Shown: in pieces, positions 1-64,000 of the stretch
Layout: each line of letters starts with the position of its first letter
Numbering within the stretch: position 1 is the first letter of the stretch
Virus record (IMG/VR): IMGVR_UViG_3300002835_000122
Location: 1-64,000 of that record
From: a virus
Lineage: Duplodnaviria > Caudoviricetes
Reading direction: 5' to 3' (one strand)
Length of the DNA: 64,000 bases
Notes under the pieces: model-generated
The model's database searches: none
What the model was told of the DNA's origin: nothing
The model's input: only the letters and a program-made list of their open reading frames with translations
Program-made: the position numbers and the translations under genes

Positions 1-633
1 TTAGAGAGCTTTAGCGGAAGGAACTCCATTGAATTCTTTGACCTTTTCACGACCGTAATCTCCAGTAGTATTTGCCTGACCATAGCCAGCAACAAATACT
101 ACAGTACTAGTGACGCCATTGAATTGACTTGGCTGAAAGAATCCGAATGAGGCCGGTGCGCCAGCAGCATCTGTGCGCTGAGCATGGCCGGTGTTCGCAA
201 AAATGTCAGCGGAAGGAACGCCGTCAAATATATAGTTATCATACAGGGCGTACGCATTAAATCTATTGTGTGCGTGTCCAAACGTTGAAGGGAATGCAGA
301 TGCGCCAGCTAAGCCTTTGTATTCTTTCGGCTTAAATCTAGCTCCATCGTAGGTAGCAGAACCATCAGGGAACGTGCCTGAAAGAGGGTGCACATATAGC
401 GTAGATCCATTAAATAACTGGGACAGGAATCTGTTTCCAGGGAATTGACCGGTGCCAGGAGCAAAATGATTGTCTGGCGCACCATCTAGAACGTGACTGG
501 TGCTATACAATGGATAGAAAGAATATGTACCAGTACCCTTGACTTTGCCGGTCATTGAGACATATGGGTTGACCATTCCAGCTGTTGTTCTGCCCTTTAA
601 TACTGGTCTGGGCCCTTGGTAAAACGTTGCCAT
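1..633 (-). CDS. Hypothetical protein, probably virion-associated (210 aa, Gly/aromatic-rich)
   Basis: Complete ORF with TAA at 1-3, AGGAG Shine-Dalgarno and a TACTATA motif upstream; lies at the end of the structural operon; no recognisable family motif. Confidence 0.6.
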   Translation of the reverse strand: MATFYQGPRPVLKGRTTAGMVNPYVSMTGKVKGTGTYSFYPLYSTSHVLDGAPDNHFAPGTGQFPGNRFLSQLFNGSTLYVHPLSGTFPDGSATYDGARFKPKEYKGLAGASAFPSTFGHAHNRFNAYALYDNYIFDGVPSADIFANTGHAQRTDAAGAPASFGFFQPSQFNGVTSTVVFVAGYGQANTTGDYGREKVKEFNGVPSAKAL

Positions 634-661
634 TTATTTTCTCCTTATAAAAAGATACGTG

Positions 662-675
662 TCTTTATAGTACAC
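662..675 (-). promoter_or_regulatory. Putative phage late promoter (GTGTACTATAAAGA)
   Basis: Near-identical to 53606-53620 (GTGTTACTATAAAGA) upstream of the sheath gene; intergenic, about 30 nt before the ATG at 633. Confidence 0.55.
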
Positions 676-696
676 CTAAAATGTTTTTTTTAAACC

Positions 697-1950
697 TTAG
701 TTGTATTGAATAATTAAATCAGACAAAACTGGTGCTGTTGTGTCATTTGCCACATTTAAAGTAACTTCAATCCATACATGGTTATTTGCTCCTGGATTGT
801 CCAAACTATAGGTCCCCCCATCATCATATATGATCCTATAGTCAAAAACGTTACTAATTTGACTTAATGGAACATTATATATTTTTGGAGTAACGCTAGT
901 TATTTCATTTATAACATCACCAGATATTGGGGTGTATTTTATTATAGTTCTTCCAGTGGGTAGGAATTTATCATATCTTATATCTAGGTCTGAAAGACCA
1001 TAGGTATATATGTAATTTCCAAGCTCTGTAAAGTAATTCTTTTGATTAAACTTTACTCTTATAGCAGTAACTTCTGTTTCTGGGAATTGATAACATAGGG
1101 GGCCCGAGTTCTTTACTGAGTCTGCCCCTGAGGTATTCCATCCTCCAGGAGCAACTTTTCCGATCGCCGAAAGATCACCATCATAATAGCCATTCGAATT
1201 AAGGGGTATCCATATATCACTATTTGATAATGTTGGATCTGGCCTAGTGGTGTATTCTATTGAGAATATTTCCACACCAAATGATGGAAATGGATTTAAT
1301 TTTATTGTATTCGTTTTAGACGATCCTGCAATTTCCGAAGATACTTTTATGTACATCATCATTTGAGCACCGGTGATAGGATTGCTATTGGAAACTATTG
1401 TTCTTTTCCACACCTTATCCTGAGAGTCTAAAATGCAGTTATATATAGGTGTTGAGTCTATGGTGGCTCCATTTGTATCTACTCCAGTAAATGTAAGATC
1501 TAGCATCGCCTTGAAATAGTCGGGAACGATTTGCCCAACACCCGGCTGCCCAAATTTAAGCTTAGAGAAAGATCCGCTAGAAACCTTAGGCAGAGATATG
1601 ACATTGTATGTTGGATCAAAACTTAATAGTTCAGTTCCTGATACAGCAAAACTGCTACCGATAAAACTAGAATAATCTAGCTGTGAAAAAGAATGAATAG
1701 ATAGAGTATTACTTTCGGACTCTAGTGCCTTGATTCTGTCAGAAATATCATTAATGGCGTTTGCCAAAAAGGTGTGATCTTTAAGAACGCGCTCAAAAGC
1801 TGCCGACAACTTTGTGTCAACCATATTTGATTTATTATACAGATACACCAAATCTTGATAGTTCTCTTCTATTCTAGAATTGTAATCAGAGCTATCAACA
1901 GGGCCGTTGTACTTGTAATCTCTTTTTTTAGTTTTTAAAATGTCTGACAT
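697..1950 (-). CDS. Baseplate/tail structural protein (417 aa)
   Basis: N-terminal KYNGPVDSSDYN...DLVYLYN helical motif, beta-rich body and C-terminal APVLSDLIIQY, shared in pattern with neighbouring ORFs; baseplate context. Confidence 0.6.
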   Translation of the reverse strand: MSDILKTKKRDYKYNGPVDSSDYNSRIEENYQDLVYLYNKSNMVDTKLSAAFERVLKDHTFLANAINDISDRIKALESESNTLSIHSFSQLDYSSFIGSSFAVSGTELLSFDPTYNVISLPKVSSGSFSKLKFGQPGVGQIVPDYFKAMLDLTFTGVDTNGATIDSTPIYNCILDSQDKVWKRTIVSNSNPITGAQMMMYIKVSSEIAGSSKTNTIKLNPFPSFGVEIFSIEYTTRPDPTLSNSDIWIPLNSNGYYDGDLSAIGKVAPGGWNTSGADSVKNSGPLCYQFPETEVTAIRVKFNQKNYFTELGNYIYTYGLSDLDIRYDKFLPTGRTIIKYTPISGDVINEITSVTPKIYNVPLSQISNVFDYRIIYDDGGTYSLDNPGANNHVWIEVTLNVANDTTAPVLSDLIIQYN

Positions 1951-1951
1951 T

Positions 1952-2347
1952 TCAGTTACCGTTTTCTAATAGTGAAACTTTATAAAATAATCTAGCCAGC
2001 TTTCCGCTGAGCTTATTCATGGTGTCAACCTCAAGTAAATTTTCGGTAGCGCCTGGTGCATCTATATAAATACTTATTCCCTCTAGGGCGTAACTTGTTC
2101 CGTCTTCTAACTTTGCAACTTGGTCATAATCGTTTACGCTACCAATAAAATAATTTAACTTATTTAAAATGTCTAGATCTACCGTTGTAAGTTCATCTAG
2201 TATTCTTGAAAAATCAATTTTTAATAAATTACTTTCTAGATTCTCAGACAAACTATTTCTTGAAGATTTAAATTTAGTTCTATTAAGCTGGAATAATGGT
2301 TCTCTAATTCTATTCTTATTTTCAATTTTATTAAAAGTTATAGCCAT
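1952..2347 (-). CDS. Small structural protein (131 aa), N-terminus related to the adjacent baseplate paralogues
   Basis: RTKFKSSRNSLSENLESNLLKIDF resembles the N-terminal motif of 697..1950; tightly packed in the operon. Confidence 0.55.
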   Translation of the reverse strand: MAITFNKIENKNRIREPLFQLNRTKFKSSRNSLSENLESNLLKIDFSRILDELTTVDLDILNKLNYFIGSVNDYDQVAKLEDGTSYALEGISIYIDAPGATENLLEVDTMNKLSGKLARLFYKVSLLENGN

Positions 2348-2348
2348 T

Positions 2349-4493
2349 TTAACCTTCTTCGTTGTGTTTAAATTTAACTCTTACACTATCTATTGACGGA
2401 GACACCAATGGATTATCTGATCTATATAGATCTGCTCTATATCGAACTGCACTAACCGGCTTAGTTACCTCTGAGTAATATTTGATTTGAGAGACTCCAT
2501 ATAAATACTGCGATGAAATTATTTCTCTAGAACCAAAAACATTATCTATTGTAAATACAAATGAAGAATTGGAAACGCGCTGTCTAAATTCATATGGATC
2601 TAGATAGCTATAATAGTCTAAAAATAAAGTTCCGTAATCAGATATTGACTTTCCAGACATTATATTAAAAGTAATTAATCCTTCAAAGTTTTTATCATAA
2701 ACAATTTTTATGAAGTTTATTCCCTTTTTGAAATCCCACTGAACATCTTTGCTTAATGTACCAGAGGGAAGATCTGCTATTAGAGTATCATTCAGATATA
2801 TTGCTAGATTAAAATCTTCTCTACTTTTTGTTACGACGTGTACTGCAGAGTTTTCTGCATCACAGTTGATCTTACCGTCCAGTAGACCAGAGCATATACT
2901 ATTAAATCCTGGACTAATAGAACTAAGCTGATTTGTTATTGGAGAACTAGTAGTTACATCTGACGTATTAGCCGTGTTTATTTTTTCACTCCACACGTTT
3001 AAGGCTTTGTATATCTCCACTGCATTTACGGATGCGGATCTAATTATTGCATAGTTCTTAAATGAGTTTATCCCAGATAAAATGAAAGGCTGCTTAATAA
3101 CTTCTACGCCGGCCACCGCTATTCTATAAACGTTTTTATTGAAATATATAGAGGTGCTAGGGTTTAATTCATTTATGTTAGCGGATGTTGTATTTAAATC
3201 GATTAGCTCAAATCCACCTTTATTCTGCCCACCGTCCTCTATAGTTTTCATAGATTTAGTTGAGGATTGTAGGTTAACCGATGTTGGATTCGAATTATTA
3301 TTTGCATTGATTGGATCAATTGCTATCCAGTTAAAGTTTTCTACCCCCACTGCAGAAGGATTATCTACCGCAACAAAATAACTTACGTCATATCCAGATC
3401 CAACTTGATGTTCTACATCTAAGGCTATGGATTCTATCGTAAGCAGTCCGTTGTCAGTTTGTGGAATTGATAGTGGCCTAGAGATTAAGGTTGCTCTCTT
3501 ATCGTGATACTTTGCTCCTATGAAAAAATCTCTTAAACCAAAATCATATATATAAGGCTTATCGGAATCATTTGAAGTTTCATCAGGGTATGTTTTAAAT
3601 AATGTTAGTTTAACTTTAGAATACTTTAGGGGGTTGAAAGTAAAGGAAAATCTATCATAATCATTTCTTGAGTCTTTAATTTTTATTTGCTCTGGAATTG
3701 AAATGTCGTTAGGGGTCATGGTGACAATTACAGTAGTTGGACTTCCGGTCAAGAGGGTTCCCTCAATCTTAGATACTGTAAAATTATTATTAATTGGAAT
3801 GTCTATGTCCATTGAAACTATAGACATATTTGCAGATTTATATCTATAGCTCCAGTATGTATCTGTTAAGCCATCTAAAACATTGTCAAAATCATTTACG
3901 GAAGAATTACTGTAAACTTCATTGCCATTTTCCAATATTGAAACCTTTACGGATTGAAGATTGACTACGGATGAAGATATCATATCAAATATGCCAGAGC
4001 TAATTTTGGGAATAGTTACATTTCCTATAGATGTATCTACGAAAGCATTCGTGAGCGACATGTCTATATTGGTTGTATTGGAAAAATTATCTATAAAAGA
4101 ATAAAAAAATCCATCTGAATTTAGATTAGAAAATATTAACTGATCGACTTTACCTTCTAATTCTCTTCTTTTTGTTTTTAAATTTGACAATCTTTTATTT
4201 AACGATGTTATTGTTGACATTAACTCATAGTTGTTTTCGTTAATGCACTCATATAGTATTTCTAGATTAAATAAAGAATTAATCATAAGCTCATTAAGAT
4301 CAGAATGACTGATAAAATTTGACAAACTTATAGCATTATAGTCTACAGAAACGGGAAGGCCTAATTTATTACTTGAAAAGTATGTATTAAATATTTTTCT
4401 AATTTCTTCTTCTGAGGGTCTATTTCCTGAAGAGTAAAATAATTTATATATGTTATTTAAAAATTTTCTCTTTTGTATTGTTGCTATATTCAT
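2349..4493 (-). CDS. Baseplate/tail structural protein (714 aa)
   Basis: N-terminal coiled coil (LNKRLSNLKTKRRELEGKVDQL), discoidin-like DNVLDGLTDTYW, C-terminal SPSIDSVRVKF; ATGA overlap with the upstream gene. Confidence 0.6.
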   Translation of the reverse strand: MNIATIQKRKFLNNIYKLFYSSGNRPSEEEIRKIFNTYFSSNKLGLPVSVDYNAISLSNFISHSDLNELMINSLFNLEILYECINENNYELMSTITSLNKRLSNLKTKRRELEGKVDQLIFSNLNSDGFFYSFIDNFSNTTNIDMSLTNAFVDTSIGNVTIPKISSGIFDMISSSVVNLQSVKVSILENGNEVYSNSSVNDFDNVLDGLTDTYWSYRYKSANMSIVSMDIDIPINNNFTVSKIEGTLLTGSPTTVIVTMTPNDISIPEQIKIKDSRNDYDRFSFTFNPLKYSKVKLTLFKTYPDETSNDSDKPYIYDFGLRDFFIGAKYHDKRATLISRPLSIPQTDNGLLTIESIALDVEHQVGSGYDVSYFVAVDNPSAVGVENFNWIAIDPINANNNSNPTSVNLQSSTKSMKTIEDGGQNKGGFELIDLNTTSANINELNPSTSIYFNKNVYRIAVAGVEVIKQPFILSGINSFKNYAIIRSASVNAVEIYKALNVWSEKINTANTSDVTTSSPITNQLSSISPGFNSICSGLLDGKINCDAENSAVHVVTKSREDFNLAIYLNDTLIADLPSGTLSKDVQWDFKKGINFIKIVYDKNFEGLITFNIMSGKSISDYGTLFLDYYSYLDPYEFRQRVSNSSFVFTIDNVFGSREIISSQYLYGVSQIKYYSEVTKPVSAVRYRADLYRSDNPLVSPSIDSVRVKFKHNEEG

Positions 4494-7234
4494 GATCTTT
4501 TGACCTTAGCTATTAGTTGATAAGAGTATATGCTTGGAGTAAAGTTTAGCTTATTCTTTTTAGTTATTTTTATTTTAACTAGAATATTTCTTACCTCTCT
4601 CGGCACTGCGGGATAAGTAAGATATGAAGCTCCGGAAAGTCTATACTCATTTAGTACTGACTGATTGAAGAACAAAACTTCTGGTATGCCTGAGAAGTCC
4701 AATTGTATAGGAGATATTTGAATCCAGTTATTGCCTCCGTCTACAGAGATGTATCCTAGTAGGGATATATTTTTTAACATAGCTTCGTCAATATTGGAAT
4801 CGATACTTAGCATCGCTGATTCCACTGGAAAGTCAAAGTTAAACGGCAGAGAAACAATCTCTAATTGAGAATTAAATATTTCTTTGTAAACTTCTATATC
4901 TCTTAGGCCTATACACCAACGTTTAGCTGGATATCTTTCTTTGGCTGATTGCACCCTAACTGAATACGTTTTTATTCTTTCTTGCGCGGTAAAAGATTTC
5001 TCGACTACAGACATTGAATTTACTGTACTTCCGTCATCCAGTAGCGTTGGACCAATATTTGTAACCGTTAAAGTTAAATTATTTTCTGGTACCGTACCAC
5101 CAAGGCTTGTTCCAGGAATAGTAATGGTATCCCCTATGGCGTAGCCGGTACCATATTGAGTCATTGTGACTGTTGTGTTTCCACTGTAACTTGCGCTTGA
5201 CCCAGTTTTAGTAATAGTAAATATTGCGTTAGTGCCAGTTCCGCTGGTGGCGCTTTGCATAACTCCAGGATAAGCTGTCGCTCTAGTTGCAACTGTTAGA
5301 GTCAAGTCATTCGCGGGTGTTGCGCCACCAAGGTTTGTTCCAAGAATGGTGATCGTATCCCCTACGGCGTAGTTGGAACCACCATTAGTTATTGTAACTG
5401 TTATGTTACCACTGTAAGCGGTGCCAGAACCAGTTTTAACAATATTAAATACTGCTCCAGTACCAGTTCCGCTGGTGGCGCTTTGGGATCTTGCAATATA
5501 GGTTGCTTCAGCCGTGACGCTGGTTCCAGAAGCGGTAAATGTTGTAGCCCCTTGAACTAGAGCAGACTTGGTAATACTGGTTCCTGTAGCAGTAAATGTT
5601 GTGCCAGCTGGAACTAGGGCAGTATGGGACATATAAAGATCCATTAAATCGTCAAAATCTTTTTGAGCTGCGTTCATTGTGTCATAGTTTTTATTTTTTA
5701 TTTCATCTTCAGAATATTCTATTGACGATAGGAAGTATGCGGTCTTAATAACATTACCTGTTCCTAGCTCAAATTCAGAGTCCCATCTTTCAAAGTAAAC
5801 TTTTTCCTGCACATTTAATGGACTAGTTAAGGTTAGTTCTATAACATAAAATTTTCTTGCTACTGGTTTCTTTTTTATTGAAACATTAATAGTTTTAGCT
5901 GCGGATCCCAGTCTAGAATACTCTGTTGGATTAGACTGTGTGGGCAGTAGGTTGTATTTGTTGTATTCAACTTTTTCGTATATATCTTTACTCAGTGCAT
6001 CTGGATTAAATCTTTCCAAATTTACAAAAGGATTATTTCTATTCGATGCTGTTGGCTTCCAGTATAAGTGTTGAATATCTATATTGGAATACTCTGGCTG
6101 TGTAAAAGAGACTTGAATTTTAAAAACTTGTCTTTCCGAAAATCTTATTGTTGCTTTATCGTAGAAGTATGATTTAGCCATTTGTAGATTTAGTGGGACA
6201 AGTGAAGACCCTATGTATATGGGAGATTTAAGAATTTGCTCTGAAACCCCATCCTTACCGTATACTATTACACTGCTAACTTCTACATATTTCATAGAGC
6301 CAAAATATGGAGTAATGTCTATGCTATTTGCAACAGCACTGCTTGAGGATGCCAATTCCAAGTCAAGAACTAAAGGCTCATTCACTTGATGGTTTGACCA
6401 ATCTACTAAATCACCCTCTCCGGTTTTTGAGCTGCTAAATTCTGATTTAAGATATTTAAATTCATTTTGTCTTGCCGGAATAGATGGCTTAGGTGATGGG
6501 TTATTTTTGTCTACATTCAATGCTTCATATTCAAAGTAACTTAAAGGATTGGAATCTTTTATGCTGGTAAGATTATTCAATGTAGAGCTATTCTCAAATA
6601 CATATTTATAATCGCTACTTTGCTCAGCGTCTAGTGACTTGACTACCTGGTGGCTATTACCTATAAATCCTCCAGAGCTTAGTACTTTTACTAAATTTGC
6701 GTTCCATTTTTGAGTAGCTGATACTGAAAGGCTCATTATTCCATTTTTAATTAATGGATTAAATCCAGCTTGTATTTTTGAGTAATCTATTGAGTCGTCG
6801 TTATCAAAAGAGTCACCAACATAAAATATGTCATCAGCTGGGCTCCTAGAATACATCTGTAGGATCTTTGCTTTTGAAGCTATTCGTTCAGAAAATCTTT
6901 TTTCATTTTCTATTTCTTTTGTAAATAAATTGAACACACTAATAGATTTAGCATTTAATGAGTCTATTTGACCGGCAGCTATGTTAATGTCTGATGCAGA
7001 GCCTTCGAAAAATAAATTAACCTTTGAAGATATGGGTGGCTCCCCCTTAATGAAGGGGTCGTACTGAGTTAGCGGTGCGCCCATTTGTTGTTGCACCTCT
7101 GTTAAGATTTTTGAATATTCACTAGCTATTTCTTCTTTGGAAAAAATTCCTCTAGAATTTACTACGTTAATTAACCTATCTACTTTAATTAAAAGCTGCT
7201 GATAAGATAGTAGGTTTGGGGATAATTGTGTCAT
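4490..7234 (-). CDS. Baseplate/tail structural protein with an inserted tandem beta-repeat adhesin-like module (914 aa)
   Basis: Same N/C-terminal architecture as neighbours (YISVDGGNNWIQI, TPSIYSYQL) plus Thr/Gly-rich repeats at about 5060-5610. Confidence 0.6.
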   Translation of the reverse strand: MTQLSPNLLSYQQLLIKVDRLINVVNSRGIFSKEEIASEYSKILTEVQQQMGAPLTQYDPFIKGEPPISSKVNLFFEGSASDINIAAGQIDSLNAKSISVFNLFTKEIENEKRFSERIASKAKILQMYSRSPADDIFYVGDSFDNDDSIDYSKIQAGFNPLIKNGIMSLSVSATQKWNANLVKVLSSGGFIGNSHQVVKSLDAEQSSDYKYVFENSSTLNNLTSIKDSNPLSYFEYEALNVDKNNPSPKPSIPARQNEFKYLKSEFSSSKTGEGDLVDWSNHQVNEPLVLDLELASSSSAVANSIDITPYFGSMKYVEVSSVIVYGKDGVSEQILKSPIYIGSSLVPLNLQMAKSYFYDKATIRFSERQVFKIQVSFTQPEYSNIDIQHLYWKPTASNRNNPFVNLERFNPDALSKDIYEKVEYNKYNLLPTQSNPTEYSRLGSAAKTINVSIKKKPVARKFYVIELTLTSPLNVQEKVYFERWDSEFELGTGNVIKTAYFLSSIEYSEDEIKNKNYDTMNAAQKDFDDLMDLYMSHTALVPAGTTFTATGTSITKSALVQGATTFTASGTSVTAEATYIARSQSATSGTGTGAVFNIVKTGSGTAYSGNITVTITNGGSNYAVGDTITILGTNLGGATPANDLTLTVATRATAYPGVMQSATSGTGTNAIFTITKTGSSASYSGNTTVTMTQYGTGYAIGDTITIPGTSLGGTVPENNLTLTVTNIGPTLLDDGSTVNSMSVVEKSFTAQERIKTYSVRVQSAKERYPAKRWCIGLRDIEVYKEIFNSQLEIVSLPFNFDFPVESAMLSIDSNIDEAMLKNISLLGYISVDGGNNWIQISPIQLDFSGIPEVLFFNQSVLNEYRLSGASYLTYPAVPREVRNILVKIKITKKNKLNFTPSIYSYQLIAKVKRS
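5060..5610 (-). repeat. Intragenic tandem duplication (two ~76-aa units) plus a shorter GxTTFTAxGTS duplication
   Basis: Identical DNA ccagttccgctggtggcgctttg at 5235 and 5463 (228 nt apart); protein units QSATSGTGT...GDTITI.GT.LGG..P.N.LTLTV. Confidence 0.85.
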
Positions 7235-7244
7235 AAGAGTCTCT

Positions 7245-9848
7245 TTATCTGAAGGTAGAATTTAACTTATCATAATAAGAATCATAATTTATTGTTTTCA
7301 TCTTTAGTACCAGGCTATCAATAGATATTGGATCTGTTGATTCAGCTATATTCTTTCTTAAGATTATTCTAAATCTTAAATCGTTAGGGACATACTGGTA
7401 GTCTACTTTAAATGGGGTATTTATATTTTTATTAAAAATGATTCCTTGACCGCTGTGAATAAATATAGTGTTATTAGTTTGAAAAAATTCATTTTTTTGA
7501 GAGCTAGAAGTATAGTTAGTTATATTTAAGGCATAAGATCCATCTGACAATTGAACCCTTACTGGAGAGTAGCCGGAAAAATTACCCGTAAAACTAGTAC
7601 CGACAGACCTGCTGTAGAATGCATTGGCGGCTGCGCCCTTATTGATATAAGGCGCATACGACAATCTTACATACGAATTAGGGTCAGTTTGTTTGAATTG
7701 TTCACCTGGACCATTTTCTGTTCCAAATGATTTAACAGATTCAAGGAATATGTTTTGTCTAATAAAATCAATTTCATTGGGCGCAGCCGAAGAATAATCC
7801 AAGGAGTAGCTAGCTATATATGTATCTACTGGATTGAAGGTTTCACTAGATAGGGTAATTGTTTTATTTGAACTAGAATAAGAATAACTAACAGATCCTC
7901 GTGGCATGAGTGTTCCGTTTTTATATATGTTAATAGAGTTAGCTATAGCGTTGAAGCGAATAGTTGCTTTTTTTGAAGCTGGATCAAAAAATAACATTTC
8001 AGACTCTATAGATGAAAAGCCATAAGGTGCTATTGGAGTCCAATCAGATTCCCTATTTGGAATCGGCTTATTGGATATCGAAAGTTCATAAGACGCTGGA
8101 GATTTAAGATCTAATTGAGAAGACATAACGGATAATGAATTTGTTGCCTGATTTATTTTTGCTTTTACTGCCGTTATTTGTCCGTCTATTGGGATTTTTT
8201 TACTAATAAAAACTGCTTTATTACTCTCCGCATTTAAAGTTTCAATTAACTCTATAGATTTTAGGGAAAAAGTATATTCATAAGAGTTTTCAGATTCTAT
8301 AACCTGTGAATTATTTACTGCATTCACGTTGGGAAATGAAATTATTGGATTAAAAAATTGATTTGTATAATCAGATATTTGATTTGAGGAATTGTATTGG
8401 CCAAATCCAGCTTGATCAAGACTACTTACAGATCTGCTGCTTATCCCCTTTTCTGTATACTTTGTATTGTCAAAAATATTTAACTTTCCAGAAAAACTGT
8501 CTAACATAGTATTCATGAGATTTATGAATATTGGAGTATTGGAGAAGATATTTCTATCTTCCATCACCAAAGAATTAAAATCTTTAATCTGATCACCTAA
8601 TGTAGAAATATAAGAATCAAACTCAGATGGGAATCTATATGTATAGTAATCATTATCTGAATATTTGTTTTTGGATAAACCAGAAACTGTATTTTTTCTA
8701 GAAAAAAACCAATAAACTATATCTTGAAATTTGCTAAATCTTTTTGTTCTATCATTAATTATTTGCTTAACAAAAGAATCTAAAACTTTTGAGTTTAGTT
8801 CTGAGACTAAAGGAGTTTTATTTGATCTTATGTAATTTGATTGATTAAATAAAAATATAATCTTTTTTACATTCTTTTTATCAAATCTTAATTCAAAGAC
8901 TCCATTAATTAATTTTGGCCGATCTAACAAAGTAGTGTAAACCTCTGCTGAATTTAAATTATTTGATTGTTCTGGAGAGTTGTGGAACAATACCACTTGA
9001 AGTAGTTGGAAATTATTAGATTCATTTGGGTTAAATCTGATTGTATCAATATTTATACTTCGTTGCAAATCAACTTCCGCAGATGTGACTGCTCCTTTGA
9101 TTAGAGTGTAATCATATTCAATATATTTTAAAGATTTTTTAATTTGAGAGTCTAATATAACTGGACTCTTAACTGTAATGCTCCATGAATCTGAGAAATT
9201 ATCATTAAACAAATTAAAAAAATCATTGTTAGTAGTTATATAATTATCGTAATTGGTTTCAATATTTATATTTTTAATATTTCTAATTATATTTTTAACA
9301 TCTTGAGAGCTACCTATCTTAAATACGCCTAAAGAACTGTCAATAAAAGCGTTCCCATTCTCCCCAAAGGCAATATTGTCCCTATCGGGAATAGTGAGAG
9401 TTACATTGTCTGATCTATAATCATTAATAAAGCTATCAAATTTTTCTATATAGTTAGCATTAAAGAGGTCGTCTTTGCCTGAAATGAATTCATAATTATC
9501 AATAAATAATTCCAATTTATCTAAGTCAGTCTGAACTTTATCTATTTCCGAAGAAAAAATATCCACCATAGATGCTAATACTAAACCGTTTGCATTTGCT
9601 GCGGAGAATAATTGTTGCTCTCTTAAGAATAAATTTCTAAATGAATCAATTAATATTTCTTTTGAGATCACAGAAAATGCTGGTATGCGAGCAGCTGAGA
9701 AATTCCTGTCGATTACATTGCTATTCATTTTGTTTATTAACGTTGGCAGGTCTGCTTTAGAGACCTTCATGTTTCTAATTAAAGAAGAAATACTAGCTCT
9801 AGTTGAGGAGGAGTATTGATTTATTGTTTCTGGTAAATAATTTAACAT
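7245..9848 (-). CDS. Baseplate/tail structural protein (867 aa)
   Basis: N-terminal helical region, beta-rich body, C-terminal LRFRIILRKN...PISIDSLVLKMK resembling neighbours; very AT-rich. Confidence 0.6.
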   Translation of the reverse strand: MLNYLPETINQYSSSTRASISSLIRNMKVSKADLPTLINKMNSNVIDRNFSAARIPAFSVISKEILIDSFRNLFLREQQLFSAANANGLVLASMVDIFSSEIDKVQTDLDKLELFIDNYEFISGKDDLFNANYIEKFDSFINDYRSDNVTLTIPDRDNIAFGENGNAFIDSSLGVFKIGSSQDVKNIIRNIKNINIETNYDNYITTNNDFFNLFNDNFSDSWSITVKSPVILDSQIKKSLKYIEYDYTLIKGAVTSAEVDLQRSINIDTIRFNPNESNNFQLLQVVLFHNSPEQSNNLNSAEVYTTLLDRPKLINGVFELRFDKKNVKKIIFLFNQSNYIRSNKTPLVSELNSKVLDSFVKQIINDRTKRFSKFQDIVYWFFSRKNTVSGLSKNKYSDNDYYTYRFPSEFDSYISTLGDQIKDFNSLVMEDRNIFSNTPIFINLMNTMLDSFSGKLNIFDNTKYTEKGISSRSVSSLDQAGFGQYNSSNQISDYTNQFFNPIISFPNVNAVNNSQVIESENSYEYTFSLKSIELIETLNAESNKAVFISKKIPIDGQITAVKAKINQATNSLSVMSSQLDLKSPASYELSISNKPIPNRESDWTPIAPYGFSSIESEMLFFDPASKKATIRFNAIANSINIYKNGTLMPRGSVSYSYSSSNKTITLSSETFNPVDTYIASYSLDYSSAAPNEIDFIRQNIFLESVKSFGTENGPGEQFKQTDPNSYVRLSYAPYINKGAAANAFYSRSVGTSFTGNFSGYSPVRVQLSDGSYALNITNYTSSSQKNEFFQTNNTIFIHSGQGIIFNKNINTPFKVDYQYVPNDLRFRIILRKNIAESTDPISIDSLVLKMKTINYDSYYDKLNSTFR

Positions 9849-9849
9849 T

Positions 9850-20563: not shown

Positions 20564-21733
20564 TTAATAAGTTGCAGATCCCATTATAACAGAATTTATA
20601 GTGACAGTTCCAGCGGAAACGTATTTCTTAATGCCCTCTAAAGAAAAATCTTGTATAGACAGTTCTCTGCCATCTGCTGTGAGACTTGAAACAATTGCAC
20701 TCCTAATGTAGTCAGACGATCTATTAATTTGGGCTTCAATTTGCTTTATGGATACCGAGTCTCCGATAGTTAATGAATTTAAATACCTCTTAATGAATAA
20801 AGATGCTTGATTTCTAATGCCAGAAGATAAAGTTTCAGATACACCCATAGGAATTCTAATAGTAGCACCAACTGATACTGTTACCTTTTCGGCTATTCGA
20901 ATATTCAGCTTGATACCTACTGGCTTAACTGCATTAACTGCTATTAAAACATTTTGTGGAAGATTACTTAAACCACTCGTAGCCTCTGGCACAACTATAA
21001 CATCGCAAGATCCAATTCCATACGATCCTTCTCTAATTCTTACATCCCTTACCCCTCTTACGGCAAGGGCAGCGAACCTTACTGACTCAGCACTTCCTAT
21101 GGCTTTTGACTTAATCGAGGCAATTATTCTTCTTCTAAAGTTGGAGTCAGATTCTGAATTTATATTAGAATATACTTCCTTAGGATTATTACAAAATAGT
21201 ATTACTCCAGCTGGAGAAAAGAAGTTATGCTTTGTTAGGGAGTTAACTGGAGCGACATAAGCGTTGTCGGAAAAGTTTGGTTCCACTCTACCATAGGCCC
21301 TGGTAGAGCCAATGGGTATAGTTACATCTCCAGCTAATTTAAAACCATATTGGGTAGATATGAAGTTAGATACATCGTTATATACCAATACGCCTTGCGG
21401 TATCGTAATCGAAGAACTATGAGCTTTGTCTATAAAAAATTCTATGTTGAATGATTGTCTGTCCTCAGACGCATACTCTGTTATGCTCTTTCTTGAAACC
21501 CCATACAGATCGCCAATAAGATCCAAATTTCTACCGGATGCGCTAGACAAATTACTTTGATTTATATTAAATTTTAATGCCTCATAAAGATCTGACACTT
21601 CAGAGCTAAACGCCTCAGCAAATGCCCTGGCAATAGACCCTGGATAGACTGCAGATATTCCTGCATCTTTCTGTAAAGAATTTAATATATTTATTAATAT
21701 ATCTGACTTGCTCTTAATACCGTAAACAGACAT
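20564..21733 (-). CDS. Baseplate J-like wedge protein (389 aa)
   Basis: PGSIARAF, ASGRNLDLIGDLYGVSR, ESDSNFRRRI, GSAESVRFAALAVRGV and YLNSLTIGDSV are characteristic Baseplate_J motifs. Confidence 0.9.
   Translation of the reverse strand: MSVYGIKSKSDILINILNSLQKDAGISAVYPGSIARAFAEAFSSEVSDLYEALKFNINQSNLSSASGRNLDLIGDLYGVSRKSITEYASEDRQSFNIEFFIDKAHSSSITIPQGVLVYNDVSNFISTQYGFKLAGDVTIPIGSTRAYGRVEPNFSDNAYVAPVNSLTKHNFFSPAGVILFCNNPKEVYSNINSESDSNFRRRIIASIKSKAIGSAESVRFAALAVRGVRDVRIREGSYGIGSCDVIVVPEATSGLSNLPQNVLIAVNAVKPVGIKLNIRIAEKVTVSVGATIRIPMGVSETLSSGIRNQASLFIKRYLNSLTIGDSVSIKQIEAQINRSSDYIRSAIVSSLTADGRELSIQDFSLEGIKKYVSAGTVTINSVIMGSATY
20583..20591 (-). promoter_or_regulatory. Putative extended -10 promoter (TGTTATAAT) for the 1534-aa gene
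   Basis: Perfect TGnTATAAT in the last codons of the J gene, about 80 nt before the ATG at 20500; no clear -35. Confidence 0.4.
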
Positions 21734-21736
21734 TTA

Positions 21737-22117
21737 TTAATCTCCTAGATTTTGACTTACTGATAAAATTATGGGCTCATCTATATCTGACACTATATGA
21801 ATATCAAACTTAATAGTATCCTTACTGGTTGGGACTGCGGTTATCTTAATATTGCGCCCCTTGAAAAGCCCCTCCCTTTGAAGGCCAGCTCGAATAAGAT
21901 TTTTTCCAAATTCCGCTGTTTCCTTTGTTTGTGGCAATCCGTAAAGTCTAGACAGATCTATACCAAGCTGAGGATATATATAAAAGTCTCCAGGCTCTGT
22001 CATCAATCTTAAGTAGATTTGTTGTATATCTTCCTGCATAGACGATGGAGTTAAGGATAAGTCTTTATTTCCATTGATGAGAAAGTCTCCATTTAAAGTA
22101 AAATATAGGTCACTCAT
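21737..22117 (-). CDS. gp25/gpW-like baseplate wedge protein (126 aa)
   Basis: DLYFTLNGDFLI..NKDL, QQIYLRLMTEPGDFYIYPQLGIDL match the gp25/DUF2634 pattern; located directly before J. Confidence 0.85.
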   Translation of the reverse strand: MSDLYFTLNGDFLINGNKDLSLTPSSMQEDIQQIYLRLMTEPGDFYIYPQLGIDLSRLYGLPQTKETAEFGKNLIRAGLQREGLFKGRNIKITAVPTSKDTIKFDIHIVSDIDEPIILSVSQNLGD

Positions 22118-22754
22118 TAATTTCCTCTAATGCTAACTGATGTGCTTGTTCGAAAGATGCTCCATCCTTCATGAGACTTATCATGTACAGGATATGCTCT
22201 TTGGAATAGTCAGATTGATATATTTCCAATAGACCTATTTGTTCGTTTGTCAGTCCGTCTATATTATATTCTGACTGATAATTTTGCTTAAGAGGGTCTA
22301 CTGATGGAGCAAATCCATACTCACCTGTTATAGTAATGGGTTTTTGTTTTTCTTCCTGATCATATTTCTTAGCTGAATCTAAATAATAACTAACGCCATT
22401 TTGTGCAGAATGTATCAAATTATGATTTATTTTAACTAAAGTTGGCTCAATATAGGATGAGGCTGCGTAGTTAAAATTATAGCTATTCCACCTGAGGCCG
22501 TCTTCTTTTGTGTTAATTCGAACAGAATCTCCAAAAAAAGAAATAGACTTTGACCTTGCACTAATTATTATCCCTATGCCTGGCGCAGCAAAAATCTCTA
22601 TATCCCCTTGATCATTTAGCCTTATAAAACTAGATAGGTCAGGGTGACTTAAGCCTACCTCTCTGTCGGAAAACTCTTTCCTTTTTTTAATCTCAGACGA
22701 TACCGGTATGGGGGAATCTTGATAGTTTATTTTATTTATTGATTGCCTGCTCAT
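22110..22754 (-). CDS. Baseplate spike beta-helix-like protein (214 aa)
   Basis: EVGLSHPDLSSFIRLNDQGDIEIFAA resembles gp5/gpV/Mu gp45 beta-helix turns; lies between the OB-fold gene and gp25. Confidence 0.6.
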   Translation of the reverse strand: MSRQSINKINYQDSPIPVSSEIKKRKEFSDREVGLSHPDLSSFIRLNDQGDIEIFAAPGIGIIISARSKSISFFGDSVRINTKEDGLRWNSYNFNYAASSYIEPTLVKINHNLIHSAQNGVSYYLDSAKKYDQEEKQKPITITGEYGFAPSVDPLKQNYQSEYNIDGLTNEQIGLLEIYQSDYSKEHILYMISLMKDGASFEQAHQLALEEINE

Positions 22755-23122
22755 TAGTGAACCATAAACCTTGGTACTCCCGTATTGACCCTATACTGAT
22801 ATGCTCTATTGTATCCAGAATTTGTATCATCATAGTAATTGATTATGTAAGGCCTCGATTCATTATTGTCCCTAAAGCCCACTAAGCATCTTGCGCCCGG
22901 GACTGGTGCTACTACTTGAACGCCCCTTAAACTGGGGCAAATTACATCCTTGACTATATTACCTACATTTTCAGAATACTGATCTTCCAATACTACTACC
23001 GCAGTGTTGCTAATATTGCTATAGGACATGATAACTCCAGGCCTGGTCTTGGCTTTTTGCATTTCGGACAAATCAATTTGGTCCTGTATTTTTTTATCAA
23101 ACTTTGGATAATTAACTGGCAT
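22754..23122 (-). CDS. Baseplate spike OB-fold protein (gpV/gp5 N-terminal-like, 122 aa)
   Basis: RPGVIMSY...AVV...GVQVVAPVPGARCLVGFRDNNESRPYII is the gpV OB-fold signature (PxxGxxxLVxFxxxxxxxPxI). Confidence 0.8.
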   Translation of the reverse strand: MPVNYPKFDKKIQDQIDLSEMQKAKTRPGVIMSYSNISNTAVVVLEDQYSENVGNIVKDVICPSLRGVQVVAPVPGARCLVGFRDNNESRPYIINYYDDTNSGYNRAYQYRVNTGVPRFMVH

Positions 23123-23153
23123 AAAAAATCTCCTTATTCATAAACTGTTATGC

Positions 23154-25442
23154 TTAATCATTTTCTAAATACTCTCCGCTTAGCCATCTATCTATGTATG
23201 CGGCAGAATTCTGGCCTTGTGTACTAGCACTTAGGGAATATACGTCTTTAACCCATTTCTTTAAAGCTGCTTCAGTGCCTCCACCATTTACGTAGACTCT
23301 TGCAGCGTCTTCAAATTTAACTGATCCCAGCCATCCATATGGGTCCTTATAGTTATCTCCCCATGCCGCAAATACATATCCGGTTTCTGGTGTAGGTCCC
23401 AATTTTGGAAAAAGGTAATATGGGGTTTGTCCGGTTACCAAAGTCCAGAACATATATGCTTGGTTTAATGGTATCCAAACCCTACGGTCAACTAGTTCTC
23501 TGAGTTTCTCAACAGCGCCGTTGTGACTACCTCGATAAAATACTTCTAATTTATATTTTTCATTTAATTTTTCATTATAATTATCTATAGTAGGGGGTTG
23601 CTCTCCCGGATAAACTGTAGTCCAATTTTTGCTTGCTAGTTGCCATCCTTGCATCCGCTCTTTAGTTGTTCCATCTGTTAATTCGTAGATCTTTGTACCA
23701 TGTGCCCCTGACACACTAGAGCCCCTCTTGATTGTTCCATTTCGATATTCCCTAAATTTACCAACACTCATATTAATCTGGAATATACCTAGAGACATAA
23801 AGTCGCCACTTAGGGTATTGGGATTGCATGAAGTTGGACAGCCTCCACCACTTTCCCTAACAGTAATTGCGGTCATAATTGCTGCGGTTTCTTTTCCGCA
23901 TACTGTAGTGCGTAGTAGTTCGTAGACTGCGTCCTGCCCTATGTTCTCTCCCCAACGACCATAATAATTTGTTGTAAGAATAGAACTAGGAGTAGTTGCT
24001 CTTGTATCGGGGAATGTGCCAATTCCGGGAATATAGATTGTTCCAGGGGGTGAAGCTGTTTCATTGGAATAGTCATCATAAATTATTCCTGCCGCATTCA
24101 TTATACCTCCAGGGCCCGTATACTTTCCTGCGCGCATTCCACTAAAACTTAGATGTATATGATTTCTGTGATTATTGTCCCTATTGTCGGCAAAAAAGTT
24201 TACATATTCTAACTCTGGTCGACTTATTTTAAATGCGCATGTACTAGCGTCACCGTTACCACTTTGGTCAATTCCATAACCGATGGCATAGTCTTGATGA
24301 ACACACATTAGATCAGGAAGTAAATACCTAGGAACTTCTACTAATGCATCTAATAACATATATAGCGCGCCATCATATATTTCTCTAGTGACTCCACCAT
24401 TTAATTTTATTGGATCTTTATTTATTTTGCCGACGGATGATATGTCTACAGCTCTTCCGCTAGAATGATCGCTCATCCATAATTCATTCTTTTCATTTAG
24501 GTCCATTCCCCACTGTCTTCCGGAATCAAAACCACCACTAAGGACTATTCCCTGCTCGTGCAAATGCAGTAGAAGTTCTATGAGTGCCGGAGCTACATAA
24601 GCGTTAGCGTCGGTTGGATTTTGCAGAATAATATCTTTAGAGATGACTCTTTGTGAAATATTTACTTTTGCATCTGGAAAATACGTATCTTCACCGTTAT
24701 ATACTGTAACGCCTTCGCGAGCAAACTCGTTAGGAATATCAAATTTAAAACTTGTGCTAAGAAAAGTACTAGGATACTTGGAACGCAATAATGCTATTCT
24801 TTCTTGATACCACCCTTTTTCTTCTTCGGTCATTTCGGAAAAAAAGGCAACATTTCTAAATCCTCCACTTTGCGATTCAGCGGAGGCTGTTTTATCGTTA
24901 GAAGACGACGTTGAGTCATTTCCTCCATCTCTGCCGCTATAATTTCCAACATTCATTTGCTGCAGGTTTGCTACAGAATTACTTACAAATGACCCACTGA
25001 AATTTTTTCCAGCTAATGAATTTGCTACAATTCTATTAATTGCATTTCCGCCTGTTAACTTAACAGTTCCAACTCCTTCGTTTGATGCAAGGGTTATTTC
25101 ATCTTCACCTTGACTTTCCGGATTGTTAACTGTCACATAATCTGGATTTTCTACAGTCCCTGCTGTAGCTATTGATCCACTCCCCGTAATTAAAGTATTT
25201 AAAGATGAAGATACACCTCTAGACATTGCTGCAATTGCATACTTCGGGCTCCTGAAAAATGCATCACCGTTAATTACGTCAGACAAAGTTCTGGTACTTA
25301 AGGTCTGGCCCACCATTGGTCGACTTATTGATGCGCTGGTATTTTTGACTGGAGTTTTTCCACCAGGGAAAAAGTCTGCGTGAAGTGAGGTGGCAAACGA
25401 CGCAGAATCAGATAGAGCTGCATTATTAAAACTAAAAGACAT
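23154..25442 (-). CDS. Tail-associated bifunctional lysin: Zn peptidase M15-like plus lytic transglycosylase-like (762 aa)
   Basis: SDHSSGRAVDI...HRNHIHLSF (M15/LAS Zn ligands) and AITVRESGG...SLGIFQIN (SLT ES and GxxQ motifs). Confidence 0.8.
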   Translation of the reverse strand: MSFSFNNAALSDSASFATSLHADFFPGGKTPVKNTSASISRPMVGQTLSTRTLSDVINGDAFFRSPKYAIAAMSRGVSSSLNTLITGSGSIATAGTVENPDYVTVNNPESQGEDEITLASNEGVGTVKLTGGNAINRIVANSLAGKNFSGSFVSNSVANLQQMNVGNYSGRDGGNDSTSSSNDKTASAESQSGGFRNVAFFSEMTEEEKGWYQERIALLRSKYPSTFLSTSFKFDIPNEFAREGVTVYNGEDTYFPDAKVNISQRVISKDIILQNPTDANAYVAPALIELLLHLHEQGIVLSGGFDSGRQWGMDLNEKNELWMSDHSSGRAVDISSVGKINKDPIKLNGGVTREIYDGALYMLLDALVEVPRYLLPDLMCVHQDYAIGYGIDQSGNGDASTCAFKISRPELEYVNFFADNRDNNHRNHIHLSFSGMRAGKYTGPGGIMNAAGIIYDDYSNETASPPGTIYIPGIGTFPDTRATTPSSILTTNYYGRWGENIGQDAVYELLRTTVCGKETAAIMTAITVRESGGGCPTSCNPNTLSGDFMSLGIFQINMSVGKFREYRNGTIKRGSSVSGAHGTKIYELTDGTTKERMQGWQLASKNWTTVYPGEQPPTIDNYNEKLNEKYKLEVFYRGSHNGAVEKLRELVDRRVWIPLNQAYMFWTLVTGQTPYYLFPKLGPTPETGYVFAAWGDNYKDPYGWLGSVKFEDAARVYVNGGGTEAALKKWVKDVYSLSASTQGQNSAAYIDRWLSGEYLEND

Positions 25443-25451
25443 TTATTACTC

Positions 25452-28400
25452 CTAAGTTCCGGGATTCAATGTAACTTGTTTTGGAATTAGCGCAGATTCT
25501 TCTGCGCTAATAACGGACTGTGATTCAATTAAAAGTTGCTTTGTGTATACTGTAGCTAGGTTATTGGCTACCAGTTCCCAGTTCAGACTAACTGGATGCC
25601 CATCCTCATAATACTCGTCCCAAAATATAGTAGGCCATTCATCTACTTTATTGTAAGTAGCTTCTAAGACCTTGAAGCAGACTAGGTCATTATAAAATCT
25701 ATTGAATTCTTGTTCCGGAATTCCATAATCATCTAATGCGCTAATTGACAGACTTAATGGTGGAGCATACTGAATATCTAAAGATTTAATTTTATCAAAA
25801 ATATTACTTCTTTTTATAAAAATTGGAGACTCTTTATAGAGTGAACCCAATCCTGGAAAATCTTTACCAAAGAACTCTTTAGTAACGGGGTTGTCCATGT
25901 CTGTTGTAACTATTGTTTTTCCTCGATTTAACATAAAGCACTGGTTAACAAAATCTTTTATTTGATTGATCATTGATTCTGGCTGGTAGTACCAGACAGT
26001 TCCCAGGACTCGATCGAAAACGTCTTTTGTATAATTTTGTAATCTATTTTCAGTAGCACCGGGTTCAAATTGAGCCTCAAATATAACGTTTGTATCTGCT
26101 CTGTTTGTAACTTTTATTCTTAAGACGAATACCCTATTTTTTATCTTTGCTTCCGTATACAACATAGCTCTACCTCCAGGAGTGGAAATAGGTGATATAG
26201 TTGTTCCATCGGCACCCGGCTCATTTGGAATAGACCCCACTTTTGTAAGACTTGTTTCGCCAGTATTTATTCCGTCAAAACGAACTGTAAATCTAGCGCC
26301 AGATATAACATCTTCGACATCAAACGTGTCACCGTCTTTAAACGTAGTAACTGTTACTATCACCTTAAATAAAGATGTTTGCAGATTTGCTTTTTCTGGA
26401 CCTAATCCAGTAAGACTAAGTACGCGAGCGTGCGTTAGGGCGTTTTCGTAATCGGTATATCTTACTAGATCTTTTATTTCTGTTTCTTGCCAGCCAAGAC
26501 TCTTTAGCAAGTCATCACTTCTTATGAAAGTATTTCCATCAGCGGTTTTGACTTTTGTTCTTGTGCCTAATATTCCTGGCAATAAAGCTTTAGTGTGATA
26601 TCTTCCGACGACCATGCCTTGGTTGTATGATAATCCTGCGTCCATTGGTTGACCATTTTTATTAAGATACTGGACATAGCAGCCATGCTGATCCAGTACG
26701 TTATCTCTTAACCATGTCCAACCCTTCCAGGCTAACTGGCCAACGATTGGAACTGCTCTTGCTACGCTTACGCCCACAACTTGCATAACAGTATCTGTCC
26801 CTGAAGCCTTACCCTGCCCCTTGCTTTCTATTTCTTGTCGTGCTTTATCTGGGAGACTCAGAGCGGTTTGATTTGCCATAATGTCTTTCATTAATGCGGA
26901 AGATCCGTGCGTATACTGAATTCCACCAATCATTTGAGTGCTCAGTGAATCTGCTAACGCATCTACGGAAATGTTTCCGCCCATGTTTATGCCAGTGTTT
27001 GATGCCATAATATTATCCATATAGAATCTAGTGTCATTTCTCATATTCTGCATGCTGAGCCATGAGTGGAGCCATGATGACATGAACCATCTAGAGGGAT
27101 CATTGACAGTCACTAGAGCGTTGGGTGTGACAGTAGTAATATATCCCATTTCTGAAGTGAAGTGATGTACTACTTGCTCTACTTCAAATATTCCATACAT
27201 TCTGTTGTAAACATCGGATAGATACACTAAGTCATGAGGCCTAATATCTGGATTGCCAATTAGCGTGAGTTCCCCACCATAAATATCTTTAATTGATTCC
27301 TTTAAATGAGATAGTGCTATTCTTCTTGCAGAAAGCTCATCTGGTGTGCCCTGTAATGTTTTTGCATATCCCCTAAATGTTTCTAGCGGGTGCATAAATG
27401 GGTGCAGTACTCCCAGGAAACCTGAGCCAATCATATTGTCATAATACAATCCAGTCTCTACTGTAGTTTCCGTTTGACGCTCAGATGGCGCACCCTTGTC
27501 TAACGCTACGGTAACTGGGTTTTTTCCATCTGATACTGCGGTGATAACGGTAGAAACATTGTTTAGATTCTCTTGAATTTGATTAGATATGATGTGAGAG
27601 AAAGAACTTAAGTAATGTATTCTTTGGAATGGTTGACGAATTTCTATTACCGGTTCTCCATATTCCCTAGTAAAAGGATTATCAACGGCTCTCAATAGAG
27701 AGCCAGGTCTGCCAAGTGAATAGTATATTGAATCATTTAATACTTTATTAAGAATGTGGGCTTGCTTACTAAAGTTTCCAACTTCAGAAAGTGCGTATCC
27801 CATTTGCATCATGCTCAACTTGAACATACCTAAGAGTGAGCTCAGACCATCCCCAATGGCTCCAAGTATTGGGCCTATATTTGCGCTATAAAAATCTCCT
27901 ATATCTTCATCTATTCCGCCAATAAATGTTGAAGAATTACTACCTTCTCCTTTTGTGCTAACTAATAATTTTAGGAATTTACTTTCATCTTTAGAATACT
28001 GGCTATAGGGGCTAATGAATGCTTCGAAAACTTTATCTACCGGCTTGAAAGACCATTGCCCATCTTCTCCGCCCCCACCTGCGGTAATAATTCCACGCTT
28101 TCTATCCGGCTTAAGAACTAACCAAGCCCTACCATAACCTGTACTCCAAAGCTTTTGCCTAAATAATCCAACCATTAATAGGAACAGCTGTTTAGGTGTA
28201 TTGATGACTTCAGCTAGCTTTATTGCTGCCGCTGGATCCTCTTTATTCTCAATTGAAATTGAAAGCGCGTTATTAATTACCTTTGATTCAAAAAAGTTTA
28301 ATCTAATTCCATCTAGAGATCTAGAAATGACGCTATTGAAGTACTGTATTATTCCAGCGTCTCCGCGTATTCCCTTACTTTCGTAATCTATATAGTTTTT

Positions 28401-31400
28401 TCTAATAAATTCTACAGCTTCTATTCTAGATGAGGCACCACTAAAGCCGACACCAGATCCCAAGTCAGTCGTAGTGTCTGGCTCGTTAAAAAAGTCAGAA
28501 CCTAAAAGAATAGCCAATTCATCTACTCCCGTACCATCAGTTGCGGAAAGACCAGGAATGCTTACAGTGGATTGTGAGAAATTTTGAAATGGAGTATTGC
28601 TACTTGCTCCTAGTATTCTTTTGAACTCTTTAGGAAAAGGATCAGTTGAGTCAGCGTCCAAGCCATAATGTCTAGTGAATATGGCTTTAACGCTATCGTA
28701 TGTGTGATAGCCAAATCTAAATTGGTCCCAGATATCTGCAGCTTGACTAAGGGTTCTTCCATTTCCCGCAATCACTGAAACATTGGGATCATAATTTTCA
28801 TCATAAAAAGATCTAGCCTCTACCGATATACCATCCATCGCTGAATAAACCGGAGCAAAGCCTACTCGTCCACTGCCAGTTTCTTCATTTCCTGTTGTAA
28901 GAAGCTCGGCATCTAGGCGTTTATATAATTCGCCTTTATCTAGAGCATCATAATTTAAATCTACGATTGCTTGAAAGTAGCTTGGGTTGTCACCGCTAGC
29001 AAGTATATTTCCACCATATTCATAACTATAGGAAGTGACTTCGGAATTTGTTGCAGAGTATTCTTCTAGTGAGCTATCGGAATTTTTTAAGTAACGTTCT
29101 GCGGCATCTGCTGGATACTGTGACATGTTGCCTATGTCCAAAGATGTCTTTGAAGCGGTAAACTTATTAGCATCTCCGTTGTCGTCTATAGCGAAATTAC
29201 CAAAACCAATAATATAAGAATTTTTATCTGCGTCATTAAAAAATCTTTTTACTGGTGCTGCGGCGGACGAAACAACTCCTAATGGAGTATCGTCAGGAAC
29301 AAATCCAAAAAAACAATCAACATCTCGCGGGAAAGTGCTTAGTCCTGTTTCAGCTTCTATTTTTTCCAGAAGAGAATTACCAGTGTCTGCTCTATCATGC
29401 AGTAAAATATTTGCCCACGCTGGCAGGGACTCCGCTAGCTGACTGCCATCTGCGGCTATTTTGTCATCTATTGTAGAAACAAAAGTACCCAAGTACCACG
29501 CAGCGTCAGGGGATACGACTGCGTCAACATCATCGTCACCTTCTCCCCATAGGAAATAAGCTGGAGCACAAACGACTGCCCTTCCTGTTAAGGGGCTAAA
29601 TACAAGTACTCTTCTTTTTTTATAATCCGCTGCACTCCCGTATAGATCTTCAAATTTATATACTTGTTTAAACTTTTCCAAAGAGGCGTCTACTGTGTCA
29701 GGCTTGTATGGCCATCGCATTGCTATATAAAACATCTCCTCCTCTTTGGTAGCGGGAGATCCCCATTCCTCGTATGATATAGGCTGACTTAATTCATACT
29801 CAAAACTAAAATCATCTTTATTATCTCCAGAGGAAGCTACTACGCTATTAACTGTCTGAAAATCTGTAGGTATATTTTGTGAGTAAACTGATGGCAGTGG
29901 CATTTTGCTGTACACTGTTTTATTTAGACTAATTAGATCAGACACGCCTGAGTCGATTGTTACTAGAAGACTACTAAAGCCTAAGGGCCTATCTAGTTCT
30001 AGGTTGCCAGAACTAGGCTTAATGGTAATTTTTGCTTCATTCAAAAACTCTGCTTCTAATTGCAGAAAGTATATGAGATTAGCAGAAAGTGCGGCTCCGC
30101 CTGTTGAAAAGGATTTTAAAGCAGCTTCGCTAAATCGTTCCTGTAGATTTTGCCTTTTAGACATATTTGACAATCGCGCTTCATTGCTGTCGCCATCTTC
30201 AGCTGAGTCTATAATCTTGGCTATTGGTGTAAGGGGGCTAAGCCAACCGCCGAAACCAAGTAAATCAACAACGTTAGATGTGCCTGATGCTTGATTACCA
30301 CCAATGTCGCTTAAATATTCTCCAAATAATCCACCATCTCTAACTTCGTAAGATTTTTTGTCAAGAATTGTATCTTCTGATATTGTATAGTACGGGTATT
30401 GAAATCTTGGGGGAATATTTTCTATTTGCTTATGTTCTTGAGTTATACTTGCATAGGTTTTTTCTCCGCCGATTGGTAGGTGAAAGCCCATTTTAACCGT
30501 ACCTGCACTAACTGGTAGCTGAGATAGAATGATATTATTACCATCTGCGTCTTTGCTAACTCTTTTTGTAGCTAACTGTGAGTTAAAGTTTAGTAGTTTT
30601 CCTGTTAATCTTTTTGTGGGAGCGTATATTCCAGTAGAGGAAGCCTGATCTTTTGCTAGCGTAGCCATGAAATCGCTAAGTTCTGAAGATCTTTTAAAAG
30701 CTTCGTAATCGGCAAGTGAATTTGCTTGCCTATTAACATTGTCCATAACCATCTGTATATCTTCATCCGCACTTCTGTGCTTTGGGTAGCCGGGAAGGTC
30801 TAATTCATTAGCTTTCTTCACACTTGGGAAACCCGTAGTCACTGGAACTACGCCAGAAGTATATAACCAATGCGGCTTTCCATAGAAAATAGTAGACCTA
30901 TCCTCAAAGGGTCTAACTGCTACTATGTAATTTGGTAACAGCCTTGCACATATCTGGAAAAGATCCCATACGGTTCGCATGTATGTTTGTGCGCGGAATG
31001 ACACTTCATCAAATCCGCTTAAGTCATCATCAGCATTGGGGGAAATGATTCCCATTGTTCTGAATACATTAGTGCCACCTCTACCTCTCAGTAGCCCCAT
31101 AAGTGCTCCGCCTCCGGCGAGTCCTGCGACAGCATTAACTCCTGGTATGGCAGCAATTCCAGCTGTTAATCCACCCAATAGAACATTCTTTACGGCTCCT
31201 GCTCTTCCTTCTGCTGAAACTAACTTATTATCCTCAACAATAGAATCTATGGTATTACTGGAAGACACCGAACCATTTTGAGCCTCTGTGATTAACCTAT
31301 TCCATGATCTATCGGTACCAGCTTCCAAATATCTTTGACCAGCTAAAGTTTTGCCATCGTCTTCTACTAGCGATGATGCTGTCGACCAACCATCATCTAG

Positions 31401-34400
31401 GTCTCCTCCTAGGAATTGTGCAAATCCCGTTCCATTTCCAGGATAAATATTTCTTTTATATAATTCAAGATCTACCTCTGCGCAAAAGTTGGACATTAGT
31501 TGTCCCATACTTGTCATTATGGTGCCGTCTCCAAAAAATGTACTAACGGGATTTCTTTGGAATATATTTGTTGATAATTTAAATGTTGCTGCATTAGCTG
31601 CTCCGCCCAAGTCACCCCGTCCCACATTGGAGTAGGCATTGGAAACAACATTTCTCAGTCCATCGGCTCTTTGTTTTTCAACTTCGTTAATTGGTTCATA
31701 TAGCATTGTGCCGAAGTGTCTAATTCCAAAACGATTCTCGGAAAATATAGTTCCATTTGTTGCTCTAGCTAAAGCCTCTCTTGTTCTGGATGCGCCCATG
31801 CTCAAAAGCCTAACCATTAAATCTCTTGGTTCAGAAAGATACATTCCAGTATCTACTCCACCATCAATTTTTCCAGAGTCACCCTTTTTATTTGTTGAGT
31901 TAACAATAGCGCCAAGTTCAATTGCGTCAGATTGGGCAGTGACAGTAACTATTTCGCCTTCTTCAACGTTGGTTATGACTCCGTTAAACAAAGTTTGCAA
32001 AGAATTTGGATTTGATCCATAGCCTCCTCTGAGGTGAACTCTAACTCCTGGCTTTAATCTTATATTATTAATATCAACTACGTAGTCATTTCTCATTCCT
32101 GAGACAATATTTTTAGCTACATTTAAAGTCCTGTCTAAGATAGCGCTAATTCCATCCGCATAGCTCAACGGATCGCTATTGAAGTCGTCATTTCGCGCAT
32201 TAAATATATCTGTAGATGGGCGTGTTGTTAATTTTGAGTACATATTTGAGACTCTTAATATTAAGGTATCTCCCAGTAAATCTTCAGATGATACAACTGA
32301 AAAATCTATAACAGATTGAAGACCATAGAAATTATCAAAAAGTTTGACTCCTGCAAACATTCCCCCTTCGTCTATCAGCCATAACATGTAGGTCGGAAAT
32401 GCTCTAAGCATTCGGCCAGATATGTCTCTGTACTGAACATCATTTAACATCTTTTCCATGTGATTATTAAATGAGCCGTCGTAAGCTTTTTGGTATTCAG
32501 ACAATGGCTGAGCTCCACTAATTCCAGTCAAAGATTTATCACAACCAACGTCTGGAGTTTGCATGTCTTTCGTGTAATTGCTTTCAATTTTTTTTGCGCC
32601 ATCAGATTCAATTTTAACATTAGTTCCATCTGCTGTCAGATAAAATCTTCCATTATCTTTATTTATATATCCGAAATGGGACCCCAAAACGGTATACATA
32701 ATTGCAGGTATCTCTTTAGGGTCATTTACTTCTGGATTAGCTAGTGGCATCAAATATATCATTTTATGAAATTCAACTTCGTCTGGATCAAAACTGACAG
32801 ATTCCTCTTCGGCCAGTTTGCTAGTCGCTAATATAGTTTTAATCATATTTTCTGTCGCTGCATTTGTCACCCCCACATTTCCTATGACAAATGGTGATCC
32901 ATTAATTTCTTCAAAAACTGGGTCCGCCTCAGAGGATTGCGAAGCTAGAAATAGGTAATCAGTTAACAGAGTACTTTTTGAAACGTCAGCGTTTGCTTCG
33001 TTAATTACTTGTTGAAAGATAGAAACAAAATTATGTGGACTAATTCCAGATTGATTTACGTAATCTATTATTTCGTTAATTAAATCTTCGTTAGTCTGTA
33101 CTCTTGCGTCTACTGCGGCTGCGTTAGTTGCGTTAGTTACTGAATATCTTCTAAGGAAATTCCTAACTGTATTTTTTACAGATTCAATTTTTTGTTCAAT
33201 TGCATCGGCTGATCCCTTAAAGAAGTCATCAGAGCTATCAAAAGTGAAATTTTTAGTTAAATCTATCTGGATAGTGGTATTATTTATGATATCGCGATCA
33301 AACATTTCAAAACTTCTAAAATAGAAATCTGGATCTAGATTGCCAACGATATCTCCTTCCGTATTTTTGACGCCCAATGGAAGGTCTGGATAGGCGTTAA
33401 ACGATCCCCATAGCTGCTTCATTCTCAGGAAAGGGTTTCTCTTTGTACCAAAATGCTCAATCAATTCCGTCTGTTGCTTTGAGGACATTTTTTCTCTTTG
33501 CTGTTGGAATATATCAAAGTCCACTAAGCTCAACTGTACTGCATAGACATGAGGAAAGTTGGGTATGGTGTCAACCTTATAGTTAAGGGGAAGAACATAT
33601 TTGATTCCGCATAAAGCTGTTATGATATTTTTTATTCCTAGAAATCCTATAACACCAGTAGAGTGCTCAAGTCTAGCTAACGCATTAGTATGATCAAATA
33701 CTGATCTAATTTTTAATAATTCTTTTTCGCCAAAAACAGTCATCGATATATTAATGTAACTGTCCTTGCCCCCAATGTACTGATAACTTGGTTCGTCTTG
33801 CATTTGGATCTGTAGCTTTGCTAGATTATTCCCCATTGATATACTAACGCCATTTACTATGGCGGTCTTTGGGTCAAGATCTACTCGATTCATTGGAACT
33901 TCCCACTCATTGAACTGGTAGTCTCCATCTTTTAATCTTGTTGCTTCCATCATATTTTTGATGAAGCCGTCAGTAAAAAATCTTTCATACAGATTGACCT
34001 GAAAGGCTTCAGTAACTTGCTGTGCAATTTTTTCTCTATCTGGTTCTACTCCAGCGCTTTGTGTCTGTCTGACAAATTCCTCATCAATAAGTTTTTCCAA
34101 AATAGTTCCAGACGAACTAGCTCTTTTGTGAAGTTCTTTTTTGATATTGTTTAAACTACCCTGAGCTAATATTCCATCAAAAAAGTATGACTCTGCCGTA
34201 CTAGGGTATTGTTCGAAGTAACCGTTTACTCCCCGAAGTTCTATCTTTTCTTGATAATCTAAGAACCATCTTTTTTCTTCATTATCTAATCTTGTATTGT
34301 TATTAGATATAAACGATTGCGCTAGGTAAAGGTAAACTTTTTTATATTGATCAGTAGTCGAGATGCCAGCTGTCAAAATATCAATTGCACCTTTAGCCAT

Positions 34401-36650
34401 ATTATTGATAGATTTCGGAAAGTTTGATTCGGTAGCCATTGAAGCAATATCTTTAATATCTTTTATTAAAGGAGTCTCCAAAGTTCTTTCTATTCCAAAT
34501 GAATTAAGAAGTTTATCCCATAGGCCGGAAGCTGTATCGTTTAATATTTTTTCTTGTTCACTTCTAAAGGAAGTGTTGTCTGGTAAGAATATTTTTGTCT
34601 GTGTCTCAGCCGGAGTAAATAAAGTTATATTACTTCCGTCTCTCCATTGTGAGATAATATTAGTTGATAACACATCATTTTCAAAAGAATTTTTTCTTTC
34701 GAATTCAAAATCTTCCTGCTGTTCCATTAAACCAGATACGTCTACACCTATATGTGTTCCATAGTCAATCACATCCACGTTAGCTGTGTCCGAAGGCTTA
34801 TTGTCAGACGTCTTTAATAGGAAGCTTTCATTGACATATTTGTGCATTTCTCCAGCGGCTTTGCCCATATACTGACGATATTTACCCCAGTGTATCGCCT
34901 GATTAAAATCTTTTAACATCGGCAGGAATGGCTTGTGATTAAAGTGGACCATTTCCAAATCAATGACTAAAGCAAATGGATAATTTGGAACTGTTGATAC
35001 TGACATATTGGAAAGTCCAACAGCAGTAATTCCATGTATTGAGTTAAGGTATTGGTTTTTTATTGGTAATATTGGCGAGTACTTAAAGGCTGCAACCAAA
35101 CCCCTGAGAGAAGAAAGAAATTTATCTATTTTTGCTTCATCATCTCCACCATTTTTGAAGTTAATTGTAAAGCTTTCGTCTAGACTTATTGTTGCCGCGT
35201 TGTCTATTGACAAGCCCCATATCTCTTCATAGTTAGGAAAGAAGAGCCGCATAGAAATAATAGTTTCCTTATAACCTGCGTTAAACTTAGGAGTATTTTT
35301 TTGTCTAATAGCTCCACCAGTTAATGATCCTGTTTTGTAATTAGAATTAACACTAATTGAAATCGGAGGAACGTAGAAATTTGCCGCGCCTAATCGAAGA
35401 TGAAACATATCTGGTTTTCTAGGTGGAATGTTTTCCCTAAAAGGAAAATCTTCAATTGCTTTTTTAATTTGTTGTGCGGTATTTTTTATCTGAAAAGCCA
35501 AGGTAAATATTGGCCTATTATCTTTGGTGACTCCAAAAGCTCTTTCTAAAGATATAATTGCATCGGCTTCATTATTCAGTGTGTCTTCTGATCCACCACC
35601 TTGACCGTTATTGGAGTAGTCTCCGACTGCTGCTAGAGCATCAAAGACAAAGGTAACTAGGCCTGGAAAATAAAAATTAATTATTGAAAATGATATTGGA
35701 TCTTTTTGAAGATTATAAACTACTTCACTTAATAATGTTAACCACGGCGTATCTATTGCCGGATCAATATATTCATCTATTGATCTTTTAACTGTTGCAA
35801 CACTCTGCAGTCTTTTTTTTGCAAAATTGCTCATTTCATACGCAAATGATGCTAGATAAAGTAGTCCTGTAGACTCCAACTTTGAGTAAACGCTTTTTGT
35901 TGCATCTTCGTTTAAAGTTGCAACATCGTTGTTGCTATTAGTTGAAAGAACCCTTAGCGCCTTAATTCTAACTTCTTGACTTGCACTACCCCCTCTTGTG
36001 TATTCGAAGAATCCGTCTACTGCAGATTCTACATCCATACTGCTACTAGCTCTGAATATAAAATTACGAATATTTGCATAAGCTTGATCTTCACTGTAAT
36101 TATCTTCTAATTCTTTTTCATCTTCAGAAGATCTAGATTGCTCAGCGTTAGATATTTCAATTAGAACTGTGTCATCAATATCTCTTCCATTTGCAGTGGT
36201 ATTCCATAGTTGCAATCTGGATAATACTTTACCTGCTAAAAGCTTTGTGGTATTGGGATAATAGCCAGAGTATGCATAATTTGCAATGAAATGATAGATT
36301 ACGGCATCTTCGCTGCCTAGATTCGGATTAGGAATGTTGATTGAATTTTCGACATAAGTATTGTATTCCGGTACGACGATTGATGTCTCCGTAGGTATTC
36401 CAAATATAAAAGTAGAAACGGCTATTCTATAGGCAACTAATGAATAGTTATCGTTTTCACCATACTCAAGAAGGTTTTTACCCTTATATTCATGTACAGC
36501 TAAACCACCTGGCGAACCATCATTAAAAAATCGAGATAATTTATCAGCACTGGTGCTTGGATCCGATAGTAATTGTGTTACCTCTTCATATAAGCTAGGA
36601 TGCTCAACAATGTATTTTAGTACATTTTTAGATATTGTATTAATTGCCAT
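25452..36650 (-). CDS. Giant baseplate hub protein (gp27-like) with RlpA-like barrel and C-terminal SNase domain (3732 aa)
   Basis: Hub motifs RLKPGVRVHLRGGYG...LFNGVIT and IGNPDIRPHDLVYL...GIFEVEQVVHHF; YIAMRWPY...RRVLV..PLTGRAVV barrel; KDGDTF...VRFDGINTGET...DRVLG...SLNWELV nuclease. Confidence 0.75.
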   Translation of the reverse strand: MAINTISKNVLKYIVEHPSLYEEVTQLLSDPSTSADKLSRFFNDGSPGGLAVHEYKGKNLLEYGENDNYSLVAYRIAVSTFIFGIPTETSIVVPEYNTYVENSINIPNPNLGSEDAVIYHFIANYAYSGYYPNTTKLLAGKVLSRLQLWNTTANGRDIDDTVLIEISNAEQSRSSEDEKELEDNYSEDQAYANIRNFIFRASSSMDVESAVDGFFEYTRGGSASQEVRIKALRVLSTNSNNDVATLNEDATKSVYSKLESTGLLYLASFAYEMSNFAKKRLQSVATVKRSIDEYIDPAIDTPWLTLLSEVVYNLQKDPISFSIINFYFPGLVTFVFDALAAVGDYSNNGQGGGSEDTLNNEADAIISLERAFGVTKDNRPIFTLAFQIKNTAQQIKKAIEDFPFRENIPPRKPDMFHLRLGAANFYVPPISISVNSNYKTGSLTGGAIRQKNTPKFNAGYKETIISMRLFFPNYEEIWGLSIDNAATISLDESFTINFKNGGDDEAKIDKFLSSLRGLVAAFKYSPILPIKNQYLNSIHGITAVGLSNMSVSTVPNYPFALVIDLEMVHFNHKPFLPMLKDFNQAIHWGKYRQYMGKAAGEMHKYVNESFLLKTSDNKPSDTANVDVIDYGTHIGVDVSGLMEQQEDFEFERKNSFENDVLSTNIISQWRDGSNITLFTPAETQTKIFLPDNTSFRSEQEKILNDTASGLWDKLLNSFGIERTLETPLIKDIKDIASMATESNFPKSINNMAKGAIDILTAGISTTDQYKKVYLYLAQSFISNNNTRLDNEEKRWFLDYQEKIELRGVNGYFEQYPSTAESYFFDGILAQGSLNNIKKELHKRASSSGTILEKLIDEEFVRQTQSAGVEPDREKIAQQVTEAFQVNLYERFFTDGFIKNMMEATRLKDGDYQFNEWEVPMNRVDLDPKTAIVNGVSISMGNNLAKLQIQMQDEPSYQYIGGKDSYINISMTVFGEKELLKIRSVFDHTNALARLEHSTGVIGFLGIKNIITALCGIKYVLPLNYKVDTIPNFPHVYAVQLSLVDFDIFQQQREKMSSKQQTELIEHFGTKRNPFLRMKQLWGSFNAYPDLPLGVKNTEGDIVGNLDPDFYFRSFEMFDRDIINNTTIQIDLTKNFTFDSSDDFFKGSADAIEQKIESVKNTVRNFLRRYSVTNATNAAAVDARVQTNEDLINEIIDYVNQSGISPHNFVSIFQQVINEANADVSKSTLLTDYLFLASQSSEADPVFEEINGSPFVIGNVGVTNAATENMIKTILATSKLAEEESVSFDPDEVEFHKMIYLMPLANPEVNDPKEIPAIMYTVLGSHFGYINKDNGRFYLTADGTNVKIESDGAKKIESNYTKDMQTPDVGCDKSLTGISGAQPLSEYQKAYDGSFNNHMEKMLNDVQYRDISGRMLRAFPTYMLWLIDEGGMFAGVKLFDNFYGLQSVIDFSVVSSEDLLGDTLILRVSNMYSKLTTRPSTDIFNARNDDFNSDPLSYADGISAILDRTLNVAKNIVSGMRNDYVVDINNIRLKPGVRVHLRGGYGSNPNSLQTLFNGVITNVEEGEIVTVTAQSDAIELGAIVNSTNKKGDSGKIDGGVDTGMYLSEPRDLMVRLLSMGASRTREALARATNGTIFSENRFGIRHFGTMLYEPINEVEKQRADGLRNVVSNAYSNVGRGDLGGAANAATFKLSTNIFQRNPVSTFFGDGTIMTSMGQLMSNFCAEVDLELYKRNIYPGNGTGFAQFLGGDLDDGWSTASSLVEDDGKTLAGQRYLEAGTDRSWNRLITEAQNGSVSSSNTIDSIVEDNKLVSAEGRAGAVKNVLLGGLTAGIAAIPGVNAVAGLAGGGALMGLLRGRGGTNVFRTMGIISPNADDDLSGFDEVSFRAQTYMRTVWDLFQICARLLPNYIVAVRPFEDRSTIFYGKPHWLYTSGVVPVTTGFPSVKKANELDLPGYPKHRSADEDIQMVMDNVNRQANSLADYEAFKRSSELSDFMATLAKDQASSTGIYAPTKRLTGKLLNFNSQLATKRVSKDADGNNIILSQLPVSAGTVKMGFHLPIGGEKTYASITQEHKQIENIPPRFQYPYYTISEDTILDKKSYEVRDGGLFGEYLSDIGGNQASGTSNVVDLLGFGGWLSPLTPIAKIIDSAEDGDSNEARLSNMSKRQNLQERFSEAALKSFSTGGAALSANLIYFLQLEAEFLNEAKITIKPSSGNLELDRPLGFSSLLVTIDSGVSDLISLNKTVYSKMPLPSVYSQNIPTDFQTVNSVVASSGDNKDDFSFEYELSQPISYEEWGSPATKEEEMFYIAMRWPYKPDTVDASLEKFKQVYKFEDLYGSAADYKKRRVLVFSPLTGRAVVCAPAYFLWGEGDDDVDAVVSPDAAWYLGTFVSTIDDKIAADGSQLAESLPAWANILLHDRADTGNSLLEKIEAETGLSTFPRDVDCFFGFVPDDTPLGVVSSAAAPVKRFFNDADKNSYIIGFGNFAIDDNGDANKFTASKTSLDIGNMSQYPADAAERYLKNSDSSLEEYSATNSEVTSYSYEYGGNILASGDNPSYFQAIVDLNYDALDKGELYKRLDAELLTTGNEETGSGRVGFAPVYSAMDGISVEARSFYDENYDPNVSVIAGNGRTLSQAADIWDQFRFGYHTYDSVKAIFTRHYGLDADSTDPFPKEFKRILGASSNTPFQNFSQSTVSIPGLSATDGTGVDELAILLGSDFFNEPDTTTDLGSGVGFSGASSRIEAVEFIRKNYIDYESKGIRGDAGIIQYFNSVISRSLDGIRLNFFESKVINNALSISIENKEDPAAAIKLAEVINTPKQLFLLMVGLFRQKLWSTGYGRAWLVLKPDRKRGIITAGGGGEDGQWSFKPVDKVFEAFISPYSQYSKDESKFLKLLVSTKGEGSNSSTFIGGIDEDIGDFYSANIGPILGAIGDGLSSLLGMFKLSMMQMGYALSEVGNFSKQAHILNKVLNDSIYYSLGRPGSLLRAVDNPFTREYGEPVIEIRQPFQRIHYLSSFSHIISNQIQENLNNVSTVITAVSDGKNPVTVALDKGAPSERQTETTVETGLYYDNMIGSGFLGVLHPFMHPLETFRGYAKTLQGTPDELSARRIALSHLKESIKDIYGGELTLIGNPDIRPHDLVYLSDVYNRMYGIFEVEQVVHHFTSEMGYITTVTPNALVTVNDPSRWFMSSWLHSWLSMQNMRNDTRFYMDNIMASNTGINMGGNISVDALADSLSTQMIGGIQYTHGSSALMKDIMANQTALSLPDKARQEIESKGQGKASGTDTVMQVVGVSVARAVPIVGQLAWKGWTWLRDNVLDQHGCYVQYLNKNGQPMDAGLSYNQGMVVGRYHTKALLPGILGTRTKVKTADGNTFIRSDDLLKSLGWQETEIKDLVRYTDYENALTHARVLSLTGLGPEKANLQTSLFKVIVTVTTFKDGDTFDVEDVISGARFTVRFDGINTGETSLTKVGSIPNEPGADGTTISPISTPGGRAMLYTEAKIKNRVFVLRIKVTNRADTNVIFEAQFEPGATENRLQNYTKDVFDRVLGTVWYYQPESMINQIKDFVNQCFMLNRGKTIVTTDMDNPVTKEFFGKDFPGLGSLYKESPIFIKRSNIFDKIKSLDIQYAPPLSLSISALDDYGIPEQEFNRFYNDLVCFKVLEATYNKVDEWPTIFWDEYYEDGHPVSLNWELVANNLATVYTKQLLIESQSVISAEESALIPKQVTLNPGT

Positions 36651-36659
36651 TGTACTTTC

Positions 36660-37109
36660 CTATTTAAACATCATATTGTTACGAATAATAGTTCTAAGTC
36701 TATCACTTGAAGAGTCTTTCATTGTAACAGAAGTATAGTTATCTATTATACTAGACTTTGTTTCTGTTTTGAATGAATCTAGAGTAAAATTTTGTTTTTT
36801 TGTTTGCAGGTCCTTATTGTACCTAGCTTGCTGATGTCTTTTTCCGCTATATCCACTACCATTCATCTGGATATGCGCACTTGGGGCATTGTCTAGTCCC
36901 TCTTTGGAATATTTGATTTTGTCAGATTTCCCTGATGCCTGCATTTTTTGACGCGATTCACCAATCACATTTTGCGATGGGGTTTTGCTTGAGACTATCT
37001 TTGCTGCGTATTTGCTTGCCGTTAAGGATCTATGGGACGTATCTTTAGGCTGTTTGGCAGCAGCGCTTAGGGCTTTATTTTGGTCCTTGACATTTAAAAT
37101 CATATACAT
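36660..37109 (-). CDS. Small basic hypothetical protein (149 aa)
   Basis: Lys/Ser-rich ORF filling the gap between the 1593-aa gene and the hub gene. Confidence 0.55.
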   Translation of the reverse strand: MYMILNVKDQNKALSAAAKQPKDTSHRSLTASKYAAKIVSSKTPSQNVIGESRQKMQASGKSDKIKYSKEGLDNAPSAHIQMNGSGYSGKRHQQARYNKDLQTKKQNFTLDSFKTETKSSIIDNYTSVTMKDSSSDRLRTIIRNNMMFK

Positions 37110-37115
37110 TCAACC

Positions 37116-40100
37116 TTAATAAGATCGGGCCATCGATTGATATGGGTCTCTTGCCACATCCGGGATTCTATTATACATAGTACTGTTAATGTTCCCATTA
37201 GTGAGTCCTGATGCTGCTGCACTAAATTTTTGTATTTGATCTCTATCGCCAAATAAGGAAACCTTATAATTCATGCCCGCAGTAAAACCTTGACCTCTTG
37301 CCTGCGGAATTTCTGACAATCTTTTTGGATAGTCAGACTCATAGGCTGATCCTCCTGGCAAAAGCGGTGGACCGGACATGGCTTCCTGCGTATGATCTTT
37401 TTTGTTTTGATATAAAAAGCTAGCTGCTACAGCTATTCCAGTAGCTATCGCTGCATTGCGAACTCCGGGTTTAGCAAACTGCTCTGCTAGATATTGTTTG
37501 TTCATTCTTTTGTACATTGATTCCGAGGCAGTTGATTTCTTTACTTTTGACAGATCTCTGAGAGTATCTGCAACAACTCCAGGAGTTGTTTCTGTTATAT
37601 CATCTGCGGATTTAAGAATATTACTTGAAGCTAAATCTCCGTTTAAAAAGGCTGCAGCTTCCTTATCCAGCTGTGCATTTACTTCAAATATAGTTTTATT
37701 TTTTAACGCTCTAGCTATTTGCTGCTCGTCCATAGAGCCTGGTCCTTGATCAACTTTACCTTTTATAAGTGATGAAATAACGGAAGAATTATTGTCTGTT
37801 CCAAAAAAGCCATCTGCAAAATCTAGGTCCAATACATCTTCCATAATACCTGCTTTTTGGGCGTTGGACAATCGATTTTGAGTAAAAATATCATCAATAT
37901 ATTGTCTTAGTTGAAGGTTCTTAGTTGACTTTTCGTATGTAGCCTTTTGTTCTGACATTTTCATATATCTACTAAGGAGATTAAGGCTTTCATTGTCTAT
38001 ATTTGTTGATGCGTCTGGAAGTTTTGTAAAAAACTCTGGAGCTATTTTTCTTTTTAATCCGCCATATTGAAGGGCGCTAGTCATTTCGTACCCAGATATG
38101 CCCATTGATTTTTGAACTTGTTGAAGATTCTCTAGTAAATTAGTTCCCAATTCTACTTTTCTTATTTCTAATGCTACTCTCGATGCCTCTGGAGCGAAGC
38201 CACTTTCTATCTCGTCAGCTAAACTTTGCACTGCTTTTATTCCTGCTTGATTTTCGTCTAATATTTTTTCTGCTGCAATTCGTGATCTTTCACTTGTTCT
38301 AGATATCAGTTCTTGTTCTTGGGTGATCTGGGCATTTCGCCCTAGTCTCGCCATTGCTTCTAAATAATAGTTTGAAGTATTAGCTACATCTATTATTTTA
38401 GAAAGAGAACCTTTGGCTATAATTCCTCTAGCTCTTAGGACTTCTTCTATCTTCTCATATTGCTTAGATGTTACGGCTTCATTAATATCGGTCAAGTCTG
38501 CAGTGTTATCTGCTTCAAACATTCCTGCTGATAGCTCTTCTGCGAAATTTATAAGATCATTTTGATTCATTTTTCCACTAACTAAGAGGGCTTCATCTAG
38601 TATGAGTTCAGCGCCGTGTTTTTGTTTTAAATAGCCAAACATTTTTCCATACTGTTTTATTGTTTTGTCGCCAAAATCATTTAGGTTAGTTTCTTTTCCA
38701 TACAATTCTTCTAGTACTTTTGCCCCTAAGTTTGGATCCATGTTCGCAAGCTTGGTAGTTTCTTGCAGTAGCATTCGTCCAGATGTAAAAGTTTGTGTCA
38801 TGTCAATGACGGTTTCAGCTGGAGTAAAAGCTAACATTAGCTTCTTACTTATTAGGTCTTGTTGTATGCCAGGAATTGTCCCTAGTATATCTTCCATCTG
38901 CCTAAGGCCATGTCCGACCACAGTAGCTCTATTAATGTACTGTCCAAGGATATTTGTATTTTCTATTGCTGAGTCAATGCTTTTACTTATGAAGGTCTTT
39001 CCTAGTGCAGATTGCAGTTGCTCCGGGCTAATCTTTAATGCATTGACTGTATCGTAAAACTTTTTTGATAGGTCTTTTATCTGATCTTGAGATATAGAGC
39101 TTCCGCTTCTTAATCTGTTTAATTCTTTTGTCATTTGTTGAAGTTGACTTTTTTGCGATCCACTTATTATGCCCTCTAGGCCTGATAAGACTTCTTCTTC
39201 GAGTGGCATTTCTGCCACTTTTGCCACTAGCCTCTGGAACCCAAGTGACATTAGTCCTGGATCTTGGTCACCTAAAGCGATTAATTTTGTTGCAGAAAGA
39301 TTCTCTATTCTATTTTCGCCTGATTTTAATACTCCCAGTTTTTGAAAAAAGTTTCTATTGAAATCTCGCATGATTCCGCCGCTTAATCGATCATTAACAT
39401 CAATGGTCAGTTGTTCTAGTCTATCCATCATCTTTTCATTAAAGAAATCGTCTGACATGCCCATCTTATGAGTTAATGGGTTGATTCCTTGAAGCGAAGT
39501 GGATAACAGTTTGTATTTCTCATCTTCTTTAGCCATCTCATTTAAAGTCTTCATAAAGAATCTATTGCCACCAAATATTTCACGATAGCTTTCTATATCT
39601 TCAAATCTAGTAAGGCCGATAACTTCACCCATTGAAGTAGGTTGACGTACCATAGCGGCACCTAGTCTGCGCTTACCTTCGGACATATATGTACCCAATA
39701 TGGGCAATCCCTTATCGTCTAAGTCGAAACCACCAAGTGCGTGATAGAACTTTCTAATATCATTTTCGTGGAATAAAATATTGTGATTAGAAACTCTAAA
39801 CTTTACGATATCGGCAGAGATTTCATCACCAGCTTCACCTATTTTTACACCCATCATTGGCTTTCCTGACAATATCCTTGTTCTGTCGATATCAATTGAC
39901 TTTCCTGATAGCGTCTTTCTTCCGGTGGTTCCAGTCATTGCATTTGCTTCCGAGTTAAGAGCAAATCTGTACACATCACCAACCACTGGAAGTCTTTGTC
40001 CATTTTTTGTCTTATACAACTCAGCTTCATAGTATTTTTTTAATAGGTTTAAATATTCTGGAGAATCATTAATGCTTATGCCACTTCTATGTAGATCTAA

Positions 40101-41897
40101 AATTCTTTGCGCAAAGTCTCTGTTTAACATTTTTGAAAATTGTTGAGGTTCCGTAAAGTGTTCTATGTCTTGTTGTGCTAGCTGCTTGATTCCTTCCAAA
40201 ACCTTGCTGTCATCCGTCAATCGACCAGTTTCCAATATACCCCTAAACTCGTTAAGCACATTATCTCGATAGGCTTGAGCCAGTTTCATATCTTCTGTGT
40301 TTCCAAATATTGCATCATGGAAAGCGGCGAGCATTGGGTCCATGTATACTCTAGAGGTGGATTCAGCTAATCCGCTTAGATTTAAGACAGGAGTACCAGC
40401 TGCTATTCCTGTGTCTTTCTTTAGTCCACTAATTGATGTTATGATTGCATATTTATCAAATCTTTTTGAAAAATTCTGAAATTGAGCCGCTGACTTTCCG
40501 GAATAGTTTGTTCCCCCAATTTCCACAGAACTTCTAACCGTAACCTGAGATAAACCTATAGCCTCTCCGTCTTTTCCTATCTTTAGCTCAGACAACTGCC
40601 TTCTTAATTCAACTTTACGAATCATTGACGCTTCATCTCTACTATTATCTAGGCTCTCCAATTCTTTTTTTATGGCTAGCCTAAGATTCGCTCCATGCCT
40701 TATGTTTATTAGAGATGAACCATCTCGACCTTTTTCTAATTCATCCAGTAGGCTCTTAATGACTTCTTGTGTATTACCATCATATTTTTCTGAATTCTTT
40801 AAGAACTCTTTCATTTTACTAGTGCCGAATACTCCCTCGGCTGCGTCTAAGTTTCCATCTCTAATAGTCTCCGTCACAAGATCTCTTAATGAATTATTTA
40901 TTTTATTAAAATCTAAACCTGACATACTTTTTTTACGTGATTCAATTATTTCCTTTAATACTTCATCAACATAACTTTTTGCTTCTTCAACTGCTGTTCC
41001 GCCACCCTTATACTGAAAAGATTCTTTCATAAATGCTCTTACGTCAAATTGTTTTGTTCCATCGGCAAAGTTCTTAGCGGTGTCCTGATCAAAACCTAAG
41101 GCTATTGTCTCAAAAACACTGTCCATAGCAAGAGTTGCTTGTGAGAATTCTTTGGCTATATCTGCAGACGCAGTAGACATAGGCTTACCCAGGAAAGACT
41201 TCATAAGGTCTCCGGCTATGGAAATATCTCTTGTAGAAAGAATGCCCTTTAATCTTTTTGGAAGCTTTGCAAACAGTTTAGATAGCCCTGCATTTCCGCC
41301 TCTCAATGCCTCTTCTAGTTCGTCTGGAGTGAATAGAGGTCTTCCGCCTTTGGACATTGCTTCTAGGGTTTCCTCCATTGATAATATTCGATCACCCTGG
41401 CGAAGACTAAGTGCCATTCCACCCTCATCAGTAGGAAATATTAATCCAGCGTTTTGATTTTTCATGTCCTGAAGGAATTTTCCAATACTTGTAGAGCCAG
41501 CTTCTGCTTTATGAATTTTGATTTGAGCACCGTATTGCTGATCTCCAGTCAACTTTAGTGCTTCATTAATATCCATGAGCACCTGCCCGTAACCCCTGTA
41601 CGTGGAAGGGCCAAGAGTTCCTGGCTCAATGTTTACCATTTCGGTCAATCCAAAGCTAGATACATACTCCGCAACCTTTTCTATTGAATCGGATATGAAC
41701 TGTGCTGATTGGCCTGCCTTTAGCCTTAGGGGGTCAAAGTAGGTTGATTTAAATTTTAACTTTCCGTCAACATTAACAACTTCTATCAATCCCTTTTGGC
41801 CAAGATAGCTTTTACTTAAAGCCTGTTTGGCTAAAAGTAATTGTCTCTCCATTGGCATGGGAGATAGGTACGACTGAATATAATCAGATACAGACAT
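37116..41897 (-). CDS. Putative virion-associated single-subunit two-barrel RNA polymerase-like protein (1593 aa)
   Basis: Ordered motifs RDGSSLIN, SQVTVR..SGKS, IITSISGLKK, ILFH...LGGFDLDDK, RQPT..GEV, LGQYINR, ETVIDM; TAATG-coupled to the tape-measure gene. Confidence 0.6.
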   Translation of the reverse strand: MSVSDYIQSYLSPMPMERQLLLAKQALSKSYLGQKGLIEVVNVDGKLKFKSTYFDPLRLKAGQSAQFISDSIEKVAEYVSSFGLTEMVNIEPGTLGPSTYRGYGQVLMDINEALKLTGDQQYGAQIKIHKAEAGSTSIGKFLQDMKNQNAGLIFPTDEGGMALSLRQGDRILSMEETLEAMSKGGRPLFTPDELEEALRGGNAGLSKLFAKLPKRLKGILSTRDISIAGDLMKSFLGKPMSTASADIAKEFSQATLAMDSVFETIALGFDQDTAKNFADGTKQFDVRAFMKESFQYKGGGTAVEEAKSYVDEVLKEIIESRKKSMSGLDFNKINNSLRDLVTETIRDGNLDAAEGVFGTSKMKEFLKNSEKYDGNTQEVIKSLLDELEKGRDGSSLINIRHGANLRLAIKKELESLDNSRDEASMIRKVELRRQLSELKIGKDGEAIGLSQVTVRSSVEIGGTNYSGKSAAQFQNFSKRFDKYAIITSISGLKKDTGIAAGTPVLNLSGLAESTSRVYMDPMLAAFHDAIFGNTEDMKLAQAYRDNVLNEFRGILETGRLTDDSKVLEGIKQLAQQDIEHFTEPQQFSKMLNRDFAQRILDLHRSGISINDSPEYLNLLKKYYEAELYKTKNGQRLPVVGDVYRFALNSEANAMTGTTGRKTLSGKSIDIDRTRILSGKPMMGVKIGEAGDEISADIVKFRVSNHNILFHENDIRKFYHALGGFDLDDKGLPILGTYMSEGKRRLGAAMVRQPTSMGEVIGLTRFEDIESYREIFGGNRFFMKTLNEMAKEDEKYKLLSTSLQGINPLTHKMGMSDDFFNEKMMDRLEQLTIDVNDRLSGGIMRDFNRNFFQKLGVLKSGENRIENLSATKLIALGDQDPGLMSLGFQRLVAKVAEMPLEEEVLSGLEGIISGSQKSQLQQMTKELNRLRSGSSISQDQIKDLSKKFYDTVNALKISPEQLQSALGKTFISKSIDSAIENTNILGQYINRATVVGHGLRQMEDILGTIPGIQQDLISKKLMLAFTPAETVIDMTQTFTSGRMLLQETTKLANMDPNLGAKVLEELYGKETNLNDFGDKTIKQYGKMFGYLKQKHGAELILDEALLVSGKMNQNDLINFAEELSAGMFEADNTADLTDINEAVTSKQYEKIEEVLRARGIIAKGSLSKIIDVANTSNYYLEAMARLGRNAQITQEQELISRTSERSRIAAEKILDENQAGIKAVQSLADEIESGFAPEASRVALEIRKVELGTNLLENLQQVQKSMGISGYEMTSALQYGGLKRKIAPEFFTKLPDASTNIDNESLNLLSRYMKMSEQKATYEKSTKNLQLRQYIDDIFTQNRLSNAQKAGIMEDVLDLDFADGFFGTDNNSSVISSLIKGKVDQGPGSMDEQQIARALKNKTIFEVNAQLDKEAAAFLNGDLASSNILKSADDITETTPGVVADTLRDLSKVKKSTASESMYKRMNKQYLAEQFAKPGVRNAAIATGIAVAASFLYQNKKDHTQEAMSGPPLLPGGSAYESDYPKRLSEIPQARGQGFTAGMNYKVSLFGDRDQIQKFSAAASGLTNGNINSTMYNRIPDVARDPYQSMARSY

Positions 41898-44800
41898 TAT
41901 CTAACACCGGCATTAATATCAATTTGCTCCGATCCAAAAGGATTCATAACTGGAATAACAGACCCTGATACTCCCATGCCACTCATGAGTGATCTCAATC
42001 TTGATGCGGTGTCTGTTTGAGATCCAGATCCACCACCAAATCTAGGATAGCTAGGATTAGATAAACTAGCTTCTTGTAGCTGTTGAGGATAGTAACCCAT
42101 TTGCGACATTTCTAGACCCATACTTTGACCAATTTTTATTTTAACTTGATCCATACTAGTGTTTGGGTGCCAACCCTCCCAGCTTTCATCTGGTAGTTCA
42201 TGTCTAGCAAAGTAGTCACTTAACTCTGGCCTCTTCTCTACATCCATACCCCAGGCTGCTTCATATATTCTTCTTTCAAGCCTTCCTGCTGTATCTAATA
42301 TTCTTTTTCTTTCCTCTACAGGAGCATTAATCATAGCTTTAAAATGTTCTCTTTTTCTTTTGGGTATAGATAGAGAAAGCGATTCTATATCAGTTCCATA
42401 TTTACCTGAATTTATATCTTCTATTGGAGCGCCGTACATTGTTCTCTTAGCGGCTGATTCATACTGGAAGGCTGCTCCTTTATCTCCAGCCATGTTAGCC
42501 ATCTTAGCTAATCTAGTATTTTTAGTATAATTTAAGATGTCTGCGTATTCTTCGAGCGCAAGTTCTTTTTTTCTAGTTCTAGGCATAAACTGTTCTCCAG
42601 TGATGGCCTCATTCGCTGAATGAAATGATGAGACGGTAAGCCCTGTTATCGCTCCTAATGTGGACATCACCAATTTACCCTTAGAGGTTTCTCCAAAAAA
42701 TGAACCAGCTACTGCTAAGGTTGCCGTTGCAGCTATCGGGTTTCTATTTGCAGCCTTATTTATCATGGGTTCTATAAAGCTTTCGAATGGCCTTTGCCAT
42801 TCCGGGAAGGTTGCCCCGTATACGTTATTTCTTTCCCAATCCTCAGTCGCAGTTTGTTTGTTTATAAACTTCTTATTAATAAAAGTATCTCTATGGGCCA
42901 GCATTTCGCCCATCCTGCCAAGAGCGTGGAGATTTGGATTAATGCCCATTTGCTCTGGAGTACTATTCTTGTATTTATATTCAGTAAATTCTTTTTTCTG
43001 TTGTAATGACGCTGCTCGTTCTCTGAGCTCTTGAACCTTTAATCTATCTGCGGGGCCGTCCACCATCGAGTCTATGGTTTTATCTAGTGATCTGAATTGC
43101 TTGGAATACGGGGCAACATCGCCAAGTATCTTGTATTGATCCATAATTCCATAACGACCAGAGGCGTCAGAGCTAAGTCTATTTAATCTTTCGTAAGCTA
43201 CTCCAGGTAGTCTTAGTTCCCCTTCTGGGACTTTTGCAAACGGGTCACCTGTAGTGAAATCGGTAAAATATTCTGATCCAGGAAGAAATGGATATTGTCT
43301 TCCCATCGTATTTTTAATTGGGTTTATATAATCAACGCCAGATCTTTCTTTAGGTATAAATCTTCTTGTTATTTCAGAAAACTCTATAGAACCTATTTGA
43401 CCTCCACCTAACATGGGAACGTCTCCTAGGCCTCCTAGATTCAGATCCCAGAATTGTCTTCCAGTTCCATATGCCTTAGAAGCTGATTGTAGTACTGATC
43501 TTTGAGGTGTAAAATCTCTTTGGCCTAATCCAAAACTTTCTCGCATACTGCTTGCTGCGAAACCATAAATTCCTAACATTTCTTGAGCTCTGTACCCAAA
43601 TTCTTGTGCTTGGATTTGCGGATTGCCAACACTCAACGGACTGCCAGCGGGTACGATTCGTTGAGGCATGATTCCAGGTACTTTAGGTGGGCCATAAGCC
43701 ATCTGCATGTATTGATTATTTATTCCTGATATTGTATTTCTAGTTTCATTCCTTGCCGTGTTAAGAGATCCAGCCCTTCCGGCTAACATTGCGTTAGAAG
43801 ACGCCTGTGCGCCGTTTGGAGGGCCTCCAAAGCCACCCATGGCCATTCCACCAGCGACTCCGCCCATACCGCCGAAAACGCCACCTCTACCACTAATGTA
43901 TGGATCTGCATTGTATGCTCCAGATTGACCGGCTGGCACATAATTAGCTAAGCCGGCTGCTACTTCCTGCTGGTGCATCATTGTTTGAGGTTTTAATATT
44001 TTGCCGACAGTAGCATTTAAGGCTGGAACAAGCGGTCCGAATGGTCCACTGAAATATTCGCCCGATACAGGATATGGTCTATCTTCAAAATGCTTCCGCT
44101 CATAGCGATATGGATCAAATGGTCTAAGCGGAGAAATGTCAGTATGGAACAATGCTCTTTCTATTGGGCTCCCCATATTATCTGAGGTAAACATTGCTCC
44201 AGCTTCTAATTTTCTGTATATACTTGGGCGGTAATACATAATTTTTCCACCCATAAATGGAGTATTGCCTAACGGCCAAAACCGACCTTGTCTAATGGCG
44301 ACTTCGCCCTCAAATAATTGTTCTTTCTTTTCTTCAAAATTCATTCCACCGGGAGTAATCCCAGAACCAAGAGCTTGTAAATTTCCTACTGCTTTAGCAG
44401 CTCCGCCGATGAAGAATGGCGAGTAAACTCTTTCTCCTCTATCATCCTTTTCGTTTACCATGCCACCGATAGTTCTGTCAGCCGTCATTATCCCTAGGCC
44501 AGCGCCATATAGTGGCAGAACTCTTTTGGTCACCATTCCACTTGTAAATAAGCTTAAGGGAGAACCATATTGTGAAACATCAAGTTGTAGGCCAATGGTT
44601 CCAAAGTATTTATTTAACCTATCAATACTATGTGACACTGCTGTGGATGCACTGGAGTAGCTTTCTCGGCTACTGTAGGTGTTAATGCCTGTAACACTTT
44701 TCAGTGCGCCTAGTGGATTTCTAGCAAAAACGGTTCCAAAAGTTGGAACTAAAAGAGCATCAGAGCCTGGGCCCATAGATGAACCAAGAACGTCAGTAGC

Positions 44801-47800
44801 TGATTCCGATATTCGGTAAGGTGATGTGCTAAGTCTTGGGTATAATGCTTTTTTAATTAATCCAGACTTTCCCACTTCTCCTATTCTTTGTGAGGTTCCA
44901 GTAATGAAAGGATCTAGTAAACCTCCAGCACCTTTGTCTCCAGCTTCTCTGAGAACATCTGTGGCGTTTCTTAATGCACCTCTTTGTACTGCTAATTCAC
45001 TCAGCCCAGCTTTATTAGCTCTCATGGAACTTAAGTTGAATAATGTTGAGAGTCCGGCAGCTTGTGCTTCTGCTAGTTGACCAGGTGGCAGCTGTTTAGC
45101 CATTGAGGTAATAATTTCATTCATCTGAATAAAAGTATTAGAAAAATTTCGCCCTGCTGCACCGGCTGAGCTCGATGCCAATAGCTCATTTCTTTGAACT
45201 AGATATTTATATATCTCGTCTTTAAGTGCATCTTCCCTTGTTAATATTGATGGGCTTGTCGATCTGATATGAGATCCCGAAAGTAAGTCATCTTTTTCTA
45301 AAAGCCTTCTAACTCTTTCGCCCATTTGATATAGGGTCTGAGTTTCGTAACCCATCTTTCCTATTGTTGAAGCGTCGTGCTTTGCTGCCTGAAGCACATC
45401 GTGAGCAAACTTCTGAGTATCTTGAATATTATTAAGTGAAGAAACTCTTCTACCATTGAACAATCCTATGCCGGCATCCTCGAGGCGCGTCATTATTTTT
45501 CTAGGCATTGCGCTCTTAAAAGATTGTTCTCTGAAGTTTTCAAATGCCCTTAGCATTTGTCCTTCGGTGATCATTTCCTGCTTAGTTCCTGGAGACACAG
45601 CTGTAGCTGCGCCAGTATCATCTGCAAAGTTTAATTTGAACTGCTTGCCTTTAACTTCCACTGTTTCGTTTTTAAGAAGGCGCGCAAAAAAAGCTGGGTT
45701 TTCTGGATCAGTTTTTCTTTTTGCAAATCTCGACAGCATCCGGCCTATTGAATTGGGTTGCTCATAATCAATGTCAAATCTCTGCCTGAGAGCCAGTTCT
45801 CTTTCTGGGCTAACTCCAAGCCTCTTTAGTAGATTTGATCTATTTTTTCCATCAGCAAATTCTATTTCGTTAAGCGACTTAGCCTTACGCTCTGAGGCTG
45901 CATTTCTAGCAGACCTCGAAAGCATTTCGTTACTTCTTCTTGAAAGTGGCCTGTAGAAACCTTGTAGCTCCTTTGCTTCGAATTCATCCGTAAGCGATCC
46001 CTGCTTAAAGGCCATTACATTGCTTTTACTTTTACCTCCACCATATGATAAAAAGAAGTCTGCGCCTTCTTCTCCCTTGGGAAGGAAGGGTTGAGATATC
46101 TTGCCCTGTTGTATTTGAAAAAATGTGCGTCCTGACATTTCATCAAACGAACCCTTTCCAAACATTCGTGCTGGATTAAAGTTAACTATAGGAATCTTTA
46201 AATCATTGGCTAAAAAGTTGCCAACGTTTGATACAGATTCTTTTAATCCAGAAAAATCTAATACATTTCCAGATCGAGTAGTATATATTCCTTTCATTAC
46301 GGAAACGCTAGATGATGTAGTCGTCGGATCCGCTAAGGCCATCCTCTTGGAAATTTCACCAAGTGCGACTTGTTCTTCTGCCCTGAGACCTGTAAATAGA
46401 CCTTTGCTAACTCCCTCGTCTAGAGTCATAGCTTTCAGGCCAAATACATTAAAACCGCTACTAAATATACCTGTACTTATTTGTTTTTCTCTGACCAAAA
46501 AACTTCTTAGGCCATCCAAATTGTCGGTATCTAAACCTCTTTTTCCTAACCTTTCAGCCAGTATTGCGTTAGATACCTCTCTGCCATTTGCATCCTTTAA
46601 ATTAATACCTAATCTTTGTGCTGATCTTTTAATTAGAAAATCTTTTTGGGAAACTGATAGATTATTTAAGTCCGCAAAGTCTTCGAAGTTGGCTTTTTTA
46701 GTTTTTAGAACTTTTGCTGCTGCTCGAGGAATTCCATTTTCTAGTAAAGAGTTCCATCCCTTTTGTGCCTTTGACATTATTGCGGCTTGAAATTCTTTTC
46801 CTTCAAATATTCTATTAGTATTTTCTATAGATGTTTTCAGGGCGTCTGTACTAAGAAAGCCTCCCTCAATCGGATCATCTACTGTTGTTGAAAATCTTTT
46901 TAATATTTCATTAAAAGCGTCATCGCCTTCTTTGATGATTTTAGTTTTGCCAATAGTTACTTTTCTGCTAGTTTCCGTAGCTGAACTACTAACGCTTATG
47001 TCATCTATAAATTTTTCTAAAGTTTCAGAAAATTTCTGTCGATTAGAATTAGGTGCTAAGTCTAATATTTGCCTTTGAAGTAGCCTCTTATATTCTAACT
47101 GCTCTATTGACCTATGGAACTCCGAACCACTGAACGACTTACTGCCGACTCCCCCGTCTCCTAGAGTAGCTATTCTATTAGCTAGTTTAGACGTTCCGCT
47201 GGAAAAGTTTGCCTGCACCGTCTTTATAATGCCCGTTAGATCATCAGATGTCATGCCATCTTTACGTAGTGCCCCGCCCTTACGTAGTGCTTCATCAAAG
47301 CTTAACGCTTTATTTACTACGTCATATCCAATTCCAGTTTCTCTGAATTTATTTACACCCTGATTGACTGCTCCGCCAATCCCTCTTAGTCCGGGTATTA
47401 AATCTACATAACCAAAATTGCCATCTGCTCCATCGCCAAATGCTAATCTTCGACCAAATATGGCAGCCCTTTTTAGGGTATTATCATCAGCAGAGTTTGC
47501 TAAGGCCTCTCTAGCTTTAGAGTTTCTTACGCTATGCAGGATTTGATTTATATTGGGTCGTTCTTGATAATACTTAGCAGTTGCTGCTCTAATGCCTGCT
47601 GAAGTTTGAGAAGAAACTTTTAAAGCCTGGTTTGTTATTTTGCCTAAATCATGACCAACCTCTCCAAGAATATCATCTAAGTCAGTAAATCTCTGAGCTG
47701 CTTTTGTCTTAAAGGAACTAACCCCAGACGACCTTGCGACATCTCCCATCGATTGTCTAAAGTTATGAAGAGATGATCTTGCGTTACCTGCTGCTGCACC

Positions 47801-48535
47801 GGCTGCCTCAAACGGCAGTATCATTGTAGCTAAGGCTATTGATGATTCTTTAACAAAATCTGTAACAACATCTACTGGATTATACCAATTGACTTTAGGC
47901 TTATCTTCTCTTCCCCCAAAGATCGGGTCCACTAAGGCTTTTTGTCCAACATATAGTGCTGGCAATTCATATGGCATGCGCCTTGCAGAGGCGACCATTC
48001 TGGTTTGTATAGAGTCCCTAAGGGACCAAATTGCTGCTGGCTCACCTTCAATGCCCTTGCCGGCCTGATTGAGTTCTGCGGTAGTAAAATAATTTCCTTG
48101 GTCAGTTAACTTTGTTTGACCTGCAGTTAGCCTGCCGTTGCTTTCAAAAACTAGTTTACTGTATGGGTCTAGCTGATCTGGATCCGCTCCGTCTATAGCT
48201 CTATTGACGCCACCTAGTTGGTCCAACTCTTTTCTGAGTCCAGTAAGGCTTTTTACCGTCCTTGAGGAAAAGCCTTCTGGATTGATAGATGCATGATCCT
48301 GAAGCGTTTTAGCTAGCTTCAAGCCACCTTCTTTGGTGACCTTGCTAAGGACGAACATTGCTCCCAGAGTTGCTGCGCTTGTTGCAAAGAACCTTAGTAC
48401 TGGATGGCCATTTAAGGCCTTGCTTACAAAGCCAGAGTTAGGAGCATCACCTCGCTCCTCATCATTCATTGTTGGTAGGTCTCTAGACGTTACATTGTAA
48501 CCTAAGTTTTGTATGGGTCCTGGATCTCTTACCAC
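41897..48535 (-). CDS. Tape-measure-like protein (2212 aa)
   Basis: Directly follows the tail chaperones; long, Ala/Gly-rich, helical, with hydrophobic segments (FFATSAATLGAMFVL; IAATATLAVAGSFFG); GTG start. Confidence 0.7.
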   Translation of the reverse strand: MVRDPGPIQNLGYNVTSRDLPTMNDEERGDAPNSGFVSKALNGHPVLRFFATSAATLGAMFVLSKVTKEGGLKLAKTLQDHASINPEGFSSRTVKSLTGLRKELDQLGGVNRAIDGADPDQLDPYSKLVFESNGRLTAGQTKLTDQGNYFTTAELNQAGKGIEGEPAAIWSLRDSIQTRMVASARRMPYELPALYVGQKALVDPIFGGREDKPKVNWYNPVDVVTDFVKESSIALATMILPFEAAGAAAGNARSSLHNFRQSMGDVARSSGVSSFKTKAAQRFTDLDDILGEVGHDLGKITNQALKVSSQTSAGIRAATAKYYQERPNINQILHSVRNSKAREALANSADDNTLKRAAIFGRRLAFGDGADGNFGYVDLIPGLRGIGGAVNQGVNKFRETGIGYDVVNKALSFDEALRKGGALRKDGMTSDDLTGIIKTVQANFSSGTSKLANRIATLGDGGVGSKSFSGSEFHRSIEQLEYKRLLQRQILDLAPNSNRQKFSETLEKFIDDISVSSSATETSRKVTIGKTKIIKEGDDAFNEILKRFSTTVDDPIEGGFLSTDALKTSIENTNRIFEGKEFQAAIMSKAQKGWNSLLENGIPRAAAKVLKTKKANFEDFADLNNLSVSQKDFLIKRSAQRLGINLKDANGREVSNAILAERLGKRGLDTDNLDGLRSFLVREKQISTGIFSSGFNVFGLKAMTLDEGVSKGLFTGLRAEEQVALGEISKRMALADPTTTSSSVSVMKGIYTTRSGNVLDFSGLKESVSNVGNFLANDLKIPIVNFNPARMFGKGSFDEMSGRTFFQIQQGKISQPFLPKGEEGADFFLSYGGGKSKSNVMAFKQGSLTDEFEAKELQGFYRPLSRRSNEMLSRSARNAASERKAKSLNEIEFADGKNRSNLLKRLGVSPERELALRQRFDIDYEQPNSIGRMLSRFAKRKTDPENPAFFARLLKNETVEVKGKQFKLNFADDTGAATAVSPGTKQEMITEGQMLRAFENFREQSFKSAMPRKIMTRLEDAGIGLFNGRRVSSLNNIQDTQKFAHDVLQAAKHDASTIGKMGYETQTLYQMGERVRRLLEKDDLLSGSHIRSTSPSILTREDALKDEIYKYLVQRNELLASSSAGAAGRNFSNTFIQMNEIITSMAKQLPPGQLAEAQAAGLSTLFNLSSMRANKAGLSELAVQRGALRNATDVLREAGDKGAGGLLDPFITGTSQRIGEVGKSGLIKKALYPRLSTSPYRISESATDVLGSSMGPGSDALLVPTFGTVFARNPLGALKSVTGINTYSSRESYSSASTAVSHSIDRLNKYFGTIGLQLDVSQYGSPLSLFTSGMVTKRVLPLYGAGLGIMTADRTIGGMVNEKDDRGERVYSPFFIGGAAKAVGNLQALGSGITPGGMNFEEKKEQLFEGEVAIRQGRFWPLGNTPFMGGKIMYYRPSIYRKLEAGAMFTSDNMGSPIERALFHTDISPLRPFDPYRYERKHFEDRPYPVSGEYFSGPFGPLVPALNATVGKILKPQTMMHQQEVAAGLANYVPAGQSGAYNADPYISGRGGVFGGMGGVAGGMAMGGFGGPPNGAQASSNAMLAGRAGSLNTARNETRNTISGINNQYMQMAYGPPKVPGIMPQRIVPAGSPLSVGNPQIQAQEFGYRAQEMLGIYGFAASSMRESFGLGQRDFTPQRSVLQSASKAYGTGRQFWDLNLGGLGDVPMLGGGQIGSIEFSEITRRFIPKERSGVDYINPIKNTMGRQYPFLPGSEYFTDFTTGDPFAKVPEGELRLPGVAYERLNRLSSDASGRYGIMDQYKILGDVAPYSKQFRSLDKTIDSMVDGPADRLKVQELRERAASLQQKKEFTEYKYKNSTPEQMGINPNLHALGRMGEMLAHRDTFINKKFINKQTATEDWERNNVYGATFPEWQRPFESFIEPMINKAANRNPIAATATLAVAGSFFGETSKGKLVMSTLGAITGLTVSSFHSANEAITGEQFMPRTRKKELALEEYADILNYTKNTRLAKMANMAGDKGAAFQYESAAKRTMYGAPIEDINSGKYGTDIESLSLSIPKRKREHFKAMINAPVEERKRILDTAGRLERRIYEAAWGMDVEKRPELSDYFARHELPDESWEGWHPNTSMDQVKIKIGQSMGLEMSQMGYYPQQLQEASLSNPSYPRFGGGSGSQTDTASRLRSLMSGMGVSGSVIPVMNPFGSEQIDINAGVR

Positions 48536-48549
48536 GTTTTTTCCTTAGC

Positions 48550-49179
48550 TCAGCCTGAACCCCACAGCTTTTGAGCAATGGGGTCTTGATAAGCTGCTTC
48601 TCCTTCTTTCTTAGAAAGATTATGACGAGCAGCTGAAACTTTTTGTTTTTCTACTTCTTCTTGTGGGTCAATCAATTGCAAAGTCAAATTGGTTGGCTCC
48701 ATGCCATTCATGTTCTGTTTAATTTCAATTATTTTTTCTGAAAGAGCTACATTTTCAGCTAATTCAGAGAATGTCATATTCTCTAAATCATCTGGAGTAT
48801 ATGTAGATATAGTAGCGAGAACAAAGGCTTTCATTAAATTCTTAACTTCTGTAGCTTGATATCTTTTTTCTTCAAGAACGCTTTTAGCTAAGGATACGGT
48901 AAAGAAACCTGATATATCTAATATCTCTTGAGACAATGAAGAAACTGCCCCAGGAGGTATTGACATTAGGTCAAAATCTTCTGGATGGATAATAGCGTAT
49001 GACAAGATTAAGTCTTCCATATCTGCGGAAGAAAAACCATCCAAACCTTGTAGGTATAATATTTTATTATATTCTTTAAAGGTTAGTTCTCTAAAAACTA
49101 AAGATTGACCTTTAACGTCAACGCTGTAGATATTTCCATATTTACTTTTTAAAGCAAATACTAACTCTGGATCTATCAT
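48550..49179 (-). CDS. Tail assembly chaperone paralogue 2 (209 aa)
   Basis: LKSKYGNIY...LVFRELTFKEY...GAVSSLSQEILDISGF; between tube genes and the tape measure. Confidence 0.7.
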   Translation of the reverse strand: MIDPELVFALKSKYGNIYSVDVKGQSLVFRELTFKEYNKILYLQGLDGFSSADMEDLILSYAIIHPEDFDLMSIPPGAVSSLSQEILDISGFFTVSLAKSVLEEKRYQATEVKNLMKAFVLATISTYTPDDLENMTFSELAENVALSEKIIEIKQNMNGMEPTNLTLQLIDPQEEVEKQKVSAARHNLSKKEGEAAYQDPIAQKLWGSG

Positions 49180-49182
49180 ATG

Positions 49183-49737
49183 TTACAGCTGTCTTACCTC
49201 TAGCGCCACGAAGCCCGAAGCCTCTAGTACCTCTTGAGCAATCAGGGATGGAAGGCCAGCCATAAATCCAACAGCGTTGTTCTTATCAAACTTTGGATAA
49301 AGCATACACAGTTCAGATATGGTCTCTTCATTCCAGAGATTAGCTTCTGCTGTGGTTAATTGTCCTGCCTGAACTAACTGTTCCATTTTCTTAACTATCT
49401 GCTTATATTCAGCGCGATTCAAAACTCTCCACACGATATGCTTATCGTAGGTAATGGAAGTGACGTAGATATCGCCGTACTGCTTTTTCCAGTCTTTGAC
49501 TGTGCCAGCTAATGGCCCACCATTCCAGATTGCTTCTTCGTCCGGAACATCTTCTATATCTTGATAGTCAACATTTACTTCTGGATCTTCTGTGTCTTCT
49601 AAGTTAGGAGAATATCCCGATAAAAGGTCACTTGCCTTTGGGTCATCCGATAACTCTAAGTCTACAGTAGTAGTTTCAAAGTCTTCTCCAGATTCAATAT
49701 CTAAATTTTTAATAACAACTTTTCTCTTGGAATCCAT
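49183..49737 (-). CDS. Tail assembly chaperone paralogue 1 (184 aa)
   Basis: Acidic N-terminus, then WKKQYGDIY...IVWRVLNRAEYK...GLPSLIAQEVLEASGF; clearly homologous to the next ORF. Confidence 0.75.
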   Translation of the reverse strand: MDSKRKVVIKNLDIESGEDFETTTVDLELSDDPKASDLLSGYSPNLEDTEDPEVNVDYQDIEDVPDEEAIWNGGPLAGTVKDWKKQYGDIYVTSITYDKHIVWRVLNRAEYKQIVKKMEQLVQAGQLTTAEANLWNEETISELCMLYPKFDKNNAVGFMAGLPSLIAQEVLEASGFVALEVRQL

Positions 49738-49765
49738 AATTACTCTCTTTCATTTCAATTAATTC

Positions 49766-49794
49766 ATTATATCATATAATACTTATTTAAGCAA
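49766..49794 (-). promoter_or_regulatory. Housekeeping sigma70/SigA-type promoter TTGCTT-N17-TATAAT with TG extension
   Basis: Minus strand reads TTGCTT (49794-49789), 17 nt, TATAAT (49771-49766) preceded by TG; intergenic, 29 nt before the ATG at 49737. Confidence 0.7.
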
Positions 49795-49838
49795 GCACTT
49801 TTAGCGCTTAAAAACTGAGTCGCATTCCTTATTGACTC

Positions 49839-50780
49839 CTACCTTCTCTGTAAATTGCCCACTGTAGATGTCGTTGTTGCCGCAGCTGCAGCTGCTTCTG
49901 CTCTTGCAGAAAGGTTAGAGACCACGCTAGATTTAACAAACGAAATGTTGCTTTCGGTGAAGTAGTGATCTCTTGCCATGAATTGGTAACTTTCGCCAAT
50001 AGGCTGACCACCCGGCCCGTATGCTATTGACATATTTGTTAAATTTACTTCCTGTATAACTATCTTCATGGGCTTAGTGATTCCATCCGAATTAACGGTT
50101 CTTTGATTGACATCAGAAATCATCATTCTGTCTATGTTGTCGGAAATATTAGTATCTTCGGATTGATATACATTTAATGGAGACAGTGCCACTTCTTCCA
50201 ATCCATATACTATAATTAGATTGAATGGTGGATGGGCGCTAAATATATTTCTGTTGGAATTTTGTATATTCTTAGCAAAGGGATCATCTGTCATTCTGTC
50301 TAGCTGACCTCTAGCCCAATACTTCTCTACTAACTTTTCTTCTTCTTCTGTTTCAAAACTAGATCTTAAGTCAGATATTGTTCCATTAGTTGAACCGTTT
50401 TTTCTTTCCGTAAGAGCCCTAACAGCGGCTGCTTTTTCTAAAAGCTCTGTCATTCGTCTTGGATACTTGGAAAACATTGTTATTTCTCCGGTAATAATTC
50501 TAGTGCCGTACATCATAGCATCGTAGTTATAGGACCAGAATCCATATAATGGCTGCTTTTCTTGTCTTACGTTAAAAGCAAAATTGGCAATATCTAGTTC
50601 ATCTTCAGGGGAGAATAATCCGTCGATATATATTCGGATATCTTCTCCGCTGAAATAATAATCATAATAATTACTAAAGCGTAGATCGCCCTGTTTTCCG
50701 CCACTCCATACGGCATCTATTGTTCCATGAAGTGGGTCAAATTCTCTTATTTTGTTATTGTCTATGTTTCTAATTGTCAT
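49839..50780 (-). CDS. Tail tube-like protein 3 (probable tube initiator, 313 aa)
   Basis: YFSGEDIRIYI...EKQPLYG...GTRIITGEI...HPPFNLIIVYG...ESYQFMARD parallels the tube protein motifs. Confidence 0.7.
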   Translation of the reverse strand: MTIRNIDNNKIREFDPLHGTIDAVWSGGKQGDLRFSNYYDYYFSGEDIRIYIDGLFSPEDELDIANFAFNVRQEKQPLYGFWSYNYDAMMYGTRIITGEITMFSKYPRRMTELLEKAAAVRALTERKNGSTNGTISDLRSSFETEEEEKLVEKYWARGQLDRMTDDPFAKNIQNSNRNIFSAHPPFNLIIVYGLEEVALSPLNVYQSEDTNISDNIDRMMISDVNQRTVNSDGITKPMKIVIQEVNLTNMSIAYGPGGQPIGESYQFMARDHYFTESNISFVKSSVVSNLSARAEAAAAAATTTSTVGNLQRR

Positions 50781-51562
50781 TCTGGAGGCTTTACCTGAGT
50801 TGTATTATTTTCGTTCTTTTTAGGATTATATTTCTTTTCATAGTATTCTTCTTCATTTAAGGAAGCTAGCTCTTCTACTATAAGATCGCCAAATATATTT
50901 GAACCAATATTTAAATCTCTTGATTTCATTGCCTGTGTATATGTCGGATCAGTGGGCACTAAACTATCATTCGGCATCTTGATAAGTGGCTGGATTCCTC
51001 TTGCCATATATGTATATGTCTGCTCTGTTATCAAGTCATCTATGGATAGTGTTTGACCTTCGTCAACTATAGTAACTCCAAAAATTTTCATCTTAGCCCC
51101 AATTCCATATTCATTAAAAAATGTAATGACAATATCGAATGGTGGCAACATATCTGCAAGCGGAGCAAAAAAGCCTTGCTTCCTGGCTAGGTATTCTCTA
51201 AACTGCTTTATTCTATAGAAAGCATACTCGTTAAAAACGGTAAATATTAAACTTCCGGCAATCGTTCTTCCACCCTTAACGAAACCCCTGACATTTACAT
51301 GGCCCAATGTTCTTATGGGGGAGTTCTCTCTGTGTATAGAGTATGAAATAGTTTGAAGTTCACCGAGAGTTATTACGTCGCCGACAGCTTCAACGTTACC
51401 TGTTTTACCTATCACTGGAACTATCATAGTCGCTACTGCGTCTGCTCCAGAGAAGGACATATTTGACATGTATTTATCAAAGTCGAATAAGTCAGTACCA
51501 GCGTTTTCTTTATTCTCTTCTTTTTTTGTCAACTTAAAAGGGAATGTTTGCCCTCGTGTCAT
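50777..51562 (-). CDS. Tail tube-like protein 2 (261 aa)
   Basis: SFSGADAVAT...ISYSIHRENSPIRTLG...GGRTIAGSLIFTVF...ADMLPPFDIVITFFNEYG aligns by eye with 51635..52297. Confidence 0.8.
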   Translation of the reverse strand: MTRGQTFPFKLTKKEENKENAGTDLFDFDKYMSNMSFSGADAVATMIVPVIGKTGNVEAVGDVITLGELQTISYSIHRENSPIRTLGHVNVRGFVKGGRTIAGSLIFTVFNEYAFYRIKQFREYLARKQGFFAPLADMLPPFDIVITFFNEYGIGAKMKIFGVTIVDEGQTLSIDDLITEQTYTYMARGIQPLIKMPNDSLVPTDPTYTQAMKSRDLNIGSNIFGDLIVEELASLNEEEYYEKKYNPKKNENNTTQVKPPE

Positions 51563-51573
51563 ATGTTTCTCCT

Positions 51574-51615
51574 AAAAATAAAAAGGTGCATGGAAGAAGC
51601 CTCCCATGCACCTTT
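51574..51615 (-). terminator. Rho-independent terminator after the major tail tube gene
   Basis: 12-bp inverted repeat AAAGGTGCATGG / CCATGCACCTTT followed on the minus strand by a T-rich tract. Confidence 0.85.
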
Positions 51616-51634
51616 CACATAAAATTACACTCTA

Positions 51635-52297
51635 TCAGGGTCTGATAATTGTGGTGTTCAATCCTTCAGGCGGAATGCCTACCAGATTAGTCGGATCGAC
51701 AAGAGTATCATTTCTGATGACATACATGGGACCAAGCTCACGAGCTACATAGGTCATTGTTTCTTCAATAACGATATCGTCCATTGATGCGCCCGAACCT
51801 TCGTTCAAAAGTTCGCAACCATAGATTGATCTTACTGCAGCTTGACCGTATTCGTTAGCAAAAGTCACGGTAATGTCAAATGGCGGAATCTGATCAGCGT
51901 AGTAAGGAACTTTTCTTACGACGCCAGTCTTCTGCTCGTTGACATCAGCAATACCTCGTCTGTGACCATTGTCGCCAGGTAATGTATTGTGGCTTCTTGT
52001 GTAGAAGTCCATGGGTCTGTTTTGTGTATAGTTTTGTTCCAACATCTTATAAAGCGCGGGACGATCAAACACTGTAAAGATTAAAGAGCCAGCTATTCCT
52101 CTTTTGCCTCTTGAGAAAGAGCGAGGATTAGGTGAACCCATAGTATAGATTGGAGCCTTTTCTCTAGTGACAGAGAACGTAATGCCTGATAAGGCACCGA
52201 TCTCTACTCCACCAAATGTGGCTACAATGTCCGCTCCTGAGAACGTGGTGTAAGTATTGAGATACTTATTAACTGATGTATATTCTTCTGCTGCCAT
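51635..52297 (-). CDS. Major tail tube protein (220 aa)
   Basis: Follows the sheath gene, strong AGGAGG RBS, own terminator; TFSGADIVAT...TREKAPIYTMG...RGKRGIAGSLIFTVFD. Confidence 0.85.
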   Translation of the reverse strand: MAAEEYTSVNKYLNTYTTFSGADIVATFGGVEIGALSGITFSVTREKAPIYTMGSPNPRSFSRGKRGIAGSLIFTVFDRPALYKMLEQNYTQNRPMDFYTRSHNTLPGDNGHRRGIADVNEQKTGVVRKVPYYADQIPPFDITVTFANEYGQAAVRSIYGCELLNEGSGASMDDIVIEETMTYVARELGPMYVIRNDTLVDPTNLVGIPPEGLNTTIIRP

Positions 52298-52323
52298 TTA
52301 AGTTACCCTCCTAGTCGGTAAAT

Positions 52324-53562
52324 TTATAGACTAATGGCCACTCTGACTTCGATCTCTTTGAGTTCGAAGGCAGGTGTTAAAATAAGGTCTACAACCGCCT
52401 TGTTTTCGTTCGGGATATAAGAGACTGTGAAGTCACTACCGAGCAAGGCTCCTACTATTTGCATACCTCTCAAGCCAGAAGTAATTGCTGTTTCCATCGA
52501 ATTTCTTGTTTGAATATTTGATGGCTCACCAACGAATCTCTGGCAGGCTTGTCTAACAACTGAGGTAGCATCATTTATGATTCTCTTAGTTGATAGTCTA
52601 GTGTAATCCGACGTAGACCATCCAAATGTTAGTCCATCTCCGAATACTGGGATCTTGTTAAAGTTAATAACAACAGTGTTAATACCCTTAGCCGATAAAG
52701 CTGTTTGCTGTGTTCTCGTAGGCGAGTATCTTACTGATTCAACATTATAAACAGCCTTGTTAACGATTGAGCTGTATGAAGGCAATATGCTCATTGTAGC
52801 AGCGAGGTGTGCTGCGCCGTTTGCATAGCCAAAGTCAGTTGTTCCAGAAACGTAATTAACTGGCTTGATTTCTGCAGCAACGACGACTACATACGGTCCA
52901 GTCTCCTTCAACAGGTCGCTGGCGTCTCTGTCGGGAAGATTGGTAAGAGCCAAATGCGTGTTTGTGTTTCCTGGAGTCATCGTTTCCGAAGCTCCATCGT
53001 AAGACTTGACACCCATAACTGCTATGCAAGGATTAATATTTTCCGAAATATCTTTAACTTTTACCGAAACCTTATATGCCCAGTTATAGTCTACAGTAGC
53101 AGAGTTATCTGCGTAGAAGGCACGGGTTGTGTCACTGGGTGAATCCGGCGTTGCTGCCCATTCACTAGGGCGACCACCACGACCCCACGGAACAATAATG
53201 TCGGGGATGCATGATTCTGCTGCAATAAATATATCATTAAAAATGTCTACTCCGTTATTGGTAACGGCACCGGTAGATGGGACAAATACGGTATCCTTTG
53301 GCAACGGAACGATATAAATTCTTCCCGCTCCACCAATAATAAGCTCAAGAAACGCTCTGTGTGCATCTGAGCCATTACCAAAAGCCGTGATAACGTCTGC
53401 TTCGTTGGAGGCCCGGACAACATCAAGATCTGATATTCCACCAGTTCCACTAGCTGTACTCCGCTTTGCTATTGCAACAATTCTAGGACCAGCTGGCGTG
53501 TCCTGACGTGAGACGCTATAAAAGCGATCTCTGATTAAAGTTCTTACTCCAGGTATAGCCAT
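52324..53562 (-). CDS. Tail sheath protein (412 aa)
   Basis: MAIPGVRT N-terminus; C-terminal LSAKGINTV...DYTRLSTKRI...FVGEP...VVDLILTPAFELKEIEVRV sheath signature; GGAGG RBS. Confidence 0.9.
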   Translation of the reverse strand: MAIPGVRTLIRDRFYSVSRQDTPAGPRIVAIAKRSTASGTGGISDLDVVRASNEADVITAFGNGSDAHRAFLELIIGGAGRIYIVPLPKDTVFVPSTGAVTNNGVDIFNDIFIAAESCIPDIIVPWGRGGRPSEWAATPDSPSDTTRAFYADNSATVDYNWAYKVSVKVKDISENINPCIAVMGVKSYDGASETMTPGNTNTHLALTNLPDRDASDLLKETGPYVVVVAAEIKPVNYVSGTTDFGYANGAAHLAATMSILPSYSSIVNKAVYNVESVRYSPTRTQQTALSAKGINTVVINFNKIPVFGDGLTFGWSTSDYTRLSTKRIINDATSVVRQACQRFVGEPSNIQTRNSMETAITSGLRGMQIVGALLGSDFTVSYIPNENKAVVDLILTPAFELKEIEVRVAISL

Positions 53563-53605
53563 TTTATTTTTTATCCTCCAAATTTCAAAACTCTATTTGA
53601 ATCTT

Positions 53606-53620
53606 TCTTTATAGTAACAC
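53606..53620 (-). promoter_or_regulatory. Putative phage late promoter (GTGTTACTATAAAGA)
   Basis: Intergenic, about 45 nt upstream of the sheath ATG; the TACTAT core recurs upstream of several other genes. Confidence 0.6.
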
Positions 53621-53676
53621 ATAACTTATAAAAACAACTACAAACTTAATTTTGGGGATAATTAATATATACCATT

Positions 53677-54540
53677 TTACTCATTGGGTGTTGCACCTTG
53701 GAATAGATCTATGACATTGCCTTCTGTTCCAGTATAGTTTGGTGTCGCTAGTTGATTTTTAAGCAGATCTTTTTCATAGGCCATCCATGTTCTTGCGTCA
53801 ACGACAATTTTTTCAATTCTATTATTAGCTATTGCAAACGTTTTTTCAGTAGTTAACATATATGTGACGGTTCTTTTATGTATATCCTTGCCGTCTCTGT
53901 TTATCTCTGAGTCTGATAATCTTCTAGAATATACTAATTCAGATGCGCCTGCGGCTTTAAAAATTGAAGTATATTCCAACATAAAATCTTCAAAAGCTTC
54001 CATGACCTGATCACATAGGACCGCTGCATCGAGATCATCTCTGGTTGTCGTGCTATTTGGCCCTTGGAAAGTTCCAACTTTACTCATTACTGTAAAACCT
54101 ACAACGTTTTGAAATTTTTGACCATAGATTGTTACCGAATTAGAAAGTACATTTTGACGCATTCTTGGCTTTGGCTCTGTGGTGTGGGATTTTCTTAGTT
54201 CTAAATGATAACCAATTATTGCTGGAAAGTCATCTAGTCCAACACTCGTAGAGGACGGGGCTGATGAAAGATCTCTTGTGGAGTTTTCAATGCCTCCAGA
54301 GTCACTATACGTGACAGATGATTCTCTGTTTATACTCAATGGCAGTATCGGTATTGTTGGGTAGCTTTCTTCCCACATTTTTTTAACTAAACTAACAAAC
54401 TCTAGGTAAGTTAGATTGCCAGTATATACTTCTTCAACTCCATCGCTATCTAACCTGCGATAGCCAGGAGCCTGTAGAGCCGGTAAACCGTATCTTGCGT
54501 TTTCGGAAAAGTGAGGAAAATCTCTATTTAAATAGCTCAT
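53677..54540 (-). CDS. Tail terminator/completion-like protein (287 aa)
   Basis: Position before the sheath; KPRMRQ...YGQKFQNVVGF...FEDFMLEYTSIFKAAGASELVY...RTVTYMLTTEK fits a gpU-like alpha/beta pattern. Confidence 0.6.
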   Translation of the reverse strand: MSYLNRDFPHFSENARYGLPALQAPGYRRLDSDGVEEVYTGNLTYLEFVSLVKKMWEESYPTIPILPLSINRESSVTYSDSGGIENSTRDLSSAPSSTSVGLDDFPAIIGYHLELRKSHTTEPKPRMRQNVLSNSVTIYGQKFQNVVGFTVMSKVGTFQGPNSTTTRDDLDAAVLCDQVMEAFEDFMLEYTSIFKAAGASELVYSRRLSDSEINRDGKDIHKRTVTYMLTTEKTFAIANNRIEKIVVDARTWMAYEKDLLKNQLATPNYTGTEGNVIDLFQGATPNE

Positions 54541-54541
54541 A

Positions 54542-56140
54542 TTACGCTCCTGGTCCAGCTGCTAGTGAAAAATCTATTCTTTTTAGCCCAAAGGCTGAAA
54601 GTAATTCGACCTCAAAAATGAAAACACCTCTTTGTGTCTCTGATACTTGGACATTAAATGCGAAGTCATTTATTATTGAATTTCTTTTAAGTAGTTGTAA
54701 GAATTCTCTAGTTTCAGAAACTATTTGATCAAAAGCCATAATATCAAAATGTGATAATGCTATTCCTTTTATTTCACTAACAACTAGAGAGACTAATCTC
54801 ATTTGCGCTAGTTTCGTAAAGGTTGAATACTGATTAGCCATCGTGTATTCGTTAGTCAAGTACACTTCAAAAGGTACTGCTCTTCTCGTTTTCTTGCCAC
54901 GATATAATGTATTAATTCCAATATTTTCTAATCTCTGGTATTCTGCCTGAGTAAGATCGTTACCAAATAAAGACATGGCGCCTGGAACTCGACTTCTAAT
55001 CAAAGCCTTATTGAGCGGAGAATCTGATACCATTCCAGCTACCGCCGCTGCAGCGCCAGAGACATAGCTTAGCTTTATCTGAGGATGCTGGAAAACCATT
55101 TCTCCATAGACTGGCACTATGTATCTGCCTTTATCTGAGGATATTTGACCTGTAGCCTGATTGTATACGGTAAATTTATCAGTAAATATAGGATTCTGCT
55201 CAAGTATATCTATGTCTGATGACTTTATTCCATTAGTTTTAGATCCTATAATTCCTATCTGTACGTTTCCTGTATTATTGTGGAAATCTGAACAATAATT
55301 TGCTAGCTGCGTAACGAAGTCTACTGAACCCGTTTCGATAATAGATGTTTCCAGTGGGACTATTATATCTACAAAATCTAAATCTATTATATCTTCATAG
55401 GTTTGTTCAAGTCTTTCATAATATTTTTCATAAAAAGTTTGAGAACTAGGAGTTGCTTGATCTCGATTGAATGCTGTAGTAGATATGAATCTTCCCTCAT
55501 AACTTTGAACATATTCTATCATTGGCGCAGATGCGCATATCATTATGTCTCTTGCCCCGCAGGAGTATGCGTCTAAAACTCCTCGCAAAAGTGGACTGTC
55601 AAGATCTGCTTGGAGCAAATCTACTGCTTGCTGTATGGAGTTAATTTTTACTGGATAGTTTAATTGCACACCATCAGCGTGCCCTATTAGTAGAATCGTG
55701 CTCGTATTATTTCTATTTAATTGCTGATATGTCGGCTTATAGTTTATAACGCTAGACTTAGGGGAGGTTATAGTTGCCGGAGATAATGTATTGGTAGATT
55801 GTTTTACCTGAAAAACTGAGCCTATATTAATGTCTCTTGCTGAACTGTTAGTTCTCGCTAAAACTGTGTAGTTATATTCATATAGGTTTTGAGGAACAGT
55901 ATAATGGAATGTATATTCTCCATTGGAGATTTTTTCGATTCTATTGCCGGTAGCTTCTGGATCTTGATCTAAATAAAGATATGGACCATCAATTATTGGC
56001 CCCGCTCCGTTGTCGCCTCTAACAACATATACACTTATGTCTACTGGGGTAGCCAAACTCGTTGGATCATAAATTGTTCCATCAAAATCTGTAAACACAA
56101 ATTTAAATTGGGCTGTCTGCCCCTTGGATAAAACTAACAT
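54542..56140 (-). CDS. Second sheath-like protein with N-terminal Ig-like domain (about 532 aa; start reassigned to 56140)
   Basis: ILLIGHADG...SPLLRGVLDAYSCGARDI, AAAAVAGMVS, LENIGINTL, KLAQMRLV and IFEVELLSAFGLKRIDF parallel the sheath; the ATG at 56140 follows the upstream stop. Confidence 0.7.
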   Translation of the reverse strand: MLVLSKGQTAQFKFVFTDFDGTIYDPTSLATPVDISVYVVRGDNGAGPIIDGPYLYLDQDPEATGNRIEKISNGEYTFHYTVPQNLYEYNYTVLARTNSSARDINIGSVFQVKQSTNTLSPATITSPKSSVINYKPTYQQLNRNNTSTILLIGHADGVQLNYPVKINSIQQAVDLLQADLDSPLLRGVLDAYSCGARDIMICASAPMIEYVQSYEGRFISTTAFNRDQATPSSQTFYEKYYERLEQTYEDIIDLDFVDIIVPLETSIIETGSVDFVTQLANYCSDFHNNTGNVQIGIIGSKTNGIKSSDIDILEQNPIFTDKFTVYNQATGQISSDKGRYIVPVYGEMVFQHPQIKLSYVSGAAAAVAGMVSDSPLNKALIRSRVPGAMSLFGNDLTQAEYQRLENIGINTLYRGKKTRRAVPFEVYLTNEYTMANQYSTFTKLAQMRLVSLVVSEIKGIALSHFDIMAFDQIVSETREFLQLLKRNSIINDFAFNVQVSETQRGVFIFEVELLSAFGLKRIDFSLAAGPGA

Positions 56141-56142
56141 TT

Positions 56143-56514
56143 TTACTTCTCTCTTGTGGCTCCGACAGTCCAATAGTTTATTTTGCCGAACCTACCTCTA
56201 ACTGCAGTGACCGCAGCTATGCTGAACATCGTATAATTTTTACTTGATTTTAAAGAATAATTTTCATATATTCTATCCCCTTCTTTAGGGAAGATATTTT
56301 CTTCAAAATAGTATACTGCGTCGTAGTTGGTTAAAATTCCTTGTTGAGTTTCAGTAGAAGAATTTGCATTGGTGATACCAGACTGACCAACCTGACGTGT
56401 TGTTACTCTTTCAAATTGATCAAAGTGATTACCGTTAGGAAGAATTCTTTGTATATATACATCATGTCCCCATTGCCTAAGTATACGATTAAAGGATTTC
56501 TTTGCATCAATCAT
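56143..56514 (-). CDS. Head closure/stopper-like protein (about 123 aa; start reassigned to 56514)
   Basis: FNRILRQWGHDVYIQR...YYFE...PKEGDRIYE...RGRFGKINYW; ATGATTGA overlap with the upstream gene. Confidence 0.65.
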   Translation of the reverse strand: MIDAKKSFNRILRQWGHDVYIQRILPNGNHFDQFERVTTRQVGQSGITNANSSTETQQGILTNYDAVYYFEENIFPKEGDRIYENYSLKSSKNYTMFSIAAVTAVRGRFGKINYWTVGATREK

Positions 56515-57391
56515 AACTTCTGAAGCCTCTCTTCGGCATCGGGTCATCATTTATATTAGTTGTTCCATTTGGATCGTATAATTCTCTGCCAGACGGATAT
56601 ACAATTTTATCAGTTAATTTGCTGTCATACATAGACAGGCCTGGTAGATTTTTGGGCTGGAATCCTCTTGGGCCAACTTTTGCTGCTAGCATTTCTTTTC
56701 TTAGTGCAGCAGCTATCTGACACCATGTCGTAGCATTGTCTCTGGTTACTCTATTCCTTGGTATGGATTTATTGGTAATGCTTAAATCGCCAAGTGTTAA
56801 AGACATTTCGTCGTCACCACCTAATCCATAGGTTCTCGAGAGCTCACAGGCTGTTGCAGCCTTTATGTATTCAAGAACTGTAAATGACAGATTCGATCCA
56901 TCTTCTGCGTCTAAAAGATTATAAATAGCCTTTACTTCTGTTGAATAATTATAAATTATTTCACCTATTTCAAGAAGCGAGGCGTCTGGGAAGTAAGCCA
57001 GAAGAGACTCAGGGTCCAGATATAAAGGAGTAACATCTGGCGCAAAAGTTATGCTCTCGTCACTTTTTAATATAATGGTAGGCTGATATTCTTCTACCGT
57101 AGAGCTAACATATAGTTTTTGCTCTACTACTACAGTATTAGAGTTAGCTAATATGCCAGTAAATTTAACAGTATATGCGCCAGCTATAGTGGGAGTGTAA
57201 TCATAATAAAAAACTGAACTAGATATCTGACTAGAGGTTCCTGAGTTTACAGTTGTATTAGAAGAGTTTTTTATTATTACTTGTGGATTTGACGCAGGGG
57301 ATAGTGCTATTTCATTTCCATCTGCATCAATGTCTTTAAACTTTACAGTTATTCTTACCGTATCACTGACTACAACTCTATCTGTTGACAT
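56507..57391 (-). CDS. Head-tail adaptor with N-terminal Ig-like domain (294 aa)
   Basis: N-terminal DTVRITVKF...FYYDYTP..AGAYTVKFTG; C-terminal PLYLDP...EYIKAATACEL...LTLGDLSIT (gp6/gp15-like). Confidence 0.65.
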   Translation of the reverse strand: MSTDRVVVSDTVRITVKFKDIDADGNEIALSPASNPQVIIKNSSNTTVNSGTSSQISSSVFYYDYTPTIAGAYTVKFTGILANSNTVVVEQKLYVSSTVEEYQPTIILKSDESITFAPDVTPLYLDPESLLAYFPDASLLEIGEIIYNYSTEVKAIYNLLDAEDGSNLSFTVLEYIKAATACELSRTYGLGGDDEMSLTLGDLSITNKSIPRNRVTRDNATTWCQIAAALRKEMLAAKVGPRGFQPKNLPGLSMYDSKLTDKIVYPSGRELYDPNGTTNINDDPMPKRGFRSYD

Positions 57392-57406
57392 CTTTTACCT
57401 CTTAGT

Positions 57407-57859
57407 TTAAGCGTTAGACATAATAGTAACGTTAATTGTTCCAGCTGAGTTATCTTCCAGAGTGATACTTTGTGCGTTAGAGACAGCGTATGCTTCATTC
57501 TTATTTATCGACACTGCTATATATCCGGAGCTATATATTTCTTCACTATTCAAAGTTGAAATAGCGTAGGCTTCAGCGTTTATCTTAGTTATCTCTGAGG
57601 ATCCGTAACCATCAAACATTGCAAAAGTCATATAGGATGACGTCTCAGTGTTTTCTATTACTCCGCTTGGAGTAATAACGGAATGACTATTAACAAAAAC
57701 TAATGTGCTGTCTACGGATGGTGGCGATATAACAATAACGCCTAATATGTTTAAGCCACCAAAATTAGTAGTTAATCCAAAAGACTGAGGAGAAACTACA
57801 TATACACCACTGTAATTGAAATGATCTTGATTATAGGTTATATCCCCATTGTAGAGCAT
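57407..57859 (-). CDS. Hypothetical virion protein (150 aa)
   Basis: Ser/Thr/Ile-rich beta-type ORF in the structural operon; N-terminal YNGDITYNQDHFNYSG. Confidence 0.55.
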   Translation of the reverse strand: MLYNGDITYNQDHFNYSGVYVVSPQSFGLTTNFGGLNILGVIVISPPSVDSTLVFVNSHSVITPSGVIENTETSSYMTFAMFDGYGSSEITKINAEAYAISTLNSEEIYSSGYIAVSINKNEAYAVSNAQSITLEDNSAGTINVTIMSNA

Positions 57860-57872
57860 CTAAATCCTTTTA

Positions 57873-59996
57873 TCAGAATGTTCCACAATCGAATGTTATA
57901 CCATCTATGGAACCGCCGGTAATTGAAACGTTATTAGAAGCTTGCGTAGCAATTGATCCCAAACCTAAGGTTGTTCTTCCGCCTGCTGCATCTACATCGT
58001 CGACTAATGATCTACCGAATGAAGAAAAATCTGCAAGGGCTGCAGTGCCAGAACCCGAGAAGTAGGGAAGCTTATCTGCTGCTGATGTTAAACCAGCAAT
58101 GGCTGCAAGTTCTGCATCATAAGCTTGAACATTCGTACCAATTACAAGTCCGAGAGTGGTCCGAGATGCGGCAGCGTCAGCGTCAGCAATGATTGCTCGG
58201 CCATGTGCTGAAAAGTCAGTTACTGCCGCAGTGCCAGAACCAGTAAAATAAGGCAGCTTATTAGCAGCTGACGTTAGGCCAGCAATTGCAGCAAGGTCGG
58301 CGTCATAGGCTTGTACATCAGTGCCAATAGCTAGGCCAAGAGCAGTTCTAGCTGCTCCAGCATCTGTGGCTCCAGTTCCACCATTAGCTATTGCTATGGT
58401 TGTGCCATTCCAAGTGCCAGTTGCAATTATTCCAACTGAAGTAAGGCTTGAGGCAGTGACTCCTGAGCCAAGAGTTGAACCAGAAAGTACAGAAGTTCCT
58501 GCAATTAACAATGACTTGCCCGTCAGAAGATTAAGATTTTCTGAAGAAGTCCATGCATCAGTTGCGTCAACCCAGTTAAAAGTCTTGTCTGTATCACCCT
58601 TGAGAGTGATGCCACCACCATCAGCACCTGCGTCTGTCGGAGAGGCGCTTGAGCCAAGTTCAAGATTCTTATCGTCAACAGTTACAGTAGTTGAATTGAT
58701 TGTAGTGGTTGTGCCGTTAACTGTTAGATCGCCTGAAAGGACAAGGGAGGTGCCAGTGGCAGCACCAATGTTTGGAGTTACAAGTGTTGGCGTATTAGCA
58801 AATACTAGAGCACCAGTACCAGTTTCGTCAGATATAATTCCAGCAAGTTCTGATGATGAAGTCGCTGCAAAGGCTGAAAGCTTATCTGCAGTAAGTGCTA
58901 CAGTACCAGTTGCATCTGGAAGCGTGATTGTGCGGTCTGCGGTTGGATCTGTAACAGCAAGAGTTGTTTCGTGGGCATCAGCTGTTGCACCTTCGAAGAC
59001 CATGCTTCCACCATTAAGTGTAAGTCCTGCAAATGTTACACTTGCAGAGGTTGCTACATCTTGACCAATAGACAATGAGTGAGTTGTCCCCTCACCTGTT
59101 GTTGCTGCAGAAGAGGTAACACCAGTTCCACCAGTTATTGTTGCTACATAACTTCCTGAAGTATTAGTTCCAAGCGCAATTTCTATAGTTGTCGAACTTG
59201 CTGCAGTTAAACGACCCTGAGCGTCAACCGTGAAGCTACCGACTGATGCAGCACCGCCGTATGAGCCAGCTGTTACTGTAGTGTTGTCAAGATCTAAAGT
59301 AAGTGTGTCAGTTGCAGAGGCCACCGATGTTAGGCCTATGCCACCAACTATAGTGAAGGTATCCCCACCAGCAATTGTTAAATTGTCACCGTTGTCTGCA
59401 TCTACTGTAAATGAAGTAGAAATAGAAGCTGTCCCTGCTGCAGACAAACGGCCTTGAGCGTCAACTGTGAAAGTTGGGATTGCACTAGCTGAACCATATG
59501 AACCAGCAGTAACTGTTGTATTGTCAAGATGTAGGGTTATGGTATTTGTAGATGATGCTATTGATGAAAGCCCAGTTCCACCAGATATAGTTACGGTTTC
59601 TGCGTCATCGATTGTTTGTGAAGATCCCGAATCACCTGCTAAAGTAAAGTTGTATGTAGATGCAACTACAGCGCTATCTACATATGCTGTTGTTGCTACG
59701 GATGTTGAGTTGTTTCCTGCTGTTTGTGTCGTTGCAGTTGCAGAACCGCCAAGAGCTAATGTACCAGAAAATGTTTTATTTCCTGTAATAGTTTGAGTGC
59801 CGGACAAGCCTACATAGGCACCAGGGCCAGCAATGGCTTGAACTGTCGTTGCAGTTCCTCCTGCTCCACCTGTTCCTTTACCGTAATAAAGAACGTCATC
59901 AGCTTCGTTGTATGCTAGTTCTGCGTTTTCTAAACTTGAGGGTGCGCCGGCTGCACCACCAGATGCTCTTCTTTTGATTCTGATCGTATTAGCCAT
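57873..59996 (-). CDS. Fibre protein (head/neck or tail fibre, 707 aa)
   Basis: Mtd-N-like IRIKR...[22 protein letters not shown]; Ala/Thr/Gly-rich repeats; [18 protein letters not shown]; [17 protein letters not shown] repeats. Confidence 0.8.
58010..58360 (-). repeat. Two ~65-aa repeats in the fibre ([37 protein letters not shown])
   Basis: Visible in translation; units about 195 nt apart. Confidence 0.85.
59190..59660 (-). repeat. Two ~79-aa repeats in the fibre ([14 protein letters not shown]....[11 protein letters not shown])
   Basis: Visible in translation and DNA (tgagcgtcaacngtgaa near 59220 and 59457). Confidence 0.85.
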
Positions 59997-59998
59997 GA

Positions 59999-64000: not shown

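Follow-up and report, generated by a model that had tools for sequence, protein, structure and literature searches.

The 1,593-residue product of one gene in a window of viral DNA (the whole stretch of 64,000 nucleotides analysed here) is, in the reading that we favour with some reserve, a tail-ejected virion RNA polymerase of the single-chain two-barrel QDE-1/YonO/gp96 class. Because the protein combines a seemingly complete but rearranged RNA polymerase active site with a tape-measure position in a tail module, the tail is probably the route by which the phage delivers a transcription enzyme of its own into the host. It belongs to a clade of phages with large genomes (~180-210 kb) and contractile tails, which are distant kin of Bacillus phage 0305phi8-36.

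The protein (P0001) is encoded by ORF 37116..41897 on the minus strand. A preliminary description had proposed a TAATG coupling to the preceding gene, and the minus strand indeed reads ...GTT AGA TAATG TCT..., where the stop codon of the upstream 2,212-aa ORF and the ATG share one base. All seven peptide motifs named in that description were found in the translation, each within ~15 nt of the place assigned to it (Table 1). The protein contains no Cys and no Trp, and no hydrophobic segment exceeds the Kyte-Doolittle threshold of 1.6. Neither Pfam nor PHROGs recognised a domain in the N-terminal region (residues 1-384), while the C-terminal tail is near-invariant, with GPPLLPGGSAYE (1509-1520) followed further on by DPYQS.A.SY.

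Table 1. Coordinates of the 1,593-aa protein, its motifs, its predicted parts and the neighbouring genes, in the order of transcription.
Feature	Position	Strand	Basis or remark
Two small genes, 209 and 184 aa	48550..49737	-	Position of 0305phi8-36 tail chaperonins gp143/gp144
Upstream 2,212-aa gene	41897..48535	-	Homologue of 0305phi8-36 gp145 (virion structural protein); 65/68 loci
N-terminal region, residues 1-384	40746..41897	-	Invariant K211, K214, R215 (LPKRLKG); modelled part 330-384
Predicted barrel 1 (beta-subunit-like DPBB), residues ~392-520	40338..40724	-	Model 2 secondary structure and conservation
RDGSSLIN	40704-40727	-	Back-calculated from translation
SQVTVR	from 40550	-	Back-calculated from translation
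IITSISGLKK	from 40445	-	Back-calculated from translation
Predicted four-helix inter-barrel insertion, residues 521-627	40017..40337	-	Conserved HxSG606, N617
Predicted barrel 2 (beta-prime-like DPBB), residues 628-739	39681..40016	-	Model 2
NILFHENDIRKFYHALGGFDLDDK	39711-39785	-	Back-calculated from translation
Predicted metal-binding loop G722-G-F-D725-L-D727-D728	39714..39734	-	Conservation; comparison with gp99 and QDE-1
Predicted extra beta-hairpin after strand 6	39609..39674	-	Strand 742-752, loop R751-Q-P753-T-S-M-G-E758, strand 759-763
MVRQPTSMGEV	39621-39653	-	Back-calculated from translation
Helical region L984-G-x-Y-x-N989-R990 and E1028-x-x-I-D1032	38802..38948	-	Conservation; model 1 helices
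LGQYINR	38928-38948	-	Back-calculated from translation
ETVIDMTQT	38790-38816	-	Back-calculated from translation
C-terminal region, residues 1051-1593	37119..38747	-	Mildly hydrophobic segment ~1480-1500
Downstream 149-aa and 3,732-aa genes	25452..37109	-	3,732-aa protein in position of 0305phi8-36 hub gp147

A word-index search recovered 51 relatives of the protein, and a full HMMER scan found 225 clusters (50% identity) at E<=1e-3, 194 of them at E<=1e-10. IMG/VR was scanned with two patterns, GGFDLDD and GPPLLPGGS, the latter from the C-terminal tail; 162 stretches were confirmed to carry the gene, and 68 distinct loci were retained. As GGFDLDD was one of the patterns, these loci are biased towards the Asp-loop motif; the two full-length loci found solely with the other pattern keep D-x-D-D, as FDLDD (L059) and YDHDD (L063).

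Conservation was counted on an hmmalign alignment of 192 family proteins. The three aspartates of the loop, D725, D727 and D728, are each present in 186/186 sequences, and R751, P753 and E758 in 187/187, so that both DxDD and RQP, whose conservation across homologues had been suggested as a check, are invariant. Barrel 1 keeps D392 in 155/155 sequences, R455 in 154/164, K468 in 157/164 and K493 in 168/169; beyond the barrels, N989 is kept in 166/168 and D1032 in 164/164. The motifs singled out beforehand are the most conserved residues of the family among the 192 aligned relatives. Since their positions coincide with the conserved core of a large family, the motif set goes far beyond chance. 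Overall identity drops to 20-25% while these catalytic-type residues stay invariant or nearly so.

The centre of the protein was modelled as a two-barrel polymerase. Model 2 (residues 385-800, from an alignment of 63 sequences) reached a pLDDT of 85.4 and a pTM of 0.81, and its predicted secondary structure runs twice through the canonical strand-strand-helix-strand succession. Compared with 48,161 chains, it gave six matches at Z>=5, of which the top five were single-chain two-barrel RNA polymerases: QDE-1 (7y7p_A; Z 7.1, rmsd 4.6, 251 residues aligned), P74-26 gp62 (8f5m_A; Z 5.8, 202 aligned), P23-45 gp96 in two crystal forms (8h2m_A, Z 5.8, and 8h2n_A, Z 5.7; 148-154 residues) and maize RDR2 (7w84_A; Z 5.6, 234 aligned). 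Re-alignment of the Foldseek list yielded six QDE-1 entries at Z 6.6-7.3 and phi14:2 gp66 at Z 3.6 over 273 residues; values of 5.6-7.3 are modest and lie within the range that the search tool calls middling. The longer model 1 matched the same families, and long structural matches were restricted to QDE-1, plant RDR2, P23-45 gp96, P74-26 gp62 and phi14:2 gp66; a solved YonO structure was not among them. In BFVD, three uncharacterised phage proteins came first, followed by segments of crAss-like giant proteins. The structural relatives that the preliminary description had named, QDE-1, gp66 and P23-45 gp96, were thus matched, with Foldseek E-values against the PDB short of significance (the lowest is 0.012 with model 1 and 0.37 with model 2). 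Of the tail-delivered polymerase fold that it had put forward, the fold part stands at these modest Z values, and tail delivery is inferred from the position of the gene only.

In model 2, barrel 1 holds D392-G393, Q451/R455, K468, K493 and V517-Y-x-D520-P, with a two-helix insertion (399-437) between strands 1 and 2. Barrel 2 consists of strands 634-643 and 645-649, helix 650-653 and strand 681-686, then strands 693-703 and 706-709, helix 711-721 and strand 729-739. Within this barrel, the variable strand 681-686 ranks lowest in both conservation and confidence (pLDDT 51-58).

Sequence methods overall gave no link from the family to known polymerases. Pfam returned for P0001 only DUF4460 (E 0.012, below the cut-off) and nothing for its four giant neighbours; PHROGs assigned none of P0001, the 2,212-aa protein and the 149-aa protein to a family. 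With 28 family members, Pfam gave scattered weak matches only (64 families at E<=10). PF05183 had no match on P0001 at E<=1 and is absent among the 25 families listed of these 64. In phmmer and profile searches against PDB sequences nothing relevant was found, the best hit being a Helicobacter Tip-alpha-like chain (E 0.058) over a helical stretch. Comparison by hhalign of the core alignment with a 25-sequence alignment of the 0305phi8-36 gp99 / PF05183 family gave a probability of 0.13%, and an hmmsearch of the family profiles against 0305phi8-36 gp145, gp146, gp147 and gp99 gave nothing significant. A tblastn search of P0001 against 50,697 phage records produced no match, and no cultured phage with the gene was found there. 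Among all 36 ORFs of the window, searched for canonical DxDxD, the three giant tail-core proteins have none except DDDVD in the 3,732-aa protein.

The modest Z scores, the non-significant Foldseek values, the failure to find profile-level homology to polymerases and the frequency of lytic domains in tail proteins would all suit a structure-prediction artefact, in which the protein is another double-psi-barrel enzyme (such as a tail-borne cell-wall lytic one of the MltA/RlpA/3D type) or is unrelated to polymerases. We regard this as very improbable, since the matches are collinear over 200-270 residues and span both barrels, five of the six chains at Z>=5 are two-barrel RNA polymerases and none of the six is a lytic transglycosylase, and the conserved residues fall on both barrels in the polymerase pattern.

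The comparisons with known systems draw on sections of four papers (PMC10770324, PMC9508822, PMC2147016 and PMC7824862). In these sections, the catalytic residues of QDE-1 are D709, Q736/R738, K743, K767, an Asp triad, the RxP Pro-Gate, an N/R pair in the bridge helix and an Asp in the trigger loop. Judged by sequence, every one of these classes finds in the phage family a counterpart that is invariant or almost so, and apart from RxP the order is kept. The structural alignment with QDE-1 is collinear: model residues 1 to 350-354 correspond to QDE-1 703 to 1017-1025 and end at strand 6. By the offsets of these ranges, D392 (model residue 8) falls near QDE-1 710, adjoining catalytic D709, and the DLDD loop near 1012. 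The beta-like barrel carries a fourth Asp and basic residues whose order and spacing match D709, R738, K743 and K767 of QDE-1; K468 and K493 are 25 residues apart, compared with 24 between K743 and K767. Going by motif order, N989/R990 may correspond to N1087 and R1091 of the bridge helix, and D1032 to D1116 of the trigger loop.

Two features depart from the canonical site. The predicted metal loop resembles GG(x)DxDGDK with the Gly removed (GGADTDGDK in gp99; D1007/D1009/D1011 in QDE-1), so that the three carboxylates are kept and the third comes one residue early, which does not match the literal DxDxD signature. This atypical loop, first noticed as DLDD, is D-x-D-D throughout the family. 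The second feature is R751-Q-P753, by its sequence a Pro-Gate-like RxP motif in a non-canonical position. RxP lies 45 residues before the Asp loop in QDE-1, whereas the invariant RQP follows D728 by 23 residues, the order that had been read from the sequence; no conserved R or P was found before the Asp loop in residues 655-692 of the family alignment, so the canonical Pro-Gate placement within barrel 2 is absent. In the literature consulted, with the alignments of 23 RNAP families in PMC10770324 left aside, we met neither a DxDD polymerase loop nor a tail-borne two-barrel polymerase besides that of P23-45.

The order of the motifs had been explained by circular permutation, with barrel 2 permuted and the RxP strand being a true barrel strand placed after the catalytic loop. 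The RQPTSMGEV strand does resemble the canonical RxP and its following strand, e.g. FRSPLIHKSEAVVL of 0305phi8-36 gp99, and the third strand of the collinear reading is the poorly conserved 681-686. The model shows, however, a barrel in canonical order, with all six strands and both helices in place through strand 6 and collinear with QDE-1 and RDR2 up to that strand, and RQP on an additional hairpin behind it. Strand 742-752 must adjoin strand 6, because a two-residue turn joins them, and after helix 768-775 no strand is left to complete a permuted half-barrel. Couplings also put the strand-3/strand-4 turn (691, 694, 695) beside K493-D495. We therefore consider permutation quite unlikely and retain the added hairpin.

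The mean-field coupling analysis (218 sequences, Meff 137, 393 columns) was underpowered, so only its top cluster was used: pair 522-754 ranks 2 of 75,466, 523-754 ranks 32, 524-755 ranks 58 and 520-752 ranks 101. By this cluster the RQP loop would face the DPxxxAF motif, with which barrel 1 ends, at the inter-barrel cleft. The predicted place of R751 with respect to the Asp loop comes from the hairpin geometry of the model together with these weak couplings.

The shortened metal loop and the displaced ribose-reading RxP could also reflect changed chemistry, in a two-barrel polymerase that makes DNA or primers, copies RNA or produces short anti-defence oligonucleotides. Both departures are invariant across the family; in the source sections, it is the Pro-Gate Arg that senses the 2'-OH in the QDE-1, Pol II and E. 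coli enzymes, and QDE-1 is itself a two-barrel enzyme that uses DNA and RNA templates; the archaeal DNA polymerase PolD is a two-barrel enzyme as well. We think such a product unlikely: the retention of R751 and P753 argues for preserved sensing of the ribose and the minor groove, the remaining catalytic residues match those of RNA polymerases, and the one proven tail-fused relative described in those sections is a transcriptase.

The gene belongs to the core of a conserved tail module and was found in 68/68 related IMG/VR loci, in a shared gene order: chaperonin-like genes, the 2,212-aa gene, the RNAP-like gene, the 149-aa gene and the giant gene in the hub position. The 149-aa gene was seen in 60/68 loci and the giant gene in 58/68, and many loci end at a contig edge. 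The 209-aa and 184-aa genes have PHROGs matches of unknown function, and a sheath match among the window genes marks a contractile-tail module. The upstream gene had been taken for the tape measure; its 2,212-aa product instead matches 0305phi8-36 gp145, with ~30% identity in its C-terminal part (pieces within 1304-2183; 36% of the query). In the sections used, that phage has gp145 behind the tail chaperonins and ahead of gp146, the assigned tape measure, which was detected in virions by mass spectrometry. Because the upstream gene is the gp145 homologue, the RNAP-like ORF itself occupies the tape-measure slot, between the tail chaperones and the baseplate hub; a single gene, the gp145 homologue, separates it from the chaperonin-like genes, just as in 0305phi8-36.

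This slot would also suit a mainly structural tape-measure or tail-lumen protein whose polymerase-like core is a non-catalytic relic or scaffold. The named language-model neighbours in the ESM Atlas are tape measure families (scores 0.82-0.85, all below 0.9 and thus leads only), 1,593 residues pass without Cys or Trp, and the conserved C-terminal tail is anchor-like; Pfam and PHROGs returned no tape measure family for the protein. A purely structural role appears improbable, since relics lose catalytic residues, whereas here four Asp, two Lys, RxP, E758, N989 and D1032 remain (nearly) invariant at 20-25% identity. The two roles are moreover compatible, gp96 of P23-45 being described with both.

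Four relatives with 85-100% complete genomes carry one copy each of the 1,593-aa family. At the Pfam level, which more divergent phage RNAPs could escape, their genomes showed no match to PF00623 (beta-prime barrel; the control matched in 14/14 genomes) or to PF05183 (RdRP; control 0305phi8-36 gp99, E 1e-20); the control for PF00940 (T7-like RNAP) was uninformative. In a search for a phage-specific early promoter in G001, the one complete relative, which is 28% identical in the RNAP-like protein, TTTATGRCTAG was seen 16 times on the forward strand (reversed control, 1), with 15/16 copies at 136.9-148.8 kb, most after terminator-like hairpins. RNAalifold found no shared hairpin, and the motif stays at background level in G000 and G002-G004. 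As it is specific to one genome, it was dropped as evidence for early phage promoters in the window.

The best structural matches, over both barrels, are the eukaryotic RNAi polymerases of PF05183, QDE-1 at Z 6.6-7.3 and RDR2 at Z 5.6-6.4. QDE-1 shares with the phage protein the succession of barrel-1 Asp, Q/R, two Lys, barrel-2 Asp loop, bridge-helix-like N/R and trigger-loop-like D. The phage protein differs from both in having no sequence similarity to them, in the two-helix insertion of barrel 1, in the four helices between the barrels and in being encoded in a tail module, and from QDE-1 also in reading DxDD in place of DxDGD.

P23-45 gp96, as described in the sections used, joins a tape measure to a two-barrel RNAP in its N-terminal part (active fragment 327-1124) that transcribes the pre-early genes of this Thermus siphovirus; it has 5,002 aa, a canonical DFDGD and a metallopeptidase domain. 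Its likeness to the phage protein lies in a two-barrel polymerase within a tail-lumen protein and in the layout, which in gp96 is a dispensable N-terminal stretch of ~330 aa, then a core of ~700-800 aa and a C-terminal part; its structural alignment (Z 5.7-5.8) runs past strand 6 to model residue 374. In contrast, the phage protein has 1,593 aa, DxDD, no peptidase match, no strong hydrophobic segment and a place in a contractile-tail module, and sequence homology was not detected. The architecture may be called analogous to the gp96 fusion.

For the neighbouring tail genes, 0305phi8-36 is the closest cultured lineage, with gp146 in the same slot; gp146 has neither polymerase motifs nor homology to the 1,593-aa protein. 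The same phage encodes gp99, a YonO/RdRP-family RNA polymerase, which shows that this lineage uses a single-chain two-barrel enzyme; gp99, however, is a separate early gene on the other genome arm with canonical RSP...DTDGD, and a gp99-type gene is absent from the four near-complete relatives. The single-chain two-barrel enzyme gp66 of phi14:2, which we take to be a capsid cargo protein of a podovirus, is virion-carried and ejected. It is collinear over its 273 aligned residues (model 1-361 with gp66 956-1374), crAss-like segments also appear in BFVD, and its score is low.

In the mechanism that we propose, the central ~650 residues would form a two-barrel nucleotide polymerase. The basic residues of barrel 1 (Q451/R455, K468 and K493), together with D392, would grip the 3' end of the RNA and the phosphates of the NTP, and barrel 2 would supply the metal loop D725-x-D727-D728, one residue shorter than DxDxD. 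R751-Q-P753, on the added hairpin near the metal loop, probably replaces the Pro-Gate and would read the ribose 2'-OH and the minor groove. The protein would be incorporated into the lumen of the tail, either alongside the tape measure or as the tape measure itself, and expelled into the host by tail contraction; as the DNA follows, it would transcribe the first phage genes without host RNA polymerase. The analysis itself shows conservation, a predicted fold, the place of the gene and synteny; presence in the virion, ejection, RNA synthesis and choice of template are what we infer here.

A bolder version, which we hold only tentatively, is that the active site is rewired, the first such case in a two-barrel polymerase family: the Pro-Gate loop has moved, DxDGD has become DxDD and the enzyme is itself the contractile-tail tape measure. 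The Pro-Gate loop would have left its ancestral strand-3/strand-4 turn and a new hairpin would have been grafted after the catalytic loop. An enzyme that is the tape measure would therefore have to pass down the tail tube and, once in the host, fold or assemble before it can transcribe. Such a rewired site, if real, could alter sugar or template selectivity.

Virion RNA polymerases start phage transcription without the host enzyme. To our knowledge few delivery routes have been described, namely capsid cargo in N4 and crAss-like phages, the multisubunit enzymes of phiKZ-like phages and the tape measure fusion of one Thermus siphovirus. If our reading is true, a large and widespread clade of uncultured ~200-kb contractile-tailed phages, represented by 225 protein clusters (50% identity) and 162 IMG/VR stretches, uses a two-barrel polymerase in the tail slot, encoded by a gene invisible to Pfam, PHROGs and profile comparison. 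With its predicted compact polymerase core of ~650 residues, the family may lend itself to structural and biochemical work, and its invariant DxDD and out-of-order RxP would be a natural experiment showing which elements of the universal RNA polymerase active site tolerate relocation or shortening.

The 1,593-aa protein was recognised by no sequence method: Pfam, PHROGs and both the sequence and the profile search of the PDB failed to identify it, and among cultured phages tblastn returned no relative of it; judged by sequence, it is outside every described family. The start codon of its ORF shares sequence with the stop codon of the upstream gene (TAATG), as the preliminary description had noted, and the seven peptide motifs quoted there were all found in the translation at the indicated places. 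The whole protein contains neither Cys nor Trp. A word-index search yielded 51 relatives, with identities down to 26%, and HMMER, run in full over 1.84 billion cluster representatives with a core-only alignment of the family, detected 225 clusters at E<=1e-3, of which 194 reached E<=1e-10. From IMG/VR, 162 stretches were confirmed; 68 distinct loci were retained, the longest contig being 209.7 kb. When 192 family proteins were aligned to the core profile, the quoted motifs, including the DxDD and RQP singled out for comparison across homologues, fell on invariant positions: D392 (155/155), D725, D727 and D728 (186/186 each), R751, P753 and E758 (187/187 each) and D1032 (164/164), with K493 and N989 found in 168/169 and 166/168 and with R455, K468, R644 and R701 conserved at 84-96%. 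This conservation exceeds chance.

Structure prediction and Foldseek searches, as had been proposed, led to two-barrel RNA polymerases, but with moderate Z-scores and, against the PDB, non-significant Foldseek E-values. The best PDB match of a first model (model 1, residues 330-1100, pLDDT 71.9) was the eukaryotic RNAi polymerase QDE-1, with a non-significant E of 0.012, RDR2 and phi14:2 gp66 being lower in the list. With VIA-align, the long alignments of this model were exclusively to two-barrel RNA polymerases, namely QDE-1 (Z 7.0-7.2 over 346-372 residues), a second QDE-1 orthologue, RDR2 (Z 5.2-6.4) and gp96 of Thermus phage P23-45 (Z 5.2). Against predicted structures of viruses, the best matches were three phage proteins, all uncharacterised (E 1.6e-7 to 1.6e-5), with segments of crAss-like giant proteins coming next. 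A second model (model 2, residues 385-800, from a 63-sequence alignment; pLDDT 85.4, pTM 0.81) reached a Z of at least 5 with just 6 of 48,161 representative chains: QDE-1 was the top match (Z 7.1, rmsd 4.6 A, 251 residues), and P74-26 gp62 (5.8), P23-45 gp96 (5.8 and 5.7) and maize RDR2 (5.6) occupied ranks 2-5. Re-alignment of its Foldseek list, in which the best E-value was 0.37, gave Z 6.6-7.3 for six QDE-1 entries and Z 3.6 over 273 residues for phi14:2 gp66. All these scores are modest by the aligner's own calibration, and the weight of the predicted fold lies in long, collinear matches confined to one superfamily. We consider it highly probable that the centre of the protein is a two-barrel nucleotide polymerase, with an active site that is intact but rearranged.

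According to the QDE-1 study (PMC9508822), D709 of barrel 1 coordinates metal B via water, Q736, R738, K743 and K767 of the same barrel grip the 3' end of the RNA as well as the phosphates of the NTP, and D1007, D1009 and D1011 are catalytic residues of barrel 2. In barrel 2 also, the Arg of the Pro-Gate loop, R962-S-P964, binds 2'-OH groups and its Pro senses the minor groove, while N1087 and R1091 are among the bridge-helix residues and D1116 belongs to the trigger loop. Counterparts occur in the same order in the family of the 1,593-aa protein, as D392, Q451 and R455, K468, K493, D725/D727/D728, N989 and R990, and D1032, and the two lysines K468 and K493 are 25 residues apart, compared with 24 for K743 and K767. 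In the structural alignment (model 1-354 against QDE-1 703-1025), D392 is placed near QDE-1 710 and the Asp loop near 1012, these placements being range offsets and not a residue-level alignment.

The metal loop reads LGGFDLDDK, and a literal DxDxD signature was not found in the protein. Compared with GGADTDGDK of gp99, the RdRP-family enzyme of Bacillus phage 0305phi8-36, it is the canonical loop minus the Gly before the third Asp. The DLDD loop had been called atypical, and this holds for the family as DxDD: 186 of 186 sequences have the Gly-less loop. GGFDLDD was itself a bait pattern in the IMG/VR scan, but the two full-length loci recovered solely by the C-terminal bait also have it, as FDLDD and YDHDD.

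The RxP motif had been placed after the catalytic loop, and this anomaly of order is real. It lies 45 residues ahead of the first Asp in QDE-1 (PMC9508822) and 43 ahead in gp99, and the signature of an RxP before the Asp loop was not recovered in the 1,593-aa protein, where the invariant R751-Q-P753-(S/T)-x-x-x-E758, followed by a strand, stands 23 residues past D728. This segment, RQPTSMGEVIGL, resembles the canonical one, which reads RSPLIHKSEAVVL in gp99; the collinear segment, ~655-692, has no conserved residue in the family alignment, is of variable length and was modelled with the lowest confidence in model 2. The circular permutation proposed to explain this order was not borne out by model 2, which shows barrel 2 in canonical order, with strands 634-643 and 645-649, helix 650-653 and strand 681-686 in the first half, and strands 693-703 and 706-709, helix 711-721, the Asp loop and strand 729-739 in the second. 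A true strand replacement, in which the RxP strand would be part of barrel 2 itself, is improbable beside this arrangement; the QDE-1 and RDR2 alignments stop at strand 729-739, and the model continues with an extra strand, 742-752. As a two-residue turn joins this strand to strand 6, the RQP would be at the hairpin end beside the start of strand 6, near D728. The coupling analysis, underpowered (Meff 137) yet able to recover the barrel-1 hairpin register, ranks the pair 522-754 second of 75,466, with support from 523-754, 524-755 and 520-752. These couplings suggest that the RQP loop faces DPxxxAF at the end of barrel 1, in the inter-barrel cleft. By its spacing from the conserved Lys, DPxxxAF may correspond to QDE-1 N795/Q797, which touch the template nucleotide that is also contacted by the Ser of the Pro-Gate (PMC9508822). 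We lean slightly towards a Pro-Gate function moved onto the added hairpin.

The viral contig is 76 kb long and 36% complete according to CheckV; the window takes in 64 kb of it and has nearly all its genes on the minus strand. Three giant ORFs, of 2,212, 1,593 and 3,732 aa, sit between the tube and baseplate genes.

Features of the window, with the basis of each assignment
Feature	Position	Strand	Basis
Major capsid protein	61665-62729		PHROGs
Contractile sheath	52324-53562		PHROGs
Two tube-like paralogues, 220 aa and 261 aa	50777-52297	-	PHROGs, match to PHROG 9206
2,212-aa gene	41897-48535	-	0305phi8-36 gp145 match
1,593-aa polymerase-like ORF	37116-41897	-	
Baseplate wedge protein	20564-21733		PHROGs
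924-aa protein	9850-12624	-	Endolysin PHROGs, first 60 residues

The 2,212-aa gene had been taken for the tape measure, a reading that we reject: in tblastn against cultured phages its product, which is devoid of Cys, is ~30% identical to gp145 of 0305phi8-36 and relatives, in alignment pieces within residues 1304-2183 (36% of the query), and the sheath gene also points to this phage group. According to PMC2147016 and the genome record, the order in 0305phi8-36 is sheath/tube genes, chaperonins gp143/gp144, gp145, gp146, gp147 and a gpV-like gene; gp145 is a structural protein of the virion whose gene separates the tail chaperonins from the assigned tape measure, gp146 (2,537 aa, detected in virions) was assigned as tape measure from tail length, and gp147 is a hub with lytic domains. 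The gene order of the window is the same, and the 1,593-aa ORF fills the gp146 slot. In a profile search gp146 showed no homology to the 1,593-aa protein, and it has no Asp motif. The order of the window is repeated in the related loci: of the 68, the 2,212-aa gene is present in 65, a 149-aa gene in 60 and the giant gene in 58, many loci being cut at the contig end. The two-barrel polymerase gp99 of 0305phi8-36 is encoded by a separate early gene (PMC2147016). Four relatives, 85-100% complete, gave no match to PF05183 or PF00623, and in each of them the polymerase-like family is represented by a single copy.

PHROG 9206 is labelled 'major head protein'. The homologous ORF140 and ORF141 of 0305phi8-36 bear the same product name with the record notes 'tail tube' and 'tail tube paralog', so that the label looks like an inherited mis-annotation and the 220-aa and 261-aa proteins look like tube proteins. 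Additionally, the 924-aa protein matches endolysin PHROGs over its first 60 residues, at the end that binds the cell wall (E 1e-6), which suggests a tail-associated peptidoglycan binder.

In several relatives (L027, L028, L033 and L038, about 11.8-12.3 kb; L054 and L064; L051 and L060) the reading of the gene is spread over two or three frames that overlap. Four loci from different samples shift frame at the same place, ~residue 790, just past barrel 2; in L040, which is closely related, one frame of 1,594 aa is intact. In the complete genome G001, whose polymerase-like protein is just 28% identical to the 1,593-aa protein, the gene is in three pieces of 628, 421 and 437 aa. The split frames could reflect a real division into subunits, programmed frameshifting or a sequencing error that recurs. 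This genome also has 16 forward-strand matches to TTTATGRCTAG, with 1 for the reversed control; 15 copies cluster on the + strand at 136.9-148.8 kb (L077-L078), just beyond the point of transcription divergence, most of them after GC-rich terminator-like hairpins and 50-100 nt ahead of small genes. The cluster resembles a series of early promoters specific to the phage. Hairpin prediction gave no structure common to the copies, and the motif is at background in the other genomes of relatives, G000 and G002-G004. A second motif, (A/T)TTACTAT(A/T), is found in G001 20-50 nt before the start codons of many structural genes on the minus strand (25102, 78353, 92844, 96833 and 104130 are examples).

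Considering that the protein belongs to no described family by sequence and that two literal polymerase signatures, DxDxD and an RxP before the Asp loop, were not recovered in it, we class it as a putative tail-slot virion two-barrel polymerase of contractile-tailed phages. The precedent is P23-45 gp96, a polymerase within a tape measure, with an active fragment at 327-1124, that transcribes pre-early genes. The layout is comparable, with ~384 N-terminal residues, a core of ~650 and a C-terminal region of ~540 that ends in a nearly invariant tail. From the position of the gene and this one precedent, the 1,593-aa protein is probably carried by the tail and then ejected. Early-gene transcription would be its most economical function, a role to which we give about even weight.
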